Virus record (IMG/VR): IMGVR_UViG_3300017917_000952
Location: 142,752-206,751 of that record
Reading direction: 5' to 3' (one strand)
Length of the DNA: 64,000 nucleotides
Shown here: positions 1-64,000 of the stretch, piece after piece
How the letters are laid out: each line of letters starts with the position of its first letter
Numbering within the stretch: the stretch's first letter is position 1
Program-made: the position numbers and the translations under genes
The notes under the pieces: generated by a model
Databases searched by the model: none
What the model was told of the DNA's origin: nothing
What the model saw: only the letters and a program-made list of their open reading frames with translations

Positions 1-3000
1 ATCTATCGATATACTGTTGGCGCACAAACTACTGCTAGTAACTATGCAACAGCCTCCGAAGTGGCTACTCTAAAATCTGGATTTAATAACATCCTAACAA
101 TCTTAGGTGGTAAATCTACCGGATGGACTGACTTGATTGTACCAAACGGCGGTGAACCTAGTCCGTTTACTAGTGTAAAAAATGCCTACGATTTATTATT
201 AGCAAATACCAGTTACATCCAAGGAGAAATTATTGGATTTGTAACTGCAAACTATCCAACACTGGTCTACGATCAGGCAAAATGCGAACGAGATGTAGAG
301 TATATTCTACAGAGCCTTGCGTTTGATTTACTCTACGGAGGAAATCGTCAAAGCATTCAGGCAGGTCTAAGTTATTATTCTAATCTAACAGGCGTAACTG
401 TTATACCAAATGAAACAACAGCAACAATAGATGCATTTACATTTATGAAAGATGTTGCAGTTGATCTTATTCAAGGTAACGCATACACACCAATTCAGAC
501 TAGAGTAAAACCAGTAACAGGATTACCGTTAAGTGATGCATCTGCTGCAACAGAGATTACTAAGATCTTTAGCACAATCACAGATATTATCTTATCTGGT
601 CCTAGTATTGCTGCTCCTCTTGAACCAATTAATTTAACTAGGTCCACTAGTACAACGGTAATCAATGCATTTGATATTATTAAAGCAAACAAGAATTTTA
701 TTGTTGCTGAAATGATTGCATATCTTGATAATACATATAATCCTGGAAGTTTTAACTACGACCAAGAATTGTGCTATCGAGATGTTGGCCTGATTATCGA
801 CGCAGTTAGCCAGGACATTCTATTAGGCGGAAATCAAAAGTCTCTCGAAGCAGGTCTAAGTTATTGGAGCGCCGGATACAATTACGTTTCTGGCCAAGTC
901 TCTACAACAACGGCTGCAATTAACTATGTTCGCGATGTTGCGTTACAGGTAATTGCTAACACTACAGTAACTGGAATAACAAATACAGTTACAAAACAAG
1001 TAATTAATACCTTCTTCCAGTATGGCGGCGACTACATGCCGCAGGAAGCAGTGTCTAGAAACTTTAATATCATTACAGATATTATTGAGAACGGACCTGC
1101 GGTAGCACCTCCTATATATGCAGGCGGTGGTCTGTTTAGCCTAACAGGTCTGAATGGCAGTTCTGTAAAGATCGCACCAAAGGTAACTAGCGTTAACGAA
1201 GTCAGTACTGGTACATATTTGATCGGTTTGAACACAGCAACAATCGGATTTGGAAAAAATGCAACATTGTATTTCGGAGAAACTGCGGTTTATCCGTTAC
1301 AAGATGCACAAGTTTCTGCAAAGAGCTTAGAATACACAGGCAATGCAACTACCTGGGATGAAAGAAAAGTAGATCCTAACGGTTCTATGGGCGGTAGTCT
1401 TGTTGACGGTGGAGTAATTAGTGATCGAAGCCCGATCCAGTCGTTTGTTTACGATGCGTTTACTCAACTTAACCAGGGCGGTGTTGGTATCAAAGTTACT
1501 AACAACGGCTACGCACAGTTAGTTTCTGTGTTTACAATTTTCTGTTCCGTGGGTGTTCAATGCGATAACGGAGGTATTGCTTCTATTACTAACTCTAACT
1601 GTAACTTCGGTGACATATCGTTGCTAGCAAAAGGCTACGGTAAGAGAGAGTTTAGCGGTACAGTATTCAATCCAAAGTTTAGAGCATATCCTTTCAGTCC
1701 TAACGGCCCGGGATTGCCTTACCTTGATCAATTCTATCCAGAGGGTTACTGGCCTAACAATGGCGGTCGTGTTGAAGTGTTTGTCCCAGACACAGCAAAC
1801 AGACCTCACATTGGCCTAGTAATGGAAGTTGAGCCCCCACTAGGCTATCTAAACGAACAAAGTTTACCAGGGTTCTTAAATGCTACACCTAGCACCAGCA
1901 CACTAACAACTGGCACAATCAACCTAACAGGCATCAGTACAACTGATGTGTTTATTGGTAACGAATTAATTGTTAGAGATCAATTTGGTAGACAGTATGA
2001 CGACAACGGCGTCTACTATGTTGCTACCGGTACTGTAGTTACAGATGTTAACTATAATTCAATTAGCCTCAGCAATGCACTAACTAGTGGCGGCGGGGAT
2101 CCGACTAACCCGACATACTTTACACTATATTTCTGCGGAAATAGTTATTACACAGTCCTTACTAGCGCAGTAGCAAACCAACCTTATGCTCCTAATACAA
2201 ACATATTAGCAGCAAACAGTGATCCGTACTATCAAGGCCCACCAACAAGCCAGATTGCGGCTCACGTAACCGCACTTCAACATATGAGAAGTGTTGTTGA
2301 TGCAGTTATTGATAATATACCTGTTACGCCTACCGCAGGAAATACTGCTACGCAGGTTATTACTCCGTCTATCGTTGGCGGCGTACAAGCTCAGGCCTTT
2401 GTTGACTTACACATCGAATACATTATTGATATAGTCAATGCACCTAATTACGCAGCAGCAACCGCAGTGGTTCCGCAAAGTCAAATACTAGAATCTGGTA
2501 CTATACCCAATGGCGCGGGTAGTTGTATAATCTTGATTGAATCAAATATAGAATTTATCGCACAAGAAGTTGCGGCCTATGTTGATTTTTGGTTATCGGG
2601 CGGCATAGGCAGTTACGATAAAACAAAATGTATTAGAGACATTAAACTAATCTTACGACAACTAATTTATGATCTACAAAGTGGCGGAAACTATAATAGC
2701 ATTTACTCTGGTCTAAGTTACTGGAGTCGTCCAGGCACACATCACATTGTTGAACTAGGCGAAGCGGTTGCAAGACCTGAATACTTCCCAGACGGTGCTA
2801 TTATTAATTTCTATCAAAGAAGTTATATCAGTGCCAGCGGATACCTATTTGAATATGTAGGAGCAGGTACTAACTATGGCGCATTACCTCAACGTGGCGT
2901 AGCAGATCCTGTACAGAGTAAAGAAACAGTTCAGTTAAACGCAGGTAAGGTATTCTTTACCAGCACCGACCAGAACGGTGACTTTAGAATTGGTCCAGGA

Positions 3001-3096
3001 TTAGTAATTAGTCAGGCAACGGGTGTTCTAAGCGGTAGAACATTCGTTCAAAGTTTATACGCAAATATGACTCCATTCATATTAGCAATTGAATAA
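1..3096 (+). CDS. Large virion structural protein, 5'-truncated by the window edge; repeated 'YD..KC.RD....DL..GGN....GLSY' helical modules
   Basis: Bases 1-60 are open and in frame with ORF 61..3096. Three copies of the C.RD/GGN module. Sits in the structural cluster. Confidence 0.7.
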   Translation: MYRYTVGAQTTASNYATASEVATLKSGFNNILTILGGKSTGWTDLIVPNGGEPSPFTSVKNAYDLLLANTSYIQGEIIGFVTANYPTLVYDQAKCERDVEYILQSLAFDLLYGGNRQSIQAGLSYYSNLTGVTVIPNETTATIDAFTFMKDVAVDLIQGNAYTPIQTRVKPVTGLPLSDASAATEITKIFSTITDIILSGPSIAAPLEPINLTRSTSTTVINAFDIIKANKNFIVAEMIAYLDNTYNPGSFNYDQELCYRDVGLIIDAVSQDILLGGNQKSLEAGLSYWSAGYNYVSGQVSTTTAAINYVRDVALQVIANTTVTGITNTVTKQVINTFFQYGGDYMPQEAVSRNFNIITDIIENGPAVAPPIYAGGGLFSLTGLNGSSVKIAPKVTSVNEVSTGTYLIGLNTATIGFGKNATLYFGETAVYPLQDAQVSAKSLEYTGNATTWDERKVDPNGSMGGSLVDGGVISDRSPIQSFVYDAFTQLNQGGVGIKVTNNGYAQLVSVFTIFCSVGVQCDNGGIASITNSNCNFGDISLLAKGYGKREFSGTVFNPKFRAYPFSPNGPGLPYLDQFYPEGYWPNNGGRVEVFVPDTANRPHIGLVMEVEPPLGYLNEQSLPGFLNATPSTSTLTTGTINLTGISTTDVFIGNELIVRDQFGRQYDDNGVYYVATGTVVTDVNYNSISLSNALTSGGGDPTNPTYFTLYFCGNSYYTVLTSAVANQPYAPNTNILAANSDPYYQGPPTSQIAAHVTALQHMRSVVDAVIDNIPVTPTAGNTATQVITPSIVGGVQAQAFVDLHIEYIIDIVNAPNYAAATAVVPQSQILESGTIPNGAGSCIILIESNIEFIAQEVAAYVDFWLSGGIGSYDKTKCIRDIKLILRQLIYDLQSGGNYNSIYSGLSYWSRPGTHHIVELGEAVARPEYFPDGAIINFYQRSYISASGYLFEYVGAGTNYGALPQRGVADPVQSKETVQLNAGKVFFTSTDQNGDFRIGPGLVISQATGVLSGRTFVQSLYANMTPFILAIE

Positions 3097-3107
3097 AGAG
3101 AGATGAT

Positions 3108-3491
3108 ATGGCACAGTTACCATTAAACAAATTTTTAACAAAGACTGCGGTACTTACAACAAATACCACAGCAACGGTCTATACCAGTCCGATCGGTGTA
3201 ACTTCTATTGTGTTAATGGCACAAGTTTCAAACTTAGATACAAGCACACACTATCTAACTTTCGAACACTTCCGTTATAAAACTGTATTGCCTGATGCTC
3301 AAGGCTTCGGCGGTCAAACAGGAAACACTCCTAGTACATTGATCAAAGACTATGCGATTCCTGCTAATGATGCTGGATCGCCAATCTTTGGAAAATTAAT
3401 TGTTGAAGAATTAGATAGTATACGAGCACACGCCGATACAACAGGAACACTTCAGTTAGTATTAAGCATTCTGCAGACAGCAAATAGTTAA
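3108..3491 (+). CDS. Small virion/baseplate-associated protein (hypothetical)
   Basis: 127-aa ORF co-oriented within the structural operon; AGAG purine tract upstream. Confidence 0.6.
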   Translation: MAQLPLNKFLTKTAVLTTNTTATVYTSPIGVTSIVLMAQVSNLDTSTHYLTFEHFRYKTVLPDAQGFGGQTGNTPSTLIKDYAIPANDAGSPIFGKLIVEELDSIRAHADTTGTLQLVLSILQTANS

Positions 3492-3503
3492 TAGGACATA
3501 GCA

Positions 3504-4574
3504 ATGCCAAGTTTATTAAGCGGATCAAAATTAAGAACAGGAGGTAGCGGGGAGTTTATCAAACTTCAAAACGCTATGCCTCAACTTCCGCAAAGTCCTA
3601 CAACTAGTACCGGCTATACTGTAGTAACTAACGATAAATTAGTGACAACATACGCCAGCAGTTTAGGTAATGTTGAGTTTAATGGCGGCCAGATTTATAG
3701 CAATATAAACACTCAGACCTTAACTATAATAGGTACAGGAACAACTGCGGTTGTTATTAAGGCAAACAGTCCAGTATCGAGCACTAGTACCTTACGTGTA
3801 CAAGGTGGTGCAGGAATAGACGGAGACCTATTTGTAGGCGGATACTTTGATGCTAGTACATCTACCTTCCTAACTTTAAAAGTTAATAGTACACTAACTT
3901 CTACTGATCCGTTTACAGGAGCATTCCAAGTAGTTGGAGGTGCTGGTATCGGAGAAAACTTAAACGTCTTTGGCAGATTAGGTGTGTTAAGCACCGCATC
4001 TTTTAGCACAGATGTTATAGTTAACAGAAAGTTAGACGTAGTCAGTACAGCAACATTCGATAGTGATATAAATGTACTAAAAACTACAACGACTAAAAAT
4101 CTTATTTCGTTAAACACCGCAACATTCAACACAGATGTAAACGTTATTAATTCTGTTAATATTACAGGCGAATTAAATGTAACAGGTAACGATGCTGTTA
4201 ATTTAAGTCCGTCTGCTGCCAACGTTAATATACAGCCTTCGATTGGGGGCTCTATTACAATACAACCTAGTGTAGCAGGCACCATGGATAACATGATCAT
4301 CGGCCAGTCTAACGCACAGGATGGATATTTTCAGACTGTAGATGCCGGTGATTTGACCGTAACAAATACTGCATGGGTCGGCGGTAGTGTGTATAGTCAG
4401 GACGGCATTGCCTACTACAATAATTTATTGTACACACCAAAAGTTACAATATCAACAACACCGCCGGCCTCACCTAGACTTGGTGATTTTTGGATTGACC
4501 CGACTTACGGAGTTGAGTGCCAATATATCGATGACGGTGGCAATTTTATTTGGGTACAATTTACAGGATTCTAA
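3504..4574 (+). CDS. Tail-fibre-like structural protein
   Basis: 'GA..V.GG.GI' fibre repeats; C-terminal PP..P..GDFWID...WVQF module; AGGA RBS. Confidence 0.65.
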   Translation: MPSLLSGSKLRTGGSGEFIKLQNAMPQLPQSPTTSTGYTVVTNDKLVTTYASSLGNVEFNGGQIYSNINTQTLTIIGTGTTAVVIKANSPVSSTSTLRVQGGAGIDGDLFVGGYFDASTSTFLTLKVNSTLTSTDPFTGAFQVVGGAGIGENLNVFGRLGVLSTASFSTDVIVNRKLDVVSTATFDSDINVLKTTTTKNLISLNTATFNTDVNVINSVNITGELNVTGNDAVNLSPSAANVNIQPSIGGSITIQPSVAGTMDNMIIGQSNAQDGYFQTVDAGDLTVTNTAWVGGSVYSQDGIAYYNNLLYTPKVTISTTPPASPRLGDFWIDPTYGVECQYIDDGGNFIWVQFTGF

Positions 4575-4577
4575 ACT

Positions 4578-5720
4578 ATGGCATTATTAAACTTTCCTAC
4601 AAGTCCTTCAGTAAATGATACCTATGTTATAGGAAACATAACTTATCAATGGACCGGCAGTGCATGGATACGACTAACCAGTAGCACTAGCTCGCCTATT
4701 ATTATTAACACAATTAGCCAAAGTTTATCAACTGTAACCGGCAGTGTAGTAATTACAGGCGGTCTAGGAGTTGGCGGATCTGTTAATATTGGCTCAACAA
4801 GTACAATTGCCGGCGCTGAAATTATTACAACATCTACATTAGATACCTTTGTTAAACAAACAGTAGTCTACGCAGGAACCGATACGGCAGTCGGCGCAGT
4901 AACTACTTCCGGATTTCAGTATGTAACAATTTGGAACACTAGCACATTACAGACTGTAACAGACAGGGGTAATTCTACAACCAATGCTATACAAGTTTTA
5001 AATCCTTCAAATGCAATAAGCACAGGCTCGGGTGCTCTAGTCATCAACGGTGGTGTAGGCATAGGTCAAGATTTATGGATCGGCGGAACTATTTACAGCG
5101 CCGGTGTTCCTGTTATTACAACTAGTTCTTTAATTAGTGATATTCTTGCAGGACCTGACATTAAGGTCGAATCAACATCATCGTACTTAATTACTGGAAC
5201 AACGTCGATCTTAATCTCTAATACCAGTACACTACAAACTGTAACCACTAGAGGAAACACTACAGATCAGCAGGTAATCTTCTCTAATGCCACAGAATCT
5301 ACGTCTAGCACTACAGGAGCGGTTATAATTAGTGGCGGACTAGGAGTAGCAAAACGCATAAATTCTGAAAGTTTACAGATTGCAGATACAATCATGGATT
5401 CTGCGAAAATTTTGGTAAATACTACAGATACGATAGTAGTCGACTCATACCCGGTAACACAGTATAGGTCGGCAAAATACTTAATTCAGATAACAGAGGG
5501 GACTGGATCTGGGGCAAGTTTTGAAACTATTGAGATTTTATTGTTAGTAGATAATGATCAAACGGTATATGCAACCGAATACGCTGTGTTAACTTCACAT
5601 GGTGACCTTGGAGAATTTGCCGCAGACGTTCAAGGAGATGATATGGTTAGACTGTATTTTACTGCACATTACGCTACTAGCAAAGAGGTAAAGATATTTA
5701 GGACTGGGATGACCGTCTAA
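4578..5720 (+). CDS. Tail-fibre-like structural protein
   Basis: N-terminal LNFPTSP...YQWTGSAW module, GAL.I.GG.G repeats, two TLQTVT.RGN motifs, C-terminal YRSAKY...TEYA domain. Confidence 0.65.
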   Translation: MALLNFPTSPSVNDTYVIGNITYQWTGSAWIRLTSSTSSPIIINTISQSLSTVTGSVVITGGLGVGGSVNIGSTSTIAGAEIITTSTLDTFVKQTVVYAGTDTAVGAVTTSGFQYVTIWNTSTLQTVTDRGNSTTNAIQVLNPSNAISTGSGALVINGGVGIGQDLWIGGTIYSAGVPVITTSSLISDILAGPDIKVESTSSYLITGTTSILISNTSTLQTVTTRGNTTDQQVIFSNATESTSSTTGAVIISGGLGVAKRINSESLQIADTIMDSAKILVNTTDTIVVDSYPVTQYRSAKYLIQITEGTGSGASFETIEILLLVDNDQTVYATEYAVLTSHGDLGEFAADVQGDDMVRLYFTAHYATSKEVKIFRTGMTV

Positions 5721-5736
5721 TTTAGGAAACACTAAC

Positions 5737-8562
5737 ATGGCAATTACAGCAATAAGTAAAGACTTCGTAGTCAAATCCGGTGCGCTCGTTCAGGGAACGC
5801 AGGCGGTAACATCGTCAACAGGCCAGACGGCAACGCTTCAAGTTAATGGCGGAGTTGCAATTGCCAAGAACTTAATCGTAGGCACAACTGCTTCTATTTG
5901 GGGCGCACAAACAAACTACGGTCCCCTAACAGTTAACGGGCTAACTTCGCTTGCAGGATTAACCGCAGGTACTTCGACATTAACTTCTTTGCAGGTTACT
6001 GGACCAAGTTTATTTCAAGGCCAGACACTATTCACAGGCGCAGTAAACACATTTAGCGGTTCGCTATTCATTACTGGTACAAACATTTTAACTGTTGACA
6101 CAGGTGCAACGAACTTAGGTGGAACCTTAAACGTTGCAGGTGTAACTAGCATTACAAATAATACAGCAGCCGATTCTGCTGGTAATACTGGTGCTCTTGT
6201 AGTAACTGGTGGCATTTTAACACAGAACAATTTAGTTGTCGAAAGTACTGCATACAACACTACAACTAATACCGCAAACGCTTTATATGTAGCAGGCGGT
6301 ATCTATGCAGATGGTGGATTAACTGTTGGCTCAAACGGTCCTGTACTGTTCAAAGGACCAGTTACATTTAGCGGTACATCGACGTATGTATTCTCTACGC
6401 AAACAGTTTATACAGACAACATCTTAAACTTACACGTTCCACCAGGCGGCATTGATAATCAATGGACCTTAGATGACGGTAAAGATATCGGCTTTAGATT
6501 CCACTATTATACAAACAGCACAGATACAAACGCTGCTCTTGTTCTAGCCAACGATAGTAAGTACCTAGAATGGTACGCAGCAGGTGCAGAAGGTACTAGC
6601 ACATTTGCAGGAAGTAGTTACGGTACGTTTAAAACTGGCAATATGATTGCCGGTCGCGGAATGCGAATCGGATCGTTTGCTAGCACTACAGCCAGCGTAG
6701 CAGGTGAAAAACTTACAGTATTTGGCGGCATTTACTCAGATAGTATTGTAACTGCAACAACATTCGTTGGCGCACTATCTGGAACTGCTACATTTGCAAC
6801 TAACATTATTGGCGGCGCAGCAGGCAGTTTACCTTATCAAAGTGCTCCTAATACAACTGCTCTATTACCAATTGGTACAAACGGATACATCTTAACAGTA
6901 TCCGGTGGAAACCCTGCATGGGCGCCAGTTAGTGGGTTAAGTGCTGGTAACGCTACAACTGCAAGTAACCTTGCAGGCGGTCTAGCAGATCAAATTCCTT
7001 ATCAAAGTGCTCCTGGTCAAACAGTATTCAGTAGTGCATTAAGATTTAATGGAACAACATTTACCACTACAAACGTAATTGTTAGCGGTACAGGTAATGC
7101 TACTGGATATAACAACGGTACAGGCGCATTGCAGGTAGCAGGTGGTGCTGCAATTAATAACGACTTGTGGGTTGGCGGCGATATTAACTTACAAGGTAAC
7201 TTGTACTTAAAAGGCGCTGGTCTAGACCAAATCACAGGTAGTACAGGTACATTCGACTTCATAAGCATTGAAGGTACTGGCACAAGTTTAACAGTATTTG
7301 ATGGTGTTAGAATTGGTGGTGTAACAACTGTTACAAACACAACCGCAGTAAGCTCTACTAACACCGGTGCTCTACAAGTTCGTGGCGGCGTAGGTATTGC
7401 TGGCGGATTATTTGTTGGCGGTGCAATTACAGGTTCTTCTGCAACAATTACCGGCAATCAGTCGATTGGTGGTAATTTAACAGTCACTGGTTACGAAACT
7501 ATTAACGGTGGCGCTACAATCAGTGCGCTAACAGTAACTAATGCTGCAACTGTTGGTACAAGTTTAGCAGTTACTGGATTCAGCAGTCTAAATGGCGGTG
7601 CAACAGCCAGCGCATTGACAGTAACTAATGCTGCAACAGTTGGCACAAGCCTAGCAGTAACTGGTTTCTCAAGTCTAAATGGCGGTGCAGTAATTAGTGC
7701 CGCAACAGTCACAAATAACTTAGCAGTTGGTGGCAACGAAACTATCACAGGTTATCTAACAGTTAACGGTGGTGGTACAATTAGCGCTCTAACCGTAACC
7801 AACGCAGTCACAGTTGGTACAAGTTTAGGAGTAACAGGATTTAGTAGCCTAAGTGGTGGTGCAACAATCAGTGCTGCTACAGTTACAAATAATTTAACAG
7901 TGGGCGGCAACGTTGCGGTTACGGGCTACAGTACTGTCGGTCTATTAACTGCAACTGTATTCACTGCAACTAGTGCCAACATTATTGGCAACGAAACTGT
8001 AGGCGGTAACTTACAGGTAACTGGATTATTCACAGCAACTGGCGCATCTACATTCGGTAACACTGTAAGTATTTCCGGTATTACCAGTATTACTAACGCA
8101 ACTGACAGCAATGCTGTAAACAACGGCGCATTAGTAGTCAGCGGCGGCGTTGGTATTGCTAAGAGTCTAGTGGTAGGTGAAGACATTACCGTTGGAACTG
8201 CTACAACTCAAACAGTATTCAACAGTTTCTACAGCAATAACACCTTATACGGTAACTATACCAGTGCTCATATTGTAACTAACAGTTTAATCAGTCTAGA
8301 TACATGGAGTGCAACCGCTTACAGAACTGCAAAATACCTAGTTCAAGTTGTCGATGGTACTAAGATCCACGTACAAGAAATGTTAGTATTCCACGATGGA
8401 ACTACAGTTTACATGACAGAATATGCTGTTGCAACAAGCCAGGGTGAACTAGGAACATTTGACGCTACTCTAAGCGGTGGAACAATAACAGTTAAGTTCC
8501 AAGCAAACTATACACCTACACAGATGACTATCAAAGTAAGTAGGCAGACAATTACATTATAA
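5737..8562 (+). CDS. Long tail-fibre-like protein (941 aa)
   Basis: GAL.V.GGVGI repeats, 29-aa tandem repeat, C-terminal YRTAKY...TEYA domain paralogous to the previous gene; AGGA RBS. Confidence 0.7.
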   Translation: MAITAISKDFVVKSGALVQGTQAVTSSTGQTATLQVNGGVAIAKNLIVGTTASIWGAQTNYGPLTVNGLTSLAGLTAGTSTLTSLQVTGPSLFQGQTLFTGAVNTFSGSLFITGTNILTVDTGATNLGGTLNVAGVTSITNNTAADSAGNTGALVVTGGILTQNNLVVESTAYNTTTNTANALYVAGGIYADGGLTVGSNGPVLFKGPVTFSGTSTYVFSTQTVYTDNILNLHVPPGGIDNQWTLDDGKDIGFRFHYYTNSTDTNAALVLANDSKYLEWYAAGAEGTSTFAGSSYGTFKTGNMIAGRGMRIGSFASTTASVAGEKLTVFGGIYSDSIVTATTFVGALSGTATFATNIIGGAAGSLPYQSAPNTTALLPIGTNGYILTVSGGNPAWAPVSGLSAGNATTASNLAGGLADQIPYQSAPGQTVFSSALRFNGTTFTTTNVIVSGTGNATGYNNGTGALQVAGGAAINNDLWVGGDINLQGNLYLKGAGLDQITGSTGTFDFISIEGTGTSLTVFDGVRIGGVTTVTNTTAVSSTNTGALQVRGGVGIAGGLFVGGAITGSSATITGNQSIGGNLTVTGYETINGGATISALTVTNAATVGTSLAVTGFSSLNGGATASALTVTNAATVGTSLAVTGFSSLNGGAVISAATVTNNLAVGGNETITGYLTVNGGGTISALTVTNAVTVGTSLGVTGFSSLSGGATISAATVTNNLTVGGNVAVTGYSTVGLLTATVFTATSANIIGNETVGGNLQVTGLFTATGASTFGNTVSISGITSITNATDSNAVNNGALVVSGGVGIAKSLVVGEDITVGTATTQTVFNSFYSNNTLYGNYTSAHIVTNSLISLDTWSATAYRTAKYLVQVVDGTKIHVQEMLVFHDGTTVYMTEYAVATSQGELGTFDATLSGGTITVKFQANYTPTQMTIKVSRQTITL
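7507..7941 (+). repeat. In-frame 87-bp (29-aa) tandem repeat, 5 units (GGATISALTVTNAATVGTSLAVTGFSSLN)
   Basis: Units begin at 7507, 7594, 7681, 7768 and 7855. Confidence 0.85.
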
Positions 8563-8575
8563 ATGTAACACACTA

Positions 8576-8608
8576 AAAATAGGGCTCATTGAGCCCTATT
8601 TTGTTTTG
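8576..8608 (+). terminator. Intrinsic terminator (possibly bidirectional)
   Basis: AAAATAGGGCTCA-T-TGAGCCCTATTTT inverted repeat followed by a T-rich tract, just after the stop at 8562. Confidence 0.8.
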
Positions 8609-8630
8609 TAAATCTGATTTTTCCTTTTTA

Positions 8631-8638
8631 TATAAATA
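8631..8638 (+). promoter_or_regulatory. T4-type late promoter TATAAATA
   Basis: Exact T4 late consensus downstream of the terminator and upstream of the fibre genes. Confidence 0.75.
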
Positions 8639-8680
8639 ACACTATTATAGCCATTTTGGTGGAAAGGGAAACTAAAAGGC

Positions 8681-9061
8681 ATGCCTATAAACGCCGACTT
8701 TAAAGTCAAGCACGGCCTTGTGGTCAATACCACAGCGACGTTCTTGTCAACAGTAACTTCAACTAGCACTACAACAGGTGGTGTAATTCTATCCGGCGGT
8801 GTTGGCATTGCCAAAGATGTTTACATCGGTGGAACTGTAAACATCCTCAACACTACCTCAGCAACAAATACAACAACTGGCGCACTACAGGTCGTAGGTG
8901 GCGTTGGTATTCAGGGCGATCTTTATGCCCGCAACATTTATATGAACGGTACTTTAGTAGGTACCTTTGGCGGCGGTGGTGGTGGCGGATACCCCTATAT
9001 TGATTTAGGCTATGTTTGGGACACACCAGTAGCAGGATCAGTGGATCTAGGCTCGTTGTAA
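8681..9061 (+). CDS. Short fibre/connector protein
   Basis: N-terminal DFKVKHGL resembles DFVVKSGA of the 941-aa fibre; two GAL..GGVGI repeats; poly-Gly linker. Confidence 0.65.
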   Translation: MPINADFKVKHGLVVNTTATFLSTVTSTSTTTGGVILSGGVGIAKDVYIGGTVNILNTTSATNTTTGALQVVGGVGIQGDLYARNIYMNGTLVGTFGGGGGGGYPYIDLGYVWDTPVAGSVDLGSL

Positions 9062-9084
9062 ATTAACATGTAAGAGAAACAATA

Positions 9085-12000
9085 ATGACATCTGTATTAC
9101 AATTTAGAAGAGGAAACACAGCACAGAACGATGCGTTCACAGGTGCTGTAGCAGAAATTAGTATCGATACAAGTACTAATACCTTACGTGTTCATAACGC
9201 AGTTACACCGGGCGGTACATTTATTATGCCAACACTGCGTTTAACCAACGCAGAAAGATTAACAACAACTGCACAAGTAGGTCAATTTATATACGTCACT
9301 GATAACGTATCGGCGGGAGTTGCGCCAACATGGGTAGGCGATGGAGTAACAGCAGGTGGCGTAGTTGCAGCGGGCGGTGTTGTATCAGCCGCATCTACAG
9401 CAAGTAATTTATCAGCAGGTACCGCTGGTCAGATTCCTTATCAAACAGGACCCGGTGCAACCAGTTTCTTTGGTCCGGGATCTGCTGGACAGTTTTTACT
9501 AAGCAACGGAACAAGTGCGCCTGCATTTACAAATACCTTAACATATTCTAACGGTAGCATTAGAGTCGACGGTACTGCTAATGCTACTTCAACTAGTACC
9601 GGTGCGTTAATTGTTGCAGGCGGCATCGGTGTTGCGGGCGATGTGTATGTCGGCGGTAAAATTGTTTCTCAACAATTAGAAATTCAACTTACTACTGTAA
9701 CTACAACATTAATTCAAACCGACGATGTCATTAAAACATCCAACACAACCGCGGCACATAACGCTACTACTGGTGCCCTACAAATTGCCGGTGGCATAGG
9801 TGTCGGCGGAAGTATTTTTGTTGCAGGTAATGTAACCGCTACTACATTCTTTGGAAACTTAACTGGTACAGCCAGCACCGCAACTGCTGCGGCAACTGCT
9901 TACTCGACAATTGGCACACATACTGCTGGTACAGGTCTAAGTGGTACTACTTTCAACGGCAGTGCAAACGTTACCTGGACATTGAACACTGCTACACTAA
10001 TGCAGACAGCCGTTAACCTAAACGGCGGCGCAGCAGGTAGTTTACCATATCAAAGCGCAGCAGGCGCAACAACATTCCTAGGAATCGGTACTAGCGGATT
10101 TGTATTAACCAGTAACGGCAGTGCTCCTACATGGACAGCATTGAGCGGACTTAGTGCAGGTCTTGCCACAACGGCAAGCAACATTGCAGGTGGATTAGCA
10201 GATCAAATTCCTTATCAAAGTGCTCCTGGACAAACAACATTTAACGCAGCACTTCGTTTCAACGGAACAACATTTACCACAACAAATATTGTCGTAAGCG
10301 GTACAACAAATTCATTATCTAATACCAGCACACAGGGCGCACTATTAGTCACTGGCGGTGCTGCAATCGCTAAAGACTTATTTGTAGGTGGTGATATTAA
10401 CCTACAGGGTAACCTGTACCTAAAGGGCGCCGGCCTTGACCAGATTACAGGTAGTACAGGTACATTTGATTACGTAAGCATTGAAGGTACCGGTACTGGA
10501 TTAACCGTTGCTGACGGAGTATCTATTGGCGGCGACACATTAATTACAAAGACTACCGCAGCAAGTTCTACTAACACGGGTGCGTTACAAGTCCGGGGCG
10601 GCGTTGGTATTGCTGGCGGCCTTGTTGTTGCTACTGTTGTAACTGCAACTAACTTCTCTGGTTCTTTAAGCGGTGGTACAGGCGGGGCGATTGTATATCA
10701 AAGTGCTGCAAATACTACAGCATTCTTAAGTACATCCACGACTGGTAACTTCCTACAAGGTAACTTTAACGGTGCTCCTACTTGGACTAGCACAGGTAGC
10801 ATGTATGTAGGTAGTTCCGTATTTGCAGAAGATATTCGTGGCGGGACAAACGGACAAATTGTTTATCAAATCTCAGCAGGTAATACTGGTTTTGTCGGTC
10901 CTGGCACAACAGGTAACCTCTTCATTAGTGGCGGTGGAGGAACTCCAAGTTTCTTAGCAACAGGTGCCGCAGGTACTTTCTTAGGCAGTGCAGGTTCTGG
11001 TTCTGCTCCGGTATGGACTACAACTGCAACGATGTATGTACAAAACTCTAACGTAAGTACAAATCTACGTGGTGGAGTTGCAGGACAATTACACTATCAA
11101 ACAGCCGCAGATACAAGTGGTTACATCACAACCGCTACAACAGGTAACTTCTTACAGGCCAACTTCAACGGTGCACCTACATGGACTAGCACAAGTAGTA
11201 TGTATGTTAACCGTGCAACATTGGCAGACAGTGCTACAACAGCAACAAGTGCGGGTACTGCTTATGCAACTATCGGTACACTAACTGCCGGTACAGGTCT
11301 AACAGGTACTGCGTTCAATGGTAGTGCAAACCAAACTTGGACATTGAACACTGCTACCTATATGGCCAGTGCCGTAACTGCTAACAACTTAGCAGCAGGC
11401 GCAGCAGGTAGTCTGCCTTACCAGACATCTGCTGGCGCAACTACTTTCCTCGGTATCGGTACTAGCGGATATGTATTAACCAGTAACGGTACTGCTCCTA
11501 CATGGAGTGCATTAAGCGGATTAAGTGCCGGTAACGCAACTACAGCAACAAACTTAGCCAACGGTCTTGCAGGGCAGATTCCTTATCAATCTGGAGCAGG
11601 TTCGACAACATTCTTAGGAACTGCAACAACAGGTAACTTCTTACAAGCCAACTTTAATGGCGCACCGCTATGGACATCTAGCGGTACCATGTATGTTAAC
11701 AGTGCGGTATTTGCAGAAGATCTGTATGGAGGAAGCTCTGGACAGTTAGTCTATCAAAGCAATCTTAACACAACTGCTTTTGTAACTACAGCAACCGCAG
11801 GCAACTTCTTACAGGCAAATGGTACTAATGCACCAACTTGGACAACAACAGCATCTATGCATGTCGGTGCTGCGGTTACTGCAAGTAAGATTGTTGGTGG
11901 CACAGACGGACAGTTAGTCTATCAAATTTCTACAGGCGTAACAGGATTTGCTGGACCGGGCACTGCTGGACAATTATTAGTCAGCGGCGGTACTAGCGCA

Positions 12001-15000
12001 CCAACATACACAAATACTAGCAGCATCTATATTCAAGACGCTAACGTAAGCACAAACCTACGTGGTGGTGTTGCAGGCCAAGTACATTACCAGACTGGTG
12101 CTAACACAAGCGGTTATATTTCAACTGCTACAACAGGTAACTTTCTACAGGCCAACTTCAATGGTGCTCCTACTTGGACCACAACTGCTAACATCTATGT
12201 AGCCAATGCTGCGGTTAGCACAAACCTACGCGGTGGTACACCATATCAGATTCCTTATCAAACTGCTGCGAACACAACAGCATTTGCTAACTCAGGTACA
12301 AGCGGTCAATTCTGGCAAGCAACAACCAATGGCGCACCCGTATGGACCTCAACAGGCAGCATGTATGTTAATCGTGCTGTAAATGCCGATAATGCTACAT
12401 TGGCTATCTCTGCCCAAGTTGCAGACGAAGTAAAAACTTTATCTAGAAGCGACAACGTTAATCGTTATCCTACTTTTGTGTTTGGTAACAATCCCTCGCT
12501 ATCTCCAGAAGGACTTTACACAACTGGCAGTTTCTACGTTAATGCTCAGTCTGGTCTTGTAAATTTAAACAGCCTGTCCGTTAACAATACAGCCTATAGC
12601 ACATCATCCGGTGTTAGTAACGCATTATACGTTGCCGGCGGCGCATTTATTAACGGCGGCCTAACCGTTGCAACAGATGCTCCTGTACTATTCAAGGGCC
12701 CTGTGACCTTTGCCGGTACTGCGACATACGCATACAGTACCAACACTGTATATACTGACAACATCTTAAACTTACACACACCCCCAGGTGGTGTAGGAAC
12801 TGCATGGACCTTAGATGACGGTAAAGACATTGGGTTTGTTTTCCACTACTATAAGAGCGTTGACAAAAACGGATTCTTAGGATTAGGTAACGACTCTGGT
12901 TACTTAGAATGGTATGAAAACGGCACAGAAAGCGGCGGTATATTTACAGGTACAAACTACGGTACATTTAAGACTGCTGCGATCAAACTGGTAGGTGGTA
13001 CTGCTAATGCAGGAAACACATCTACCGGCGACCTAACTGTTCTAGGTGGCGTTGGTGTCGGCGGTAGCGTTTATGTCGGCGGCAACATTACTGTAGCGGG
13101 AACAATTAACGCAAGTATTACAGGTATTTCTACAACAGCAACAAACTTAGCAGGTGGACTGGCGGGCCAGTTACCGTATCAAAGTGCCGCAGGTGTTACA
13201 TCGTTCATTACTACGGCTACTACCGGTAACTTCCTACAGGCCAACTTCAATGGTGCTCCTACTTGGACATCGACGGCTAACATCTACGTTAATCGTGCAA
13301 CACTGGCAGACAGTGCTACTGCTGCAACAACAGCAACAAGTGCGGGTACTGCTTATGCAACAATTGGTACATTAACTGCCGGTACAGGCCTAACAGGTAC
13401 TGCATTCAACGGTAGCGCAAACCAAACCTGGACATTGAACACAGCCACTTATATGGGCAGTGCTGTAACTGCTAATAACTTAGCAGGCGGAACACCGTAT
13501 CAAATACCATATCAAAGTGCGGCTAACACCACACTGTTTGCAAGTTCGGGAACAACCGGCCAGTTCTGGCAAGCAACAACCAATGGTGCACCTGTATGGA
13601 CAACAACGGCTAACATCTACGTTCAAAATTCTGTTCTCTCTACGCACCAACGAGGCGGTGTAGGCGGCCAGTTACAGTATCAAAGTGCAGTTGACACTAC
13701 AGCATTTGTAAGCACTGCAACCACTGGTAACTTCTTACAAGCAAACTTCAACGGCGCACCTACATGGACCACAACTGCTAACATCTATGTGGCTAACGCC
13801 GTAGTCAGTACAAATATTCGAGGCGGCACCAATTGGCAAATTCCGTATCAGAGTGCTGCAAATACTACTGCGTTTGCTAACTCAGGTACTAGTGGTCAGT
13901 TCTGGCAAGCAACAACCAACGGCGCACCTGTATGGACATCGACAGGCAGTATGTATGTTGGTCGTGCTGTAATTGCCGACAGTGCAAGTGGCGGTAGTGC
14001 TCAGGTCAATACTGTAGCACAGCCAACAAACTTTGATTATTTCTTAACATTTGTTGATGCAAACAATGCAAGTGCAGCGGCAGAATTTGTCTACACAACT
14101 AGCAGCATCTATGTAAACCCAAGTGCTGGTAACCTACGTGTATCTGGTATTGTTACTGCAACAACATTTGTCGGTAACGTAACAGGTAACTTAACAGGTA
14201 CAGCAAGTAACGCAACAACAGCAACTAGTGCCGCTACTGCTTACGCAACTATCGGTACACATACCGCCGGCACAGGCCTAAGTGGAACCACATTCAATGG
14301 AAGTGCAAACGTAACCTGGACCTTGAACACTGCTACCTATATGGCCAGTGCCGTAACTGCTAACAACCTAGCAGGTGGTAGTGCAGGTCAATTTGCGTTC
14401 CAGACAGGCGCTGGCGCTACATCTTTTGCATCAACTGGCAGTATGTATGTTGGTCGTGCTGTAATTGCCGACAGTGCAAGTGGTGGTAGTGCTCAGGTCA
14501 ATACTGTTGCACAACCTCTAAGTGCTGATTACTTCTTAACTTTTGTTGATACAAATAACGCAAGTGCAGCAGCAGAAAGTGTTTATACAACCAGTAGCAT
14601 CTACGTAAATCCAAGCGCCGGTAACCTACGTGTATCTGGTATTGTTACTGCAACAACATTTGTTGGAAACTTAACAGGCAATGTAACAGGTAACTTAACT
14701 GGTACTGCTAGCACTGCAACTGCCGCAGGTACTGCCTATGCAACCATTGCGGCACACACCGCTGGCGCAGGTCTAAGCGGATCTACATTCAACGGTAGTA
14801 CTGCGGTAACATGGACTTTAAACACAGCCACTTACATGGCTAGTGCTGTAACTGCTAATAACTTAGCAGCAGGCGCAGCAGGAAGTCTACCGTATCAAAG
14901 TGCGGCAGGTACAACTACTTTCTTAGGTATTGGTACCAGCGGATTTGTATTAACCAGTAACGGTAGTGCTCCTACATGGACAGCACTAAGTGGCCTGAGT

Positions 15001-16647
15001 GCAGGAACAGCAACTACAGCAACAAATGCCGACAATGTAAGAACTGTTCAACAACCTGTTAGTGCAACTTACTACCCTGCGTTTGTTGATTCTAACAACA
15101 GTACAGCAGCATATGAAGCACTATACACAACTAGCTCGTTTAGAATTAATGCATCAAGCGGTCTAGTAAGTATTGCAAACACACTAACCGCAATACCTAA
15201 TACTAATCTAACTATTAGAGCACCGGATTATACGAATACATTCGGTGACGGTCAGTACTTATACTTAATGGCTGGTCAAGGAAGTACTGCGAACGGAATT
15301 GGTAACGGCGGTAACACATATCTACAAGGCGGCCTTGGCGGAACGTCAAGTGGTGCAGGTGGATCAGTAAACATCTCCGGTGGACTATCATATGGTGGCA
15401 TCGGCGGCGCTGTTAACATTCAATCCGGTACCGGCCCGTATGCGTCTGGTGCGATCAACATCACAGTTCCGAGCAATAACTCTGGTTCAACTCAGCCTGG
15501 CGGCGCTGTGACTCTGCAAAGTGGTAGTGCTGCAAGCGGTTCGACTAACCTCGCCGGTGGTAATATTATTCTTTCTGGCGGATTAGGTACAGGAAATGCC
15601 GGAGGCGGTAAACTAGTATTCCATACATATTCTCCAGTAGCATCAGGTACAGGTAACGGAACTTTTGTAGGATCGATGTTTGAAGTTAGTAACACCGGTG
15701 CTGTTGCGTTCGGTGGTTCAAGCAATTACGGGTCTTCAGGACAAATTTTACAAAGTAACGGTAATGCATCGCCTACTTGGGTTAATGCAAGCAGTGTTAC
15801 TGCCGGTGCCGCAACTCAAGTACGAACAACAGCACAGCCAGTTAGCGGAACTTACTACCCGGCCTTTGTTGATAGTAACAATGCGAGCGCGACAGCAGAA
15901 ACTGTTTATACAACCAGCTCGTTTGCAATTAATCCGGGCACTGGATTAGTGTCGATTACTAATACTACATCGGCGGTAAACACAGCAGGCTCACATCTAA
16001 CACTAGCACAGCCAGGTACATCTGGCCAGACTATTATCGGATTCACGTTTAATGGTGCTCCTAGGGCAAGTATTAGAGCAGATTCTACCAACATGGTGTT
16101 TAACACCCAGGGCGGGGATTACTACTTTAATAATGATTTTGGTTCTAGTAGTGTTATCTTTAGAGCAGTTGGCACAACATTTATAACTGGATCTGCAAGT
16201 GGTTCTCAAATTCCTTCTTTAGGAGTAGGAACTGCACCTAGCGGAACAGCAGGTGAAATTCGTGCAACAAACGAAATTACTGCATACTATTCTGATCGTA
16301 GATTAAAAGAAAATGTACAAGTAATCGATAATGCTGTAACAAAAGTTCTATCTCTAAATGGTATTACATACACACCGAACGATCTTGCTGCGAGTTTTGG
16401 CTACGATAAGAATGTTAAACTTGTCGGTCTATTTGCAGACGAAGTTGAAGCAGTACTACCAGAAGCAACTAGACCGGCACCGTTTGACCAAGACGAACAC
16501 GGCAATAGCAAATCCGGTGAAAACTATAAGACTATTCAGTATGAAAAGTTAGTTCCGTTGTTAATTGAAGCAATTAAAGAACAAGAACGCACTATTCAGT
16601 CTCTAAAATCTGAGCTAGATGATATCAAAAAACAATTGGGTAAATAA
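9085..16647 (+). CDS. Giant modular tail fibre (2520 aa) with C-terminal peptidase-S74-type intramolecular chaperone
   Basis: N-terminal LQFRRG (Mtd-N-like); many GQ.PYQ and FNGS..TWTLNTAT repeats; YSDRRLKENV autocleavage motif with terminal coiled coil. Confidence 0.85.
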   Translation: MTSVLQFRRGNTAQNDAFTGAVAEISIDTSTNTLRVHNAVTPGGTFIMPTLRLTNAERLTTTAQVGQFIYVTDNVSAGVAPTWVGDGVTAGGVVAAGGVVSAASTASNLSAGTAGQIPYQTGPGATSFFGPGSAGQFLLSNGTSAPAFTNTLTYSNGSIRVDGTANATSTSTGALIVAGGIGVAGDVYVGGKIVSQQLEIQLTTVTTTLIQTDDVIKTSNTTAAHNATTGALQIAGGIGVGGSIFVAGNVTATTFFGNLTGTASTATAAATAYSTIGTHTAGTGLSGTTFNGSANVTWTLNTATLMQTAVNLNGGAAGSLPYQSAAGATTFLGIGTSGFVLTSNGSAPTWTALSGLSAGLATTASNIAGGLADQIPYQSAPGQTTFNAALRFNGTTFTTTNIVVSGTTNSLSNTSTQGALLVTGGAAIAKDLFVGGDINLQGNLYLKGAGLDQITGSTGTFDYVSIEGTGTGLTVADGVSIGGDTLITKTTAASSTNTGALQVRGGVGIAGGLVVATVVTATNFSGSLSGGTGGAIVYQSAANTTAFLSTSTTGNFLQGNFNGAPTWTSTGSMYVGSSVFAEDIRGGTNGQIVYQISAGNTGFVGPGTTGNLFISGGGGTPSFLATGAAGTFLGSAGSGSAPVWTTTATMYVQNSNVSTNLRGGVAGQLHYQTAADTSGYITTATTGNFLQANFNGAPTWTSTSSMYVNRATLADSATTATSAGTAYATIGTLTAGTGLTGTAFNGSANQTWTLNTATYMASAVTANNLAAGAAGSLPYQTSAGATTFLGIGTSGYVLTSNGTAPTWSALSGLSAGNATTATNLANGLAGQIPYQSGAGSTTFLGTATTGNFLQANFNGAPLWTSSGTMYVNSAVFAEDLYGGSSGQLVYQSNLNTTAFVTTATAGNFLQANGTNAPTWTTTASMHVGAAVTASKIVGGTDGQLVYQISTGVTGFAGPGTAGQLLVSGGTSAPTYTNTSSIYIQDANVSTNLRGGVAGQVHYQTGANTSGYISTATTGNFLQANFNGAPTWTTTANIYVANAAVSTNLRGGTPYQIPYQTAANTTAFANSGTSGQFWQATTNGAPVWTSTGSMYVNRAVNADNATLAISAQVADEVKTLSRSDNVNRYPTFVFGNNPSLSPEGLYTTGSFYVNAQSGLVNLNSLSVNNTAYSTSSGVSNALYVAGGAFINGGLTVATDAPVLFKGPVTFAGTATYAYSTNTVYTDNILNLHTPPGGVGTAWTLDDGKDIGFVFHYYKSVDKNGFLGLGNDSGYLEWYENGTESGGIFTGTNYGTFKTAAIKLVGGTANAGNTSTGDLTVLGGVGVGGSVYVGGNITVAGTINASITGISTTATNLAGGLAGQLPYQSAAGVTSFITTATTGNFLQANFNGAPTWTSTANIYVNRATLADSATAATTATSAGTAYATIGTLTAGTGLTGTAFNGSANQTWTLNTATYMGSAVTANNLAGGTPYQIPYQSAANTTLFASSGTTGQFWQATTNGAPVWTTTANIYVQNSVLSTHQRGGVGGQLQYQSAVDTTAFVSTATTGNFLQANFNGAPTWTTTANIYVANAVVSTNIRGGTNWQIPYQSAANTTAFANSGTSGQFWQATTNGAPVWTSTGSMYVGRAVIADSASGGSAQVNTVAQPTNFDYFLTFVDANNASAAAEFVYTTSSIYVNPSAGNLRVSGIVTATTFVGNVTGNLTGTASNATTATSAATAYATIGTHTAGTGLSGTTFNGSANVTWTLNTATYMASAVTANNLAGGSAGQFAFQTGAGATSFASTGSMYVGRAVIADSASGGSAQVNTVAQPLSADYFLTFVDTNNASAAAESVYTTSSIYVNPSAGNLRVSGIVTATTFVGNLTGNVTGNLTGTASTATAAGTAYATIAAHTAGAGLSGSTFNGSTAVTWTLNTATYMASAVTANNLAAGAAGSLPYQSAAGTTTFLGIGTSGFVLTSNGSAPTWTALSGLSAGTATTATNADNVRTVQQPVSATYYPAFVDSNNSTAAYEALYTTSSFRINASSGLVSIANTLTAIPNTNLTIRAPDYTNTFGDGQYLYLMAGQGSTANGIGNGGNTYLQGGLGGTSSGAGGSVNISGGLSYGGIGGAVNIQSGTGPYASGAINITVPSNNSGSTQPGGAVTLQSGSAASGSTNLAGGNIILSGGLGTGNAGGGKLVFHTYSPVASGTGNGTFVGSMFEVSNTGAVAFGGSSNYGSSGQILQSNGNASPTWVNASSVTAGAATQVRTTAQPVSGTYYPAFVDSNNASATAETVYTTSSFAINPGTGLVSITNTTSAVNTAGSHLTLAQPGTSGQTIIGFTFNGAPRASIRADSTNMVFNTQGGDYYFNNDFGSSSVIFRAVGTTFITGSASGSQIPSLGVGTAPSGTAGEIRATNEITAYYSDRRLKENVQVIDNAVTKVLSLNGITYTPNDLAASFGYDKNVKLVGLFADEVEAVLPEATRPAPFDQDEHGNSKSGENYKTIQYEKLVPLLIEAIKEQERTIQSLKSELDDIKKQLGK

Positions 16648-16684
16648 CACAGCGTCAATATTAGATATGTGTGTTTTACAGGCC

Positions 16685-16700
16685 AATAAATATCAAGGAG
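16685..16700 (+). promoter_or_regulatory. Late-type promoter AATAAATA plus AAGGAG RBS
   Basis: Directly upstream of the GTG start at 16708. Confidence 0.6.
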
Positions 16701-16707
16701 ATTAACG

Positions 16708-16908
16708 GTGCCGTCAGTTTTACCAGCAACAGGATCAGCAATAACAATGGGTAGAGTGTATACTGCTTATACAAACGCTACCCCTACTGCTGGTACCAAC
16801 GTTAGGCTAAGTGCAACGTTGGGTGCGAACTATGGTGGTAAAGTTGCCGGCGCACAAATTAGTTTCTCCTCGACGTTTGGTGGTAAGACAGCACCATACA
16901 CATACTAA
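16708..16908 (+). CDS. Small virion protein, possibly fibre-tip associated
   Basis: 66 aa, GTG start with AAGGAG RBS; LP.TG.AITM...ISFS..FGGK pattern of small fibre-associated proteins. Confidence 0.6.
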   Translation: MPSVLPATGSAITMGRVYTAYTNATPTAGTNVRLSATLGANYGGKVAGAQISFSSTFGGKTAPYTY

Positions 16909-16920
16909 TATAGGTTTGAA

Positions 16921-17391
16921 ATGAGTTTAGACATTGAACGATTGATTTCTCTAGCAGAATCATCTCAAGTAAGCAAATGGGAATTAGATAACATAGTTTG
17001 GAACGAACGAACTTCTAACCCCGATGTCTTACTTAAATTTTTAAAACGCATCCAGTATCTACAATCATTAAGTACATTGGATAACAGCGAACAAGAAGAA
17101 CTTCGAATTCTTAAAGAACTTGCGTCAGAAATGGATCAGGGCGACTGCGAAGATTTATTCATTACTGAAGACGAACCTGCAAAACATAGATTTATCGAAA
17201 ACCTAGCACGTCAGGGCGCATTAGAAACACTGTGTAACAATGCAATTAGTATTGATACTATGGAAAAGATGTGTAAATTAAGCCCTAATGACTTTATACT
17301 TACAGCAAAGCGTAGCCAAGATCTTATCAATTCTATTCAAGAACTGGTGATCCAAGGCGAAACATTAAGTAACGACGTAGCAGGCGCATGA
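16921..17391 (+). CDS. Hypothetical protein
   Basis: 156-aa ORF; ATGA overlap with the next gene. Confidence 0.6.
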   Translation: MSLDIERLISLAESSQVSKWELDNIVWNERTSNPDVLLKFLKRIQYLQSLSTLDNSEQEELRILKELASEMDQGDCEDLFITEDEPAKHRFIENLARQGALETLCNNAISIDTMEKMCKLSPNDFILTAKRSQDLINSIQELVIQGETLSNDVAGA

Positions 17392-18041
17392 GTAAAAGTG
17401 TATTTGCCTCCAGCCAGTGGAGCCTAAAAAAATCTAAACTGGCAGTTTTAGTTCCCTGTAGAGATATGTTGCATACAGCATTTGCACAATGTCTCGGCGA
17501 ACTGATTAAACTAAACACCCAAAATAATATTGACACGCACGTAGTCTACGATGCAAGTACTATCTTGCTCACGCAGCGAGAGCGTCTTGCACTAGAAGCA
17601 AAGAATATCGGTGCAGAATATATGCTATGGTTGGATAGCGATATGGCATTCCCGTCAACAACTGCTCTAAGACTTTTGGGGCATAAAAAATCTGTAGTTG
17701 CTGCAAACTATGTGCGCCGCCAGCCTCCATTCAAAGGAGTAGCCTACGAAAAAATCGGCGACTGGCAGAATCCTTTGCCCTACGAACCACAAGATGATCT
17801 AGTAGAAGTTGAAGGCATTGGCATGGGCTGTATGCTGGTTAAGACTAGCATACTAGATGAAATTTCTAGACCTTATTTTGAATTTGGTTGGACACCCGAA
17901 AGCGATGATTGGTTGGGCGAAGACATGCACTTCTGTCAAAAGATTGCCGAAGCAGGGCACAAGATCTATGTTGATACTACCCTGAGCATGGAAACACGGC
18001 ACATGGGTACTTGGGCATTTGGCCCAGACTTAATCAAGTAA
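17388..18041 (+). CDS. Glycosyltransferase family 2-like protein
   Basis: LWLDSDM (DxD), IGMGCMLVK and GEDMHFC motifs typical of GT-A fold. Confidence 0.7.
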   Translation: MSKSVFASSQWSLKKSKLAVLVPCRDMLHTAFAQCLGELIKLNTQNNIDTHVVYDASTILLTQRERLALEAKNIGAEYMLWLDSDMAFPSTTALRLLGHKKSVVAANYVRRQPPFKGVAYEKIGDWQNPLPYEPQDDLVEVEGIGMGCMLVKTSILDEISRPYFEFGWTPESDDWLGEDMHFCQKIAEAGHKIYVDTTLSMETRHMGTWAFGPDLIK

Positions 18042-18479
18042 TTCTAAAATTAATTCTAACTTGCCTCGGATAACTTTGTTACCGAGGCTTGTTCTTAGGC
18101 CCTGATGTAATGGCTTTGGCCAATTATCATAACTACACCAAGCATATCCGCAGTGCTCGTCATTTAACTTAGGGACAAATTCGTTCTCAACAATTACAAC
18201 ATAGGTGTTGTATTGAAAATTTTGATCGTTGCTGGTAAACAATTCAAGAGGAACTGTTTTCTTTACTCCAGGAATTTTGCCAACTTCTTCGTCGGCTTCT
18301 CTTTTAAGAGTTTCAAACGGAGTATGGTCTGAAGGTTCTTTTTTACCGCCAACTAATCCCCAGGTACCTGATGTCCTGCCCTGTGTTCTAAGCAAAAACA
18401 AAAAGCGTTTTGTGTCCTTAGCAAGAATAAGGCCACCGCTGGCAATGACCTGTTTTGGGTTTAAAGAATGATTCTCCAT
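18030..18479 (-). CDS. NUDIX hydrolase
   Basis: Nudix box GGKKE...LKREADEEVG. Confidence 0.85.
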   Translation of the reverse strand: MENHSLNPKQVIASGGLILAKDTKRFLFLLRTQGRTSGTWGLVGGKKEPSDHTPFETLKREADEEVGKIPGVKKTVPLELFTSNDQNFQYNTYVVIVENEFVPKLNDEHCGYAWCSYDNWPKPLHQGLRTSLGNKVIRGKLELILELLD

Positions 18480-19837
18480 GCGTCTTTATCGTAAATGCCT
18501 TCAAAACTCTTGCTCCAAGTTTCTCCATCCCATTTATACTGAACTCCTGTATAAATGTTAGTTATATAAGTCACCGTAGAGACCCCTTGAGAATTGAAGA
18601 CCACAGACCATTGTAATCCGTCCCACTCGATAATATCGTTAGCATTTGCACTAAAGTCGCTAAGGTTTCCATTTAACCATGCTCTCGGACCATCACCGAA
18701 GGTTGCACGTATATTTTCTAAGATAAGATACCTTGTGCCCGGCGCGGGAGACTCAGGGTTAAATGTTTCAGGATTAATAATTGCATCTACAGTACCACGT
18801 CCTGATATAATTGTGTTAGTCGGAATAGTATCAGGATCAACGTTTAACACCATTCTACGTTCGTCGAACGGATCGAGGCTAATATAGGCAACAATTTCAT
18901 TACCGTCTGCCTTCATTAAACGTAGTTGAGATAAGTTGGCTCTAAACTGGCCAGGATATAAATCTAATAACTTTCTCCATGTAACAGTGTAGTCGGGCAT
19001 CTCATCTAAATTAGCATCAGTCGCAATATGATTTGTAACAATACTAGCAACGTTATCTAATACCATTAGTTCATAGTTGCCGGGAGTAACCACTACTTTG
19101 GCTGCATGATCGCCTAGTCCTGAATATACTGCTTCGATACTTTCGTATTCTGAAGAGATAGTTCCCGGTTCGTTATTAAAGACATTGGCAATAATTTTTG
19201 TAATGACACCCATCTTCTTAACTTTAGCAGGCGGTGTGATCCAGATAGGTGTTTCAAAGGTAAGTGTTAGGATATCGATGTCTTGATTAGCACCTTGAGG
19301 AACTTGTCGACTGGTCCAGTTAGTTTGTTTTAGATACAACACAGTTAGACTAGTCCAATCGACATAGTTGTCTGTAGTCTGTAATTCCATAGCAGGATTA
19401 AAGAAGTAGCTCAATTGCTCAAATATTTGCAACTTCATATCTGTGTTAGTGGTCCATATATCTGCGTTGAACGTTAATTTATAAGGCGCAGGCATAATAC
19501 GTTCTACAGTATATCCTAAACCTTGAGTGTTTACATATTCACCGGACTGGTCGTCGTAGACACGCTCTCTAATCTGTACCTTACTAACAAATGTTGGATC
19601 TTGTAATCTTGCCTGCTCATAGTCAAGTCCTTTAATATAGCAGGCAATAAACGGAGCACTAGGTATAGTATTCTCGCTGTTCTTCTTTAGAATAGCAGAG
19701 GCCTGTCTGTTAGGATCGCCGTACATAACAGGTACCTGCTTAATTTTTCCAGAGCCATCCTTGTAACTAAAGTTACTCATAACTCTCATAAACTGAGTTA
19801 GATATCGTCTTATTTGACCGTCGTAGAACCAATCCAT
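18461..19837 (-). CDS. Tail completion / sheath-terminator protein (gp15-like) with C-terminal extension
   Basis: FYD.QIRRY...F..., VPVMYG, P.PY.L.F...IW...QIFEQ...FF.P pattern of gp15-like proteins; adjacent to neck genes. Confidence 0.6.
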   Translation of the reverse strand: MDWFYDGQIRRYLTQFMRVMSNFSYKDGSGKIKQVPVMYGDPNRQASAILKKNSENTIPSAPFIACYIKGLDYEQARLQDPTFVSKVQIRERVYDDQSGEYVNTQGLGYTVERIMPAPYKLTFNADIWTTNTDMKLQIFEQLSYFFNPAMELQTTDNYVDWTSLTVLYLKQTNWTSRQVPQGANQDIDILTLTFETPIWITPPAKVKKMGVITKIIANVFNNEPGTISSEYESIEAVYSGLGDHAAKVVVTPGNYELMVLDNVASIVTNHIATDANLDEMPDYTVTWRKLLDLYPGQFRANLSQLRLMKADGNEIVAYISLDPFDERRMVLNVDPDTIPTNTIISGRGTVDAIINPETFNPESPAPGTRYLILENIRATFGDGPRAWLNGNLSDFSANANDIIEWDGLQWSVVFNSQGVSTVTYITNIYTGVQYKWDGETWSKSFEGIYDKDAWRIIL

Positions 19838-19838
19838 A

Positions 19839-21053
19839 TTAATTATCCGCCCTTGGTTTTAGTGCCTTGCTTAGTGCCTGTCGTTCAGGAACAACCTTAC
19901 CTGAAATAGTTCCAGTATTTGTATTGTTAACAAATCCTGCTTTTTGTGTTTGCCTAATCGCAGCGCCTTCGAATGCCGTGCCTGGTGCAACATCTTGAGC
20001 ACCAAACTGGTTCATAGTCATTCTGACACCTTGCTCGTGCATTACCCAACGCTTGCCGTCATATTTGAACAATGCATTTGGCAGATAATCTGTTCTTAAA
20101 TAATATTGACCTTTAGCAGGATTACTAGGAAACTGAATTCCGGAACCAAATGGCGCACCATTAGGTGGAACACCATCACCGCCACCTAATCCAACATATA
20201 TCTTTTTGGTAGGCGTATTCAATACAAAACTTGCATCTACTTTAGCATCAACATCAATACTAGCATCGAGGTCCATGTTATCAGTTGCAGCAATATCAAC
20301 TAGGCCGCGATCATCTGTAGGAATAACAAATAAGTGTTTGTCAGTATAACCGCTTAATGGTGCATCTGCTTGTGCTTGCTCAATAATTTGATTGTTAATA
20401 TCGATACTCTTCTGATAAGTAGACAATAGATCCCGTAGAGTACTTCCGTCGCCCGCACCGCTGTCGGCATCAAGAATCTGTGCAAATTCCTGTGTATCAA
20501 CTAGAGGTTGACACTTAGCACGTAGTAAGTGAGGATACCATGTTTGACTAAAACCGTTAGCGGGTCTGCTCACATCAGTTACAACATAAAATCTTTTCAA
20601 TGCGACCTGTGCATCATCTAAGGCATACTCGTCCTTTAGATGCGGTAACTCAAATACATCGCCAGGCATAATTTTACGGCCGATAGTATCTACACAATTT
20701 CTTAAATGAAAATGCACCATGATGTTGTCATTATTAAGAAATAAACCAAACTGACTTAGGTTAAAATCTAAGTCCTGCATTTGATAGATACCTCTTAAAA
20801 CATACACATCTGGTTCATAAATTCTATCTCTGTTCTCCATAAACAATAAGTCCTGAATACCTACTTCGGGTATAGGGTTAGTGCTGTTATTAGGAGTGCT
20901 AGGAGTGCTTTCTCCTTCAGCAGGCGCTGTAGTACCTGCATATTTGTGAATAAAGATATCAGTTCCGCCGACCTGAAATTCTTCGTTAATTACACGGTCG
21001 AGAAACTTGAAATCATTGCCCTTTTCGGGACGGTAAAGAGAAAGTCTTGGCAT
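19839..21053 (-). CDS. Neck / head-closure protein (gp14-like)
   Basis: DLLFMENRDR.Y, LSQFGLF and PGDVFELPH motifs; divergent from the gp13-like gene. Confidence 0.55.
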   Translation of the reverse strand: MPRLSLYRPEKGNDFKFLDRVINEEFQVGGTDIFIHKYAGTTAPAEGESTPSTPNNSTNPIPEVGIQDLLFMENRDRIYEPDVYVLRGIYQMQDLDFNLSQFGLFLNNDNIMVHFHLRNCVDTIGRKIMPGDVFELPHLKDEYALDDAQVALKRFYVVTDVSRPANGFSQTWYPHLLRAKCQPLVDTQEFAQILDADSGAGDGSTLRDLLSTYQKSIDINNQIIEQAQADAPLSGYTDKHLFVIPTDDRGLVDIAATDNMDLDASIDVDAKVDASFVLNTPTKKIYVGLGGGDGVPPNGAPFGSGIQFPSNPAKGQYYLRTDYLPNALFKYDGKRWVMHEQGVRMTMNQFGAQDVAPGTAFEGAAIRQTQKAGFVNNTNTGTISGKVVPERQALSKALKPRADN

Positions 21054-21060
21054 AGTCTTG

Positions 21061-21077
21061 TATTTATTCGCTAAATA
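21061..21077. promoter_or_regulatory. Back-to-back divergent late promoters (TAAATA on each strand)
   Basis: Minus TAAATA 21061-66 lies 7 nt from the ATG at 21053; plus TAAATA 21072-77 lies 5 nt from the ATG at 21083. Confidence 0.7.
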
Positions 21078-21082
21078 GTGTT

Positions 21083-21841
21083 ATGACTGAGAACGAACTA
21101 GAACGCCAACGAGTTATTGACTATTGCAGAACTATGCTAGGTGATGGCATGGTTGATGTTGAGCTCGACCCTGCACATTACAACACTGCTATAGACAGAG
21201 CATTAGCAAAGTTTAGACAGCGTAGCAGCAACGCAGTAGAAGAAAGTTTCGGCTTTTTAACTATACAAGTTGACATAAACGAGTACGTTCTTCCAAAAGA
21301 AGTCATGAATGTGCGCCAACTTTTCCGTAGAAGTATTGGTAGCAGAAGCGGCGGCGGAGAAGGCGGTACGCTATTTGAACCGTTTAATCTAGCATATTCC
21401 AACACCTATTTGCTGGCCAGTTCTAACATGGGCGGCCTTGCAACTTATTATGCTTTTGCAAGTTATCAAAAGCAGGTAGGAAAGATGTTCGGTAGCGATA
21501 TTAATTTTACATTCAATAAAACTACAAAGGTCTTAACAATAATGCAGCGCCCCCGCGCTGAAGAAGAACTGTTGTTATGGATGTATAATCACAGGCCCGA
21601 CTTTAATCTTTTACAAGATCCTCAAGCAGGGCAATGGTTAAAAGACTACAGTCTTGCAACCTGCAAGTTAATGCTAGGCGAAGCCCGCGAAAAGTTCAAC
21701 AGTATTTCTAGCCCACAAGGCAGTACAAGTCTAAACGGTGCAGCACTCAAGGGAGAAGGCAAGGCCGAGCTCGAAGCACTAGAACAAGAATTGATCAACT
21801 ACAAAGACGGCGGAACCCCACTTACTTTTGTAATTGGATAA
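21083..21841 (+). CDS. Neck protein (gp13-like head-tail adaptor)
   Basis: YC...LG...VDVEL, WLKDYSLA..K..LG....KF and G..SLNG motifs of gp13. Confidence 0.75.
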   Translation: MTENELERQRVIDYCRTMLGDGMVDVELDPAHYNTAIDRALAKFRQRSSNAVEESFGFLTIQVDINEYVLPKEVMNVRQLFRRSIGSRSGGGEGGTLFEPFNLAYSNTYLLASSNMGGLATYYAFASYQKQVGKMFGSDINFTFNKTTKVLTIMQRPRAEEELLLWMYNHRPDFNLLQDPQAGQWLKDYSLATCKLMLGEAREKFNSISSPQGSTSLNGAALKGEGKAELEALEQELINYKDGGTPLTFVIG

Positions 21842-21843
21842 CA

Positions 21844-22587
21844 ATGACAAATTTTAAAGAAGACAGTGTCGTACTTGATACGATTAATCCAACTGAGCCA
21901 ACGTCTTCAACGTTATCAAACGGGCAGGTTATAGATCACAAGTGGTATCTAAAGGGCGGCGGCAACGATCACTATCCGTATTTTTTAAAAGCAATAGCCG
22001 GCACAGGAAAATCTCAGTATAACAGATGTTTTGAGTGGTGTAGCGGCCATGGCATTATAGGTTGGGAAATCCTTACAAGAAATCTGTGCAATGAATTGAC
22101 ATTTTCAGATTGCTACGACCTAGCAATAGATACCTGTTTAAAAAATGCAGTAAAACTAGGGTACCAAAATGTAGTTAGAGGATATGTAACTCCTACAATT
22201 ACAGGAATTCCTAAAACAGAAAAATGGGACTTAGTTGTAGGTAACCCTCCTAATTCTGGTGATGCTACTGGGTTCTTAAAGCAACAAGACACAGCAGGAC
22301 AGCCTCAAGAATTAGTAAATCTAGCAATAAGGATTACTGTAGACCAAGACTGGGAAGCACATAAAGATTTTTTTAAAAATATAAGCGACTATATAACAGA
22401 TGATGCAGATATATTTTTATCCATGCATGACACTATGTTCTTGATGATGGAAGAAGAAATTTATGGCCCAGAGGGGTTTTATGTAGTATCTATAACTGAT
22501 TTAAAATCCGACGATGGTGTGTATGTTACGGACCCGGGTTTAAAAATCGTCCACTTTAAGAAAAAAATCTTGACACCCTCAGTCTAA
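21844..22587 (+). CDS. SAM-dependent methyltransferase (HemK/amino-MTase-like)
   Basis: EWCSGHGIIG motif I; WDLVVGNPP motif IV. Confidence 0.7.
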   Translation: MTNFKEDSVVLDTINPTEPTSSTLSNGQVIDHKWYLKGGGNDHYPYFLKAIAGTGKSQYNRCFEWCSGHGIIGWEILTRNLCNELTFSDCYDLAIDTCLKNAVKLGYQNVVRGYVTPTITGIPKTEKWDLVVGNPPNSGDATGFLKQQDTAGQPQELVNLAIRITVDQDWEAHKDFFKNISDYITDDADIFLSMHDTMFLMMEEEIYGPEGFYVVSITDLKSDDGVYVTDPGLKIVHFKKKILTPSV

Positions 22588-22598
22588 GATAATAAATT
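22570..22598 (+). promoter_or_regulatory. Sigma70-type promoter for the dNMP kinase gene
   Basis: TTGACA-17-TAAATT; GGGGA RBS before 22622. Confidence 0.55.
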
Positions 22599-22621
22599 AT
22601 AGTATCACGCTAGGGGATGCT

Positions 22622-23293
22622 ATGATTATTGGTTTCGTTGGTTTTATCGGCAGCGGCAAAGACACAGCCGCAGATTATTTGGTTAATTTTCACGGATTTC
22701 GACGAGACAGTTTTGCTAACACACTTAAAGACGCGGTTGCAGCCGTATTTGGTTGGGACCGCGTTCTCTTGGAAGGGCGCACAAAAGAAGCGCGAGAGTG
22801 GAGAGAACAAGTAGACGAGTGGTGGGCAAACAGGCTAGGAATTCCAGAACTAACTCCTCGCTGGATTTTACAACGTTGGGGTACCGAAGTTTGTCGTAAG
22901 GGCTTTCACGACGATATCTGGATTGCCAGTGTAGAAAATAAGATGCGAAAAACAACTGACAACATTGTTATCAGTGATGTTCGCTTTCCTAACGAGATTC
23001 GTGCGATTCATAATGCAGGCGGGCTTGTTGTTCGTATTAAGCGAGGCCCTGAACCAGAATGGTATGAAGATGCTGTTAACATGAATGCTGGACGATCAAA
23101 CATGAGTTGGTTGATGAGTAAAACAAGGATGGAAAGCCTAGGAATTCATGCTAGTGAAACAGCATGGGTTGGTGGCGATATTGATCATGTTATCACCAAT
23201 GACAGTTCTATTGACGATCTGTTCACTCAGATTAGAAATCTGTTACCTAACGAGTTACCGTTTGAACAACAGGTAGTGCTCGATCTAATTTAA
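22622..23293 (+). CDS. Deoxynucleoside monophosphate kinase (T4 gp1-like)
   Basis: GFIGSGKDT P-loop, TPRWILQ.WGTE, VISDVRFPNE and HASE motifs. Confidence 0.9.
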   Translation: MIIGFVGFIGSGKDTAADYLVNFHGFRRDSFANTLKDAVAAVFGWDRVLLEGRTKEAREWREQVDEWWANRLGIPELTPRWILQRWGTEVCRKGFHDDIWIASVENKMRKTTDNIVISDVRFPNEIRAIHNAGGLVVRIKRGPEPEWYEDAVNMNAGRSNMSWLMSKTRMESLGIHASETAWVGGDIDHVITNDSSIDDLFTQIRNLLPNELPFEQQVVLDLI

Positions 23294-23625
23294 AAATCAG
23301 GGCGCAGGTCGCCCTGTTTCCATTTTATACCTTCCCGTTGTAGAGTACGTTGGCAGTTTGCACAGACTGTTTTGAGATTTGTAAAGCGACAATTCGTTAA
23401 ATTACCGTCTACGTGATAGACGTTGAACACTTCTTCATGCGGCGATTTCGCTCCGCACTTGTCGCAAATTTTCTTTTTTACATAACCTCTCAATGCCCAA
23501 AGAGGTTGCCCTTCTTCCCTATTTCTTGAGCAGTGGTCGCAGACAGACCTGTAGAACGGCTTGCCTTCTTTGTAGTAATTAATAGCCACTGGTCTTTTTT
23601 GACATTTTTTACATAGTTTACGCAT
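23290..23625 (-). CDS. Zn-finger / HNH-like protein
   Basis: Several CxxC pairs and HVDGNL.N....NL.TVCANC; start reassigned to MRKLC. Confidence 0.7.
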   Translation of the reverse strand: MRKLCKKCQKRPVAINYYKEGKPFYRSVCDHCSRNREEGQPLWALRGYVKKKICDKCGAKSPHEEVFNVYHVDGNLTNCRFTNLKTVCANCQRTLQREGIKWKQGDLRPDF

Positions 23626-23688
23626 TACCCCGCCCTTTTTCTGCCCTTTTACCCTTGTATTTAACCGGTACTTTTTACCACTTGTTGC

Positions 23689-23718
23689 TAAATATATCAA
23701 AGTGAATCCTTTAAGGAG
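23689..23718 (+). promoter_or_regulatory. Late promoter TAAATA plus TAAGGAG RBS for the tail sheath gene
   Basis: CTAAATA, then a short leader with a strong RBS. Confidence 0.6.
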
Positions 23719-23724
23719 TTTAAT

Positions 23725-26700
23725 ATGGCAACATTACAATCACCAGGCGTAAGCGTATCAGTTATAGATGAGAGTTTCTATACACCCGCAGGCGCCGGTA
23801 CAGTTCCGATGATCTTCGTAGCAACTGGTCAAGATAAACCAAATGCATCCGGAACTGGCATAGCGCAGGGAACAACAGCAGCGAACGCTGGTAAAGTTTG
23901 GGTAATTACAAGTCAACGTGACTTGTCCGATACATTCGGTGTACCTTACTTTGAAACAGATTCAAGTGGCAACCCTGTACACGGCGGAGAACTAAACGAA
24001 TACGGTCTACAAGCCGCATACAGCGCACTTGGAGTTAGTTCCAAGGCTTACATCGTTAGAGCAGACATTAACACTTCTGAACTAGCACCTAACCCTTCTA
24101 TTCCTGGCGGTACTCCTGTTAACGGAACATACTGGGTAGTTACTTCAAACACAGATTTCGGTATCAACGAGTGGAACGCAAGCACTAAGCGTTTCGTTAC
24201 TAAGACTCCTTTAATCATTGATAACACAAACGTTGAGCTAGATTTTGATCACCAGGCTGTTAGCCCAGCAGGTACAATAGGTCTACCAAGAACAGCGTTT
24301 GGAACTGTTGGCGACTACGCAGTTTTAGTAACCAGCGACAACGGTACCCAACACCCAGAAGGTGTATACTTCAAGTCTCCTACAAATGGATGGGTAGATG
24401 TGTTAGACGGATTTGACGGAGGTAAGGTTGTTAGACTAAGCGAACACTTTAATTATCCTAACTACACAAACGCAGGTCCTGGCGCACTAAATGCACCTAC
24501 AGGCAGCGTTTGGATCAAGACTACTGCACCGGGCATGGGCGCAAACTGGGACATTAGAAAGTACAATGCAAGCACAGACAACTGGGATCGTGTAAGTGCT
24601 CCTCTATATCCAAGCACACAGGCTGCACTAGCAGACCTAGACGGTGTAGGTGGTGGATCAAACATTCCATTAGGATCTGTATTTGTACAGTACGATCCAC
24701 AAGAAACAAACATGGCAGATTTCAGAAAGTGGATTCGTTATAAGTCCGGTCCTACTTCTGTATCAGTCGAAAGCGACTTCGTAGCCTCAGGAAACTGGGC
24801 ATTTGACCTTGTAGAAACTGACGAATTTGGTAACAAGAGTTCCACTGCCACATTCTCTGGTGTTGCATCTCCTGTTGTTTTAGTACAGAAAATTGCTGAA
24901 GCAATTAACAGTAACCTAAACCTAAAGTACACTAAGGCAAGCCATAACACTGTTACAAACAAACTAACTATTACACATAGTTTAGGTGGCGACATTCTAT
25001 TTGCAAATACCGTTGGTCAGCCTTTAGTTGATATCGGATTTGTAGGTGGCAACGTTCCTGAAATCGAAGGCAACATTGCAAACCTATATACCTACAGCGG
25101 CGCATATTGGGACGTCCTTGCTTCTAACTGGAAACCTCTAGTCTACGAAGCACAGGAAACTGCACCAACTACAGCACCAGATGATGGCCAACTATGGTTC
25201 GACAGTGACCTATCCGCAGACATCATGTACAATGATGGGCTACAGTGGGTTGGTTACCTAAACGCATTCCCAGGATCCGATCCAAAAGGTCCTACAATCA
25301 GCGCAACCAAGCCAACTACACAACAAGACGGTGTTACACCTTTAGTTGACGGTGATATTTGGATTGACACTAGCGATCCAGACAAGTACGGTAGAAACAT
25401 TTATGTTTACAATAGCGGTGCTTGGGAAATGGCTGACGTAACCGATCAATCTAGCCCAGACGGTTGGGTATTTGAAGACGCACGTTGGTCCGTCAACGGT
25501 GAAACTGACCTAAGAGCAGATATCGAGGACCTATTACTAAGTGACTATGTTGATCCTGATTGTCCAGATCCACGCCTATATCCACGTGGCACACGACTAT
25601 TCAACACACGCCGTAGCGGTAACAACGTCAAGCGTTATTTTGCAAACTACATCGATCCAGATGTAGAAAATACACGTTATAATGACGAAGGTATGGCCGG
25701 TTACTTCCTAGGTCGCTGGGTAAGTGCAAGTCCAAATGCACCAGACGGTGCAGGCCAGTTTGGTCGTCTTGCACAGCGTAGTGTAGTTGTTAAGGCTCTA
25801 AAAGAAGAAATTGCAAGCAATACTACAATTAGAGATACTGATACACTAGTATTCAACTTGATTACTACCCCAGGTTACCCTGAAGTAATTCAGAACATGG
25901 TTGCATTTAACATTGACCGAGGCTTAACAGCGTTTGTCATTGGTGATACACCATTCCGTCTACCAGCAACTGGAACAGCATTAACAAACTACGGTATGAA
26001 CACCGCAGGTGTTGTTGACAACAACGACGAAGGTGCTGTTACATACGATACTAGCCTAGCAATGTACTACCCAAGCGGTTATACAAATGACAACCTAGGC
26101 AATGCTATTGTTGTTCCGCCAAGTCACGTTATGCTACGTACATATCTAAACAGCGACAACAAGAGCTATCTATGGTTTGCACCAGCAGGTACACGTCGAG
26201 GTGTTGCTGACAACGTAAGTAGTGTAGGTTACATTACTGGCGAGGGCGAATTCCAGACTGCAAGTCTACACCAAGGACTACGCGATGTTTGTGCAGGTGT
26301 TAAGATTAACCCAATCGCAACAATTCCAGGTGTTGGCATTGTTACCATGGGTCAGTACACTCGTGCAAGCGTAGCCAGCGCATTAGATCGAGTTAACGTA
26401 AGTCGTTTAATTGCTCACCTACGTAGACAACTTTCTATCCTTGCTAAACCATACTTGTTTGAACCAAACGATTCTCAAACAAGACAAGAAATCAAGGCAG
26501 CATGTGATGCTCTAATGACAGAATTAGTAAGTCAACGTGCTCTATACGACTTCTTGGTTGTCTGTGACGGAACAAACAACACACCGGCAAGAATTGATCG
26601 TAGCGAACTATGGGTTGATATCGCTATCGAACCAGTGAAGGCTGTAGAGTTTATCTACATTCCTTTACGTATATTGAACACCGGTGAAATATCCGCATAA
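23725..26700 (+). CDS. Contractile tail sheath protein (gp18-like) with large insertion domains
   Basis: N-terminal SPGVSV...DES; C-terminal WFAPAG..RG, INPI, DRVNV.RL, FEPND, NTP..ID, EFIYIP. Confidence 0.92.
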   Translation: MATLQSPGVSVSVIDESFYTPAGAGTVPMIFVATGQDKPNASGTGIAQGTTAANAGKVWVITSQRDLSDTFGVPYFETDSSGNPVHGGELNEYGLQAAYSALGVSSKAYIVRADINTSELAPNPSIPGGTPVNGTYWVVTSNTDFGINEWNASTKRFVTKTPLIIDNTNVELDFDHQAVSPAGTIGLPRTAFGTVGDYAVLVTSDNGTQHPEGVYFKSPTNGWVDVLDGFDGGKVVRLSEHFNYPNYTNAGPGALNAPTGSVWIKTTAPGMGANWDIRKYNASTDNWDRVSAPLYPSTQAALADLDGVGGGSNIPLGSVFVQYDPQETNMADFRKWIRYKSGPTSVSVESDFVASGNWAFDLVETDEFGNKSSTATFSGVASPVVLVQKIAEAINSNLNLKYTKASHNTVTNKLTITHSLGGDILFANTVGQPLVDIGFVGGNVPEIEGNIANLYTYSGAYWDVLASNWKPLVYEAQETAPTTAPDDGQLWFDSDLSADIMYNDGLQWVGYLNAFPGSDPKGPTISATKPTTQQDGVTPLVDGDIWIDTSDPDKYGRNIYVYNSGAWEMADVTDQSSPDGWVFEDARWSVNGETDLRADIEDLLLSDYVDPDCPDPRLYPRGTRLFNTRRSGNNVKRYFANYIDPDVENTRYNDEGMAGYFLGRWVSASPNAPDGAGQFGRLAQRSVVVKALKEEIASNTTIRDTDTLVFNLITTPGYPEVIQNMVAFNIDRGLTAFVIGDTPFRLPATGTALTNYGMNTAGVVDNNDEGAVTYDTSLAMYYPSGYTNDNLGNAIVVPPSHVMLRTYLNSDNKSYLWFAPAGTRRGVADNVSSVGYITGEGEFQTASLHQGLRDVCAGVKINPIATIPGVGIVTMGQYTRASVASALDRVNVSRLIAHLRRQLSILAKPYLFEPNDSQTRQEIKAACDALMTELVSQRALYDFLVVCDGTNNTPARIDRSELWVDIAIEPVKAVEFIYIPLRILNTGEISA

Positions 26701-26714
26701 TTAAGGAGCATTAA

Positions 26715-27353
26715 ATGCCAATCGCAAGTTTATCAAGATTCTCTGTGCCGTTAGCCACAGATCAAAGCGCAAGTAACCAAGGCTTACTAATGCCTAAGTT
26801 ACCGTACCGCTTCCGTGTAACACTAGTTGATTTCGGCGTAGGCGGGGCTCCTGCCACCGAATTGACTAAACAGGTTGTAACAGTAGATCGACCAAAACCA
26901 AGTTTTGAAGAAATCTCTTTACACGTTTATAACAGCGTCGTAAAACTAGCAGGTAAGCCTAAGTGGGAAGACATCAAGTTGAAACTACGTGATGATATGA
27001 CCAACCTTGTTACTAACAAGGTAGGCGAACAGATGCAGAAGCAGTTCGACTTCTTCGAACAGAGTTCTGCTGCATCTGGTCTAGACTATAAGTTTACAAC
27101 TTATATCGAACTACTAGACGGCGGTAACGGCGGCTATGCTCCAGTTCCTTTAGAAACATTCGAACTACAAGGTTGCTGGATCAAGGCTGTAAGTTATGAC
27201 GGCGGTGACTATGCCAAGAGCAACGAAGCACTAGGTATCGAACTAACACTATGTTACGATAACGCTCTACAGACAGTGGGAATTAACGGTGGCCTAATCG
27301 GTATCGGTAGCCCAGTTGGTAGAACAGTTGGTACAACCGCAATCGGTAGTTAA
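26715..27353 (+). CDS. Tail tube protein (gp19-like)
   Basis: Follows the sheath gene; P...YRFRV, GK..W..I....RDD, L.GCW...V...DY and L.YD motifs; AAGGAG RBS. Confidence 0.8.
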   Translation: MPIASLSRFSVPLATDQSASNQGLLMPKLPYRFRVTLVDFGVGGAPATELTKQVVTVDRPKPSFEEISLHVYNSVVKLAGKPKWEDIKLKLRDDMTNLVTNKVGEQMQKQFDFFEQSSAASGLDYKFTTYIELLDGGNGGYAPVPLETFELQGCWIKAVSYDGGDYAKSNEALGIELTLCYDNALQTVGINGGLIGIGSPVGRTVGTTAIGS

Positions 27354-27371
27354 TCCAACACTAACACAAAG

Positions 27372-27398
27372 AAAGCCCGGCAAACACCGGGCTTTTTT
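27372..27398 (+). terminator. Intrinsic terminator
   Basis: AAAGCCCGG-caaaca-CCGGGCTTTTTT. Confidence 0.85.
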
Positions 27399-27415
27399 AT
27401 TGGATAAATAATTTC

Positions 27416-28447
27416 ATGTCAGACGCATTTAATAATTTCTTGAGTGGTGGCCCTACTACCTCAACTGAAAAACGAACATATAAAAGTTACGCTCATGCGA
27501 CTAACTTTTATGCTCAAGGTAGAGCCCTCACGAAAGTACCTAAATTAGGGTTTATATATTTTATATCCTTTAATTTAGCACAAGAAGTAGGAGTAAAATT
27601 TGCAGATCACGTTAGAAAAGATTTGGGGTTCCTTGCTAAGAAAGTTGATCTTCCTAAGTTTAAGATTACTACACAAACCGTTAATCAGTACAACAGAAAA
27701 ACCAACGTCCAGACAAAACTAGCATATGACCCGATTAGTATCGACTTTCATGATGATACTAGCGAGATAACTTCAGCATTATGGAGAGCCTACTACGACT
27801 TTTATTATGCTGACGGTCGACAACCCGACGGACAATTTAGTACAGCATTTTCGGGCGATACTAAACTTGATTCTACAAACAATTCGTATGGTTACAGCAA
27901 AGGTAGTGGCCCAACTTCTTTCTTTAGTTCTATAGATATTTTTGTATTAAATCAAGGCAGATTTAGTCAATACAGTATTTCTAATCCGTTAATTACTTCT
28001 TGGGACCACGATACATTAGAGCAGTCTAACGGTACAAAAGTTCTTCAAAACAAGATGTCTTTAACCTACGACAGTGTTGTGTATTCACAGGGATTCATTA
28101 GGGGTAGCGAGAATCAAGCAGTTACTGGATCGTTCGAAGCCGTCTGGTACGATAAGGATGCTAACCTACCTTTCGGTTATAACGATCCTCTAAAACAGGT
28201 AATCAAACCATTTGTACCACAATACCCTACACCGTCCCCGCCGGGTCTGTCACAGAGCCAACTTGACAAACTATCAACTCAGGTCCCAACATATAGACCA
28301 CCGAGACCAATTGGCGCAGGAACATTTGGCCTTTCGTCTATTAGACCACCTAAGCCATTTAGCATTGATGTATGGTACGGTTATGGCGGATTACACGGCC
28401 GAGCAACTGTAAATGCGGGGCCTGTAAGACTTGTATTAAAGAAATAA
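27416..28447 (+). CDS. Tail-tube-like / baseplate-tube junction protein
   Basis: KVDLPK, NQYNRK, Y.PI.I.FHDD and M.L.YD tube-fold signature. Confidence 0.6.
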   Translation: MSDAFNNFLSGGPTTSTEKRTYKSYAHATNFYAQGRALTKVPKLGFIYFISFNLAQEVGVKFADHVRKDLGFLAKKVDLPKFKITTQTVNQYNRKTNVQTKLAYDPISIDFHDDTSEITSALWRAYYDFYYADGRQPDGQFSTAFSGDTKLDSTNNSYGYSKGSGPTSFFSSIDIFVLNQGRFSQYSISNPLITSWDHDTLEQSNGTKVLQNKMSLTYDSVVYSQGFIRGSENQAVTGSFEAVWYDKDANLPFGYNDPLKQVIKPFVPQYPTPSPPGLSQSQLDKLSTQVPTYRPPRPIGAGTFGLSSIRPPKPFSIDVWYGYGGLHGRATVNAGPVRLVLKK

Positions 28448-28448
28448 A

Positions 28449-28805
28449 ATGTACAATAACATTCCATCACCTTCGAAGTCTCCAGCGGCTGTTGCCTATT
28501 CGAATTCTTATGAAAGGCCTACTGAGCTTGAAACAAATACCTTTAACATAATGAAGGGATTTTTTGAAGCAAGGGGCTTTGACAAACTATCAGCCGAAAG
28601 CATTGCTGTAACATTCATTAAACAGGCACAAATGGATAGTTACAATCCTTTAGAAATTATAGATACATTAAAAACATTTGATGCTCCTAAACTAAATTCT
28701 GTTGTAACAGAAGTATTAAATTACAACAGATTCAAAAGCAGTTATTTAGGAAGCACAAAAGGTCTTCAACCCTTCGAACCAGTATCAAGAAATATAGTGG
28801 TATGA
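28449..28805 (+). CDS. Hypothetical (probably virion) protein
   Basis: 118-aa ORF in the morphogenesis operon. Confidence 0.55.
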   Translation: MYNNIPSPSKSPAAVAYSNSYERPTELETNTFNIMKGFFEARGFDKLSAESIAVTFIKQAQMDSYNPLEIIDTLKTFDAPKLNSVVTEVLNYNRFKSSYLGSTKGLQPFEPVSRNIVV

Positions 28806-29245
28806 GTTTAAAATACGCTAAGGGCGTGTATCAATTGCGCCACCCCGAAAAATATATAGGAACAAAACAGCCTATCTATCGCAGCGGATGGGAACACACA
28901 TTTATGATGTTCTGCGATAACAATCCCGGTATACAGGAATGGGCTAGTGAGCCGGTCAAAATACCTTACAGAGATCCGCTAACAGGACGACAGACAGTAT
29001 ATGTTCCTGATTTCTTAATTAAGTACATTGATCGCAATCAAAAAGCACATGTTGAAATGGTTGAAATTAAACCGGCAAAACAACAGATCCTAGAAAAAGT
29101 TGGTAAAAATCCCTATGATCAAGCACAGTACGTAAAGAACATGGCCAAATGGGAAAGTGCAACGGCTTGGTGTAGAAGCAGAGGTATTCGCTTTCGTGTA
29201 ATTAATGAGTCTGATATTTTCCAGAATCAAGGTAAAAAGCGATAA
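28802..29245 (+). CDS. Head completion nuclease (T4 gp4 / TnsA-N-like)
   Basis: P.KY.G, YRSGWE..FM.FCD.N, W.SE...IPY, YVPDF and EIKP motifs. Confidence 0.88.
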   Translation: MSLKYAKGVYQLRHPEKYIGTKQPIYRSGWEHTFMMFCDNNPGIQEWASEPVKIPYRDPLTGRQTVYVPDFLIKYIDRNQKAHVEMVEIKPAKQQILEKVGKNPYDQAQYVKNMAKWESATAWCRSRGIRFRVINESDIFQNQGKKR

Positions 29246-29253
29246 GTAAAGTT

Positions 29254-29730
29254 ATGACTAAAAAGTTAGAAGAAGTTTTTAACCTGCCACAAGAACCCGT
29301 AATCGAGCCTTCTGTTGAAGATACTACTGCACCTATTCCTGTAATAGACCTTCAAGAAAAACTAGAAGAATTTGATAAGATTGCAGCAGCACTACCTAAG
29401 GTAAAGGGGTTAGGGGATCTAGCCGATGCAGAGTTAGATGCACTAGCAGCGAAAGCAGAAGAAGCCTATGACAACTTAATGGATTTAGGCATGAACGTAG
29501 ATGCACGATATGGTGCAAGAATGTTCGAAGTTGCAGCACAGATGATGAATGCCGCAATTGTTGCTAAAACTAATAAGATTGATAAAAAGTTAAAAATGGT
29601 CGATCTGCAATTAAAGAAACTAGCCATTGATAAGAAAAACGGCGGATCTAACGAAACTGTTGAGGGTGAAGGTTATATCCTAACAGATAGGAATAGCATC
29701 CTAGAAAAACTAAAGAATTTGAATAAATAA
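29254..29730 (+). CDS. Putative terminase small subunit
   Basis: Helical protein with R.FEVA..M and a C-terminal DRN.IL..L; upstream of the large terminase. Confidence 0.5.
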   Translation: MTKKLEEVFNLPQEPVIEPSVEDTTAPIPVIDLQEKLEEFDKIAAALPKVKGLGDLADAELDALAAKAEEAYDNLMDLGMNVDARYGARMFEVAAQMMNAAIVAKTNKIDKKLKMVDLQLKKLAIDKKNGGSNETVEGEGYILTDRNSILEKLKNLNK

Positions 29731-29736
29731 TACACT

Positions 29737-30330
29737 ATGAAAAACTTCAAAGAATACCTTCAAGAAAGTGCTCAGCAGAAAAAATACGAATTTCGTGTTA
29801 AGGTTGCTGGTGACTTTACTACCGAGCAAGAGACAAAGTTAAAGTCTATGCTTGAGCGTTTTCAAGTTAACGCATTTAAAAAAGTAGGAGTTACTCCTAT
29901 TCAAGCACTTCCATTAGACTTTCCGCAAGTTAAAAATTGTGAAGTTAACATCTACGAAGTTACATTAGATTATCCTACTACACAGCAGGAACTAACAGAA
30001 TACTTAACATCTGGTCTAGAAGTCAGCAAGCAACGTTTAGTTGTTCGTCGACCAGGTGAACCGAGTGAAGAATACCAACACGAAGAACCAAAGCGTGAAG
30101 GTGCTCTATTAAACGATCCGGATTATAAAGAAGCAGGTAACCCTCAATTTGAAGATTACTTTGGCGACAAATATAACAGCGGCTTTGTGAAAGAACTTAA
30201 CGATCTATTAAAACTAGAGCGTAAGGCACGTGGCGAAGAAATTCCTACAGAAAGTGCTGCTAAGTTCAATACAGATAGTCCGGCTAACACAACTAGCCCA
30301 ATGCAGGCTGCTAAGGATCCAAGGAAATAA
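29737..30330 (+). CDS. Hypothetical head-associated protein
   Basis: MK.FKEYL.E N-terminus resembles T4-like prohead-protease-cleaved head proteins. Confidence 0.5.
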   Translation: MKNFKEYLQESAQQKKYEFRVKVAGDFTTEQETKLKSMLERFQVNAFKKVGVTPIQALPLDFPQVKNCEVNIYEVTLDYPTTQQELTEYLTSGLEVSKQRLVVRRPGEPSEEYQHEEPKREGALLNDPDYKEAGNPQFEDYFGDKYNSGFVKELNDLLKLERKARGEEIPTESAAKFNTDSPANTTSPMQAAKDPRK

Positions 30331-30332
30331 TT

Positions 30333-31184
30333 ATGCAAATGATCGACGTATTAAAGCGTTTAGCCCAACTAGATGCTAAGAACCCAAATGTAATTAAAGA
30401 AGGCGCACAGGTACAAGAGTGCGGTCCAATGGGAATGATGGACAGTATGCCTGGTATGGGAATGGACAAGCCTTCTGTTCCTGCAAACTTCAGTATTAAT
30501 GCTTCTGCTGCATCAGGCAATGAAGTTGCAGACATGATGTCGCAGATTCTTACCCTAGCAGGTATGAAGTCCGTTAGCGCAGACGACCTAGGCAATGAAC
30601 CTCAAGGCGCATTAGTAACAGCAGAACCTACAATGGCTGTTGGTCCTATGGCTGCTGAGCCAATGCCAAGTGCTGCCGATAGTATGCGTAGTGTTCTAGA
30701 TAAACTAAATCCAGAAGCCGGTGATGATGAAAAAGAATTAGGTCCTTTCCAGGGCGACAGCGGCGACGATGTTTCAAAAGATCACGGCGACGTAGATAAT
30801 GACGGCGACCATGACATGGACGACCACGAAGCAGAAAAGAAAGAGAAGGTAGACGAGTTCGATAACGAACCTGCTGACCCTAACGAAAAAACTTCTGCTG
30901 ATGCAAATAGATTTGCACACCAAGAAAATCAACCAGGTAGCGGCAATACCAGTGATGGTGAAAAACGTCAAAACAATTTACCAACAGCAACGTTTGAAAA
31001 CTTAATGAACGAATACAAAAAGTTTATTGGCGAATCTGAAGGTGACGAGGAAGTTGAAGAAGCAAAGAAAGAGGAAGAACTAGATGAAGGTACTTGCTCT
31101 ACATGCCACAAAGATCCTTGTGCTTGCGACGACAAAGTTGACGAAGGAACATTAGATATCCTTAAGTTAGCAGGTCTAAAGTAA
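30333..31184 (+). CDS. Acidic low-complexity protein (possible scaffold/internal head protein)
   Basis: Highly acidic; C-terminal ILKLAGLK motif shared with 32832..34817. Confidence 0.5.
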   Translation: MQMIDVLKRLAQLDAKNPNVIKEGAQVQECGPMGMMDSMPGMGMDKPSVPANFSINASAASGNEVADMMSQILTLAGMKSVSADDLGNEPQGALVTAEPTMAVGPMAAEPMPSAADSMRSVLDKLNPEAGDDEKELGPFQGDSGDDVSKDHGDVDNDGDHDMDDHEAEKKEKVDEFDNEPADPNEKTSADANRFAHQENQPGSGNTSDGEKRQNNLPTATFENLMNEYKKFIGESEGDEEVEEAKKEEELDEGTCSTCHKDPCACDDKVDEGTLDILKLAGLK

Positions 31185-31198
31185 GTTACTTTAACCAT

Positions 31199-31225
31199 AA
31201 TAGCCCCTTCGGGGGCTATTCTTTT
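31199..31225 (+). terminator. Intrinsic terminator with C(UUCG)G tetraloop
   Basis: AATAGCCCC-TTCG-GGGGCTATT-CTTTT. Confidence 0.88.
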
Positions 31226-31239
31226 CAGTAAATACGGAT

Positions 31240-32817
31240 ATGGCAGCAGATAATAAACTAGTAAAGACCGCGCACCAAACGCAGAGATTTACAGAAGAAG
31301 ATATCGAAAACCTGATGAAGTGTCAGGATCTTCAAACAGGTGCGACCTACTTCCTTGAAAACTTTTTCTATATTCAGCACCCTACTAAGGGTAAGATGAA
31401 GTATCAGGCTTTTGAATATCAAAAGGAACTATTAAACAGTTATAACTCACATCGCTTTAGCGTTAACATGCTAGGTCGACAGATGGGTAAAACTACTACT
31501 GCGGTGGGGTTTTTGTTATGGTACGGAATGTTTGTACCTAACAGTACTATTCTTATTGCCGCGCACAAATATACAGGCGCACAAGAAATTATGCAGCGTT
31601 TACGTTATGCATATGAAATGTGTCCTGATATGATTAGGGCCGGGGTCGTAAGTTATAACAAGCAGAGTATCGAATTTGAAAACGGCAGTCGTATAGTTGC
31701 ACAAACAACTACAGAAACAACAGGTCGTGGTATGTCTATATCACTACTATACCTAGACGAATTTGCATTCGTTGAACCTAATATTGCAACTGAGTTCTGG
31801 ACTTCTATTTCGCCTACTCTAGCAACTGGTGGTAAAGCCATTATCACTTCTACACCAAACAGCGACGAAGACCAGTTTGCCTTAATTTGGAAAGAAGCAA
31901 ACAAGCGTTTAGACGAGTTCGGCAACAGTACAGAATTAGGAAAGAACGGTTTCTTCCCGTATATGGCTGTGTGGAGCCAGCACCCTGAGCGTGATGAAAA
32001 GTGGGCCAATGAAGAACGTAGTCGTGTAGGCGAAGAAAGATTCCGTCGTGAACACGAATGTGAATTCTTGGTATTTGACGAAACGTTAATTAGTAGTTTA
32101 AAACTTGCCGATCTTGAAGGTACTGAGCCTATTATTAAAATGGGTCAATGCCGCTGGTATAAAAAGATTAATCCGAAGTATACCTATATTGTTGCACTAG
32201 ATCCTAGTTTAGGTACAGGCGGCGACCCTGCAGGTATACAGATCATTGAATTGCCTAGTTTTACACAAGTAGGAGAATGGCATCATAACCTAACACCGAT
32301 ACAGGGACAGATACGTATCTTAAGAGATATCTGCCAATACATTTCTGATGAAGTTACAAAGCGAGGCGCAACACCTAGCCTGTATTATAGCATAGAAAAC
32401 AACAGTGTGGGCGAAGCAGGTCTAGTAGTTATTAACGAAGTGGGCGAAGAAACTATACCAGGTTTGTTCCTAAGCGAACCCATACGTAAAGGACATGTAC
32501 GCCGCTATAGAAAAGGATTTTACTCAACACATACGGCAAAAATATCTGCATGTGCTAAGTTAAAACACTTAATCGAAAGCAATCGTATGCAGATTAACTC
32601 TAAAGCACTGATTTCCGAACTAAAGGCCTACATTGCTAAAGGGCTAGGGTTTGAAGCAAAAACAGGGCAGCACGACGACCTTGTAAGTGCTATGCTTCTA
32701 GCAATACGTATGGCTATGGTACTACAGGACTGGGATCCTGCTGTTTATGACAAAATGCGCGAAGAACGCGAGGACGAATGGGTTATGCCCATGCCAGTGT
32801 ATGTGAGCTCGTTTTAA
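31240..32817 (+). CDS. Terminase large subunit (gp17-like)
   Basis: RQMGKTT Walker A, LYLDEFAF Walker B, ITSTPN, nuclease motif HDDLV. Confidence 0.95.
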   Translation: MAADNKLVKTAHQTQRFTEEDIENLMKCQDLQTGATYFLENFFYIQHPTKGKMKYQAFEYQKELLNSYNSHRFSVNMLGRQMGKTTTAVGFLLWYGMFVPNSTILIAAHKYTGAQEIMQRLRYAYEMCPDMIRAGVVSYNKQSIEFENGSRIVAQTTTETTGRGMSISLLYLDEFAFVEPNIATEFWTSISPTLATGGKAIITSTPNSDEDQFALIWKEANKRLDEFGNSTELGKNGFFPYMAVWSQHPERDEKWANEERSRVGEERFRREHECEFLVFDETLISSLKLADLEGTEPIIKMGQCRWYKKINPKYTYIVALDPSLGTGGDPAGIQIIELPSFTQVGEWHHNLTPIQGQIRILRDICQYISDEVTKRGATPSLYYSIENNSVGEAGLVVINEVGEETIPGLFLSEPIRKGHVRRYRKGFYSTHTAKISACAKLKHLIESNRMQINSKALISELKAYIAKGLGFEAKTGQHDDLVSAMLLAIRMAMVLQDWDPAVYDKMREEREDEWVMPMPVYVSSF

Positions 32818-32831
32818 CTAAATAACATATT

Positions 32832-34817
32832 ATGCAACCAATTCAAATAATCAGCCAAGACCTGTTCGACAAAGTACGTAGCCGTTTCCAAAACTTAGAA
32901 ATGGGCGACGAAACAGGAGCAGTTACTATTGACCCTGCCCTAGCACGTTTCTTTGATTTTGATTTTGTTATCGAAGGTAACAACCTAGGCCGTGTTAGTA
33001 TCAGTTTAAACGAATTGGGCGCATTAAAAGTTTACTACAGTCAAGGCATTACTGAGAATCAGGATGATCCTGCTAAACAGAGTTGGTATAAGTTTCTAAA
33101 AGAAATGCGATTCTTTGCTATGCGTAGACTATTAAGATTTGACACTAGAGATATTAGTAAAACAAATCTTGACAAAAACGATTTTCAACATTTAGCCGCA
33201 ACGCAGGCGCCTAAGGAACAAGATATGCCAGAAACTATGAACGAATCTATGTGGAACCATAAAAGCACAAAGAAAACTAGCCGCGCTGTGCGAGGAACAA
33301 CAGAAGTTATTGTTCGACACAGTAAAGCAGTTGATGAAATGTACCCTGGCGCACGTAGTCAACGTAAAAATATCAAGGCAATTTTTATTCAAAACAAGGA
33401 CGGCGAGCGTTTTAAGTATCCGTTTATTCATCCAGCAGGTGCGTTCGCAATGGCACAGCACGTTGACCATGGCGGTGTACCACATGACGCAGCAGGCAAA
33501 GCAATTATTAGAATGAGTGAGCAGATTGCTCAACTACAAGAATTTCAACGTAAAGTAAGTCGCTCCACCCTGCACGACGATGCCACAGGAATTACAGAGA
33601 AGGCCGTAGGCCGTTTACAACAACTAAAAGCACAGGTGGAAGCATTAGGCAAGCGTCATCACTATGAATGCTGGATGGAAGAATTTGGCGGCCAAGAGGC
33701 AGCAGGTGATGACATTATGGAATTAGATGCTGTTACAATGGAACAGTATAAGCAAGCATTTACACAAACTAGTTTCCAAGAAGAACTAGCAGGGTACTTC
33801 CCGTTATTACACAAGATCATGAGTGAGACAAACACAGTTGATCTTGAAGATTACGTTAGCGAAGAAGGCGAAGACGATACTGTTAAAGACGATACCGATT
33901 TTAAAGAAGATGCGTTTAATGCATTTGAACAATGGGCAGAAGCAGTTGAGCAAGGCAAACTTGCCGACGATGAAATCCAATCACTTAAACAGGCAATTCA
34001 AGATACACAACAATTAGATCTAGGACCCGACGGACAAACTGCATTCCAATTCTTTAGTCAGTTTGGTTTAGATGATGAAGACTTAGAAAACAAATTTAAA
34101 GCAGCGGCAGAATTAGACCCTAAAACAGATCCACTTGAAGTATTCCAATTATGGGCTCAAGAAAACTATCCTGAAATTCTAGTTGCACTAGGTGTTAGCG
34201 GTACAGCAGAACAACCTCCTGCTGCACCCGCTGAACCACCAGCACCCGAGGCTGGCGCAGCACCTGCACCAGAACAACCTACAGCAGAAAACGAAGAAGA
34301 AAAGGGCATGGAAAAAGTAATGCCTACTCGTGAAGGCATTGTTAAAGAAGTTGCTAAAATTGTCAAGAGTTTCTATAACGCAGATAATCCTAACGTAGGA
34401 CCATTCCGCGGTGGCGAAGGCATAGCCCTTGACTGCAAAAAACAAGTTGCTGAAAAATTTGGCGACGAGGCTGGCGAGTTTGCAGAGCAGATTGCCGGTA
34501 AGTTTATTGAAAAATTAACAATGGAATGGCAACAGAAACACGGCAATGTCGGCGATGACGGATTAGCAAGATTGAAAGAACTTGTTCAAAACATTAAAGG
34601 CAAAGTAGAGAGCATCGGGGACGTAGGCGGCCATCCTGGTAAAAATATTATGCCTGCTCAAGATGAAGGCATTGAAGATCGCTTAAAAGACCTAGATCCG
34701 AAAAATCCAGTTAATATTCCTGCATATCAACGTAAGGCTGCGGCCCAAGGCGGCAATCGACCAAAAGAATCTGCAGAAATGGAAAGCATTTTGAAACTAG
34801 CAGGTTTGGCAAAATAA
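32832..34817 (+). CDS. Conserved hypothetical structural protein
   Basis: 661-aa ORF after terminase; IFIQN..GERF.YP motif; Pro/Ala linker; ILKLAGL C-terminus. Confidence 0.55.
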   Translation: MQPIQIISQDLFDKVRSRFQNLEMGDETGAVTIDPALARFFDFDFVIEGNNLGRVSISLNELGALKVYYSQGITENQDDPAKQSWYKFLKEMRFFAMRRLLRFDTRDISKTNLDKNDFQHLAATQAPKEQDMPETMNESMWNHKSTKKTSRAVRGTTEVIVRHSKAVDEMYPGARSQRKNIKAIFIQNKDGERFKYPFIHPAGAFAMAQHVDHGGVPHDAAGKAIIRMSEQIAQLQEFQRKVSRSTLHDDATGITEKAVGRLQQLKAQVEALGKRHHYECWMEEFGGQEAAGDDIMELDAVTMEQYKQAFTQTSFQEELAGYFPLLHKIMSETNTVDLEDYVSEEGEDDTVKDDTDFKEDAFNAFEQWAEAVEQGKLADDEIQSLKQAIQDTQQLDLGPDGQTAFQFFSQFGLDDEDLENKFKAAAELDPKTDPLEVFQLWAQENYPEILVALGVSGTAEQPPAAPAEPPAPEAGAAPAPEQPTAENEEEKGMEKVMPTREGIVKEVAKIVKSFYNADNPNVGPFRGGEGIALDCKKQVAEKFGDEAGEFAEQIAGKFIEKLTMEWQQKHGNVGDDGLARLKELVQNIKGKVESIGDVGGHPGKNIMPAQDEGIEDRLKDLDPKNPVNIPAYQRKAAAQGGNRPKESAEMESILKLAGLAK

Positions 34818-34841
34818 ATCACTTTATCGCAGCCAGATAGG

Positions 34842-34870
34842 TTGCAATGATAAATAAAAGTGCGTAACAT
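34842..34870 (+). promoter_or_regulatory. Sigma70-type promoter (TTGCAA-17-TAACAT) containing a TAAATA box, upstream of the SSB gene
   Basis: Exact 17-bp spacing; overlapped by a hairpin at 34856-34886. Confidence 0.5.
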
Positions 34871-34949
34871 AACGTTATGCACTTTTTCTTTTTTAGTCAG
34901 TGGGCTTTAAAAGAATGGCACATAAAACATTTTATTAAGGAAAAACATT

Positions 34950-35936
34950 ATGGCAACTCTAGCAGAAATTCGCGCAAAACTTCAACAAGCATCTCAAAAT
35001 AACACCGGTGGCGCAACTGGTGGAGACAACGCAATTTACCCCCATTGGAACATTCAAGAAGGCACTAGTGCTACTGTACGATTCCTTCCCGATGGCGATC
35101 CTAACAACACCTTTTTCTGGATTGAACGTGCAATGATCAAATTGCCTTTCGCCGGTATCAAAGGTGAAACTAACAGCAAACCAACAACTGTTCAAGTTCC
35201 TTGTATGGAAATGTGGGGAGAGTCTTGCCCAATTCTAACAGAAGTTCGTCCTTGGTTCAAGGATAAGAGTCTCGAAGAAATGGGTCGTAAGTACTGGAAG
35301 AAGAAGTCTTATCTGTTCCAGGGCTTTGTTGTTGATAGCAAATTGTCCGAAGACAAAACTCCTGAGAATCCTATCCGCCGATTCATTATCGGTAGCCAGA
35401 TTTTTAACATTGTTAAGAATGCGCTGATGGATAGTGAGATCGAAGAACTGCCTACCGACTATGTCCGTGGTCTTGATTTCAAGATTACCAAGACTAGCAA
35501 AGGTGGCTATGCTGACTATTCTACATCTAATTGGGCTCGTCGCGAACGTGCTCTTAGCGATGCAGAAAAGGCTGCAATTGACCAATACGGTCTGTTTAAG
35601 TTGAGCGACTTCCTGCCGAAGAAGCCAACTGAAGTTGAACTCAAGGTTATCAAGGAAATGTTCGAAGCGTCTGTTGACGGCGAAGCATTTGACATGGAAC
35701 GTTGGGGTCAATACTACAAGCCTGCAGGTATGTCTAGTAATACTGCTGGTTCTGCTCCTGCACGCCAGGCAGCACCTGCTCCGGTTGCACAGAAACCTGC
35801 GGTAGAGGAAGACGATCCCCCTTTTGAAACAGCGGCACCTGCCGCAACCCCAGTAGCCGCTCCTGCCGCATCTGGTGATGCAGGTAGTCGTGCCGCAGAC
35901 ATTATCGCGATGATTCGTAATCGTCAAAAGCAATAA
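34950..35936 (+). CDS. Single-stranded DNA-binding protein (gp32-like)
   Basis: VRFLP, C......CP, G.DFKITK..KGGYADY.TS core; Ala/Pro-acidic tail; TAAGGA RBS. Confidence 0.88.
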   Translation: MATLAEIRAKLQQASQNNTGGATGGDNAIYPHWNIQEGTSATVRFLPDGDPNNTFFWIERAMIKLPFAGIKGETNSKPTTVQVPCMEMWGESCPILTEVRPWFKDKSLEEMGRKYWKKKSYLFQGFVVDSKLSEDKTPENPIRRFIIGSQIFNIVKNALMDSEIEELPTDYVRGLDFKITKTSKGGYADYSTSNWARRERALSDAEKAAIDQYGLFKLSDFLPKKPTEVELKVIKEMFEASVDGEAFDMERWGQYYKPAGMSSNTAGSAPARQAAPAPVAQKPAVEEDDPPFETAAPAATPVAAPAASGDAGSRAADIIAMIRNRQKQ

Positions 35937-35953
35937 TTTAAAGGGGAAAAATA

Positions 35954-37012
35954 ATGGCAAAGGCCTTTGATATTTCAAAGTTTCGTAAAACTTTGACTAA
36001 GTCTATTGATGGACTTGGACTAGGATTTAACGATCCTACAGACTGGGTGTCAACAGGTAACTATGCCCTTAACTATCTTATCAGCGGTGACTTCTTCAAA
36101 GGAGTACCGCTAGGTAAGGTAACTGTATTTGCCGGAGAATCCGGAGCAGGTAAATCATATATCTGCTCCGGAAACATCATCCGTCATGCACAGGAACAGG
36201 GCATTTATGTTATTCTAGTTGACTCAGAAAACGCTCTCGATGAAACTTGGTTACACGCACTAGGCGTGGATACAAGTGAACAAAAACTTCTTAAACTCAA
36301 TATGGCAATGATCGATGACGTTGCTAAAACTATCAGCGAGTTTATGAAAGAATACAAATCTATGCCAGAGGACGAGCGTCCAAAGGTATTGTTTGTTATC
36401 GACTCTTTGGGTATGCTTTTGACTCCAACTGATCTAAATCAGTTTGAAGCAGGCGACCTAAAAGGTGACATGGGTCGTAAACCCAAGGCACTGACAGCAC
36501 TTGTTCGTAACTGTGTTAATATGTTTGGTTCATGGAATGTTGGATTAGTTTGTACTAATCACACATACGCAAGCCAGGACATGTTTGATCCAGATGATAA
36601 GATCAGTGGTGGTCAAGGCTTTATCTACGCAAGTTCCATTGTTGTCGCTATGAAAAAACTCAAACTTAAAGAGGATGAGGATGGCAACAAGGTTAGTGAT
36701 GTTCTTGGTATTCGTTCTGCCTGCAAGGTTATGAAAACACGTTATGCCAAGCCATTCGAAAGCGTTCAGGTTAAGATTCCTTACTCAACTGGCATGGCTC
36801 CTACCTCCGGACTTGTTGACTTATTTGAGAAGATGGGTGTATTATCTAAAGTAGGTAATAAACTTGCTTATACAGATAAGGAAAGTGGAGAAATTGTAGC
36901 CGAGTTCCGCAAGAACTGGACTGAAGATAAACTAATGCTAATTATGAAGCAATGGGACGAATCAACAGTACAACCAACGGCTGTAGACGAACCCGCTGAG
37001 TCAGAGGAATAA
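35954..37012 (+). CDS. uvsX: RecA-like recombinase UvsX
   Basis: GESGAGKS Walker A, VIDSLG Walker B, NHTY, SGGQG; clustered with UvsY and UvsW. Confidence 0.9.
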   Translation: MAKAFDISKFRKTLTKSIDGLGLGFNDPTDWVSTGNYALNYLISGDFFKGVPLGKVTVFAGESGAGKSYICSGNIIRHAQEQGIYVILVDSENALDETWLHALGVDTSEQKLLKLNMAMIDDVAKTISEFMKEYKSMPEDERPKVLFVIDSLGMLLTPTDLNQFEAGDLKGDMGRKPKALTALVRNCVNMFGSWNVGLVCTNHTYASQDMFDPDDKISGGQGFIYASSIVVAMKKLKLKEDEDGNKVSDVLGIRSACKVMKTRYAKPFESVQVKIPYSTGMAPTSGLVDLFEKMGVLSKVGNKLAYTDKESGEIVAEFRKNWTEDKLMLIMKQWDESTVQPTAVDEPAESEE

Positions 37013-37013
37013 A

Positions 37014-37268
37014 ATGGAAGAAGATCTAATCATTGAAATTTGGGATGTTTTCAAAGAATACATCTCCGACAAAAACAAAGAAACAGCCGCAAATCACTTT
37101 GTCGATATGCTTATCGGCAAAGATGTAGAAATCAGTGTGCTCAAAGGCATGATGGGGTATGATCCTCATCTTGACGATGCAATCACTCTTGCTACACAAG
37201 ATGAATTCGAAGAGGATGACGAATCCTACGACGAAGACGGCTGGGACTATGACGAAGACGAGGAATAA
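37014..37268 (+). CDS. Small acidic hypothetical protein
   Basis: 84-aa ORF with Asp/Glu tail; GAGGA RBS. Confidence 0.65.
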   Translation: MEEDLIIEIWDVFKEYISDKNKETAANHFVDMLIGKDVEISVLKGMMGYDPHLDDAITLATQDEFEEDDESYDEDGWDYDEDEE

Positions 37269-37271
37269 CTC

Positions 37272-37727
37272 ATGTCCTGGTATGCTAAAGTCTCTAAGGA
37301 CATAGCACACCTTCCCGGTTGTTTAGATCACTTTTACACAGAGTTAGAATCAGCAAGATCAGAGGTCAAAATCTACGGAAACGTAGAGAAGGCCTCTGCC
37401 TTGCTTCCTGGCATTGTAGAGCATAGATTTAATCAACTCCAGGAAATTGAGGCTATCCTAGAATATCTCAACATTGAACTGAGAAGAATCAAATCTAAGG
37501 CATTTAAAAAATACTTAGAAAATTATCAACGGGCATTGAGCAGTCGAGATTGTGAAAAATACGTTGAAGGAGAGGCAGATGTTGTTGATATGGAAAAAAT
37601 TATCAACGAATTTGCTATGTTGCGTAACCAATGGTTAGGAATCATTAAAGGTTTGGATATCAAGCAGTGGCAATTGAGTAACATCATCAAATTAAGAGCC
37701 GCCGGTCTTGAAGATATTTCACTTTGA
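37272..37727 (+). CDS. uvsY: Recombination mediator UvsY-like
   Basis: Helical protein with YVEGE.D and K.WQL.NI.KL..AG; position after uvsX. Confidence 0.7.
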   Translation: MSWYAKVSKDIAHLPGCLDHFYTELESARSEVKIYGNVEKASALLPGIVEHRFNQLQEIEAILEYLNIELRRIKSKAFKKYLENYQRALSSRDCEKYVEGEADVVDMEKIINEFAMLRNQWLGIIKGLDIKQWQLSNIIKLRAAGLEDISL

Positions 37728-37736
37728 GTGTATAAT
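37708..37736 (+). promoter_or_regulatory. Sigma70 promoter giving a leaderless mRNA
   Basis: TTGAAG-17-TATAAT-6-ATG(37743). Confidence 0.6.
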
Positions 37737-37742
37737 ATTGCT

Positions 37743-38915
37743 ATGAACATCGAAGACCTCATCTCTGAACTGGTATTTGCTAGAATTAGTCTGCAAACCT
37801 ACGACACCAATTTGGTTTATAGTTTTTATGACCAAATTTCTCGAGGAAGCGGCCTGACAGAAAAGCAAAGTGTTTTGGCAGTTAGAATTTTAAAGCGTTA
37901 CAGTCAGCAGTTGAGTCAATTTTTGAACAAAGATGTGTCGTCGTTTCTTCAAAGTCCGGCATTTCGCTTGCCTATCCGTAAAATAAGCAATGATAGAAGA
38001 CTAACCATTGCTACCCATAGTACCATGGGTCGGGTAATTAAGGCAGTTTTTCCATATAACGAAAAAACTGTGGAAAATATCCGAAAAAATCGTGACTCGC
38101 TTGGACAAGCACAATGGGACAAAGACGAAAAATGCTGGTTTTTCAGTTTAAATGAAAATTCGCTCCAATTTTTGTCAACACTGGAACAGTTCGAATACGA
38201 CGAGACCGTGGAATTGTTCATTAATCAAATCAAGGACATACATAATGACATTGAAAATTATGTCCCGATGTTAATTGTTGAAGATTTGAAGCCAAAACTT
38301 AAAAATTGTGACAAAAATATGCCTGATTTGAACCAAAACGACTTCATTTCTGCAATTTTTGAAGCCAGAAAAAGAGGTGTGTGTACTTGGGACGATACTA
38401 TCAATAGATTCATTGATAGTGACGAAGTCGATCCTATTACACGAGAGTTCTTAAAAACCGATCCAGGCGAAAAATTCGGTGTGGACAGCGAAATTCACCA
38501 AATTTTTAGCCTATCTACAGTTGTTGCAAACCTACTGCCTGTAATGGTAGTGATCCCCGGTGGTGACGAGTTAGATAAAATGACACTGGCCCGAGATTTT
38601 TTTAAAGATTTGGGAATTGAAAATGAAGAAATGAGTGTAATGTTTAGATTGCCCTCAAATACTCACGGATTGTTCAATGAGTATGTAAAACTTAATGAAC
38701 TAAATTCACCTATCTCAGAAAAAACTAAGGTTGTCTTTGTCAGCAGTAAAATTCCTAAACCAATTTTTAAGTCAAAAATAAAATTCAACTGCATTTTGAA
38801 TCTTGGGTATAGCAATGTTCACTATACTATGCAGAATTTTTTAAAAAATCACGAAAATGCTATAATGTATAGTAAAGCAAAAGAAATAAAAAATTTAAAA
38901 TATGGCTTCCTGTAA
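37743..38915 (+). CDS. Conserved hypothetical protein upstream of UvsW
   Basis: Start reassigned to MNIEDL; LT.KQ and WD...K.W motifs. Confidence 0.65.
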   Translation: MNIEDLISELVFARISLQTYDTNLVYSFYDQISRGSGLTEKQSVLAVRILKRYSQQLSQFLNKDVSSFLQSPAFRLPIRKISNDRRLTIATHSTMGRVIKAVFPYNEKTVENIRKNRDSLGQAQWDKDEKCWFFSLNENSLQFLSTLEQFEYDETVELFINQIKDIHNDIENYVPMLIVEDLKPKLKNCDKNMPDLNQNDFISAIFEARKRGVCTWDDTINRFIDSDEVDPITREFLKTDPGEKFGVDSEIHQIFSLSTVVANLLPVMVVIPGGDELDKMTLARDFFKDLGIENEEMSVMFRLPSNTHGLFNEYVKLNELNSPISEKTKVVFVSSKIPKPIFKSKIKFNCILNLGYSNVHYTMQNFLKNHENAIMYSKAKEIKNLKYGFL

Positions 38916-40362
38916 AATTATTATTAAAGACGAAGTCAATGTTAAGATAGAAAATTTAGATCTTGACACGAGAAAGGCATTAGTCCGTAAATTTAAGTAC
39001 GAAGACCCTACTGCACGGTATCGTCCGGCCTACAAACTGGGGCGTTGGGACGGTACTGTGAGTTTTTTCGGTCTTGGAGGAACAACTTATCTGTCAATGT
39101 TGCCTCAGGTATTAGAATATCTCGAGGCAGCAAATTATTACATTGAACTTGAAGATCATAGGAATCCTACAGACCTAAAATTTGAGGAAATTTCTGAAGA
39201 TTTTTGGGGTGAAAAATGCTGGCCCGAAGGACACAGGTTTGCAGGAGAACCTATTAGACTGCGTGATGATCAAGTTGAAGTTATCAATAAATTTTTAGAG
39301 AATCCGCAGTGCATACAAGAAATTGCAACTGGTTTTGGTAAGACCATTACCACCGCAACTTTGGCAAAAATTTGTGAAAAATATGGTAGAACAGTCACTA
39401 TTGTCCCGAACAAGTCACTTGTCGAGCAAACAGAAGAAGATTTTATTAACGTTGGCCTTGACGTCGGAGTTTACTACGGCGACAGAAAAGATCTTAATAA
39501 AACACATACTATCTGCACTTGGCAAAGTTTGAATATTTTAGACAAAAAATCCAAGGAAATTAGCGACGAAGAACTGCTAACATTAGCCGAGTTACTAGAA
39601 GGTGTGCAGACTGTTATGGTTGACGAAGTACACATGGCTAAGGCAGAAGTTCTTAAAAACCTATTAACAAGAAATTTAGCAAATGCACCCATTCGTTGGG
39701 GGCTTACTGGCACTGTACCTAAGGCAGATCACGAATTTCAAAGTATTCGTGCCGCACTTGGAGAAGTAGTTCATCAAGTTAAGGCACATGAATTACAAGA
39801 GAAAGGCGTTCTCAGTAATTGCCACGTACAGGTCATACAGACCGCAGAGTGGAAAGAGTTTGGCGGGTATGCCGAAGAGCTAAAATACCTGGTTACAAAC
39901 GAAGAACGCATGAGTTACATTGCAAATCTAATTACAGGCATTGCCGAATCTGGCAACACGCTGGTGTTAGTTGACCGAATTGAAAGCGGAAAATTTTTAA
40001 CCGACAGACTCACTGATAGCGTATTCATATCAGGTGCTGTAAAAACCAAAGACAGAAAGGAAGAATACCGTGAAGTGGCAACTGCTGATAACAAGATTAT
40101 TGTGGCGACTTATGGTGTGGCCGCTGTGGGTATTAATATTCCTCGTATTTTTAATTTGGTTCTTTTGGAGCCCGGAAAGAGCTTTGTCCGCGTTATACAA
40201 TCAATTGGGCGTGGCATTAGAAAAGCAGAAGACAAAGACTTCGTCCAGATTTGGGATGTCACAGCGGCAACCAAGTACGCTAAACGGCACCTTACGGAAA
40301 GGAAGAAGTTTTATAAAGAAGCCAAGTATCCGTTTACGATTGAGAAAGTGAAATACCAATAA
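38902..40362 (+). CDS. uvsW: SF2 DNA helicase UvsW-like
   Basis: ATGFGKT, DEVH, GLTGT and QSIGRG.R helicase motifs; TGCTATAAT extended -10 at 38858-66. Confidence 0.9.
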   Translation: MASCKIIIKDEVNVKIENLDLDTRKALVRKFKYEDPTARYRPAYKLGRWDGTVSFFGLGGTTYLSMLPQVLEYLEAANYYIELEDHRNPTDLKFEEISEDFWGEKCWPEGHRFAGEPIRLRDDQVEVINKFLENPQCIQEIATGFGKTITTATLAKICEKYGRTVTIVPNKSLVEQTEEDFINVGLDVGVYYGDRKDLNKTHTICTWQSLNILDKKSKEISDEELLTLAELLEGVQTVMVDEVHMAKAEVLKNLLTRNLANAPIRWGLTGTVPKADHEFQSIRAALGEVVHQVKAHELQEKGVLSNCHVQVIQTAEWKEFGGYAEELKYLVTNEERMSYIANLITGIAESGNTLVLVDRIESGKFLTDRLTDSVFISGAVKTKDRKEEYREVATADNKIIVATYGVAAVGINIPRIFNLVLLEPGKSFVRVIQSIGRGIRKAEDKDFVQIWDVTAATKYAKRHLTERKKFYKEAKYPFTIEKVKYQ

Positions 40363-40865
40363 TGCAAATTTTAACCCTAGAAAACAAAACATTTTATCTT
40401 AATGATCTACCCGAAGAGATTGAAGACGATCTTCGGTTCTCAGTATTAGATAATTCAGACAGCAGCAATCCTGATCATTTTTTCATTCCGTTAATTTTCT
40501 TAGAAAGTTTTACAGGTCCTGCGGTTGTACTTAAGGTAGGACCACATGAAGTAACAATGCCTCTGGATTGGTGTACTATCGTTGGCGACCCAGAAGGGCC
40601 CGACATGGAAATACTACCGTTAACGAGCCTCAACGATAGAGGATTTAAAACATTTTGTTTTAATCCTATTAGCGGGTTCAGACCGGAATTTTTAGAAATT
40701 GACATCATAGATGTTTACCAAGATGTGAAATGGTATTTTCCTAAGATGAAGCCGGGTCAATTGCTATGTACACCTTTACATGCAGGCGAAAAACCACTGT
40801 GTGCATATTTTGTTAAAGAAGTAAGTCGTCAAAGCGAACTGGTAGATTATACTAAGTGTTGGTAA
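40362..40865 (+). CDS. Conserved hypothetical protein
   Basis: 167 aa; TAATG coupling to uvsW. Confidence 0.65.
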   Translation: MQILTLENKTFYLNDLPEEIEDDLRFSVLDNSDSSNPDHFFIPLIFLESFTGPAVVLKVGPHEVTMPLDWCTIVGDPEGPDMEILPLTSLNDRGFKTFCFNPISGFRPEFLEIDIIDVYQDVKWYFPKMKPGQLLCTPLHAGEKPLCAYFVKEVSRQSELVDYTKCW

Positions 40866-40866
40866 T

Positions 40867-41133
40867 ATGGAATCTCGATTTGAGCCAGGTCAGCGGTACG
40901 TTTACGAACATGTAGACGGAGTTACCTATGCAAGAAAATCAGGTGATCCTGTTAGTTCAAGATTTGAAATCGGGAGGACATGGGAAAGAGTCAGCCACGA
41001 CGCAGAGTTAAAAAGGCAGGACTTGTGGAAAAATATCTATAAGGCTGCTGAAGATAATCCTGCCTTGCAAAAAGCAATTGATGAATGTATATTACTATAT
41101 TACCTGAGTAAAAAAGATGGCAGCGAAACTTGA
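40867..41133 (+). CDS. Hypothetical protein
   Basis: 88 aa; YE..DG.TYAR..G motif. Confidence 0.6.
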   Translation: MESRFEPGQRYVYEHVDGVTYARKSGDPVSSRFEIGRTWERVSHDAELKRQDLWKNIYKAAEDNPALQKAIDECILLYYLSKKDGSET

Positions 41134-41578
41134 TATTAAGAGAGAATTAAATGCAGTAGATCGTAAAATTTACGACTTCTATGAAAACCTTACGGATGAA
41201 GAAAAGAAAGCATTTAGTCCTTATGTTTTGATGCGGTATACTAGTAATGTACAAGGTGACCGAGATATTCAAGAATGGTTCCTTGAGATGACCAATGAAT
41301 GTGTCAATAAAAATCATTGGGATCTAAGTAAGAATCATAAAGCACTTTTGTGGAAACTATTTGCAGCCACAGGTGCTGGTGTAAACTGTTATCATCCTTA
41401 CATTGCAGCAGGCAAAAAAGAAAAAGCAAATAAGATAGAAAAATTGCTGGCAGAAATTTATCCCGCAAGGAAGATGGAAGATATTAAACTGTTAGCATCT
41501 ATGATGACCGAAAAAGACAAACAGGAATTGTTTGACAAAATGGGTTTTGATAAAAAGCAACGGAAAGAATACGAGTGA
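41117..41578 (+). CDS. Putative clamp-loader small subunit (gp62-like)
   Basis: FSPYVLMRY.S motif, size and replication context. Confidence 0.5.
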   Translation: MAAKLDIKRELNAVDRKIYDFYENLTDEEKKAFSPYVLMRYTSNVQGDRDIQEWFLEMTNECVNKNHWDLSKNHKALLWKLFAATGAGVNCYHPYIAAGKKEKANKIEKLLAEIYPARKMEDIKLLASMMTEKDKQELFDKMGFDKKQRKEYE

Positions 41579-42270
41579 TAGACCTAGTGGCACAACCTTA
41601 TAAATGCAATCACTGTAGCAAGAGTTTTATGCAGGAGAAAACTCTTGTTGCTCATATGTGTGAAAGAAAAAGGCGTGCTCTACAAAAAGATGAGAAACGT
41701 GTTCAAGCAGGTTTTATGGCATTCAATCGCTGGTGGCAATTAGCACAAGGCGCAAAGAAACTAAAAACCTATGATGAATTTTGCGATACATCTTACTACA
41801 ACGCCTTTGTAAAATTTGGAAGTTTTATTAACAATGTCAATCCTATATACCCGGAAAAATTTATTGACTTTGTTATTAAGAGCGGAGTTAAATTAGATCA
41901 TTGGTGCAGGGACGAGCTCTACGACCAATACTTAATCGAAATGATTAAGGTAGAGCCAGTTGAAAGTGCAATGCAGCGTTCTATACAGACTATGATGGAA
42001 TGGGCAGACGAGCATAATGCAGATTTTGCACATTACTTTCTATATGTAAGTTTGAATAGAGCAGTGCGTGATATCAGGAACGGAAATGTGAGTCCTTGGA
42101 TCATTTTAAATACAGTATCAGGAAAAGAAATGATACAAAAAATGAGTGACGAACAATTAGATATGATCTCACCTACATTTGATGTAGCGTTCTGGCTTAA
42201 GAAGTTTCGTGATGTTCCTGCTGATGTTGCACTTGTAAAAGAAATTTGTAACGGAGCAGGAATTAAATGA
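41575..42270 (+). CDS. Hypothetical protein with N-terminal C2H-type zinc finger
   Basis: YKCNHCSKSF......AHMC. Confidence 0.65.
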   Translation: MIDLVAQPYKCNHCSKSFMQEKTLVAHMCERKRRALQKDEKRVQAGFMAFNRWWQLAQGAKKLKTYDEFCDTSYYNAFVKFGSFINNVNPIYPEKFIDFVIKSGVKLDHWCRDELYDQYLIEMIKVEPVESAMQRSIQTMMEWADEHNADFAHYFLYVSLNRAVRDIRNGNVSPWIILNTVSGKEMIQKMSDEQLDMISPTFDVAFWLKKFRDVPADVALVKEICNGAGIK

Positions 42271-42653
42271 GTAAAGATGCACTAAGAAAATTCTGTGAAA
42301 TGCATCAAGTGCGTGTAATTGACACGAATAAAAGAGCACATAGATATCACAAAATCAATGTGAAATATTTTAATGATTCTAATGATTATAATAGAATCTA
42401 TGAAGATGTAGTACGCACGGAAACTGAACCATTATATACTGTAGAGATTGCAGAAAGCGAACTAGAAAAAATTGCCGATTTTGAACAACAGGTTTTTAAT
42501 AACATGAAACAAACAGGCCATTACAGAATGTTCGAAATTTTAATGGAACAGAAAGAAGAAGAACAAAGATTGCGAAATAAGTATCCTGCTGTTAAGAAGG
42601 CATACGAGCATTACAGCCTGATGTTAAAATTGGCGGAGAGCGGAGAATTATGA
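42267..42653 (+). CDS. Hypothetical protein
   Basis: 128 aa; ATGA-coupled. Confidence 0.6.
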   Translation: MSKDALRKFCEMHQVRVIDTNKRAHRYHKINVKYFNDSNDYNRIYEDVVRTETEPLYTVEIAESELEKIADFEQQVFNNMKQTGHYRMFEILMEQKEEEQRLRNKYPAVKKAYEHYSLMLKLAESGEL

Positions 42654-42838
42654 AAGCAGTAACAGTTGGTTCGCGTTGGTGGGCCGGTGATAATAAAAGA
42701 TTTGTTGTTATAAATGTAATCACTATAGAAGGACATACGTGGGTTCATTATAGAGATGACAAAAATAAAGAAAGCCCTAGGGAATATAGTTGTTACCTAG
42801 AAAGTTTCTTATCAAGATTTAGTGAGTTACCAGAATGA
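42650..42838 (+). CDS. Hypothetical protein
   Basis: 62 aa; GGAG RBS; ATGA-coupled on both sides. Confidence 0.6.
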   Translation: MKAVTVGSRWWAGDNKRFVVINVITIEGHTWVHYRDDKNKESPREYSCYLESFLSRFSELPE

Positions 42839-43194
42839 CAAGATTAAACGGGTTTGTAGAAAAAGGTTGGGGGCATGAATTTATTTTTGCCACCAACGAT
42901 AAGTATTGTGGAAAACTTTTAAAGTTTAACAAAGATGCAAAATTCAGTATGCACTTTCATGCTGTTAAAGATGAAACATGGTTTGTATTGAATGGTCGGT
43001 TCATTGTTAAGTACATTGACACAGTAGACGCAACTCAAAAAGAAGTTGAACTAAAACAAGGCGATGTATGGCATAACCCGCCGCTGTTTCCTCATCAGGT
43101 AATCTGCTTAGAAGAAGGCACACTCATTGAAGTCAGTACGCCGGACAGTATTGCAGACAATTATCGAGTTGCCAAGGGAGACAGCCAGAAATGA
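42835..43194 (+). CDS. Cupin, sugar isomerase-like
   Basis: KGWG.E, SMHFH..KDETW, PH and EVST cupin motifs. Confidence 0.8.
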   Translation: MTRLNGFVEKGWGHEFIFATNDKYCGKLLKFNKDAKFSMHFHAVKDETWFVLNGRFIVKYIDTVDATQKEVELKQGDVWHNPPLFPHQVICLEEGTLIEVSTPDSIADNYRVAKGDSQK

Positions 43195-43964
43195 AAATCT
43201 TAATTACAGGTCATAAAGGCTTTATTGGAAAAAATCTAGTAACACACCTGCAGGACCATGAGTTAAGTTTCTATGAACCGGGAGATAATCTACCGTCAGT
43301 TAATGGACTAGACTGGGTAATTCACCTCGGTGCAATTACATCAACTACAGAGACAAATGTAGAACGTGTAATGGAAGCCAATTATGATTTCAGTCGCTGG
43401 TTAGTAAATGAATGCCTAAAACACGGTGTTAACTTTCAGTACTCAAGTTCTGCAAGTATCTATGGGCTTAAAACAGAATTCAATGAAAGCAGTCCTGCTG
43501 ATCCTAGAAGTCCTTATGCCTGGAGTAAATTTCTATTTGACAGATATATAACATATCTAGCAGGAAACTGGCCAATTAAGGTACAGGGGTTTAGATATTT
43601 TAACGTCTACGGTCCGGGTGAAGATCACAAAGGTGACCAAGCAAGTCCTTACTTCAAATTTGAGAAGCAGGCTAAAGAAACAGGTGTAATTAAACTGTTT
43701 GAAGGTAGTGAAGAATTTAAACGCGACTTTATTCCTGTCGAGACAGTTTGTAAAATTCACAAGCACTTCCTTAGTGTACCTGATACAGGGATATGGAATG
43801 TAGGTACTGGCCGAGCAACTTCTTTTGCTGATGTAGCAAGAATGATTGCTGACAAGTACGGCGCTAGGATTGAATATATTCCAATGCCTGAAAATTTAAA
43901 ACATCAATATCAAACATACACCTGTGCTGATACTAAGTTACTGAAAAGTTATTACAACATATGA
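43191..43964 (+). CDS. hldD: ADP-L-glycero-D-manno-heptose-6-epimerase
   Basis: TGHKGFIG, HLGAI.STTE, YSSSAS.YG, Y..SK, FRYFNVYG..E.HKG..AS, YQ.YT.AD. Confidence 0.85.
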   Translation: MKILITGHKGFIGKNLVTHLQDHELSFYEPGDNLPSVNGLDWVIHLGAITSTTETNVERVMEANYDFSRWLVNECLKHGVNFQYSSSASIYGLKTEFNESSPADPRSPYAWSKFLFDRYITYLAGNWPIKVQGFRYFNVYGPGEDHKGDQASPYFKFEKQAKETGVIKLFEGSEEFKRDFIPVETVCKIHKHFLSVPDTGIWNVGTGRATSFADVARMIADKYGARIEYIPMPENLKHQYQTYTCADTKLLKSYYNI

Positions 43965-44353
43965 AGATATTTGTAAACGGCACATTTGATATTTTGCATA
44001 GAGGACATCTTGAAATGTTAAGGTATGCAAAAAGTCTCGGTGACGAATTGATGGTATGTATTGATAGCGACCATAGAGTAAAAGAATTAAAAGGTGATAG
44101 TCGTCCTATCAATAATCAAGAAGATAGAAAATTTATGTTAGACAGCCTCAAGTGGGTTGACCGTTGCTGGATTTTTAGTGACGAGGAAGAACTAGAAAAA
44201 ATTATTGAGCTCTATCAACCTGACATTATGGTTAAAGGTAGCGACTATAAAGGTAAGCCTATTGTAGGCGAACAGTATTGTAAAGAAATTAGATTTTATG
44301 ACCACACAGGACATTCAACAACGAGACTCATTCAACGTATTACTGATCGGTGA
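43961..44353 (+). CDS. Heptose-1-phosphate adenylyltransferase (HldE domain II / HldC-like)
   Basis: NGTFDILH.GH, KG..RPIN, PD..VKGSDY and G.STT motifs. Confidence 0.85.
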   Translation: MKIFVNGTFDILHRGHLEMLRYAKSLGDELMVCIDSDHRVKELKGDSRPINNQEDRKFMLDSLKWVDRCWIFSDEEELEKIIELYQPDIMVKGSDYKGKPIVGEQYCKEIRFYDHTGHSTTRLIQRITDR

Positions 44354-45095
44354 TAGTTGCATTGACGAATATAAAATCGGAACAGTTGATAGACTAAGTC
44401 CCGAAGCACCTGTTCCGGTTATTAAGATCACTGATGTCGAAACTGTACCGGGCATGTCTGCTAACGTAAAGAAGAATTTAGAAAATATAGGGGTCTATGC
44501 CGACTTTGTAACTAACGACGAAGTGATAACAAAGACTAGATACATCGATAAACGTTCTGGCCAACACATGCTCAGAGTTGACGACGAGCCTAAGATTGTT
44601 CCATGGTCTGGCCACACTCCTTTCCCTATCGAGTCGTATGATGCTGTAATAGTGTCCGACTATAACAAAGGGTTCTTAACCTATGAGCAGATTGCAAATA
44701 TAATTTCCGCTGCTAGAGGCCCAGTCTTTATCGATACAAAGAAATCACAACTTGCAGACATTAGTGCGCCTAACGTCTACATAAAAATTAATGATTCGGA
44801 ATATAAAAATTCTAGAAGTCTGCCCTCTAACTTAATTGTTACATTAGGTGATAGAGGTGCATGGTATAAGAATCCAAGAACGGAGATGTTGTTTCCAACC
44901 AAACAGGTTGAAGTAGTTGATGTCTGCGGTTGCGGAGATACATTTTTGTCTGCTTTGGCCGTCCAATACCTATATACAAAGAACATAGAACAAAGTATAA
45001 TGTTTGCTAACACCGCGGCAGGAATTACAGTACAGCATCGCGGAAACTACGCACCAACTTACGACGAGATTCGAAATGCCGGACATCGATATTGA
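44298..45095 (+). CDS. Heptose-7-phosphate kinase (HldE domain I / HldA-like, PfkB family)
   Basis: IGD...D.Y..G...RLSPEAPVPV, SDYNKG and DVCGCGDTF motifs. Confidence 0.85.
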   Translation: MTTQDIQQRDSFNVLLIGDSCIDEYKIGTVDRLSPEAPVPVIKITDVETVPGMSANVKKNLENIGVYADFVTNDEVITKTRYIDKRSGQHMLRVDDEPKIVPWSGHTPFPIESYDAVIVSDYNKGFLTYEQIANIISAARGPVFIDTKKSQLADISAPNVYIKINDSEYKNSRSLPSNLIVTLGDRGAWYKNPRTEMLFPTKQVEVVDVCGCGDTFLSALAVQYLYTKNIEQSIMFANTAAGITVQHRGNYAPTYDEIRNAGHRY

Positions 45096-45654
45096 TTTTG
45101 CTGATAGAACTAAAGTTTTGGACATCATAAAACATGTTCCTGCATCAATTATTGAAAAAGATGTCAGCAAAAAACATAACACAGGCGTTTATTGTAGTAG
45201 TATCCCAGTAAATCCGCTAACCGGTACGGCAAGTATTGATTATCGAGAAGCAGAAGAGCGGGGATATTTCAAGATAGATTTTTTGAATGTTAGTATCTAC
45301 AAAGATATTAAAGATGAAGAACATCTATCCAGATTACTAAATCAGGAACCGCTATGGGATCTATTGCTACAAGACGAATTCGTGAATCTACTGTTTCATG
45401 TGAACGGTCACGGGACAATTTTGAGAAAGATGCAGCCGAAAAGCATCGAGGAACTTGCGATGGTATTGGCTTTGATCCGACCTGCAAAACGCCATCTGAT
45501 TGGGCAAGATTGGTCAGACGTGAAGAAAGAAGTTTGGCAGAAACCCGCCGGAGATGAGTATTACTTTAAGAAGGCCCACGCAGTTGCTTATGCGGCAGCG
45601 ATTGTGGTTCAGATGAATTTGATTTGTGAACAGATTAGTTACGGATATTCCTAG
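45076..45654 (+). CDS. Miniature DNA polymerase III alpha (DnaE)-like catalytic module, 192 aa
   Basis: PDIDIDF, H..GV, KIDFL, LA.IRP and Y.FKKAHA.AYA, colinear with DnaE palm/fingers motifs. Confidence 0.75.
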   Translation: MPDIDIDFADRTKVLDIIKHVPASIIEKDVSKKHNTGVYCSSIPVNPLTGTASIDYREAEERGYFKIDFLNVSIYKDIKDEEHLSRLLNQEPLWDLLLQDEFVNLLFHVNGHGTILRKMQPKSIEELAMVLALIRPAKRHLIGQDWSDVKKEVWQKPAGDEYYFKKAHAVAYAAAIVVQMNLICEQISYGYS

Positions 45655-46018
45655 GATTACGTACTAATTGTATTAACTTTCTTTTGATTCGCTTTTCAGC
45701 AATTTCACTTAGATTTACAGTTGGACCAAACACTAGTTCAACATCTTTGCTATTGAATGTCTTAATAGCATACTTGAATAATTGCATTTCTTTCTTTAGA
45801 AAAATATTAATCGGAATCTTTCGATTACTTTCCCACCACCAAGTCTCTCCCATTTCTAAAAACAGTTTCTTTTCATCTTCTGTTTTGATCGTGGATATGT
45901 CATAAATGCTGGTAACAAAATTATCTAGGTTGATAATGATCCCCACATATTCTATATCATTGCTTTTAATGCATGATACAAATGGATAATTTGACTGGAA
46001 GGCACCGGGTGAAATCAT
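45635..46018 (-). CDS. Conserved hypothetical protein
   Basis: 127 aa; WWWESNR.IPI.IFL motif; convergent overlap with the DnaE-like gene. Confidence 0.65.
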   Translation of the reverse strand: MISPGAFQSNYPFVSCIKSNDIEYVGIIINLDNFVTSIYDISTIKTEDEKKLFLEMGETWWWESNRKIPINIFLKKEMQLFKYAIKTFNSKDVELVFGPTVNLSEIAEKRIKRKLIQLVRNPRNIRN

Positions 46019-46037
46019 TGTTCGATAAATACTCTAT

Positions 46038-46877
46038 ATGCAAAGTTTACCAATCTATTTATATTCTAACACACTCGATGTTACATTAGATTTGGACCCT
46101 ACAGTCAGAGGAGTTAATCGAGTTATGTATCAACGCGACCTAAAAGTACAAAAAGGTATCAAGAATAAAATCCGAATTCAGTTTAAAAATAGCGATCAAA
46201 AAAGAATTACTATTAGTCAAGATGATGTTTATGTTTTTTCCTTGTTCGATACGACAAACCAACGACTATTGATAGAAAAGCAATTAACTATTTTAGATGA
46301 CGGTACAACTTTAGCAACTCGCGGTTTGGCAGAACTTGTATTAACAGAAAGCGATACCCTGAATCTTGATGTAAGCGATTATCAGTTTAGCATCAAGAAA
46401 CAAGATACAGACGGTACATATCTTCCTGCATATAGTAATACATATTACGGCGTAGCCGGTTTCTTAAAAGTAGCTCAGGATGTTTATCCAATGTTACAGC
46501 CAAGTCAAGAAGTTGTATCTTTTGAGCCAGTATATGATGATATTATTCAAAAGTATCAATATAGAAGCGGTAACATTTATGCTTACCCAGAATACAACAG
46601 TAACACCGCATTACATACCGCAGCCGCATATCTAACCAACTATAAAGGTACGCTTAAAATTGAAGGCACATTATATAACACACCTTCTAACTTTAATAGG
46701 TATGTAACTATTGCAACCAAAACTTACAGTAACTTTAGCGGTATTGATTATTTCAATTTTAACGGAATATTCAGTTACGTAAGATTTACCTTCATTCCGG
46801 ACACTGCACCCGGAGAATCAAATAATAATAATCCAGAATACTACGGAAGTTTTGACAAAGTACTCTATAGATGCTAA
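46038..46877 (+). CDS. Hypothetical (probably late/structural) protein
   Basis: 279 aa; TAAATA 6 nt before the ATG. Confidence 0.6.
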   Translation: MQSLPIYLYSNTLDVTLDLDPTVRGVNRVMYQRDLKVQKGIKNKIRIQFKNSDQKRITISQDDVYVFSLFDTTNQRLLIEKQLTILDDGTTLATRGLAELVLTESDTLNLDVSDYQFSIKKQDTDGTYLPAYSNTYYGVAGFLKVAQDVYPMLQPSQEVVSFEPVYDDIIQKYQYRSGNIYAYPEYNSNTALHTAAAYLTNYKGTLKIEGTLYNTPSNFNRYVTIATKTYSNFSGIDYFNFNGIFSYVRFTFIPDTAPGESNNNNPEYYGSFDKVLYRC

Positions 46878-46880
46878 AAT
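46852..46880 (+). promoter_or_regulatory. Sigma70 promoter giving a leaderless primase mRNA
   Basis: TTGACA-17-TAAAAT-5-GTG(46886); the -10 contains the upstream TAA stop. Confidence 0.65.
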
Positions 46881-46885
46881 AAAGT

Positions 46886-47869
46886 GTGAACGAAATACTG
46901 TCTACACTTTTGGCTCTGCTTCCCTCAGGTCGTAAACACACCTCCGGAGGATGGGAGAGTTTTAATGCAGTCTGTTGCCACCATAGAGGTGAAAAGCCAG
47001 ACAGGCGTAAGCGCGGCGGTGTAAAAACCGATGCAGATAGTTGGACTTACCATTGCTTCAACTGCGGATTCAAAGCAGGATGGAGTCCGGGCAAACCATT
47101 AAGTTCAAATACAAAACAACTGTTCAAGTGGCTTGGTCTTAATGATATCGATGTGGGTAAATTAGGTCTTGTTGCACTCAAGCATCAAGAAAATATGCCA
47201 AAGCCCGAAAAGGTCTTGAACTTCAGCCTACACGAAGTCGCACTGCCCAACGACAGCAAACTTCTCACTGAGTGGATAGCCCAAGGTGAAGATGTTACGC
47301 CTATGGTTGAATATCTTTTAGCCCGTGGTATGGATATAGATTGGTACGATTGGATGTGGAGCCCCGAGCCGGGGTACAAAGATAGAATACTGATACCTTT
47401 CTATCAAGACGGCAAGGTTGTAGGCTACACAGGTCGTAAAATAACAGACGGTAAGCCAAAGTATCTTACCGAAAGTCAAAGCGGATATGTTTTTAACCTC
47501 GATCGTCAGGATCGTGATAGGAAGTTCGTCATAGTCCTTGAAGGACAATTTGATGCTATAGCGATAGATGGCGTAGCCATAATGACCAACGAACCTAACG
47601 ATACGCAGGTTGCAAGATTACAAGCACTTGGAAAGGAAATCATCTGTGTTCCAGATAAAGACAGACCTGGTGCTAAGATGCTCAAACATGCAATAGCAAA
47701 TAATTGGTCTGTGAGTTTACCGCCCTGGGGTGATGATGTTAAGGACGTTGCAGATGCCGTGAAGAAATACGGCAGACTATACGTTCTAGCCACAATATTG
47801 CACTACAGGGTCAGCGGCGAGATAAAAATAAATCTAATAAAGAAAAAACTAGAGAGCTTAGATGAATAA
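46886..47869 (+). CDS. DNA primase (gp61/DnaG-like)
   Basis: Zn finger (CC.H...HCFNC), RILIPF, GR, KYL; Toprim EG.FD and D.D. Confidence 0.88.
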   Translation: MNEILSTLLALLPSGRKHTSGGWESFNAVCCHHRGEKPDRRKRGGVKTDADSWTYHCFNCGFKAGWSPGKPLSSNTKQLFKWLGLNDIDVGKLGLVALKHQENMPKPEKVLNFSLHEVALPNDSKLLTEWIAQGEDVTPMVEYLLARGMDIDWYDWMWSPEPGYKDRILIPFYQDGKVVGYTGRKITDGKPKYLTESQSGYVFNLDRQDRDRKFVIVLEGQFDAIAIDGVAIMTNEPNDTQVARLQALGKEIICVPDKDRPGAKMLKHAIANNWSVSLPPWGDDVKDVADAVKKYGRLYVLATILHYRVSGEIKINLIKKKLESLDE

Positions 47870-49328
47870 ACCAAATTATAATTTTGAAATGCAAAAACTG
47901 TACATTGAGATGTTTCTCAGTGATGCAGAGACGTTTATTAGATGTCAGAATATTTTTGATCCTGAGAACTTTGATCAACGGTTACAGCCGGCAGCAGAGT
48001 TCATTACCAAATACGTAGATGAATATAAAGTAATGCCCGAGGCGCAGATTGTAAATGCGTCTACAAGTCAACAATTTGAACCAGTACAACTGCCTAAAGA
48101 AAACTATGACTGGTTGATGGACGAGTTTGAAAACTTCAGTAGGCATAAAGGGCTTGAACGTGCGATTATCAAGAGCAGTGACCTACTTGAAGAAGGTGAC
48201 TACGGTCCTGTTGAAAAACTGATCAAGGATGCTATCCAGATCAGTTTAAACAAGGATATGGGTACTGATTACTTTGCTGATCCTAGAGCCCGACTTGAAA
48301 AATTAAAAAGCAGTAACGGACAGATTAGCACAGGTTGGCCTACTGTTGATAAGAAACTTTATGGTGGGTTCAATCGAGGTGAACTTAATATCTTTGCGGC
48401 TGCGTCGGGCGGTGGTAAATCTTTGTTCTTGGCTAACCTAGGCGTTAACTGGGCATTGATGGGATTGAACGTTATCTATCTAACATTCGAACTTAGCGAA
48501 AACTTAGTTAGTATGCGTCTAGACAGTATGACCACTGGCATTGGTACTAGAGACATTTTCCGAAACATTGACGACGTTGAACTCAAAGTTAAAATGTTGG
48601 AAAAGAAGAGCGGACACCTGCAGATTAAGTATATGCCTTCAGGAAAGAACTGCAACGATATTCGCGCCTATTTGAAAGAATATCAGGTCAAAACCGGCTG
48701 CAAACCAGACGTTTTACTCATCGATTACTTGGATTTGATGATGCCTTTGTCGGTGAAAGTTAGTCCCAGTGATCTGTTTATTAAAGACAAATATGTGTCG
48801 GAAGAGATTCGTAACTTGGCTATGGAAACACAGTGTATCACTGTAACAGCAAGTCAGTTGAACCGTAGTGCCGTTGAAGAAATTGAATTCGATCACAGCC
48901 ATATCTCGGGCGGTCTGTCAAAGATTATGACTGCGGATAACGTGATTGGTATTTTTACTAGCCGTGCTATGAAGGAACGTGGACGCTATCAGATCCAGTT
49001 TATGAAGACACGTTCGTCGTCGGGTGTTGGGCAGAAAGTCGATCTTGAATTTAATGTAGATACCTTGCGTATCAGCGACCTTGGTGAAGACGGAGACTCT
49101 CAACCTAGTTATAATCAGGGCGGCGGTAAGCCGCAGAGTCCTAGTGGTGGAATTTATAGCGGACTAAAGCGAACTAGTACTGTAAGCACTACAACTGATC
49201 CTGAGACTGGCGAAATTATGGAAGTCGATCCGAAGCAGGGCGCGAGTGTTAAATCTCTACAACCTAAGACTGGTGGTGCGCCTTTAATTCGCAGTATGCT
49301 GGATAAACTAAATCCAGAAAAAGATTAA
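47862..49328 (+). CDS. Replicative DNA helicase (gp41/DnaB-like)
   Basis: ASGGGKS, IDYLDL, TASQLNR and K.R motifs. Confidence 0.92.
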   Translation: MNKPNYNFEMQKLYIEMFLSDAETFIRCQNIFDPENFDQRLQPAAEFITKYVDEYKVMPEAQIVNASTSQQFEPVQLPKENYDWLMDEFENFSRHKGLERAIIKSSDLLEEGDYGPVEKLIKDAIQISLNKDMGTDYFADPRARLEKLKSSNGQISTGWPTVDKKLYGGFNRGELNIFAAASGGGKSLFLANLGVNWALMGLNVIYLTFELSENLVSMRLDSMTTGIGTRDIFRNIDDVELKVKMLEKKSGHLQIKYMPSGKNCNDIRAYLKEYQVKTGCKPDVLLIDYLDLMMPLSVKVSPSDLFIKDKYVSEEIRNLAMETQCITVTASQLNRSAVEEIEFDHSHISGGLSKIMTADNVIGIFTSRAMKERGRYQIQFMKTRSSSGVGQKVDLEFNVDTLRISDLGEDGDSQPSYNQGGGKPQSPSGGIYSGLKRTSTVSTTTDPETGEIMEVDPKQGASVKSLQPKTGGAPLIRSMLDKLNPEKD

Positions 49329-50875
49329 TGTCTCAAGTAATTTTATTCTCAGATATCTATAGACCTTTTCACGGAAAAGGCATGGGTGTTTATCGACTTG
49401 CAAATCATATTAGATCTGCAGGTTATTCTGTAAAAGTTATACATGCCTTTATTAATCTAAAAGATCAAGATTTTTATGATATCTGCAAGGAACATATCAG
49501 TGAGCACACCCTTTTAGTAGGGTTAGGTGCTACAGTAATGGCAAACTTAGAACAAAATTTATTTTTTGGAATGCCTACAGATATTGTAAAAGATAGATTC
49601 TTAACTTTAAAGGAAACATATCCGCAGATTGCGACATGTCTAGGGGGCGCCCAGGTTACAGGATCAACTGATGAGTATCTAACTACATTTAATTTTTTCG
49701 ACTATGCAATTAAAGGCCAAGGCGAAACAGCGATAGTCGAATTACTAAATCACTTATCTCAAAAAACTAAAATTAAAACAATTACAATTACTCGACCTAA
49801 AATCATTTCAGATAAACTGTATCCATTTGGCGATTTTAATCAAACAGTTAATACTTATACTGCTGAAGATTGCATTCAATTTGGCGAAGCATTACCAATT
49901 GAGCTTGCCCGGGGATGCATTTTCAAATGTAAGTTTTGCGGTTATGATCTAATCGGAAAAAAATTAGGAGATTTTGTTAAGCCTGCCGATTTAATTAGAC
50001 AAGAACTTTTGCATAATTATGAGAATTGGGGTGTTACTGATTATTATGTTGCAGACGAAACTATAAATGACAGCGAAGAAAAAGTCGAAATGTTATTAGA
50101 AAGTGTTCAAGGATTACCCTTCAAACCGTCGTTCGGCGGCTTTCTAAGATTAGATTTGATTTGGAAATTTCCGGAAATGGCTCAGAAACTTTTAGACTGG
50201 GGCCTCGAGGCATGTAGTTTCGGAATTGAGACTATAAATGATGCAAGCGGCCGGGCAGTTGGGAAGGGATTAGGAAAAGATCGTATAGAATCGACTCTAC
50301 GCCACATTAAAAATGTGTGGGGTGATCGAGTATTTGTTAATGCTAGTTTTATTCTAGGACTTAAACACGATAATCCGGCCACTGCTCCCGAATTAGATCG
50401 TTGGTTAGAACAAATGTATGCAGAAAAATTGCTTCATACCGTTTTTGTTAAACCTCTATATATTATGCCAAAAATTGGGTTGAGTGTACTAGATAAAGAG
50501 TTTGAAGATCATGGATATTCTATTATGACTGATATTGATATAAAGTTAACGTCTGATAGGACACGAACTGTAGTTGAAGATGACTGTATTGCTTGGGAAA
50601 CTCCGAACTATAATTATATTCAGGCATCTCATGATGCCGAAATTATTCATAAAAAATATAATAATCGAAAAATCTTAAAAGGTAAAATAGGTAAGCACAA
50701 TTATGCATTTGTTAAAAGCCTGCTACCTAAGGAACAGCACCGAGACCTGATGTTGAGTCAAATATACGATGTACCTTTTAGTAATCTCTCAAAGGAAGAA
50801 ACAGAAGAGTATATTACTAGGTTAGAACAAGAACATAACTCTCGTTACATCAATATGATTAAAACCAAGCACTGA
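49328..50875 (+). CDS. Radical SAM enzyme with N-terminal B12-binding-like domain
   Basis: RGCIFKCKFC (CxxxCxxC), GG, G.GE and FGIE motifs. Confidence 0.85.
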   Translation: MSQVILFSDIYRPFHGKGMGVYRLANHIRSAGYSVKVIHAFINLKDQDFYDICKEHISEHTLLVGLGATVMANLEQNLFFGMPTDIVKDRFLTLKETYPQIATCLGGAQVTGSTDEYLTTFNFFDYAIKGQGETAIVELLNHLSQKTKIKTITITRPKIISDKLYPFGDFNQTVNTYTAEDCIQFGEALPIELARGCIFKCKFCGYDLIGKKLGDFVKPADLIRQELLHNYENWGVTDYYVADETINDSEEKVEMLLESVQGLPFKPSFGGFLRLDLIWKFPEMAQKLLDWGLEACSFGIETINDASGRAVGKGLGKDRIESTLRHIKNVWGDRVFVNASFILGLKHDNPATAPELDRWLEQMYAEKLLHTVFVKPLYIMPKIGLSVLDKEFEDHGYSIMTDIDIKLTSDRTRTVVEDDCIAWETPNYNYIQASHDAEIIHKKYNNRKILKGKIGKHNYAFVKSLLPKEQHRDLMLSQIYDVPFSNLSKEETEEYITRLEQEHNSRYINMIKTKH

Positions 50876-51410
50876 TTCTGTGTTTGGCGGCCCTGTCTAA
50901 GGCCAAACGCCATTGGTCCGGACCTTCGCCGTCAAACACGCTTTCTAATGTCGCTGGTGCAACTTCCCATTTAAATTCATCGTGTTCTCTAGGATCTAGC
51001 ATTCTGTCTAGACGTCCATCTTCCCACAACCAATACCCTGCACAGGCTCTGTAAAATTCTGGGCCTTCGCCTCGAGCAATTGCGGCCAGCACACTTATAT
51101 CGTTAGTAACACTGATCTCGTCGCTCATTTTAACTGTGGTCATTCCTTTCCAGTCGTTGCTATGTACTACGTGAATTTTGTTAGTTGCAACATTTCCGCC
51201 GAACCACAAGGGTGCCGAAACTGGAAATTCCATACCTAAGTTTGCTGCTACTGTTTGCAGATCAATATCGTCTAAGGGATTATTAACCTGCAGGCCAATG
51301 GCTAGATTATCTGTATGATTGACACACAGTAACACGCTCTTAGATAACTCATCTCTGGGATTGTTAGGATTTGCTACCAAGAGATATCCGGGGTATTTTT
51401 TCTTTGTCAT
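50859..51410 (-). CDS. YqgE/AlgH (DUF179) family protein
   Basis: G.LLVA.P, SV.L...H....A.GL.VN.P, W.GG.V, GY..W..G.L motifs. Confidence 0.8.
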   Translation of the reverse strand: MTKKKYPGYLLVANPNNPRDELSKSVLLCVNHTDNLAIGLQVNNPLDDIDLQTVAANLGMEFPVSAPLWFGGNVATNKIHVVHSNDWKGMTTVKMSDEISVTNDISVLAAIARGEGPEFYRACAGYWLWEDGRLDRMLDPREHDEFKWEVAPATLESVFDGEGPDQWRLALDRAAKHRISAWF

Positions 51411-51417
51411 ACCTTTT

Positions 51418-51434
51418 TATTTACCGTATAAATA
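51418..51434. promoter_or_regulatory. Back-to-back divergent late promoters
   Basis: Minus TAAATA 51418-23 lies 7 nt from the ATG at 51410; plus TATAAATA 51427-34 lies 6 nt from the ATG at 51441. Confidence 0.7.
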
Positions 51435-51440
51435 TATGGT

Positions 51441-52136
51441 ATGATTCAAAAAGAGTATGCAGCCCCTATTAACCATAACACAGTGCTAAATCCTGTGCTA
51501 TGGGATCACGATCGCCTAAAACCAGAAGTCCGCGGCGCACTGCTACGCATGGCTGAAGATTTTATTGATTTTGTAGATATACCTTTTGACATTAAGGACA
51601 TAATCATTACTGGGGGCAATGTTAACTTTACCTATACTAAAGACAGTGATATTGACCTACACATTGTTGCAGACTTCAATACTGTAAAATGTGATAGAGA
51701 AGTTGCTGAACTCTTTGACACCAAACGTCTACTCTACAAAAGACAGCATCGTCTCGAAATACACGGTGTGCCTGTAGAATTATACATTGAAGACCACAGA
51801 ACTCCGGGTGTTACCGCAGGGATGTTCAGTGTGGCACAGGATGAGTGGTTGAAGCGTCCTAGTAAGGTCATACCAAAATATGACCATGTTGAATTAGACC
51901 GTCAAGTAGCACTTTGGACAAAAATCCTACAACGTGCGATCATGACAGGGGATTTACAAATCTGCAGAAAGGCACTAAAATTGTTACGAGTCTATCGTAA
52001 GAAAGGTCTGAGCACACCTGCAGGCGAGTTTAGTATTCCAAACTTAGTCTACAAGAGTCTACGTAACGATCAAGTAATTGACAGTATGGCTCGATTAATA
52101 GATAGACTTCACGGTCAAGAATTAAGCATAAGATAA
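51441..52136 (+). CDS. Pol-beta superfamily nucleotidyltransferase-like protein
   Basis: ITGG...F.Y...SDIDLH and VELY motifs. Confidence 0.7.
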   Translation: MIQKEYAAPINHNTVLNPVLWDHDRLKPEVRGALLRMAEDFIDFVDIPFDIKDIIITGGNVNFTYTKDSDIDLHIVADFNTVKCDREVAELFDTKRLLYKRQHRLEIHGVPVELYIEDHRTPGVTAGMFSVAQDEWLKRPSKVIPKYDHVELDRQVALWTKILQRAIMTGDLQICRKALKLLRVYRKKGLSTPAGEFSIPNLVYKSLRNDQVIDSMARLIDRLHGQELSIR

Positions 52137-52137
52137 A

Positions 52138-52689
52138 ATGAAAAAACCTACTCTATACCTGGACATGGATGGTGTCCTAGCAGACTTTGATACGGCCGCA
52201 CAGACCCTGATCAAAGCATCAAACGCAGACGCACAGCGAGCAGCCAACAACGGACATTGGCCCGAAGAAGACTGGCGCAGAATTGTACAGGAACGCAACT
52301 TCTACAGAATTTTGCCAAAGATGCCCCTGGCAGATGAACTAGTAGAACTGGCCGTTAGATTTAGAGAAAATCTTGATTTCGATGTTAAGATCCTAACTGC
52401 TATACCCAAGGGCAACGACATGCCCGATGCATTCCACGATAAGGTAGATTGGATCAACGAACACTACGGACAGTACGGATTCCGTGTGCATTTTGGACCC
52501 TACAGTAAAGACAAGGCACGCCATTGCTCGGGCAAAGAAGACATTCTTGTTGATGATCGTACTTCAAACTGCGAAGAGTGGCGCAGTGCCGGCGGTACTG
52601 CTGTACAGGTCCGTCGCGGGGAATATCGTCAGGCTCTGATTGAACTAGAAAAGATCTTTCACGAGCTCATGATGCTGTCTATGATTTAA
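52138..52689 (+). CDS. HAD-family 5'(3')-deoxyribonucleotidase-like protein
   Basis: DMDGVLADF, ILTA, K..W and ILVDD motifs. Confidence 0.85.
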   Translation: MKKPTLYLDMDGVLADFDTAAQTLIKASNADAQRAANNGHWPEEDWRRIVQERNFYRILPKMPLADELVELAVRFRENLDFDVKILTAIPKGNDMPDAFHDKVDWINEHYGQYGFRVHFGPYSKDKARHCSGKEDILVDDRTSNCEEWRSAGGTAVQVRRGEYRQALIELEKIFHELMMLSMI

Positions 52690-53314
52690 CAGCATATTTC
52701 TCTATCAAGAATTGATAGAGGTCATTGTTCGTAAATCCAACACTGAAACTAGTACGCTTAGTCTGTATAGGTTATACGCTGTGCAGTAGGTCTGTTCGAA
52801 AAATTGCCCACGAACCTGCTTCAAATTCGACTTCCTCTAACAGCGTCATGTCCTTATGGGATGTTGTGCAGATCATAGGTGTAGGTCTTTCTACGCCATG
52901 CCCTTTTTCCTGCCACCAGGATGTTTTTACGCCCTGGCCGCCAGTATTCCACAGTGCCTGTATACAGTGTTTACCACGACGTTCTCCATCGGTGTGTGTT
53001 AACATCATTGCACCCATAGGATCTGCATCCTGATTGTAGATCTTCTGATACCCCCAATCTCTAACATGGGGTCTAAGTTCAGGCATCATGGCTAACAGAT
53101 ATTCTAGGATATCGGTGCCTAGCCTATAGCGTTGATATCGTGCAAGACTGTGGCGTTTACCGTGCTGACCGATAGCACCTGTACGTCTAAGCCATTCGTT
53201 GCGTAGATATCCGCGATCATCTCCCTGATTATCAAATATAACTTCCCCTAGTTGACTTTCGCTAGGTTCAGGGTAATCTATTTTAGGCAAATCGAGCAGA
53301 GTGTGATATTTCAT
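52679..53314 (-). pseudogene. 2OG-Fe(II) oxygenase-like gene interrupted by an in-frame TAA at 52772-52774
   Basis: HTD...H metal triad; the frame continues after the stop as PIQTKRTSFSVGF... to a TAG at 52679; start MKYH lies 7 nt after TAAATA. Confidence 0.55.
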
Positions 53315-53333
53315 TGTAGGGTATTTACAGTAC

Positions 53334-53588
53334 TCAACTACCCCATTTGAGCAAAAACAGAGTTTGGTGCTTTTCTCGGGCAAAACTCACAGCACAAAGG
53401 TCTGTTTGATGCAGTGTCCAAGTACTCCAAACCCACTGTACATAGTGAGGACCTACGGCCTGTTCTAGCCAATTTTCCACGGTATGTATGCTTTCAATCC
53501 AGTCGGGTTGACCCTTGTATTCAACCAATGGCCAAGGAACAGCCGCTGTATAGGGCAGAGTCCACGGGTGATCGCAGAGTGCTCTCAT
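53334..53588 (-). CDS. Hypothetical protein
   Basis: Start reassigned to MRALC (TAAATA 5 nt upstream); C-terminal F....TLFLLKW motif. Confidence 0.6.
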   Translation of the reverse strand: MRALCDHPWTLPYTAAVPWPLVEYKGQPDWIESIHTVENWLEQAVGPHYVQWVWSTWTLHQTDLCAVSFAREKHQTLFLLKWGS

Positions 53589-53643
53589 ACATTTATTTAC
53601 TGTCTTTCTTGTATAAATAACTGACAAGGGAGCAAAGAAACCT

Positions 53644-53913
53644 ATGAACTACACTCTACGAATTTGGACCAACGGAGACGGCGACTACTACGACAGTGAT
53701 TTCGCGACCTTGGATGAACTATACAACAGCATTTTTGAAAACTGGGATCCGGAGGGTGTTGTACCCTTAACAGTACGTGCGGGTGTTACGCTACAGAGCG
53801 GCTACGCAGTCTACGATAATGCTACAGGACTCTGCATTAACAGTATCAATGCAGCACAGGTCGGACTAGACAAGACAGCACCATTCCAACAGTTTGGTCC
53901 TGCTACAATTTAA
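53644..53913 (+). CDS. Hypothetical protein
   Basis: TATAAATA at 53612-19, GGGAG RBS and its own terminator. Confidence 0.65.
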   Translation: MNYTLRIWTNGDGDYYDSDFATLDELYNSIFENWDPEGVVPLTVRAGVTLQSGYAVYDNATGLCINSINAAQVGLDKTAPFQQFGPATI

Positions 53914-53933
53914 AGCTCAAACAGATCACATAG

Positions 53934-53965
53934 AGCCCCAACAGTTATAGTTGGGGTTTTTCTTT
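53934..53965 (+). terminator. Intrinsic terminator
   Basis: AGCCCCAAC-7-GTTGGGGTT followed by T-tract. Confidence 0.7.
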
Positions 53966-54249
53966 GGCCAAGGCAGCATCTGTGGCCATACTGGGTTCGT
54001 AGAAATAGGCCGAGGCTGCGTCGGTCATGTGCTGACAGCAAGCGTCATGGTGCGGACAGGGCTGTTCAGTGGAGTAGATCTGCCCGTCGATGAGTAGACA
54101 GAACGAGGGTCGTATCCCTTCTGGTACAGGGCAGAACTGTTTAGGCATACTGTGTCTCCGGATACTCAATCCAGCAGTAGCACTCAAGTAGTAGATCGTC
54201 AAATAAGTAGTACATAGTAGAAATATTTACAAATAAGACCATAGAGCCA

Positions 54250-54927
54250 ATGAAAAATAGAATCGTAGCCATTACAGTTAGCACCAATTATCACGACATA
54301 CTGCCCTACAGTCTAAAGAACAATCTAGATCTGTTTGATCATTGGTATATAGCCACGGACAAGAACGACTGGCGTACAGGAAACGCCATAGCACATCACG
54401 ATCAGGACCGTATTACCACAGTACACTATCCATTTACTAGCACATTTACCGATCCTGTGCGCGGTGAACTACAGACACGCTGGTTTGACAAGGGCGGAGC
54501 AATTAGAACGCTACAGGAGCGGGCCTACAGGGAATTCCCCGATCATTGGTACCTAGTTCTAGATACGGACATACTCTTACGCAACAGCCGTGACCTAAAT
54601 ACCAGTAATCTCTGCCCTGATTACCTATATGGCCCGCAATGCCGATTAGACTACCGCAGCCTCAGTGATTACCACACAGGCACAGTAGCACACGAATACT
54701 TTCACGGCAACCCACGTATTATAGGCTTCTTCCAACTGTACAAACAGCATAGGTTTTACCAGCAGAGCCTGGACACAAACTGGTGCGATGATGAGTTTAC
54801 ACAGCAGTGGAAACCCAATGAACAGCGTTTCCTACCCATTACTGTGGATCACCTAGGCGCTTGGGATCAGGGCACACCCAATACACATAGAGGCAGAATT
54901 CCAGGGCAGGGATTCCGGAACCAGTAG
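54250..54927 (+). CDS. Glycosyltransferase-like protein (GT-A)
   Basis: ITVS.NY.D.L, FDKG and LVLDTDI (DxD) motifs. Confidence 0.65.
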   Translation: MKNRIVAITVSTNYHDILPYSLKNNLDLFDHWYIATDKNDWRTGNAIAHHDQDRITTVHYPFTSTFTDPVRGELQTRWFDKGGAIRTLQERAYREFPDHWYLVLDTDILLRNSRDLNTSNLCPDYLYGPQCRLDYRSLSDYHTGTVAHEYFHGNPRIIGFFQLYKQHRFYQQSLDTNWCDDEFTQQWKPNEQRFLPITVDHLGAWDQGTPNTHRGRIPGQGFRNQ

Positions 54928-54952
54928 GCCCAAGGACGGCGAAGCCGCCAGC

Positions 54953-54970
54953 GGTAAAAAATTTTTTACC
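54953..54970. repeat. Perfect 18-bp palindrome GGTAAAAAATTTTTTACC between convergent genes
   Basis: Read directly from the sequence. Confidence 0.8.
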
Positions 54971-55733
54971 CTACATTAAAACCCAACTTAACCAAATCTC
55001 TAACTATATAGTCCTGTGTCCAATGCAGCAGCGTCTCCGGCCCAGGATGATAAGCGCCTGACAGGCCTAGATCACGAGCCTGATCACGTACACAGCCCCA
55101 AGCCCTAATACGCCCCCAATCCTCAGGTCCATAGTTATAAGCATAGTAGTGTAGAGTTGGACAGCCCAGCATTGAATCCACGCTAAGGGCATAATAGTCT
55201 AATAATGCACGACTGTGAGTCTCGTTAACTGCATACTGAGCAGCCAAAGGGTTTAAGTGACAGTTCCAAGGTCCCCAACTGTCCACACTGTCTGAATCCT
55301 TAAACACACTGAGTCTGTGTACTCCGGGCCATAGATATACAGCGGCTAGTGGCTTGATACCATAACTAGCAATACGAACAGTGTTAGCCCACTGAAAAAG
55401 ATCGTCCGTAGCACCCTGTCCTAGATTTACTACTGGAATGCCCGTAATACGCTGTAACTGGCTACTCATAGTATCACCGTCGTCAACTCCGGGTGCAAAC
55501 TGATAACTACAGCCAAACATAACAATGCTGTTAGCCCAGTCTATACTATCGAACTCTGGACAGCGATAGCCCTGACTGTTTACAGTGTAGCGAACTGTAC
55601 GATCGCGCCACGGCCAGTCTGAGCTCTGCACCCGTAGATTATGCTCGTATAATTCCCTACTGTCCGTACCGTAGAAGAATGGTGGTTCATGTTGGAGTCC
55701 GTGCCAGTGACTAGATAATAACTGTAAGCTCAT
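54966..55733 (-). CDS. Hypothetical protein, SGNH-hydrolase-like
   Basis: NSQGYR, FGCS, NLG..G and D...HPG motifs; TAAATA 6 nt before the ATG. Confidence 0.6.
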   Translation of the reverse strand: MSLQLLSSHWHGLQHEPPFFYGTDSRELYEHNLRVQSSDWPWRDRTVRYTVNSQGYRCPEFDSIDWANSIVMFGCSYQFAPGVDDGDTMSSQLQRITGIPVVNLGQGATDDLFQWANTVRIASYGIKPLAAVYLWPGVHRLSVFKDSDSVDSWGPWNCHLNPLAAQYAVNETHSRALLDYYALSVDSMLGCPTLHYYAYNYGPEDWGRIRAWGCVRDQARDLGLSGAYHPGPETLLHWTQDYIVRDLVKLGFNVG

Positions 55734-55767
55734 ATACTCTATTTACGAGTATAGCGGAGCCAGAGAC

Positions 55768-55870
55768 CTATATAGTAAGCAAAAAAATTGCTAAAAAAAA
55801 TTTTTGACTACAGGGAAGCGCAGAGTAGGGAAGTTTTACAGGGCCCGGTCTATATAGTAGCAAAAAATTG
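55768..55870. repeat. Imperfect direct repeat CTATATAGTA(A)GCAAAAAA(A)TTG, two copies, in a non-coding gap
   Basis: Copies at 55768-55790 and 55850-55870. Confidence 0.75.
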
Positions 55871-55971
55871 GGCGCAAAAATAACGAAGGTTTTGGAGATC
55901 TCAACCGACCAGGTTTTACTCTAACACCAACATTTTACGGCATGCTGCTATGCTACTTTAGTATTACTTTT

Positions 55972-56011
55972 AAAAAAGCACCTGACCACCCTCCCCACCC
56001 TGGCCAGGTGC
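55972..56011 (-). terminator. Intrinsic terminator closing the early region
   Basis: Minus strand GCACCTGGCCA-12-TGGTCAGGTGC-TTTTTT, with one G-U pair that forms only on the minus strand. Confidence 0.8.
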
Positions 56012-56020
56012 CCCCACCGT

Positions 56021-56305
56021 TCAATCTTCTTCAACAACCTCACAGTCCCAGCGTTCGTCTGCAGGGTCGTAGCCTTCTTCTATGAGCTCCTGTACAGCGG
56101 CGTTGAACTCTGACTCAAGGTCCCATACAGCAGCCGCTACACGGATGTCCTTCTTGCGGCGTGCCCGTGCTGTGCCTGCTTGATAGACTAGTGGGTAGTG
56201 ATTGGCACAGTAGCTCTTGCCAGGTAGTGTAGGCTTACCGCAGGCGTGTGTGCCCTCGCCCAAGTAGGTACACTCTGTTACTGCTGTGCGCTTATCGTTG
56301 ATCAT
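56021..56305 (-). CDS. GcrA C-terminal-domain-like Cys3His protein
   Basis: C.Y.G.....CG.....GKSYC..H...VY pattern. Confidence 0.5.
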   Translation of the reverse strand: MINDKRTAVTECTYLGEGTHACGKPTLPGKSYCANHYPLVYQAGTARARRKKDIRVAAAVWDLESEFNAAVQELIEEGYDPADERWDCEVVEED

Positions 56306-56513
56306 TGTTGTTGTCCTTAGTGTCCAATTCAGGGTGACGCTTGCGGTACTCTGCTACTTCCTTCTGTATCTGCTCAATGAGCTCTGCTCGTGTCACGTGC
56401 TCTACACAGACAAATAGAGCCAAGATACACCAAAAGCCCCAAGTGTTCCAGTCCTGCCCAACTGCGTCTAACACTAGACCCAATGTAGCGTATAGCGTTA
56501 GACGCAGTAGCAT
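56292..56513 (-). CDS. Small membrane protein
   Basis: Two hydrophobic segments. Confidence 0.6.
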   Translation of the reverse strand: MLLRLTLYATLGLVLDAVGQDWNTWGFWCILALFVCVEHVTRAELIEQIQKEVAEYRKRHPELDTKDNNNDQR

Positions 56514-56514
56514 A

Positions 56515-57396
56515 TTAGCCTCGCTTCATGCAGGTAGTCTGTGCCATAGCAGTCCAAGCCTTGGGGAATGCCTTACGCAGATCCGCAATCTTGAGCACCA
56601 TACGCAGGCTGAGCTCACGCAGGCGGTCCTTGTTCTTGTTGATGAAGTCCAGGACTTCTTGCACAACAACGGGCTCGAACTCGTAGCGGTCCAACATGCC
56701 CTTTTCCACAATGTTCTTGATCCACAGCATCTTTTCACGCTGGGTGTCCATTTCCAAGTCCATGTAGTGGCAACGGCTTTCCAATGCGTCCAAGTGGCTA
56801 CGCAGTTTCTTGCTACGAACGTGCTCGAACTTAATATTAGTGATGAAGATAGCCGCACCCTTGAACTCAAAGCGGTCCGGAATGCCTTCACTGCGAAGGA
56901 TTCGGCTGTCCGTGTTCCACGAGATGAAGCGACGGTTGCCGCTGTCCAGAGCACCCTTGAGGATGTTCAAGCTCAGTTCTTCCTGCAGGATGTCGTCACA
57001 GTCGTCAAAGACTAGGACATGCTTTGAGTCCGAGAACTCGTAGAGCTTACTGTACAGGCCAATGGAGCTCATGGCACCCTTGACAACTTCGAACTTGGGC
57101 TTGCGTTCGCCCAGAGTATCAAACAGGCCGTCCTTTTGCAGTACTGCCTCCACATTGTGACTTTTACCAACGCCGGGAGGGCCGCTGACAATCATAGCAC
57201 GGACATCGCCACGCTTGACAGCCTTGGTCATCTCAGTGAGGATCTCAAAGCGCTCGTTGAGTCGCTCCAGAATTGCTTCGTCGCTTTCTTTGGCGATGCT
57301 GGCTTCTTTGGCTGCAATTGCATCGGTGTCCAGCTCAATGACGTTGCTGGTAACAGTGGCCTTGCTGGGCTTGCGAGCGGCGGAGGTACGTGCCAT
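56515..57396 (-). CDS. P-loop / AAA+ ATPase
   Basis: GPPGVGKS, VLVFDDCD, IFITN and ALESR motifs. Confidence 0.85.
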   Translation of the reverse strand: MARTSAARKPSKATVTSNVIELDTDAIAAKEASIAKESDEAILERLNERFEILTEMTKAVKRGDVRAMIVSGPPGVGKSHNVEAVLQKDGLFDTLGERKPKFEVVKGAMSSIGLYSKLYEFSDSKHVLVFDDCDDILQEELSLNILKGALDSGNRRFISWNTDSRILRSEGIPDRFEFKGAAIFITNIKFEHVRSKKLRSHLDALESRCHYMDLEMDTQREKMLWIKNIVEKGMLDRYEFEPVVVQEVLDFINKNKDRLRELSLRMVLKIADLRKAFPKAWTAMAQTTCMKRG

Positions 57397-57427
57397 TTGT
57401 GTTCCTTAGTGTGTTGTTGAAGTGTGT

Positions 57428-57456
57428 ATTATACTGTCGAAGGGCCTGTCTGTCAA
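57428..57456 (-). promoter_or_regulatory. Early promoter P1, TTGACA-17-TATAAT, with CA-rich leader and TAAGGA
   Basis: Exact consensus; GAAGGGC/GCCCTTC inverted repeat around the -35. Confidence 0.85.
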
Positions 57457-57473
57457 GCCCTTCTGCACTACAA

Positions 57474-57815
57474 TCAGTCCAGACGCGAACCAGCGTAGGC
57501 TTCGAAGCCATACTTGCGGAACACGTCAGCCGCGGCCTGTGCACCTGCTTCCAGAATGCCCACAGATTGGACGGGCAGTTTGGCAGGGTTCCACAGTTGG
57601 AAGGCCTTGGTGTAGTCTTGACGCACACCAGCGGCTTTCAGCATCTTGCCCAACTTGGTGTTGCCTTTGATCTTGTAGATGTTGGTCCAAGCAAAGCCGC
57701 AGGCATCACGATCACCGTACTTAGCCAGGGCGTCACGAGCAGCCTTGTTGGCTTCTTGCATGGCTTCGGCAACGATTGCGTTCACTTGCTCTTGGGTCAG
57801 GGTCAGTTGGGTCAT
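57474..57815 (-). CDS. Hypothetical early protein (DACGFAW motif)
   Basis: Own promoter and AAGGAG RBS. Confidence 0.75.
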   Translation of the reverse strand: MTQLTLTQEQVNAIVAEAMQEANKAARDALAKYGDRDACGFAWTNIYKIKGNTKLGKMLKAAGVRQDYTKAFQLWNPAKLPVQSVGILEAGAQAAADVFRKYGFEAYAGSRLD

Positions 57816-57847
57816 CTAGTGCTCCTTAGTGCGTTGTTGATGTGTGT

Positions 57848-57876
57848 ATTATACGGGTTTTTGGATGACCCGTCAA
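57848..57876 (-). promoter_or_regulatory. Early promoter P2, TTGACG-17-TATAAT
   Basis: Shared leader ending TAAGGAGCA. Confidence 0.85.
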
Positions 57877-57885
57877 CCACTAAGG

Positions 57886-58101
57886 TTAATCCTTTTTGTT
57901 GGTGATGTGGCTTTTAAACAACAGGCCGCAGAGCAGGCTAAGACCCCAGGCCTGTAGCCAGGTGATCTCCGGGAGCTTGAAGATCGACGGAATCACAGCG
58001 TCCCACAGTAGCATCACGGGCAAGGCCAGCAGGAAGCTCAGGAGTACGATCAGGGCGATGCCTGCGATCACAGTTGCGATGATGGTGCCTAGTGCGTTCA
58101 T
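57886..58101 (-). CDS. Small two-TM membrane protein
   Basis: Hydrophobic; LW....P..F.LP.IT..QA.GL..L motif. Confidence 0.7.
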   Translation of the reverse strand: MNALGTIIATVIAGIALIVLLSFLLALPVMLLWDAVIPSIFKLPEITWLQAWGLSLLCGLLFKSHITNKKD

Positions 58102-58343
58102 TTGCTGACTTTCTTGATCAGTTGGTTGGCCACGGTCATGTCGGAGTTGATGCCGTCATAGCATTGTTCGACGATGCTCATGATCATGAGGTCTACGATG
58201 CTCTTGGCTTCGTTGCGAAGTTTCTTTGTGGGCAGACCGTTGATGAATCGATCAACATCTGCTTTGTCGTTGCAGGCCCAGATGATGTCAGCCAGGACTC
58301 GTTGCTGGGCGTTGAGCCCTTCGATGGTGAACTCTACGCTCAT
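58098..58343 (-). CDS. Hypothetical early protein
   Basis: GAGGAG RBS; ATGA coupling. Confidence 0.7.
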   Translation of the reverse strand: MSVEFTIEGLNAQQRVLADIIWACNDKADVDRFINGLPTKKLRNEAKSIVDLMIMSIVEQCYDGINSDMTVANQLIKKVSK

Positions 58344-58346
58344 TGC

Positions 58347-58544
58347 TTACTCCTCGTTGATCAGGCTAACACCGAACAGGCCCAGCATGGCGCAGGTCAC
58401 TGCGGCACCAGCAAGGGCGAACCACTCTTTGAATCCTGCTTCGGGCGGCAGGTTCTCAACACCGCCAGCGACACCCATGAACCCGATGATGCAGAGGACC
58501 ACTGCCACTGCGCCGATGTTTTTGACCTTTTGCTTGAATTCCAT
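58347..58544 (-). CDS. Small two-TM membrane protein
   Basis: Own promoter and RBS; two hydrophobic segments. Confidence 0.7.
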   Translation of the reverse strand: MEFKQKVKNIGAVAVVLCIIGFMGVAGGVENLPPEAGFKEWFALAGAAVTCAMLGLFGVSLINEE

Positions 58545-58570
58545 TGTGTGCTCCTTGTTGCGATGTATGT

Positions 58571-58599
58571 ATTATAAGGCCGATTGGCCTCAGTGTCAA
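58571..58599 (-). promoter_or_regulatory. Early promoter P3, TTGACA-17-TATAAT
   Basis: The -35 contains the TGA stop of the upstream gene; 28-bp leader identical to P8. Confidence 0.85.
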
Positions 58600-58829
58600 C
58601 CCCAGTTCTTCTTGTCGCCGAACTGTTCGTTGTCACGGTAGCCTGCGGTGTAGGCTGCGATTTCTTCTGCGGTCATGCAGGCCATCTCAACCCGCGGGCT
58701 GGTCATCGTTGCACCCACATAGAAGTGAGGGTTGAAAGGACGGCCGTAGTAGGAATCGGCACTGCCACGATCGTAAGGGCCACCGTGGCGTTCATCATAG
58801 CCCGCTTTGTTCATCTCTTGCATCAGCAT
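58596..58829 (-). CDS. Hypothetical early protein (HGGPYDRGSADSYY motif)
   Basis: Own promoter and RBS. Confidence 0.75.
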   Translation of the reverse strand: MLMQEMNKAGYDERHGGPYDRGSADSYYGRPFNPHFYVGATMTSPRVEMACMTAEEIAAYTAGYRDNEQFGDKKNWG

Positions 58830-58857
58830 CTCTGCTCCTTTGTGTGTCTATGTGTGT

Positions 58858-58886
58858 ATTATACGATCAAAACGGCACGTCGTCAA
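58858..58886 (-). promoter_or_regulatory. Early promoter P4, TTGACG-17-TATAAT
   Basis: The -35 is encoded by the F-D-D codons of the upstream gene. Confidence 0.8.
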
Positions 58887-59097
58887 ACTCGTATTGTTCG
58901 TCGTACCAGTTGTCGTTGGTCTGGGGCGTCAGGACCGTGTCAACATGAACGGTGCCCAGGCTTTGCAGTTCCTGGATCTCCTGCTTGATTTCAGCACGGC
59001 GGGCATCAATCTTAGCATTGGACTCAGGGTCCAGTTCGCCAGCGATCTCGTCCAGGTAGATCAGTTCTTCGTACAGGTTGTTGATCTCGTCTTGCAT
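58867..59097 (-). CDS. Acidic early protein with SSB-Ct-like tail (EFDDVPF)
   Basis: Own promoter and RBS; C-terminus resembles bacterial SSB DFDDDIPF. Confidence 0.7.
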   Translation of the reverse strand: MQDEINNLYEELIYLDEIAGELDPESNAKIDARRAEIKQEIQELQSLGTVHVDTVLTPQTNDNWYDEQYEFDDVPF

Positions 59098-59123
59098 CGT
59101 GTGCTCCTTGTTGTGATGTGTGT

Positions 59124-59153
59124 ATTATACACTCGCAATGGCTGACAGAGCAA
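59124..59153 (-). promoter_or_regulatory. Early promoter P5, TTGCTC-18-TATAAT
   Basis: The -10 contains the TAA stop of the upstream gene; shared leader. Confidence 0.7.
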
Positions 59154-59238
59154 CCATAATCCAGATGGCAATCAGTTGAGCGATGCCAAAGTAGAACATG
59201 GCCCAAACCACTGTACAAAAACCAATGATCTTCAACAT
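59125..59238 (-). CDS. 37-aa membrane peptide (MLKIIGFC...IASV)
   Basis: TAAGGAG RBS; entirely hydrophobic; 3' part of ORF 59125..59427. Confidence 0.6.
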   Translation of the reverse strand: MLKIIGFCTVVWAMFYFGIAQLIAIWIMVALSAIASV

Positions 59239-59248
59239 CGTGCTCTCC

Positions 59249-59563
59249 TTAGCGGCAGACTTGACCGTAGAACTGACCTTGCTGGGTGTAGAGGGGGAAG
59301 CAACCGTTGGGCGCAGGGTAGGCAGGGCTATACTGCGGCAGGGTGCGAACTTCGGGCTGTTGGTACACAGGCGCAGGCAGGGTCTGCGTCTGTTGATAGA
59401 CAACCTGCGGCTGAGGCTGAACAACAACCTGCGGGCGGCTCATCTGTTGGTAGATCCAGTAGCCTGCAACACCAGCCAGGGCGCCTTGTTCACGGGGACC
59501 CCAAGCCAGTGCAGAACCTGTGGCTGTGATTGCGATCAAACCTGCTACGATTGCCTTTTTCAT
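59249..59563 (-). CDS. Secreted/periplasmic Pro-Gln-rich protein
   Basis: Signal peptide MKKAIVAGLIAITATGSALA; own promoter and RBS. Confidence 0.7.
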   Translation of the reverse strand: MKKAIVAGLIAITATGSALAWGPREQGALAGVAGYWIYQQMSRPQVVVQPQPQVVYQQTQTLPAPVYQQPEVRTLPQYSPAYPAPNGCFPLYTQQGQFYGQVCR

Positions 59564-59594
59564 CTTGAGCTCCTTTTTCGCTGTCGATGTGTGT

Positions 59595-59623
59595 ATTATA
59601 CGGCCGTTGGAAAAACCTGTCAA
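59595..59623 (-). promoter_or_regulatory. Early promoter P6, TTGACA-17-TATAAT
   Basis: Exact consensus; upstream AACCCT motif. Confidence 0.85.
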
Positions 59624-59626
59624 CCT

Positions 59627-59971
59627 TTAGGGTTGTTGTTTTTCTGCCACATGCTTGCACTGACCGCGGAACTTGAACCCAGGACAGGTACAGGACCAAA
59701 CGCCATCTTCTTCAGTGAGGTAATACTTCTCGCCACGACTGCCCTCTACGGTGATCACGCCCGGGTCCACGGTTGGAGTGCCTTCTTCAAGCTCAACAAA
59801 GGTCCTGCCTCGCGTGTCGAGCTTCAAGGGGTTCTTGAACTTGAACAACTTCTTAGAACCTCTGGGCACATAGGCCACAGCCTGCGTCATCGAGTCGTTC
59901 ATCACGTAGACGTGGTTGCAGTTCTGACCAAAGCCGTCAGTCCAAGTAGTGGTCTCAAGCATTATCTTCAT
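59627..59971 (-). CDS. SWIM zinc-finger protein (leaderless)
   Basis: WSCTCPGF.FR..CKHV motif; ATG 6 nt after TATAAT. Confidence 0.8.
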   Translation of the reverse strand: MKIMLETTTWTDGFGQNCNHVYVMNDSMTQAVAYVPRGSKKLFKFKNPLKLDTRGRTFVELEEGTPTVDPGVITVEGSRGEKYYLTEEDGVWSCTCPGFKFRGQCKHVAEKQQP

Positions 59972-59977
59972 GACTGT

Positions 59978-60006
59978 ATTATACGGTCAATCGATCTGGA
60001 TGTCAA
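59978..60006 (-). promoter_or_regulatory. Early promoter P7, TTGACA-17-TATAAT-6-ATG (leaderless)
   Basis: The -35 lies inside the V-D codons of the upstream gene. Confidence 0.8.
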
Positions 60007-60172
60007 CCAAGCGGCCTTCGCGGAAGATGAAGTATTCGTTGATCATGCCGTAGTAGGCCCAGATGCAGTCGTTGCCCGGGACCAGGGTGTAGCTCTTGAT
60101 CCCTCGCTTTTCATAGTGCTCTGCAACCAGAAGGACTTCCAGTTCGTTTAGGCTAGGGTCAATTCGGATCAT
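59987..60172 (-). CDS. Hypothetical early protein
   Basis: 61 aa; ATGA coupling. Confidence 0.65.
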   Translation of the reverse strand: MIRIDPSLNELEVLLVAEHYEKRGIKSYTLVPGNDCIWAYYGMINEYFIFREGRLVDIQID

Positions 60173-60384
60173 GCTCGCTCCATCATTCTCATCAGTTCAT
60201 TGTGCAGGTAGCCCATTTCCTCGTGCTCCACATAGAAGTCAGTACGGGGATCCCAGTAGCGACCTTCCTTCGGATCGTAGTACAGAACACGACCACCTGC
60301 GAACACGAACGGTCCTTCGAGGCCTTTGCGTGGGCCGTAGCCCTGGAGCAGTTCTTCCGTCTTACCAAGCACCTTGTATCCCAT
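60169..60384 (-). CDS. Hypothetical early protein (GLEGPF...LYYDPKEG.Y.DP.TD motif)
   Basis: Own promoter and RBS. Confidence 0.75.
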   Translation of the reverse strand: MGYKVLGKTEELLQGYGPRKGLEGPFVFAGGRVLYYDPKEGRYWDPRTDFYVEHEEMGYLHNELMRMMERA

Positions 60385-60410
60385 AGTCTGCTCCTTGTTG
60401 CGATGTATGT

Positions 60411-60439
60411 ATTATATCACCAATTGGAGTGCCTGTCAA
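60411..60439 (-). promoter_or_regulatory. Early promoter P8, TTGACA-17-TATAAT
   Basis: The -35 and spacer lie in the upstream coding sequence; its stop abuts the -10. Confidence 0.85.
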
Positions 60440-60764
60440 CCTCTTCTTGCGTGAATTGCCCGCCGCTACGGTCGGGATTTGCGGCCCAACTCTCCTGCAA
60501 TCTGCGCTCGCGCTCTGCTTCGTGCTTAGGGTCAATGTAGGCACTGTCCAGCAAGAGTTGATAGGCCAACTTCTCCAGGTTTGAGGGCATGTCGCCCATG
60601 GCTACACGGTTAGGAATCCGCTCCAGTTCGTCGATGCACTTCTGCACGAAGTCCACATGCATCTCAATGCCCACACTGTGCATAGGACGAAGCAGAACGA
60701 CGGGAGCAGTGCCCTTGGGTTGCAGGTTAGCCCTAAGGCGTTGGATGATGTCTTGGTCTTTCAT
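60417..60764 (-). CDS. Hypothetical early protein
   Basis: 115 aa; C-terminal SW..NPDRSGGQFT.EE motif. Confidence 0.65.
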   Translation of the reverse strand: MKDQDIIQRLRANLQPKGTAPVVLLRPMHSVGIEMHVDFVQKCIDELERIPNRVAMGDMPSNLEKLAYQLLLDSAYIDPKHEAERERRLQESWAANPDRSGGQFTQEEVDRHSNW

Positions 60765-60925
60765 ACGTTCACCTGTAAGACAACAGTTTCGTCGTCGTAT
60801 TCGTTAGCCTCGAAGTGATCCACCTGCTCTACATCGTAGATCTCTCCGCCCATGTTGTCATTAACTTCGACCAAGCAATCCTGCGGCATGGTCTTCAGGA
60901 TCTTGATCAGTTCTGCTACAGTCAT
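60761..60925 (-). CDS. 54-aa acidic hypothetical protein (MTVAELIKIL...), not in the ORF track
   Basis: Manually translated open frame; AAGGA RBS; ATGA coupling. Confidence 0.65.
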   Translation of the reverse strand: MTVAELIKILKTMPQDCLVEVNDNMGGEIYDVEQVDHFEANEYDDETVVLQVNV

Positions 60926-60926
60926 T

Positions 60927-61115
60927 TCAACGGTCCTTCAGTCGCTTCATGACCTTGAGCAGGTCGGGGTTGTTTTTGATCTTCTCCATAGCAGCCTCTT
61001 GCCGCTCCCACAGCAGGCGCTCGGCTTCAGTTTCCAGATTGTTGGCATAGTGGCCGTTGCCGCGATTCTGATCCTGCTTCTGCCACTTTGCGATCTGCTT
61101 CTTGGAAACTTTCAT
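60927..61115 (-). CDS. Hypothetical early protein
   Basis: Start MKVSKK after AAGGAGCA and promoter P9. Confidence 0.7.
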   Translation of the reverse strand: MKVSKKQIAKWQKQDQNRGNGHYANNLETEAERLLWERQEAAMEKIKNNPDLLKVMKRLKDR

Positions 61116-61142
61116 CGTCTGCTCCTTGCTGTCTATGTGTGT

Positions 61143-61184
61143 ATTATACCTTCTTTTGGATAACCCGTCAACCAAACGGGTTAT
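61143..61184 (-). promoter_or_regulatory. Early promoter P9, TTGACG-17-TATAAT, with 9-bp inverted repeat ATAACCCGT/ACGGGTTAT
   Basis: Repeat arms at 61160-68 and 61176-84. Confidence 0.85.
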
Positions 61185-61309
61185 TCGCTCCAAACGGGTT
61201 CGAAGGTGTAGCCCTTTTGCTGATAGTAGAGTCCATCGAAACTCTGCCAATCGCGGATGGGGATTACCAGTCCCAACTCTACTACACGGTAAGCAACAAT
61301 CGTCTTCAT
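61181..61309 (-). CDS. 42-aa hypothetical protein (leaderless)
   Basis: TATAAT-ACACAC-ATG; MKTIVAYR... Confidence 0.6.
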   Translation of the reverse strand: MKTIVAYRVVELGLVIPIRDWQSFDGLYYQQKGYTFEPVWSE

Positions 61310-61315
61310 GTGTGT

Positions 61316-61345
61316 ATTATACAGTCTCTTTGGCAGTTTGGACAA
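61316..61345 (-). promoter_or_regulatory. Early promoter P10, TTGTCC-18-TATAAT-6-ATG (leaderless)
   Basis: The -10 contains the upstream TAA stop. Confidence 0.7.
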
Positions 61346-61457
61346 CCGAATTGTCAAACAATGTGCCACCGTAGGCCTGCTGGAATGTCTGGGCAGTGGC
61401 CAGCAGGTAGAACTGATAGACGCGGCCGGTAGGAGTGATCAGTGTGTACTTCATCAT
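61317..61457 (-). CDS. 46-aa hypothetical protein (MMKYTLITPTGRVYQFY...), not in the ORF track
   Basis: Manually translated; TAATG overlap with the upstream gene; ends in the P10 -10 box. Confidence 0.6.
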   Translation of the reverse strand: MMKYTLITPTGRVYQFYLLATAQTFQQAYGGTLFDNSVVQTAKETV

Positions 61458-61641
61458 TACTTCTCGATTTTAACGCAAATGGGGGTCTTGATGTTCATGC
61501 CCCAGCGGAGATCGTCAACGGCCTTGTAGACAACCTTAGCGGCTGCTTCGCACTTTTCTTTAGTAGTGTGAACTCAGGGCCCATGTTCCAGTTGCTACCA
61601 GTGCCTACTACAATCATGACCCAAACAACCATTGCGTTCAT
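61457..61641 (-). pseudogene. Small exported/membrane protein gene with a frameshift near 61566-61570
   Basis: Removing 2 nt (AC) joins MNAMVV...GPEF to TTKEKCEAAAK...ICVKIEK*, whose stop overlaps the next ATG. Confidence 0.6.
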
Positions 61642-61668
61642 CGTGTGCTCCTTACTGTCTATGCATGT

Positions 61669-61711
61669 ATTATAACACCGTTTTGGATAACCCGTCAACC
61701 ACTAGGGTTAT
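61669..61711 (-). promoter_or_regulatory. Early promoter P11, TTGACG-18-TATAAT, with ATAACCC-11-GGGTTAT
   Basis: 21 bp identical to P9. Confidence 0.8.
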
Positions 61712-61717
61712 AGAGTC

Positions 61718-61751
61718 AAAAGAATAGGGCGGCTCTCCCGAGCGGCCCTAT
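61718..61751 (-). terminator. Intrinsic terminator with GGGA tetraloop
   Basis: ATAGGGC-C-GCTC-GGGA-GAGC-C-GCCCTAT-TCTTTT. Confidence 0.75.
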
Positions 61752-61823
61752 CCAACACTAACACGGCTGAGGGAGCAACTCAACCGGCCCGGGACACTAC
61801 CCCCGGGACTTCGGAGCAACCAA
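61718..61823 (-). ncRNA. Candidate structured 3'-UTR/small RNA with two GUUGCUCC anti-SD motifs
   Basis: Three hairpins, two with G-U pairs that form only on the minus strand; no ORF; ends in a terminator. Confidence 0.4.
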
Positions 61824-62093
61824 TTAAGCGAGGCCTAACTGGATGGCACGGTAACCAGCGGCAACAACACGACGGCTGGGCATACCGATTTCATATTCGG
61901 TAACAGTAACACCATTACCAGCCTTGCGAGTGTTTGCATAAACAGCATAACCTGCTTGACGGATACGGCTTGCCTCTGCGGCAACGTTCTTGATACCGAA
62001 ACGCTTCTGTGCTTCAGAAGCAGTAACTTTCTCACCACTCTTCAATGCGGTCAGCATCTTGAATGTCTTTGTACCTTGATTGATCTTCAACAT
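61824..62093 (-). CDS. Winged helix-turn-helix DNA-binding protein
   Basis: L.AL.SG...T..EA..RFG..N..A..S.IR..GY pattern; CAAGGA RBS. Confidence 0.75.
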   Translation of the reverse strand: MLKINQGTKTFKMLTALKSGEKVTASEAQKRFGIKNVAAEASRIRQAGYAVYANTRKAGNGVTVTEYEIGMPSRRVVAAGYRAIQLGLA

Positions 62094-62109
62094 TTTCTTT
62101 TCCTTGTTT

Positions 62110-62162
62110 TTAGACTGCTGTGCAGTTGATATAATAGTACAGCAGTCTAAGGTCAAGGTCAA
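62110..62162 (-). promoter_or_regulatory. Promoter P12 (TTGACC-17-TACTAT) with 12-bp perfect inverted repeat TTAGACTGCTGT/ACAGCAGTCTAA, operator-like
   Basis: Arms at 62110-21 and 62139-50 flank the -10 and start site; the -35 contains the upstream TGA. Confidence 0.7.
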
Positions 62163-62377
62163 GCATCAATCTTGCCAAATTCTTTTTGTGTGTAGTATTG
62201 GTTTAACCTACGCTGAATCATCGTAAGCAGATCACCGTGATCGTCCGAAACAATGAATCGGACAGGGCAACGGCCCCAGGTGTTGTGCTTGACGAATTCA
62301 AAATACCATTTGCGGTGCTGACGATTCGTCTCGTCAAAAGCCACCCAAGGTCTACCAACGAATGCTAATCTGCTCAT
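62159..62377 (-). CDS. Hypothetical protein (RP.V.FD..N..HR...W..CPVRF motif)
   Basis: GGAG RBS. Confidence 0.7.
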   Translation of the reverse strand: MSRLAFVGRPWVAFDETNRQHRKWYFEFVKHNTWGRCPVRFIVSDDHGDLLTMIQRRLNQYYTQKEFGKIDA

Positions 62378-62467
62378 CTGTTTGCTCCAGTGAATATCCC
62401 GCTGTATTGTGTAGATACCCGGTCTTACGGCACTCTGGCCCGCCGGGCGCCTTCACACGGCAGTAAC

Positions 62468-62884
62468 TTAGAACGGAGCGTCTTCCAGTTGTGCTTCGAC
62501 TTCAGCCTTGGAAACAACAGTTTCTTTGACAGCGGTCTTAGCCTTAGCAGCCTTGGCCTTTGCCTTGATAGCGTCCATAGACGGCTTGGACTTCTTGGCA
62601 GGAGCCTTGGCCTTAGGTGCAGCCTTAGCAGCCTTAGGGGTCTCGGTGCGCTTCTCAACCTCTGCTTCGATAGCGGCACGAACTGCGGCATTGCCGTTGT
62701 CAAAGTTGATCTGAAGCAGGAATGCCACAGCCTCGTCTTTGGTCATCGGATGCTTGAGCTCGATGATATCAATGTCCTTGTGGCCGTTCTTGGCCAGGAC
62801 CTTAACACGCATCTGATCATTAGCAAAGCGAGCCTTGATCTTGCCGTTGAGAGTAGAAACACCTGCGAACTTGAATGTAGACAT
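62468..62884 (-). CDS. Protein with histone-H1-like Ala/Lys/Pro tail ending LEDAPF
   Basis: AKAAPKAKAPAKK repeats; AAGGAG RBS. Confidence 0.75.
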   Translation of the reverse strand: MSTFKFAGVSTLNGKIKARFANDQMRVKVLAKNGHKDIDIIELKHPMTKDEAVAFLLQINFDNGNAAVRAAIEAEVEKRTETPKAAKAAPKAKAPAKKSKPSMDAIKAKAKAAKAKTAVKETVVSKAEVEAQLEDAPF

Positions 62885-62944
62885 GAAAATCTCCTTGTGT
62901 GTATGTCTGTGAATGTCTGCGTCATTACCTAACGCATTAATAAT

Positions 62945-62973
62945 AGTTTAACGTCTTTGGACAGGTTTGTCAA
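62945..62973 (-). promoter_or_regulatory. Promoter P13, TTGACA-17-TAAACT; leader has a 5' hairpin
   Basis: Leader hairpin UGCGUUA-5-UGACGCA followed by a CA-rich tract. Confidence 0.7.
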
Positions 62974-62983
62974 CCAAAATGTG

Positions 62984-63169
62984 TCAAGAGTTTAGTGTGT
63001 TGTATGGGCTAAGTTCATCCTCCTGTGGCGAATCTGCCACACCAAAACTTTCCAGAACCTCGAGCACCGTTTCGATTGGGCAGTTCAGTTCTGCGGCAAT
63101 CCGTTTGGCACTCAGGCCGTCAATGTACAGTTGTTCAATGTCGTACAGTAGCTCTGCAACCTTGCTCAT
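62984..63169 (-). CDS. Small HTH-like protein
   Basis: G.SA..IA..L.CP...V..V pattern. Confidence 0.6.
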   Translation of the reverse strand: MSKVAELLYDIEQLYIDGLSAKRIAAELNCPIETVLEVLESFGVADSPQEDELSPYNTLNS

Positions 63170-63552
63170 TCTTCGTTCTCCATTGCTTGAAACTCAAAAG
63201 CCTCGCTCAGCAGTCCGTCAAACTCACCGTAGAACTCCACGTACCAACGGCCGTCGCGACGCAGGATATAGTTGTATTCTTCGAACTGGCCGTTCTTGCG
63301 ATAGTCAGCATAGTCCTTAAACATACGCTGAGGGCAGTCCTCGCCGCGTTCCTTGTAGAACTCACAGCCGTCAACGGTCTCGCTCAGCGTAGACATGTCG
63401 CCGTTGTCCAGCAGTTCGCGGACTTCGAACGGATCGGTGTAGGCATTCAGCAGGATCTTGCCGTTGTGATCCAGGTAGCCATCCCAGTGGCAGTAGATTT
63501 GACCCACGGTACCGTCTGCGTATTCCAGGGCGATCATGCTTCGTGTTGCCAT
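63166..63552 (-). CDS. Hypothetical phage early protein (M.TRS.I...YCHWDGY family)
   Basis: Own promoter and RBS. Confidence 0.75.
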   Translation of the reverse strand: MATRSMIALEYADGTVGQIYCHWDGYLDHNGKILLNAYTDPFEVRELLDNGDMSTLSETVDGCEFYKERGEDCPQRMFKDYADYRKNGQFEEYNYILRRDGRWYVEFYGEFDGLLSEAFEFQAMENEE

Positions 63553-63586
63553 TTGCGTTGCTCCTTAGTGCGTTGTCGATGTGCTA

Positions 63587-63615
63587 ATTATACAGTGGTT
63601 TTACCAACCTGTCAA
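63587..63615 (-). promoter_or_regulatory. Early promoter P14, TTGACA-17-TATAAT
   Basis: Leader shares 18 bp with P2. Confidence 0.85.
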
Positions 63616-63619
63616 CCAA

Positions 63620-63763
63620 TTACTTGGCCTTTTTGGCGGGCTTCTGCTTGGCTTCCTGGGCAGCAATCTTGCCACTGTAGGCACTGCCGGCCTTGTGGAT
63701 CAGACCAGTCTTGGTGAAAGTGATAGTGCCGCCAGTGCTAGAAGGAATAGTTTTGCCGATCAT
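63620..63763 (-). CDS. 47-aa basic hypothetical protein
   Basis: Start MIGKT after GGAGCA and P15. Confidence 0.65.
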   Translation of the reverse strand: MIGKTIPSSTGGTITFTKTGLIHKAGSAYSGKIAAQEAKQKPAKKAK

Positions 63764-63794
63764 TGTGTGCTCCAATTGCGTTGTTGATGTGTGT

Positions 63795-63823
63795 ATTATA
63801 GCAGGACTTCTAAGCCCTGTCAA
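63795..63823 (-). promoter_or_regulatory. Early promoter P15, TTGACA-17-TATAAT
   Basis: Exact consensus; TAACCCTAG motif upstream. Confidence 0.85.
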
Positions 63824-63832
63824 CTACTAGGG

Positions 63833-64000
63833 TTAATCTAGCAGGCACTTGACCACAATAGCAGGGCCGTAGGCCCAAGGACCATTACCGCCATCAGTGA
63901 CCTTGACATTCTCAGCGCCTGCGGCCTTTTGCAGAGCGATAAGCAGATTGGTGTTGTTGCGGAAGTAGCACTTGACACGGCGCTCCGTGCCAGTGTGGGC
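63833..64000 (-). CDS. 3' part of a hypothetical protein running off the window edge
   Basis: Open frame ...RRVKCYF...KCLLD*; its stop is the TAA of the TAACCC motif. Confidence 0.55.
   Translation of the reverse strand, partial: AHTGTERRVKCYFRNNTNLLIALQKAAGAENVKVTDGGNGPWAYGPAIVVKCLLD

What the first reader, a model, noticed from the sequence alone, without database searches (positions are those of the whole stretch)
58571..62162. Promoters written into the C-termini and stop codons of upstream genes
Seen: the TGA stop lies inside the -35 at P3 (GGT TGA CA) and P12 (GCT TGA CC). The TAA stop lies inside the -10 at P5 and P10 (GTA TAA T). The -35 is encoded by terminal codons at P4 (TTT GAC G), P7 and P8 (GTT GAC A). 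The primase promoter (46852-80) is built the same way. Inference: incoming ORFs are captured by recombination at the promoter repeat and borrow its sequence as their terminus, so each gene carries the next gene's promoter.
Basis: partly seen in the sequence, partly recalled or inferred. Interest (0 to 1): 0.6.

Follow-up and report, generated by a model that had tools for sequence, protein, structure and literature searches.

The report
Phage promoters overlapping upstream gene ends
In the early-gene region of an uncultured T4-related jumbo phage, about half of the strong host-type promoters are written over the last codons or the stop codon of the preceding gene; this is mostly tight packing laid over pre-existing protein ends, not protein ends copied from promoters.

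Summary
Fifteen near-consensus sigma-70 promoters lie on the minus strand between 57428 and 63823. Seven overlap the preceding gene exactly as described: TGA inside the -35 (P3, P12), TAA inside the -10 (P5, P10), and the -35 encoded by the last codons (P4, P7, P8). The primase promoter is built the same way.

I compared more than 160 related metagenomic phage loci. For six of the seven genes, and for the gene upstream of primase, the C-terminal residues are conserved in homologues that have no promoter there, or are conserved family-wide. Those ends are therefore not borrowed. In g15 the promoter-encoded residues form a confident terminal beta-strand.

Only g13 has a lineage-specific, low-confidence 24-residue tail that runs into a promoter. 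A few relatives show similar promoter-encoded tails.

Selection for the promoter shows at silent sites, for example GAC 53 versus GAT 3 at one Asp codon. Some genes keep their 3' promoter while the downstream gene changes. However, gene order breaks as often at promoter-free junctions as at promoter junctions.

The closest known system is the PeSL promoter cassettes of T4-type phages. This is a more compact variant, with about 6% of promoter-driven genes apparently leaderless. Interest is moderate.

The parts
57428..57456 (-). P1: TTGACA-17-TATAAT before g25 (NrdC.10-like AAA ATPase). No overlap: the g24 stop lies 17 nt upstream. A strong hairpin flanks the -35.
   Evidence: hairpin -20.2 kcal/mol, z -5.8
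57848..57876 (-). P2: TTGACG-17-TATAAT. The g23 stop lies 9 nt upstream. Hairpins are present.
58571..58599 (-). P3: TTGACA-17-TATAAT. The g20 stop, TGA 58596-58598, is bases 2-4 of the -35.
58596..58829 (-). g20 (77 aa). Its C-terminus GDKKNWG is conserved in promoter-free homologues.
58858..58886 (-). P4: TTGACG-17-TATAAT. The -35 and most of the spacer are encoded by the last 6 codons of g19, and TGA lies 3 nt before the -10.
58867..59097 (-). g19 (76 aa). Its acidic/aromatic C-terminal motif also occurs in other proteins at promoter-free junctions.
59124..59153 (-). P5: weak -35 TTGCTC, 18-nt spacer, TATAAT. The g18 stop, TAA 59125-59127, is bases 3-5 of the -10.
59125..59238 (-). g18 (37 aa, hydrophobic). 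Homologues end the same way with no promoter after them.
59595..59623 (-). P6: consensus promoter. The g16 stop lies 3 nt upstream of the -35.
59978..60006 (-). P7: consensus promoter inside the last 7 codons of g15. The next gene, g16, starts 6 nt after the -10 and is probably leaderless.
59987..60172 (-). g15 (61 aa). Its C-terminal LVDIQID is conserved in 21 homologues and is modelled as the terminal beta-strand.
60411..60439 (-). P8: consensus promoter inside the last 7 codons of g13. The stop TGA 60417-60419 abuts the -10 and acts as an extended -10 TGn.
60417..60764 (-). g13 (115 aa). The conserved core ends near residue 91, followed by a lineage-specific 24-residue tail that runs into P8.
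61143..61171 (-). P9: TTGACG-17-TATAAT. The g10 stop lies 9 nt upstream. A 10-bp hairpin spans the -35.
   Evidence: (z -3.0)
61181..61309 (-). g10 (42 aa). Its ATG lies 6 nt after the P10 -10, so it is probably leaderless. Together with P9 it is absent from L111 and L112, where g9 is followed directly by g11.
61316..61345 (-). P10: weak -35 TTGTCC, 18-nt spacer, TATAAT. The g9 stop, TAA 61317-61319, is bases 3-5 of the -10.
61317..61457 (-). g9 (45-46 aa). Its C-terminus, and the TAA inside the -10, are conserved in homologues.
61669..61698 (-). P11: TTGACG-18-TATAAT. It follows a structured terminator region and has no upstream gene overlap.
62134..62162 (-). P12: TTGACC-17-TACTAT before the winged-helix gene g7. 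The g6 stop, TGA 62159-62161, lies inside the -35.
62159..62377 (-). g6 (72 aa). In 24 of 27 homologues the last codon ends in T and is followed by TGA, while the last residue varies.
62945..62973 (-). P13: TTGACA-17-TAAACT. The g4 stop lies 8 nt upstream, inside a chance second TTGACA.
63587..63615 (-). P14: consensus promoter. The g2 stop lies 4 nt upstream.
63795..63823 (-). P15: consensus promoter. The upstream ORF runs off the contig end.
46852..46880 (+). Primase promoter: TTGACA-17-TAAAAT. The -35 is encoded by F-D-K of the upstream ORF (46038-46877), and that ORF's TAA is bases 1-3 of the -10. The primase GTG at 46886 lies 5 nt after the -10. The arrangement is conserved in 59 of 60 distinct relatives.

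Best explanation
The region is the hyperplastic early-gene region of a T4-related jumbo phage. It is transcribed by the host sigma-70 RNA polymerase from a repeated, near-consensus promoter placed before almost every one to three small genes.

The genes are packed so tightly that about 40-50% of promoters overlap the preceding ORF. The consensus makes this cheap. TTGACA contains TGA in one frame, reads (V/L/I/F)-Asp in the second frame and Leu-Thr in the third. TATAAT contains TAA in one frame.

In most cases the protein end is older than, or independent of, the overlap. Either the promoter abuts the natural stop so that only the stop triplet is shared, or the promoter has been overprinted on conserved C-terminal codons by silent or conservative changes. 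The promoter then constrains wobble positions and the last codon (shown). Where the protein constrains the -35 (P5, P10), the -35 is weak.

In a minority of cases an ORF that lost its own stop reads on into the next promoter and gains a short, disordered, promoter-encoded tail. This is shown for g13 and for some relatives.

A gene plus its 3' promoter can then move as a unit in front of different downstream genes. The co-occurrence is shown; the movement mechanism is inferred.

In a second class of junctions the start codon sits 5-6 nt after the -10, so the transcript would start at the start codon (inferred, leaderless).
For: Promoters:
- 17 sites, all on the coding strand, against 5.9 expected.
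- Fixed distance to SD and ATG.
- The nearest cultured relative, PA5oct, has 32 putative TTGAC/TATAATA promoters identified around its transcription start sites (PMC7318152).

T4-type context: a Gp23 capsid protein and an NrdC.10-like g25.

Overlap is general: 278 of 710 promoter junctions in 62 non-redundant relatives overlap, 121 of them in the T-TGA-CA register.

Protein ends are independent of the promoter. Median extra C-terminal length in overlapping members is 0 across 23 families. The g15 model has pLDDT 95, with residues 54-60 forming the last strand of a sheet.

Selection on the promoter inside coding DNA:
- The Asp codon in the primase-upstream gene is GAC 53 versus GAT 3, against a genome GAC share of 0.42 (nominal p 4e-17). 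In one search the rows that read GAT are the ones where the overlapping promoter is flagged absent (L146) or sits after the stop (L119, L187).
- The g15 Val codon is GTT in 18 of 20, against a 29% background. The 2 GTA codons belong to L008 and L035, which lack the promoter.
- The g6 last codon ends in T in 24 of 27, with 10 different last residues.

Tail class: the g13 core ends near residue 91 in 148 homologues, while the window's tail is unique and has pLDDT about 50. The L081 tail is a whole promoter read in frame.

Module behaviour: 20 distinct g15-family contexts are followed by 14 different downstream gene families.
Against: - There are no transcription-start data for this phage.
- My gene calls and promoter calls in relatives are heuristic.
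- The relatives are phylogenetically non-independent, so the p-values are only indicative.
- For g15, g9, g6 and the primase-upstream gene, the promoter-bearing state is the majority state. A very old promoter-derived origin of the end, later built into the fold, cannot be excluded.
- P5 and P10 have poor -35 hexamers and may be weak or inactive.
Confidence: 0.72

Rival explanations
1. Incoming ORFs are captured by homologous recombination within the promoter repeat, lose their own ends, and take promoter sequence as their C-terminus and stop.
For: - The g13 tail.
- Promoter-encoded tails in L081, L089 and L053/L022.
- g10 plus P9 is an indel flanked by the repeated -10/ACACACAT block relative to L111 and L112.
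- Gene order around promoters is highly shuffled.
- PeSL precedent in T4-type phages (PMC2839356).
Against: - Six of the seven overlapping genes in the window, and the primase-upstream gene, keep the same C-terminal residues in promoter-free or relocated-promoter homologues.
- Median C-terminal extension is 0 in 23 families.
- The g15 end is a structural strand.
- Adjacency is lost as often at promoter-free junctions: 0.209 versus 0.237, p 0.26.
- The left junction of the g10 indel lies at the start codon, not in a repeat.
Confidence: 0.15
2. The overlap is itself regulatory. Translation termination or read-through transcription across the embedded promoter modulates firing of the next promoter (promoter occlusion or coupling), and that is why the arrangement is conserved.
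For: - The exact register is conserved over many relatives: g6, g9, g15 and the primase junction.
- Overlapping promoters lack the hairpins seen at non-overlapping ones, so upstream transcripts would read through.
Against: - Ribosomes act on RNA and RNA polymerase acts on DNA, so a shared triplet needs no functional link.
- The same families tolerate promoters moved a few nt downstream of the stop.
- No expression data are available.
Confidence: 0.08
3. The overlaps are chance matches. The hexamers inside coding sequence are not used as promoters.
For: P5 and P10 have weak -35 hexamers. TGA and TAA are expected to occur in AT-rich hexamers.
Against: - Full 12/12 or 11/12 matches at P3, P4, P7 and P8, with the conserved downstream leader and SD.
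- Silent-site and last-codon conservation.
- Loss of GAC or GTT coincides with loss or relocation of the -10.
Confidence: 0.04

Closest known systems
PeSLs (promoter-early stem-loops) of T4-type phages (Arbiol et al. 2010, PMC2839356; Comeau et al. 2014, PMC4122927)
   Same: Both are repeated strong sigma-70-like early promoters. Both flank small, mostly orphan ORFs in hyperplastic regions of a T4-related genome (Gp23, NrdC.10 homologue). Some copies here have stem-loops overlapping the -35 or lying in the spacer (P1, P2, P3, P9, P15). Gene order is heavily shuffled between relatives.
   Different: In the published PeSL figure, upstream stop codons lie in an AT-rich stretch before the -35. Here 39-47% of promoters overlap the upstream ORF, and those copies lack a stem-loop. 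Terminator function is not evident. Synteny breaks are not enriched at promoters. The region is GC-richer than the rest of the genome, not AT-rich.
Putative TTGAC / TATAATA promoters around transcription start sites in Pseudomonas jumbo phage PA5oct (PMC7318152)
   Same: PA5oct is the nearest cultured relative by helicase and NrdC.10-like ATPase (about 50-54% identity). It has the same -35 and extended TATAATA -10 motif and depends on the host polymerase.
   Different: The text retrieved calls these motifs intergenic. A search of that paper for 'stop codon' and 'leaderless' found no occurrence, so overlap with upstream coding ends or stop codons is apparently not discussed there.
Internal or overlapping promoters and overprinting in compact phage and bacterial genomes (general knowledge, not tested here)
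   Same: Regulatory signals are embedded in the 3' end of the upstream gene, and dual constraints act on the same bases.
   Different: Here the arrangement is systematic (hundreds of junctions, 62 or more gene families), has a preferred register (T-TGA-CA), and is conserved for individual genes across a large uncultured lineage.
Leaderless mRNAs such as lambda cI from PRM (general knowledge)
   Same: The start codon sits about 6 nt after the -10, so the transcript would begin at the start codon (g10, g16, primase).
   Different: It is predicted only. It includes GTG starts for an essential replication gene and is conserved in 59 of 60 relatives. Translational re-initiation from the upstream ORF is an alternative.

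Membership tests
Sigma-70 (housekeeping) promoter | -35 TTGACA and -10 TATAAT hexamers separated by 16-18 bp | tested here: met
   Seven sites match 12/12 and four match 11/12. All lie on the coding strand.
Sigma-70 (housekeeping) promoter | Transcription initiates 6-8 nt downstream of the -10 | not testable with these tools
The only support comes from the relative PA5oct.
PeSL cassette (T4-type phages) | Strong sigma-70-like early promoter repeated between small ORFs of a hyperplastic region in a T4-related genome | tested here: met
   15 promoters in 6.4 kb. Gp23 capsid, NrdC.10-like ATPase, shuffled gene order in relatives.
PeSL cassette (T4-type phages) | Associated stable stem-loop acting as terminator or attenuator | tested here: inconclusive
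   Hairpins are clearly better than shuffles at P1 (z -5.8), P9 (-3.0) and P2 (-2.5). Hairpins at P3, P14 and P15 are weak. None is seen at five of the seven overlapping promoters (P5, P7, P10, P12 z > -0.2; P4, P8 about -1.5). No T-tracts follow. Terminator activity was not tested.
PeSL cassette (T4-type phages) | Upstream stop codon lies before the -35 in an AT-rich stretch | tested here: not met
   7 of 15 promoters in the window and 278 of 710 in relatives overlap the upstream ORF. The region is 50-53% GC.
PeSL cassette (T4-type phages) | Recombination between copies causes indels or replacements of ORFs (breakpoints inside the element) | tested here: inconclusive
   One indel (g10 + P9) has its right end in the repeated -10 block. 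Adjacency loss does not differ between promoter and promoter-free junctions. No near-identical genome pair was available to map breakpoints.
Leaderless mRNA gene | Start codon at the predicted transcription start (5-7 nt after the -10), with no Shine-Dalgarno sequence | tested here: met
   g10, g16 and primase. In relatives the -10-to-start distance has a sharp peak at 6 nt (40 junctions, against 2 each at 7 and 8) beside the 25-32 nt SD class. The primase spacing is conserved in 59 of 60.
Leaderless mRNA gene | Mapped 5' end coincides with the start codon | not testable with these tools
   No reads were available.

The most novel reading that the evidence does not exclude
In this uncultured T4-related jumbo-phage lineage, the unit of early-gene evolution may not be the classical promoter-plus-ORF cassette. 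It may instead often be an ORF that hosts, within its own conserved last codons or stop, the promoter for whatever gene comes next. This includes promoters that produce leaderless transcripts, even for the primase. Promoter DNA would also occasionally be recruited as new C-terminal peptide sequence. That would be a systematic, selected dual-coding architecture distinct from PeSLs, not just incidental crowding.
Probability: 0.3. Interest if true: 0.6.

Novelty: new variant of a known kind. Interest (0 to 1): 0.4.

Why it matters
1. Annotation. Gene callers and promoter finders that assume promoters are intergenic will miss about 40% of early promoters in this abundant, uncultured phage group. 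They will also mis-set starts of leaderless genes, including the primase.

2. Evolution. The data give a clean natural example of dual coding. Promoter constraints are visible at silent sites and in the choice of the last codon. Protein constraints weaken -35 hexamers. There are also rare cases where promoter DNA becomes a protein tail.

3. PeSL idea. The results qualify it: repeated promoters accompany cassette shuffling here, but they are not demonstrably the preferred breakpoints.

None of this overturns known principles. Overlap of signals with coding sequence in compact phage genomes is expected.

Tried and rejected
- Megablast of the region against phage records found no match.
- Pfam and PHROGs on the seven overlapping genes found no family. 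The only hits were SWIM in g16 and HTH_39 in g7.
- The search for related loci with g13 alone found no relative. With g9 the query was too short. Both were solved with the word-index protein search instead.
- Rfam on 52-64 kb found no family, and no tRNA was found.
- My first length-greedy gene caller mis-called g20 and g21. I replaced it with a codon-usage scorer.
- I considered that g4's TGA inside an upstream TTGACA marks a second promoter. I rejected this because relatives have TGA-TACA or similar there, so it is a chance match.
- My first idea was that TAA-in--10 promoters cannot have a consensus -35 for frame reasons. That holds only for a 17-nt spacer. P5 and P10 use 18 nt, and their weak -35 is instead dictated by conserved residues (V-A-L, V-V-Q).
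- A literature search for earlier descriptions of stop codons inside -35 or -10 hexamers gave nothing specific.
- Complex prediction, the search of protein representatives and the atlas search were not needed.

Full report
**Context.** The window is the last 64 kb of a 206,751-bp IMG/VR virus contig. The contig is linear and CheckV estimates it as 58% complete. It encodes a T4-type Gp23 capsid protein, a DnaB-like helicase and a DnaG-like primase. Its nearest cultured relatives are the PA5oct group of Pseudomonas jumbo phages, at about 50-54% protein identity. Most of the genome is about 40% GC. The last 8 kb of the window is 50-53% GC, and all genes there are on the minus strand. The AAA ATPase g25 (56515-57396) is a homologue of T4-group NrdC.10.

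**Checking the observation.** The exact motif TTGAC-N18-TATAAT occurs ten times on the minus strand between 57428 and 63823. Allowing one mismatch gives 14 matches in the window against 1.9 expected. The consensus scan gives 17 promoter-like sites in 56-64 kb, all on the minus strand, against 5.9 +/- 2.5 in shuffles. Anchoring on the -10 gives 15 promoters, P1 to P15. They share a downstream block (TATAAT-ACACACAT..), a Shine-Dalgarno sequence and an ATG 25-32 nt further on.

- TGA inside the -35 at P3 (g20) and P12 (g6).
- TAA as bases 3-5 of the -10 at P5 (g18) and P10 (g9).
- The -35 encoded by the last codons at P4 (g19), P7 (g15) and P8 (g13).
- At P8 the TGA abuts the -10 and supplies the TG of an extended -10.
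- The primase promoter at 46852-46880 has its -35 encoded by F-D-K of the upstream ORF. That ORF's TAA forms the first three bases of the -10.

The other eight promoters have the upstream stop 3-17 nt before the -35, or follow a terminator.

**Relatives.** A search with g25 returned 80 of at least 586 related viral contigs, each with up to 10 kb of the homologous cassette region. Most small genes of the window have homologues there. Further sets came from g13, g19, g9, g10 and the primase. Gene order is a semi-conserved frame (g2-g3-g4-g5-g6-g7 ... g24-g25-g26-g27) filled with shuffled small genes.

**Is the overlap general?**
- In a first pass over about 600 distinct promoter contexts, the upstream stop lay before the -35 in 313, in the -35 in 130, in the spacer in 126 and in the -10 in 19. 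The largest single peak (113) was the T-TGA-CA register.
- I then used a codon-usage gene caller on 62 non-redundant loci. Of 710 promoter junctions, 432 did not overlap. In 127 the stop was in the -35 (121 in the T-TGA-CA register, from 62 gene families). In 125 it was in the spacer (50 families), in 7 in the -10 and in 19 beyond it.
- The window is therefore typical of its lineage.

- **g20 (P3).** Homologues end GDKK(D/N/E)W(G/D/L/R) whether a promoter follows, a promoter sits some bases further on, or the next gene starts directly with no promoter (L036, L012, L025, L022 and others). Only the stop is shared.
- **g18 (P5).** All nine distinct homologue contexts end ..IAGV or ..ASI and are followed directly by the next gene, with no promoter.
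- **g15 (P7).** LVDIQID is conserved in all 21 distinct homologue contexts, nearly always with GTT GAC as the -35 and TGA-nnn-TATAAT. The downstream gene differs from locus to locus. Four homologues have lost or moved the promoter (CAT GAC in L042; GTA GAC with no -10 in L008 and L035; no -10 in L069) and keep the same residues. A model built from 22 sequences has pLDDT 95.4 and places residues 54-60 as the last strand of a sheet.
- **g19 (P4).** The motif NDNWYDEQYE-(L/F)-(N/D)-D also ends other, otherwise unrelated proteins at promoter-free junctions (L107-L110). At most the last two or three residues are new.
- **g9 (P10).** 47 homologues, nearly all 45 residues, keep the end. The DNA contexts fetched keep TAA inside TATAAT.
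- **g6 (P12).** 24 of 27 homologues have NNT-TGA in the -35, and the last residue varies among ten amino acids.
- **Primase junction.** 59 of 60 distinct relatives keep the arrangement. L119 and L187 keep ..DKLLYRS, but with GAT and with a separate promoter after the stop.
- **g22 family.** This shows the reverse case. Most members encode the -35 as (L/I)-D-K. The window's copy ends QLIKKVSK at the same length and has no promoter.
- **Overall.** Across 23 families with both states, overlapping members are longer by a median of 0 residues (mean 0.9).

**The exception.** The g13 family has 148 homologues, mostly 91-97 residues. Its conserved core ends near residue 91, and the ends after that differ in length and sequence.
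- The window's protein has a unique 24-residue tail whose last seven codons are the P8 -35 and spacer. In the model the tail has pLDDT about 50, against 84-91 for the core.
- In L081 the tail FWLTSNSDRAIITT is an entire promoter read in the stop-free frame (TTG ACC ... ATA ATA).
- In L089 a long tail ends on TAA in a -10.
- Two g22-family members (L053, L022) read R-L-T-G-L through a -35.

Promoter-derived tails therefore exist but are the minority. Five of the 23 families show an excess of 2.7 residues or more.

**Evidence that the embedded promoters are under selection.**
- In the gene upstream of primase, the Asp codon inside the -35 is GAC in 53 relatives and GAT in 3, against a genome-wide GAC share of 0.42 (nominal p 4e-17; the relatives are not independent). 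The rows that read GAT there are the ones where the overlapping promoter is flagged absent (L146) or lies after the stop (L119, L187).
- The g15 Val codon is GTT in 18 of 20, against a 29% background. The two GTA codons are in L008 and L035, which have no promoter there.
- The g6 last codon ends in T in 24 of 27, against a 28.5% background.
- Conversely, at P5 and P10 conserved residues (V-A-L, V-V-Q) occupy the -35 position. The hexamers there are only TTGCTC and TTGTCC at 18 nt.

**Does each gene carry the next gene's promoter, and is recombination at promoters the cause?**
- For g15, g9, g6, the g22 family and the primase-upstream gene, the promoter stays with the upstream gene while downstream genes vary.
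- Lineage-wide, promoter presence follows the downstream gene more strongly (0.78) than the upstream gene (0.67). The baseline is 0.56.
- Neighbour conservation is equally low at promoter junctions (0.237) and promoter-free junctions (0.209), p = 0.26. Over whole loci the difference was small: 0.216 versus 0.271.
- One indel fits repeat-mediated exchange on one side. In L111 and L112, g9's embedded promoter drives g11. In the window, g10 plus promoter P9 lies between them, bounded by the repeated TATAAT-ACACACAT block. Elsewhere g10 keeps a similar 3' promoter but is joined on its 5' side to another gene by an ATGA overlap. The left junction in the window is therefore at the start codon, not in a repeat.

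I conclude that shuffling happens at gene boundaries in general. Promoter repeats may contribute, but they are not shown to be the preferred sites.

**Comparison with known systems.** The closest known system is the PeSL of T4-type phages. PeSLs are repeated sigma-70-like early promoters with stem-loops, found in hyperplastic regions and proposed and partly shown to mediate modular shuffling (PMC2839356, PMC4122927). In the published description, upstream stop codons lie in an AT-rich stretch before the -35. Here hairpins clearly better than shuffles occur at P1, P9 and P2, with weaker ones at P3, P14 and P15, while five of the seven overlapping promoters have none. The region is GC-rich relative to the genome, and 39-47% of promoters overlap coding sequence. 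PA5oct has 32 putative TTGAC/TATAATA promoters identified around transcription start sites and described as intergenic motifs. I therefore file this as a compact variant of a known kind.

**Leaderless class.** The distance from the -10 to the start codon is bimodal in relatives. There is a sharp peak at 6 nt (40 junctions; 2 each at 7 and 8) and a broad Shine-Dalgarno class at 25-32 nt. My caller gave a bonus to starts 4-8 nt after a -10, but that cannot explain the sharpness of the peak. In the window, g10, g16 and the primase belong to the 5-6 nt class: ATG at 6 nt for g10 and g16, and GTG 5 nt after the -10 for primase. In relatives the primase start is ATG or GTG at 5-6 nt in 59 of 60. Re-initiation after the upstream TAA, 8-9 nt away, is an alternative for primase.

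**Limits.** No transcript data could be obtained. Promoters, starts and gene calls in relatives are predictions. The counts come from related sequences, so the statistics are descriptive. The order of events (protein end first or promoter first) is inferred from minority promoter-free homologues and from one structure model, not from dated trees.

**Verdict.** This is a new, more compact variant of T4-type promoter cassettes, with conserved dual coding and a leaderless subclass. Interest is moderate.

Noticed in passing
window 59969-59983, 61307-61321, 46875-46888: g16, g10 and the primase have their start codon 5-6 nt after a -10 hexamer and no Shine-Dalgarno sequence, so they are probably leaderless. 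In relatives the -10-to-start distance has a sharp peak at exactly 6 nt (40 junctions). The primase arrangement, often with a GTG start, is conserved in 59 of 60 relatives.
   Followed up: partly
window 62093-62150 (minus strand), gene g7 61824-62093: An 11-bp inverted repeat (TAGACTGCTGT / ACAGCAGTCTA) brackets the -10 of P12, and a short ACTGC-N3-GCAGT palindrome lies at the predicted start. Homologues keep the palindrome with paired changes (ACTGT..ACAGT). The gene behind it is a winged-helix protein (Pfam HTH_39), so this may be an autoregulated operator.
   Followed up: partly
window 61699-61830 (minus strand): A 125-nt non-coding gap after g7 folds into three GC-rich hairpins (-54.9 kcal/mol, z -2.6). 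The last hairpin is followed by a U-rich run, which suggests a terminator. It is the only clear terminator-like element in the cassette array. There was no Rfam match.
   Followed up: partly
window 56000-64000 versus the rest of the genome: The early cassette region is 50-53% GC, while the other 200 kb of the contig is about 40% GC. In relatives the contrast is much smaller (46% versus 44%), so it is particular to this phage. The cause is unknown.
   Followed up: partly
window 58867-58920 (g19 C-terminus); L107-L110 about 1501-1560: The acidic/aromatic motif NDNWYDEQYE(L/F)(N/D)D ends proteins with unrelated N-terminal parts in different phages. It looks like a portable C-terminal interaction tail.
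   Followed up: no
window 61495-61641 (g8): The ORF behind the good promoter P11 has a very low coding score (5.2) and no homologue in 80 related loci. It may be a decayed gene or a mis-called frame.
   Followed up: no
window 62378-62467: A 90-nt gap between g5 and g6 has no promoter. A gap of more than 20 nt is present at this junction in nearly all relatives shown (one has a short gap). It may be a conserved RNA or regulatory element. There was no Rfam match.
   Followed up: no
window 62468-62884 (g5): A conserved 138-residue protein with a Lys/Ala/Pro-rich, histone-H1-like C-terminal half. It has no Pfam or PHROG family and is part of the conserved frame g3-g4-g5-g6-g7.
   Followed up: no
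window 63833-64000 and the contig end: The cassette array runs off the end of the contig. Relatives carry another 5-10 kb of promoter-plus-small-gene cassettes upstream. CheckV rates the record 58% complete, and a relative's contig is 354,680 bp long.
   Followed up: partly
window 49328-50875: A B12-binding radical-SAM protein is encoded next to the replication genes.
   Followed up: no
L194 182-805 and L195 196-819: In two short metagenomic contigs the g10 homologue lies two genes downstream of a protein with a Gad2 domain (PF26128).
   Followed up: no

What the first reader, a model, noticed from the sequence alone, without database searches (positions are those of the whole stretch)
58867..59097. 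Early acidic protein ending in an SSB C-terminal tip mimic (YEFDDVPF)
Seen: 76-aa acidic helical protein ending DEQYEFDDVPF. Established: the bacterial SSB tail (E. coli MDFDDDIPF) docks ExoI, RecQ, PriA, RNase HI, Pol III chi and others. The phage's own gp32-like SSB has only an internal EEDDPPF. Inference: a decoy or adaptor that hijacks or inhibits host SSB-interacting proteins or SSB-sensing defences. Caveat: the FDD codons double as the -35 of P4.
Basis: partly seen in the sequence, partly recalled or inferred. Interest (0 to 1): 0.6.

Follow-up and report, generated by a model that had tools for sequence, protein, structure and literature searches.

The report
Phage early protein with SSB-like tip
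A small early protein of an uncultured freshwater jumbo-type phage carries a floppy acidic tail whose last residues (FDDVPF) match the docking tip of bacterial single-strand-DNA-binding proteins; the match is real, but it is a recent swap on a portable tail and its binding partner is untested.

Summary
Window 58867..59097 (minus strand) encodes a 76-aa acidic protein (pI 4.05) ending NDNWYDEQYEFDDVPF, and its last codons overlap the next gene's promoter (TTGACG-17-TATAAT).

The protein has three parts:
- A helical hairpin (residues 2-48) shared by more than 100 small phage proteins, most of which are hairpin only.
- A disordered linker.
- An acidic-aromatic tail.

The conserved part of the tail is NDNWYDEQYE. 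This peptide also ends at least three unrelated kinds of small phage ORFs, so it is portable. The SSB-like tip occurs only in relatives at least 92% identical. Sister lineages carry DTDY[L/N/I] in the same frame and with the same stop codon.

FDDVPF is still unlikely to be noise:
- DDVPF-COOH is a genuine bacterial SSB tip. Of 119 metagenomic ORFs ending this way, 56 are SSBs.
- The phage's own gp32-like SSB family conserves the same motif internally ([DE]x[DE]-x-P-[FW]-[ED], 106 of 120).
- A second early protein (138 aa, more than 1,500 homologs) ends in a conserved EDAP[F/Y].

A fold with E. coli ExoI gave only weak support (0.46 against 0.01 for the best control).

The tail is a plausible docking peptide for readers of SSB-type tips, from host or phage. 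Whether it acts as a decoy or an adaptor is untested.

The parts
58867..59097 (-). Gene for the 76-aa acidic early protein (stop codon at 58867..58869)
   Evidence: ORF list and sequence. 56 homologs found by word search and 48 cluster representatives. The same protein occurs on contigs of several independent assemblies.
58954..59097 (-). Residues 1-48: conserved helical hairpin, the core of the family (LYEELIYLDEIAGELDPESNAKIDARR)
   Evidence: AF2 helices at 2-18 and 24-48, pLDDT 81-88. Invariant E10, L15, E17, G20 and N27. Stand-alone proteins of 45-60 aa in IMG/VR loci and in the Kyanoviridae phage C48C1. No Pfam, PHROG or PDB relative.
58918..58953 (-). Residues 49-60: variable disordered linker
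   Evidence: pLDDT below 52. pN/pS is about 0.49 among type-B pairs. Length varies, with longer linkers in P0008 and P0014.
58888..58917 (-). Residues 61-70: NDNWYDEQYE, a portable acidic-aromatic tail motif and the most constrained part of the protein
   Evidence: pN 0.02-0.04 against pS 0.37-0.40. The same peptide, in different codons, ends unrelated small ORFs in IMG/VR (L166-L173, L181, L187, L194).
58870..58887 (-). Residues 71-76: FDDVPF, the SSB-type tip, a derived state specific to this lineage
   Evidence: Present only in P0001-P0004. Sister sequences have LDTDY[L/N/I] in the same frame with the same TGA stop. Window versus type B at the tip: pN 0.60, pS 0.50. Identical to natural SSB tips.
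58858..58886 (-). Sigma-70-type promoter of the next gene (TTGACG-17-TATAAT), overlapping codons 71-76 and the stop
   Evidence: Promoter scan, 11 of 12 matches. One of 13 TATAATACA sites in the genome, 12 of them on the minus strand at window 57.4-63.8 kb. Same layout in all tail-bearing homologs.
59124..59129 (-). -10 hexamer TATAAT of the gene's own promoter cassette (weak -35 TTGCTC, 18-nt spacer), followed by AAGGAG and the ATG
   Evidence: Read from the sequence. Listed among the TATAATACA sites. Below the threshold of the scan.
35805..35828 (+). EEDDPPFE motif in the disordered C-terminal linker of the phage's gp32-like SSB (gene 34950..35936)
   Evidence: PF08804 and phrog_1192. 106 of 120 family members have [DE]x[DE]-x-P-[FW]-[ED] about 36 aa from the end, with x = P 40, A 36, V 22. 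PA5oct has DDLPWE.
62468..62884 (-). Second early protein (138 aa) with a C-terminal tip LEDAPF after a Lys/Ala-rich linker
   Evidence: More than 1,564 homologs. 118 of the best 120 end in an aromatic residue, mostly [LM]E[DE]AP[F/Y]. A type-B phage also has it, ending LDEAPF. No Pfam, PHROG or PDB fold match.

Best explanation
This is a modular early protein. It is transcribed by host RNA polymerase from a cassette-type sigma-70 promoter. It joins a conserved 45-residue helical hairpin (the family core, target unknown) to a disordered acidic-aromatic tail that acts as a docking peptide.

The tail has two elements. The first is the portable motif NDNWYDEQYE, which several unrelated small phage proteins also carry at their ends. 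The second is a short terminal tip. In this lineage the ancestral tip LDTDY[L/N/I] was replaced by FDDVPF. That tip reproduces the acidic-acidic-hydrophobic-Pro-Phe-COOH tip of bacterial SSB. It belongs to the same class of motif that this phage group conserves inside its own gp32-like SSB and at the end of a 138-aa early protein.

The inferred mechanism is that the terminal Phe and its carboxylate, with the flanking acidic residues, plug into the pocket of proteins that read SSB-type tips. These could be host SSB partners (such as ExoI, RecQ, PriA, chi or RecO) or a phage-encoded reader.

Shown here: the architecture, the conservation pattern, the tip swap, the identity of the tip with natural SSB tips, and the recurrence of the motif in the phage.
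For: - Architecture of a folded hairpin plus a disordered tail.
- The tail motif is under strong purifying selection (pN 0.02-0.04 against pS 0.37-0.40). It is portable across unrelated ORFs, with different codons and mostly no promoter downstream.
- Five of the last six residues differ from the sister lineage while the flanks stay nearly identical (tip pN 0.60, pS 0.50).
- DDVPF-COOH is a natural SSB tip: 56 of 119 ORFs ending this way are SSBs, 8 of 10 tested hit PF00436, and L124 ends LDFDDVPF.
- The gp32-like family conserves [DE]x[DE]xP[FW][ED] in 106 of 120 members, including EDDVPFE.
- The 138-aa family conserves an EDAP[F/Y] tip.
- Two of the six [DE][DE]xP[FWY] hits in the genome are exactly C-terminal.
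- The allele is present in contigs from several independent studies.
- ExoI fold: ipSAE 0.46 against 0.01 for the best control, rated 'weak support'.
- Phage proteins are known to read host SSB tips, for example Red-beta and RecT.
Against: - The tip is confined to a shallow clade (at least 92% identity) with no sequence variation in it, so purifying selection on DDVPF itself cannot be shown.
- Sister lineages conserve a different tip, and most family members lack any tail.
- The replaced codons coincide with the spacer of an overlapping promoter cassette, a likely recombination joint, and the F/L-D codons are fixed by the -35 TTGAC.
- The complex score is weak and may reflect the model's memory of the solved ExoI-SSB peptide complex. 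Partner pLDDT is 36-40 and no contacts were returned.
- The host is unknown and E. coli ExoI is only a surrogate.
- The gp32 motif is internal, so its reader need not be a classical SSB-tip pocket, which requires a free terminal carboxylate.
Confidence: 0.4

Rival explanations
1. The functional tail element is only the portable NDNWYDEQYE motif, whose reader is unknown and unrelated to SSB. The last four residues are tolerant filler. FDDVPF arose by chance when the spacer of the overlapping promoter cassette was exchanged or mutated, so the SSB likeness is coincidental.
For: - Ends after the motif vary freely across contexts: ND, NDY, E, DME, DYI, DTDY[L/I/N], DDVPF.
- The replaced segment coincides with the promoter spacer, and the -35 hexamer fixes the F/L-D codons.
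- Genes downstream of the promoter differ between close relatives, which indicates recombination at the cassette.
- The tip occurs only in a shallow clade.
Against: - Type-B tips are conserved through synonymous changes (ACA/ACG, GAC/GAT, TAC/TAT), so the end is not free filler there.
- No other promoter with this spacer was found in the fetched loci or in IMG/VR.
- The L71F change lies outside the spacer and also moves towards the SSB pattern.
- The odds of landing by chance on a motif that the same phage conserves in two other proteins are low.
Confidence: 0.33
2. The acidic-aromatic tail mimics single-stranded DNA. It binds the DNA-binding cleft of an OB-fold protein (host SSB or the phage gp32-like protein) or another DNA-binding enzyme, acting on SSB itself rather than on SSB's partners.
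For: - Tail residues 46-76 carry 7 acidic residues, no basic residue, and W, Y, Y, F and F.
- It is disordered.
- Established knowledge, cited: the acidic tail of T7 gp2.5 mediates its protein contacts. That this tail also competes with ssDNA for the protein's own cleft is my recollection, not checked here.
Against: There is no direct evidence. The motif is short and sequence-specific (an invariant W-Y-D-E-Q-Y-E), which fits a pocket-binding peptide better than a generic polyanion. This reading does not explain the switch to a PF tip.
Confidence: 0.12
3. The tail is a sliding-clamp-binding epitope, like the interchangeable hydrophobic-acidic C-termini of T4 gp43, gp55 and gp33. It would tether the hairpin to the phage or host clamp.
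For: T4-family phages share a portable hydrophobic-acidic C-terminal motif on several proteins, joined by a variable unstructured linker (PMC2988020). Here too a tail motif is shared by several small proteins.
Against: This phage's family-B DNA polymerase ends ...GSLFSFE, a T4-like clamp tail that does not resemble WYDEQYEFDDVPF. No clamp gene could be located. The PF09116 search did not ring even in the control genomes, and the contig is only about 58% complete.
Confidence: 0.05

Closest known systems
C-terminal tip of bacterial SSB (E. coli ...DFDDDIPF), the docking peptide for ExoI, RecQ, PriA, chi, RecO and others
   Same: Disordered linker followed by acidic residues, a hydrophobic residue, Pro and a C-terminal Phe. 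The last five residues (DDVPF) are identical to the tips of many environmental SSBs, and one SSB ends LDFDDVPF.
   Different: There is no OB fold and no PF00436 match. The protein is a 76-aa helical hairpin. The tip is not conserved across the family. Binding is untested apart from a weak fold score.
Interchangeable clamp-binding C-termini of T4 gp43, gp55 and gp33
   Same: A short acidic-hydrophobic C-terminal peptide, carried by several otherwise unrelated phage proteins and joined to them by a variable unstructured linker.
   Different: The sequence differs (WYDEQYEL... against a T4-like ...SLFSFE on this phage's polymerase).
Acidic C-terminal tails of phage SSBs (T7 gp2.5 with its terminal Phe; the T4 gp32 A-domain)
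   Same: An acidic disordered tail with an essential terminal aromatic residue that recruits replisome proteins. The phage's own gp32-like protein carries a motif of the same class.
   Different: The protein studied here is not an SSB. In this phage group the gp32 motif is internal, followed by about 36 residues and a conserved terminal helix.
Phage proteins that read the host SSB tip (Red-beta, RecT)
   Same: They show that the last 7 residues of SSB form a modular interface used in phage-host biology.
   Different: Those proteins bind the tip, whereas this protein carries one.

Membership tests
Bacterial SSB family (PF00436) | N-terminal OB-fold ssDNA-binding domain | tested here: not met
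   No Pfam hit apart from a sub-threshold MerR match. The AF2 model is a helical hairpin. No PDB relative by profile search.
SSB-type C-terminal tip (motif class) | Acidic-acidic-[I/L/V]-Pro-Phe at the free C-terminus | tested here: met
   Ends FDDVPF-stop. The same five residues end 56 SSBs recovered from metagenomes, and 8 of 10 tested are PF00436.
SSB-type C-terminal tip (motif class) | The tip sits on an intrinsically disordered linker | tested here: met
   Residues 49-76 have pLDDT of about 47-51 and no secondary structure.
SSB-type C-terminal tip (motif class) | The tip is conserved among homologs | tested here: not met
   Present only in P0001-P0004 (at least 92% identity). P0005-P0011, P0014 and P0057-P0066 end DTDY[L/N/I]. 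Most members have no tail.
SSB-type C-terminal tip (motif class) | Phe-dependent binding to the pocket of an SSB partner (for example ExoI) | tested here: inconclusive
   ESMFold2 complex of E. coli ExoI with residues 45-76: ipSAE 0.46/0.46/0.45 against 0.01 for the best of 3 controls. The tool rated this 'weak support', gave partner pLDDT 36-40, listed no contacts, and warned the result may come from memory of a solved complex.
Small-hairpin phage protein family (unnamed; core LYEELIYLDEIAGELDPESNA) | Conserved helix-loop-helix of about 45 residues with invariant E10, L15, E17, G20 and N27 | tested here: met
   56 plus 48 homologs, E-values down to 1e-43. Alignment A1. 26 IMG/VR loci. Phage C48C1.
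Portable WYDEQYE-tail proteins (unnamed) | [ND][DS]WYDEQYE[L/I/F] within the last 20 residues or fewer of a small phage ORF | tested here: met
   Residues 61-71 here. The same motif ends ORFs with unrelated N-terminal parts in L166-L170, L172, L173, L181, L187 and L194.
T4-type clamp-binding C-terminal epitope | Tail resembles the C-terminus of the phage's own DNA polymerase | tested here: not met
   The polymerase (G000 76298-78985) ends ...GSLFSFE.
T4-type clamp-binding C-terminal epitope | A phage sliding clamp is present and binds the tail | not testable with these tools
   The PF09116 search found nothing, but it also did not ring in the control genomes.

The most novel reading that the evidence does not exclude
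This group of freshwater and PA5oct-like phages uses an SSB-tip-like peptide code ([DE]D-x-P-[F/W/Y]). The motif appears on the phages' own gp32-like SSB and on at least two early proteins, and serves to plug into or compete for the host's SSB interaction hub. The 76-aa protein would then be a natural tip-swap experiment: a portable docking tail retargeted by four codons. It would be the first natural, phage-encoded competitive decoy or adaptor for the SSB interactome.
Probability: 0.2. Interest if true: 0.75.

Novelty: new variant of a known kind. Interest (0 to 1): 0.55.

Why it matters
The SSB tip is an essential interaction hub in bacterial genome maintenance and has been proposed as an antibiotic target. 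Three literature searches found no phage protein that carries the tip without being an SSB.

If the tip is functional, this locus offers a compact, testable case of short-motif mimicry in phage-host or intra-phage regulation. Nature has already supplied the control, because type-A (DDVPF) and type-B (DTDYL) tails sit on otherwise near-identical proteins.

Three by-products stand regardless and are directly testable by pull-down:
- a conserved acidic-x-Pro-Phe/Trp motif in a large gp32-like SSB family, including PA5oct;
- a family of more than 1,500 early proteins with a conserved EDAP[F/Y] tip;
- a portable WYDEQYE tail on several unrelated small proteins.

If the tip proves inert, the case still shows how promoter cassettes that overlap gene ends can rewrite protein C-termini.

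Tried and rejected
- **Cultured-phage searches.** Megablast of the region and tblastn of the protein against cultured phages found no significant match. Only the hairpin of phage C48C1 appeared, at E = 0.06.
- **Family and structure libraries.** Pfam, PHROGs, a PDB profile search and the ESM Atlas gave nothing usable for the 76-aa protein. Atlas structure hits were generic hairpins.
- **DNA-level constraint.** I considered that NDNWYDEQYE is conserved only at the DNA level, as an upstream promoter element. I rejected this: synonymous differences are present (pS 0.37-0.40), and the peptide recurs with other codons and mostly without a promoter downstream. Other promoters of the cassette type do not share that upstream sequence.
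- **Origin of the tip by promoter swap.** The exact promoter string is absent from IMG/VR, and the spacer occurs only in the three type-A loci. The metagenome 18-mer scan returned no promoter contexts; it returned genes ending DDVPF instead.
- **Tail-only protein query.** I replaced it with degenerate DNA patterns. The genome-contig scan gave only chance matches.
- **Clamp hypothesis.** The PF09116 search was uninformative because its controls did not ring. The polymerase tail is dissimilar.
- **Fixed downstream partner of the hairpin gene.** None. The neighbouring genes vary.
- **Fold of the 138-aa protein.** No PDB match: Foldseek E at least 0.48, VIA Z at most 4.4.
- **SSB-sensing defences as the target.** Published DARNA and Retron-Eco8 work shows activation without the SSB tail.
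- **Limit of the homolog search.** It sees only proteins of about 42-133 aa, so longer fusions of the hairpin would have been missed.

Full report
**What is there**

The window is the last 64 kb of a single 206,751-bp viral contig, which CheckV rates as about 58% complete. The phage is an uncultured myovirus. Its large terminase is 54% identical to that of Pseudomonas jumbo phage PA5oct. It encodes a tail sheath, a UvsX-like recombinase, a DnaB-like helicase and a gp32-like SSB. Near-identical DNA occurs in pond, freshwater, estuary and aquaculture metagenomes from 10 studies.

The finding lies in a block of small minus-strand genes at about 56-64 kb. This block has 50-53% G+C, against 37-47% for the rest of the window. 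It is punctuated by 12 cassettes of the form gGTTGACa-N17-TATAATACACACAT...AAGGAG...ATG. PA5oct likewise relies on host RNA polymerase and has TTGAC/TATAATA promoters (PMC7318152). The region is therefore an early region read by host RNA polymerase.

**The observation**

The ORF at 58867..59097 (minus strand) encodes 76 aa ending NDNWYDEQYEFDDVPF, with pI 4.05. AlphaFold2 with the family alignment gives two helices (2-18 and 24-48, pLDDT 81-88) and a disordered residue range 49-76.

It is the only ORF among 1,558 in the contig that ends in an SSB-like tip.

**Conservation**

Homolog searches found 56 proteins and 48 cluster representatives, plus 26 IMG/VR loci and one cultured Kyanoviridae phage, C48C1.

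What they share is the hairpin, LYEELIYLDEIAGELDPESNAKIDARR. Most members are 45-60 aa and stop just after it.

A tail exists only in one subclade. There it has the same length, frame, TGA stop and promoter overlap everywhere, but two different tips:
- FDDVPF in P0001-P0004, which are at least 92% identical to the window protein;
- LDTDY[L/N/I] in all others.

Nei-Gojobori counts show the following:

| Region | Comparison | pN | pS |
|---|---|---|---|
| Residues 61-70 (NDNWYDEQYE) | both comparisons | 0.02-0.04 | 0.37-0.40 |
| Type-B tip | among type-B pairs | 0.08 | 0.27 |
| Tip (residues 71-76) | window versus type B | 0.60 | 0.50 |

Residues 61-70 are the most constrained part of the protein, and the type-B tip is also constrained. 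At the tip, the window and type B differ in five of six residues while the flanks stay almost unchanged. No variation exists within the DDVPF codons of the three type-A loci with DNA. Contigs from four further studies cover the tail with 0-4 differences and no listed substitution in 58867-58900. The allele is therefore stable in nature, but the clade is too young to test selection on the tip itself.

**The tail is portable**

Degenerate DNA patterns for the tail motif, scanned over IMG/VR, found [ND][DS]WYDEQYE[L/I] in several other small ORFs whose remaining sequence is unrelated:
- at the end of HTH-like ORFs of 57-66 aa (L166, L167, L168, L181), which give only weak Pfam HTH hits;
- at the end of ORFs of 71-75 aa starting MEFEYE.. 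(L187 ends ELDTDYI, L194 ends ELDYI);
- near the start of an acidic 63-aa ORF (L171).

Codons differ, and most of these ORFs have a ribosome-binding site rather than a promoter downstream. The peptide itself is therefore conserved and mobile.

The ends after the motif vary (ND, NDY, E, DME, DYI, DTDY[L/I/N]). FDDVPF is unique to the window's lineage and is the derived state. The closest documented precedent for a shared docking tail on a variable linker is the set of interchangeable clamp-binding C-termini of T4 gp43, gp55 and gp33 (PMC2988020). This phage's own polymerase, however, ends ...GSLFSFE, so the clamp is an unlikely reader.

**Is FDDVPF meaningful?**

Three results argue that it is.

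1. An exact 18-mer encoding DDVPF-stop retrieved 120 metagenomic stretches, none in a promoter context. 119 gave ORFs of at least 30 aa ending DDVPF, and 56 of these match an SSB profile built here. 8 of 10 tested hit PF00436 at 1e-34 to 1e-40. One SSB ends LDFDDVPF. The rest include DUF3127 proteins and UvrD/PcrA helicases.
2. The gp32-like SSB family of this phage group carries, in an otherwise variable Ala/Pro-rich linker about 36 residues from the end, the motif [DE]x[DE]-x-P-[F/W]-[E/D] in 106 of 120 members. The x position is P in 40, A in 36 and V in 22, and EDDVPFE occurs 15 times. PA5oct has DDLPWE, while more distant relatives lack the motif. An acidic residue follows the aromatic one in 104 of the 106, and it could stand in for a terminal carboxylate (inference).
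3. A second early protein (62468..62884, 138 aa) has a folded N-terminal domain, a Lys/Ala-rich linker and the tip LEDAPF. It has more than 1,564 homologs, and 118 of the best 120 end in an aromatic residue, mostly EDAP[F/Y]. A type-B phage has it too.

In the whole contig, [DE][DE]xP[FWY] occurs six times in six frames, and two of these are exactly C-terminal. The phage thus appears to use this motif class, and the 76-aa protein acquired it recently.

**Binding test**

One complex job was available. E. coli ExoI was folded with residues 45-76. It gave ipSAE 0.46, 0.46 and 0.45, against 0.00, 0.01 and 0.01 for three controls. The tool rated this 'weak support'. By its calibration, 51 of 78 solved complexes and 2 of 108 mismatched pairs reached the mark, but only 5 of those 78 solved complexes did so at 0.60 or below, as did all 4 mismatches that passed. 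Partner pLDDT was 36-40, the runs agreed in at least 27% of contacts, and no interface was reported. The tool also warns that a pass may come from memory of a solved complex. This shows likeness, not binding, and the host is not E. coli.

- The tip is not a family feature.
- The replaced codons coincide with the spacer of an overlapping promoter cassette. Genes downstream of that cassette differ between close relatives, so recombination at the cassette could have rewritten the end by accident.
- On the other side, the L71F change lies outside the spacer, and no other promoter with this spacer was found.
- Known defences triggered by phage SSB (DARNA, Retron-Eco8) do not depend on the SSB tail, so that part of the idea has no support.

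**Verdict**

The best reading (confidence about 0.4) is a modular early protein whose portable docking tail was recently retipped with an SSB-type peptide. It would work as an adaptor or competitor at a pocket that reads such tips. The main rival (about 0.33) is that only the WYDEQYE motif matters and the PF tip is an accident of promoter-cassette turnover.

I found no report of a non-SSB phage protein carrying an SSB tip, so if real it is a new variant of a known kind.

Noticed in passing
window 62468..62884 (-): A 138-aa early protein with a confidently folded beta/alpha N-terminal domain (pLDDT about 90), a Lys/Ala/Pro-rich basic linker and a C-terminal tip LEDAPF. It has more than 1,564 homologs in metagenomes, and 118 of the best 120 end in an aromatic residue ([LM]E[DE]AP[F/Y]). 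It has no Pfam, PHROG, cultured-phage or PDB fold match.
   Followed up: partly
window 34950..35936 (+), motif at 35805..35828: The gp32-like SSB family conserves an internal acidic-x-Pro-Phe/Trp-acidic motif about 36 residues before a conserved terminal helix (AADIIAMIRNRQ). It is present in 106 of 120 homologs, and PA5oct has DDLPWE. It is absent from the Sinorhizobium, E. coli (Asteriusvirus) and Vibrio relatives.
   Followed up: partly
window about 56000..64000: The minus-strand block of small early genes has 50-53% G+C, against 37-47% in the rest of the window. This is a sharp compositional break at the contig end.
   Followed up: no
window 57433..63800 (-), for example 58571..58599: Twelve near-identical promoter cassettes (gGTTGACa-N17-TATAATACACACAT...AAGGAG) flank the small genes. 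Several ORFs end ...WG-stop with the TGA inside the -35 hexamer (for example 58596..58829 ends KKNWG, and many hairpin homologs end SRWG). Promoters therefore shape protein C-termini and probably act as recombination joints, as early-promoter cassettes do in T4-type phages (my recollection, not checked).
   Followed up: partly
L004:1330..1416 and L001/L036 equivalents: In relatives, the promoter that overlaps the tail is followed directly, 7 nt after the -10, by an ATG. It opens a hydrophobic mini-ORF of about 28 aa, possibly a leaderless small membrane peptide. The window has a different downstream gene instead.
   Followed up: no
window 37014..37268 (+): An 84-aa ORF immediately after the UvsX-like recombinase gene ends in an extremely acidic, aromatic-studded tail (...DESYDEDGWDYDEDEE).
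   Followed up: no
L064:8949..11333 (-), also L054, L088, L111, L127, L131; L104:3354..3809: Metagenomic UvrD/PcrA-type helicases (about 790-807 aa, with a PcrA/UvrD tudor domain) and DUF3127 proteins also end in DDVPF. SSB-type tips therefore occur on non-SSB bacterial proteins.
   Followed up: partly
G000:C1:76298-78985 (+), outside the window: The family-B DNA polymerase ends ...TFGSLFSFE, a hydrophobic-acidic tail of the T4 clamp-binding kind.
   Followed up: partly
L166, L167, L168, L171, L181, L187, L194 (IMG/VR): The WYDEQYEL tail is carried by several unrelated small phage ORFs. L181 has two such ORFs about 300 bp apart, and L187 and L194 share with P0008 the longer linker HDELERDHDE.YEPD.
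   Followed up: partly

Follow-up and report, generated by a model that had tools for sequence, protein, structure and literature searches.

A conserved RNA element after a small phage regulator gene carries the complements of early-leader motifs: a candidate anti-leader RNA

In the viral record IMGVR_UViG_3300017917_000952, a small gene encoding a wHTH protein is followed by 105 noncoding bases that appear to fold on the gene strand and to carry words complementary to the ribosome-binding sites (RBSs) of neighboring genes. A sequence-only reading of this DNA had proposed that the stretch is a 3'UTR-derived small RNA whose anti-Shine-Dalgarno seeds and GU-rich linker could coordinately silence the many early mRNAs sharing one leader. 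The question raised by the locus is whether this stretch is a real RNA element and, if so, whether it is directed at those leaders. The analysis covered a window of 64,000 nucleotides, the last 64 kb of a 206,751-bp viral contig from a pond metagenome; coordinates below are those of the window. The contig belongs to a myovirus with tail sheath, large terminase, and DnaB-like helicase genes, and searches for DNA similarity to cultured phages returned nothing. The sequence observation was confirmed in every statement, whereas its interpretation was only partly supported: the core idea, anti-Shine-Dalgarno and GU-rich words aimed at the shared early leader, is supported by comparative evidence, but a discrete trans-acting RNA and actual repression were not shown.

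From about 56 to 64 kb, the minus strand of the window carries an array of small genes with a G+C content of 50 to 53%, compared with 37 to 47% for the rest of the window. Seventeen sigma-70-like promoter sites were found, all on the minus strand, against 4.3 expected, and 10 of these are exact TTGAC-N18-TATAAT matches. The leaders that follow are short and near-identical, reading ACACACAUCGACAAC(GCACUAA)GGAGCA(C/G)AC..AUG. The wHTH gene (61824 to 62093, minus strand, 89 aa; Pfam HTH_39, E 6e-7) differs from its neighbors, as its own RBS is AAGGAAAAG rather than GGAGC. Its promoter (TTGACC-17-TACTAT; 62105 to 62162, minus strand) is distinct from the other early promoter-leader cassettes and overlaps a perfect 10-bp inverted repeat, AGACTGCTGT / ACAGCAGTCT, which folds as a hairpin in RNA; ACAGCAGT is conserved upstream of wHTH in relatives.

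The stop codon of the wHTH gene lies at 61824 to 61826, and the next 106 nt on the minus strand fold with a minimum free energy (MFE) of -52.1 kcal/mol (z -2.55; 2 of 200 shuffles were as good). Four nucleotides after the stop codon, a first copy of motif A, GUUGCUCC (61813 to 61820), is single stranded and is the complement of GGAGCAAC. It is followed by hairpin 1 (motif B), CCCGGGG-GUAGUG-UCCCGGG (61788 to 61807), in which UAGUGU (61794 to 61799) is the complement of the leader block ACACUA. Hairpin 2, CGGUUGAG-UUGCUCC-CUCAGCCG (61764 to 61786), has an 8-bp stem that presents UUGCUCC (61772 to 61778) as its loop, giving the second copy of GUUGCUCC at 61772 to 61779. A single-stranded GU-rich linker, UGUUAGUGUUG (motif C; 61753 to 61763), contains UUAGUGU, the complement of the leader block ACACUAA. 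The element closes with a G+C-rich hairpin (61724 to 61751) followed by the U-tract UCUUUU (61718 to 61723), which together have the features of an intrinsic (Rho-independent) terminator on the transcribed strand, and the next early promoter starts at 61698. The full 8-nt complement of motif A occurs once, in a leader at 63557 to 63564, and ten early-gene RBSs on the minus strand read GGAGCA.

Within the window alone, these facts are not statistically unusual. The possibility that such short matches arise by chance had been raised in advance by the sequence-only reading, and the 8-mer was indeed found 3 times against 1.67 expected, with 27 of 100 shuffles reaching 3; neither GTTGCTCC nor the composite ACACTA..GGAGC was significant on its own. 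A naive count of hairpins with GCTCC in the loop against control words did not discriminate, because too many background hairpins arise when G.U pairs are allowed. Thermodynamics also does not select the strand, since the plus strand gives z -3.38. Strand assignment rests instead on G.U pairs (an invariant G.U closing hairpin 1 and five G.U pairs in hairpin 2 homologues), on the U-tract, and on the finding that all 30 covariance-model hits lie on the gene strand. That the feature is real is shown by its conservation in relatives.

Loss of the loop motif in relatives had been named beforehand as grounds for rejecting the idea, and the motif was found to be conserved. Eighty loci encoding wHTH homologues (55 to 100% identity) were collected without reference to the RNA, and in 28 of these the exact word GGTAGTGTCC lies within about 30 nt of the stop codon, always on the gene strand (28 sense copies, 0 antisense). 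Most also carry [UC]GCUCC a few bases after the stop. A pattern scan then showed that the composite element is widespread in IMG/VR, including after unrelated genes, again on the gene strand and with GCUCC beginning 4 to 12 nt (mode, 6) after the stop codon. The element is thus one member of an undescribed, modular RNA family with at least 59 distinct variants in uncultivated freshwater phages, widespread in lake, pond, and estuary viromes. Stems differ between lineages, whereas three motifs are conserved: YGCUCC, single stranded or in a hairpin loop; GGUAGUGU, in a hairpin loop; and UUAGUG. The modules are a single-stranded YGCUCC, a hairpin with the invariant apex GGGGUAGUGUCCC (motif B), optionally a hairpin with ..YGCUCC as its loop, optionally UGUUAGUG (motif C; conserved in the related loci L002, L003, L008, L028, L056, L089, and L131), and, after wHTH genes, the terminator hairpin. 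A second architecture (type II) nests motif B in a longer helix and is not a terminator. No Rfam family matched, either for the whole window at the gathering threshold or for the region at an E value of 10, a tRNA/tmRNA scan gave nothing, and a literature search for the motif returned only unrelated primer hits. A tblastn search with the wHTH protein found only Pelagibacter phage HTVC008M, at 39% identity, so no cultured carrier is known, and a scan of bacterial genomes for the composite motif gave one 3.1-kb contig in a metagenome-assembled genome, probably phage, which did not identify a host.

Comparison among relatives indicates that these words are presented by RNA structure. Homologues of hairpin 2 in 11 lineages have stems that all differ, yet all 85 pairs are standard or G.U and the loop is always ..YGCUCC. 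Six full-length relatives give 9 pairs with compensatory double changes. For hairpin 1, the closing G.U pair is present in 21 of 21 aligned rows, the outer pair switches from U-A to C-G, and the covariation score exceeds all 500 shuffles. An alternative helix proposed by RNAalifold, pairing the single-stranded GCUCC with GGGGU of motif B, involves two invariant sides, so nothing supports or refutes it; the hairpin 1 fold is more stable and has covariation. These observations bear on the possibility that the motifs act as double-stranded DNA sites, in which a DNA-binding protein, for instance the wHTH protein itself, would recognize ACACTAA and GGAGCA in early leaders as a roadblock just downstream of early promoters and bind the same words, inverted, behind its own gene. 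The same words do occur in both orientations, the adjacent gene does encode a winged-helix protein, and the two GTTGCTCC copies are direct repeats 41 bp apart. However, the words are embedded in hairpins whose stems covary and contain G.U pairs valid on one strand only, the element also follows unrelated genes, and the palindrome at the wHTH promoter is a better operator candidate, making this explanation very unlikely.

The terminator hairpin is itself unusual, with a GNRA tetraloop (GGGA, 61736 to 61739), four pairs, and then a conserved C.C mismatch at the fifth position (C61744/C61731). This shape occurs once in the window, and in the 80 related loci it occurs only on the gene strand and only right after the wHTH element (11 distinct, 0 antisense); the C.C mismatch is present in 12 of 18 distinct hairpins. 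Another explanation, also considered very unlikely, is that the element is an ordinary terminator region inside a mobile promoter/stem-loop cassette, as in the shuffling cassettes of T4-type phages, and that the anti-leader words are functionless remnants of an inverted leader copy. The array does consist of repeated promoter-leader cassettes, a terminator is present, and the plus strand of the element reads as two tandem pseudo-leaders. In contrast, relatives with 61 to 90% wHTH identity have replaced every stem base yet keep the loop words exactly, no other part of a leader or promoter is retained in inverted form, type II copies are not terminators, and the GNRA/C.C hairpin is specific to this site rather than a generic terminator.

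The conserved words correspond to the leaders of the early genes. In 468 distinct promoter-defined leaders collected from 82 related loci, the four 6-mers present in the most leaders are AGGAGC (253), ACACTA (249), CACTAA (209), and GGAGCA (200). Their reverse complements, GCUCCU, UAGUGU, UUAGUG, and UGCUCC, are the conserved words of the element, and the order is collinear for antiparallel pairing, as the element reads 5'-GCUCC..UAGUGU-3' and the leader reads 5'-ACACUA..GGAGC-3'. On the gene strand, TAGTGT, GCTCC, and CGCTCC are 15-, 15-, and 73-fold denser, respectively, in the 130 nt after the wHTH stop than elsewhere in the loci. The base after GGAG in leaders is C in 308 cases, T in 38, A in 22, and G in 1; pairing with the ribosomal CCUCC would favor G, whereas pairing with GCUCC requires C, so that the target position is not explained by 16S pairing. 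The target is also class specific, as 36 of 41 large non-early genes of the window have no GGAG at all, whereas 13 of 17 GGAG sites in the array are GGAGC. All 31 wHTH relatives with a callable start site use GGAA-type RBSs (AAGGAAA or AGAGGAAA type), and none has GGAGC.

Cofolding of the element with translation initiation regions gave net binding energies of -11 to -18 kcal/mol for ten of the eleven GGAGC leaders, the exception being the GGAGCU leader at 59563 (-6.3). Early initiation regions without a GGAGC or GGAAC block gave 0 to -8, wHTH itself gave -3.9, and late genes averaged -6.3. RNAduplex on full-length RNAs was less informative, producing messy structures with large loops and no significant difference between early and late genes (p 0.22). 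The best predicted binding, -17.7 kcal/mol, is to the leader block CACUAAGGAGCAAC (63557 to 63570) of the gene starting at 63552, which matches motif A over 8 nt and also motif C. The other candidate targets, all on the minus strand, include the GGAGCA sites at 63768 to 63773 (gene starting at 63763; -14.2 kcal/mol), 61646 to 61651 (gene starting at 61641, the first after the terminator; -13.9), 61120 to 61125 (61115; -13.5), 60389 to 60394 (60384; -10.9), 59102 to 59107 (59097; -12.4), 58833 to 58838 (58829; -13.6), and 58549 to 58554 (58544; -12.8). Two further candidates are the leader block CACUAAGGAGCA (57820 to 57831), downstream of the promoter at 57876, and the GGAGCA(AAC) site at 62383 to 62388 of the gene starting at 62377. 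In this window only 3 of 11 leaders carry CACUAA.

Pairing may occur within the same transcript. No minus-strand terminator separates the upstream promoters (63823, 63615, and 62973) from the element, and long early transcripts therefore end with it. The gene starting at 62377 lies upstream of wHTH with no intervening terminator, and both the MFE and the centroid structures of the 706-nt dicistronic RNA (62420 to 61715) pair its leader GGAGCAA with GUUGCUCC at 61820 to 61813. Type II carrier genes do have GGAGC leaders, and whole-mRNA folds of two of them pair leader and 3' word, in the centroid for locus L148 and in both MFE and centroid for locus L125. The monocistronic wHTH mRNA, by contrast, has no matching site in its own RBS, so that the findings for a 5'-3' fold-back differ between transcripts and do not settle whether the element belongs to that type. 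The seven GGAGCA leaders downstream of the element belong to a second unit that ends at a plain terminator (about 55975 to 56018) with no anti-leader word; if the element is what selects their GGAG-C, it must reach them in trans, a step that is inferred.

Accumulation of the RNA was another point on which the sequence-only reading had asked to be judged. One freshwater metatranscriptome holds near-identical contigs over 61745 to 62066, covering wHTH plus most of the element, at a depth of 8 to 27. It also covers the upstream genes but holds nothing over 61219 to 61686, beyond the terminator. The contigs run from the coding part into the element (61745 to 61868), where depth is lower than in the coding part, and they carry no information on ends; no promoter-like site lies inside the 3' part of the gene. 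There was no sign of a separately abundant small RNA, but such libraries underrepresent small RNAs, and the data do not decide for or against a discrete species. The unevenness of coverage argues for RNA rather than contaminating DNA and for termination at the predicted site.

Not every feature of the family fits leader pairing. The complementary blocks are short (5 to 8 nt), and in about 13 relatives with the simple architecture the single-stranded copy is UCGCUCC while the leaders read GGAGCA, giving only 5 bp and leaving the conserved U and C unexplained. In the pairing view, genomes with AUUCGCUCC loops would have GGAGCGAA leaders, genomes with motif B would have ACACUA leaders, and genomes without any element would lose the GGAG-C bias. 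Genomes without motif B do tend to have AUUCGCUCC loops and GGAGCGA(A) leaders (7 to 8 bp), and genomes with motif B have more ACACUA leaders (48% against 20%). Own-genome complementarity also beats cross-genome complementarity (11 of 10,000 permutations). However, one related clade drives these trends, and an independent-pairs test of motif-leader covariation had no power, with only 2 starred branches on an 89-residue wHTH tree that is too poorly resolved; genome-by-genome covariation was thus not separated from phylogeny. The AAGU spacer and the GNRA/C.C hairpin are likewise conserved for reasons that the pairing model does not give.

These unexplained positions leave room for the element to be a site for a phage or host factor, such as a nut-like site that modifies elongation just before a terminator or a processing or stability module, with complementarity to the leaders being incidental. 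The conserved box, [UC]GCUCC(N)AAG, shares YGCUC with boxA (lambda CGCUCUUA; consensus CGCUCUUA / UGCUCUUUAACAA), is followed 4 to 5 nt later by a hairpin with an invariant loop, and sits right after a small HTH gene and before a terminator, as lambda nutR (boxA plus boxB) sits between cro and tR1. The boxA match, however, covers only 5 of 8 positions, the loop GGUAGUGU is not boxB-like, and the element lies at the 3' end of the transcription unit rather than in a promoter-proximal position; no N-like protein was looked for. Complementarity to the leaders has no counterpart in nut sites, and a protein-binding role does not explain why both conserved motifs are the reverse complements of the two commonest leader blocks in collinear order, why C after GGAG is near absolute in leaders, or why the carrier gene avoids GGAGC. 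This explanation is possible but unlikely. Resemblance to the RfaH ops element (GGCGGTAGnnTG, in the leader of a long operon) was considered and dropped, as GGGGGTAGTGTC matches 10 of 12 positions but lacks C3 and lies after a gene, inside a covarying hairpin. Resemblances to the tRNA D-arm and acceptor and to 16S helix 45 were dropped because defining positions do not match.

The stretch is best explained, with a probability of roughly 0.55, as the 3' untranslated end of the wHTH mRNA, and of longer early transcripts that run into it, acting as a conserved, modular anti-leader RNA. It holds two tandem units, each with one complement of the early ribosome-binding block (GUUGCUCC against GGAGCAAC) and one complement of the CA-rich leader block (UAGUGU or UUAGUGU against ACACUA(A)), and in each unit one motif is single stranded and the other sits in a hairpin loop. 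Base pairing with the short, near-identical leaders of the sigma-70-driven early mRNAs would cover the Shine-Dalgarno sequence and compete with the ribosome's CCUCC, and would therefore lower translation, and probably stability, of the early class. Mid and late genes, which lack the motif, would be spared, as would the carrier gene. Pairing could take place in cis, on leaders of upstream cistrons of the same transcript, or in trans, on leaders of the second early transcription unit; for part of the targets, a cis fold-back is at least as well supported as a discrete trans-acting small RNA. The structure, the conservation, the complementarity, and the class specificity of the target motif are demonstrated by the analysis, whereas it is by inference that pairing is held to occur in the cell, to repress, and to be divided between cis and trans. 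The GNRA/C.C hairpin has no role in this model.

A bolder reading, which is not excluded but is unlikely on present evidence, is that a whole clade of uncultivated freshwater phages times its early program with an RNA instead of a protein. In this view, early leaders have evolved GGAG-C, never GGAG-G, plus an ACACUAA block so that a phage-made anti-leader RNA, carried on the 3' end of a regulator mRNA that is itself immune, outcompetes the ribosome's anti-Shine-Dalgarno sequence and shuts off or throttles all early mRNAs at once, as an RNA counterpart of T4 RegB/RegA. Phage early-to-middle switching is known mainly through proteins, by promoter shutoff, RegB cleavage, and RegA repression. If the element works as proposed, it would be a conserved RNA that recognizes the common leader of an entire temporal class, a new and compact way to control dozens of genes with about 100 nt, and it would explain the strongly selected C after GGAG in 308 of 369 leaders. 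Describing the family would add a phage RNA class.

Occlusion of the Shine-Dalgarno sequence by a complementary RNA and regulation from 3'UTRs are known mechanisms; what is new here is the address (a whole temporal class of phage mRNAs), the two-word modular design, and the apparent tuning of the leaders away from the ribosome's anti-Shine-Dalgarno sequence. The icaR 3'UTR (PMC3868564) likewise places a C-rich anti-Shine-Dalgarno word in the long 3'UTR of a small regulator gene, where pairing with the Shine-Dalgarno region blocks initiation, and the cis pairing predicted here in whole-transcript folds resembles that mechanism. The phage element has no sequence relation to icaR, its carrier gene's own RBS lacks the target, its candidate targets are other cistrons and a class of about 10 or more mRNAs with a shared leader, and it has two motif types in two tandem units; RNase III involvement was not examined. 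As in the 3'UTR-derived trans-acting small RNAs of enterobacteria, such as CpxQ and SroC, the element lies on the gene strand, shares the terminator of its parent mRNA, and has a conserved, accessible seed at the 5' single-stranded end just after the stop codon, with seed conservation exceeding that of the stems. It differs in that there is no evidence yet for a processed species, in that the seed matches the phage's own mRNAs rather than host mRNAs, and in that no host chaperone has been identified; regulation of targets, which in such RNAs usually involves Hfq or ProQ, was not assayed. The c4 antisense RNA of phages P1 and P7 is also a phage RNA with two short complementary blocks in loop and single-stranded positions that pairs with a leader, hides a ribosome-binding site, and is made from the same transcript as its target. 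The element did not match the Rfam C4 family, however, and c4 controls one operon (icd-ant) in immunity, whereas the element here would address a whole array of early genes in lytic phages. The functional logic is shared with the T4 RegB endoribonuclease (PMC3014915), which inactivates early mRNAs as a class through a word in their Shine-Dalgarno region (GGAG), sparing most middle and all late mRNAs; RegB is a protein nuclease, whereas the effector proposed here is an RNA complement of the word, and the discriminating position is the C after GGAG.

The terminator hairpin at 61724-61751 on the minus strand has a GNRA tetraloop, four pairs, and then a conserved C.C mismatch, features that are shared with the related loci L003, L010, L012, L019, L021, L059-L061, L073, and L074. 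This hairpin was found only at this site and only on the gene strand, and no function is assigned to it. Between positions 61794 and 61820 on the same strand, RNAalifold proposed an alternative helix between the single-stranded UUGCUCC and GGGGUAG of motif B that includes three G.U pairs; there was no covariation either way, but, if real, this helix would make the two seeds mutually masking. In the type II elements of loci L116, L125, L148, and L170, the 3' strand of the outer stem and its flank are C-rich, with CCUCC or CCCUCCCCU runs, which are further anti-SD-like words. The only hit for the composite motif in bacterial genomes was a 3,125-bp contig (JBIKUX010000066.1; locus L200) binned into a Bdellovibrionota MAG from a lake sample, which is probably a mis-binned phage contig rather than a clue to the host.

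The promoter of the wHTH gene (62105-62162, minus strand) overlaps a perfect 10-bp inverted repeat, AGACTGCTGT / ACAGCAGTCT. The sequence ACAGCAGT is conserved upstream of the wHTH genes in the related loci L081, L100, L108, L121, and L171, and this is probably an autoregulatory operator. The early gene at 61309-61345 (minus strand) appears to be leaderless, as its promoter (TTGTCC-18-TATAAT) is followed by ACACAC and then by the ATG; a similar case was seen in L081 at position 8051. In the stretch 55770-56020 (minus strand), the second early unit ends at a strong plain terminator (GCACCTGGCC..GGTCAGGTGC plus T6), which is followed by two copies of TTGCT(T)ACTATATAG in AT-rich DNA, possibly representing a phage-specific (middle?) promoter for the 54966-55733 gene.

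There is a sharp step in composition between positions 1-56000 and 56000-64000 of the window, with the early array having 50-53% G+C and the rest of the window having 37-47%. The structural genes include a very long open reading frame of 2,520 amino acids (9085-16647, plus strand), which was not examined, and most of the non-early genes (36/41) have no GGAG Shine-Dalgarno sequence. Upstream of many of these genes, including those with plus-strand starts at 27416, 31240, 32832, 46038, 51441, and others, there is a (TA)TAAATA sequence ending 8 to 12 nt before the ATG. This arrangement looks like that of T4-type late promoters, which would give almost leaderless mRNAs.
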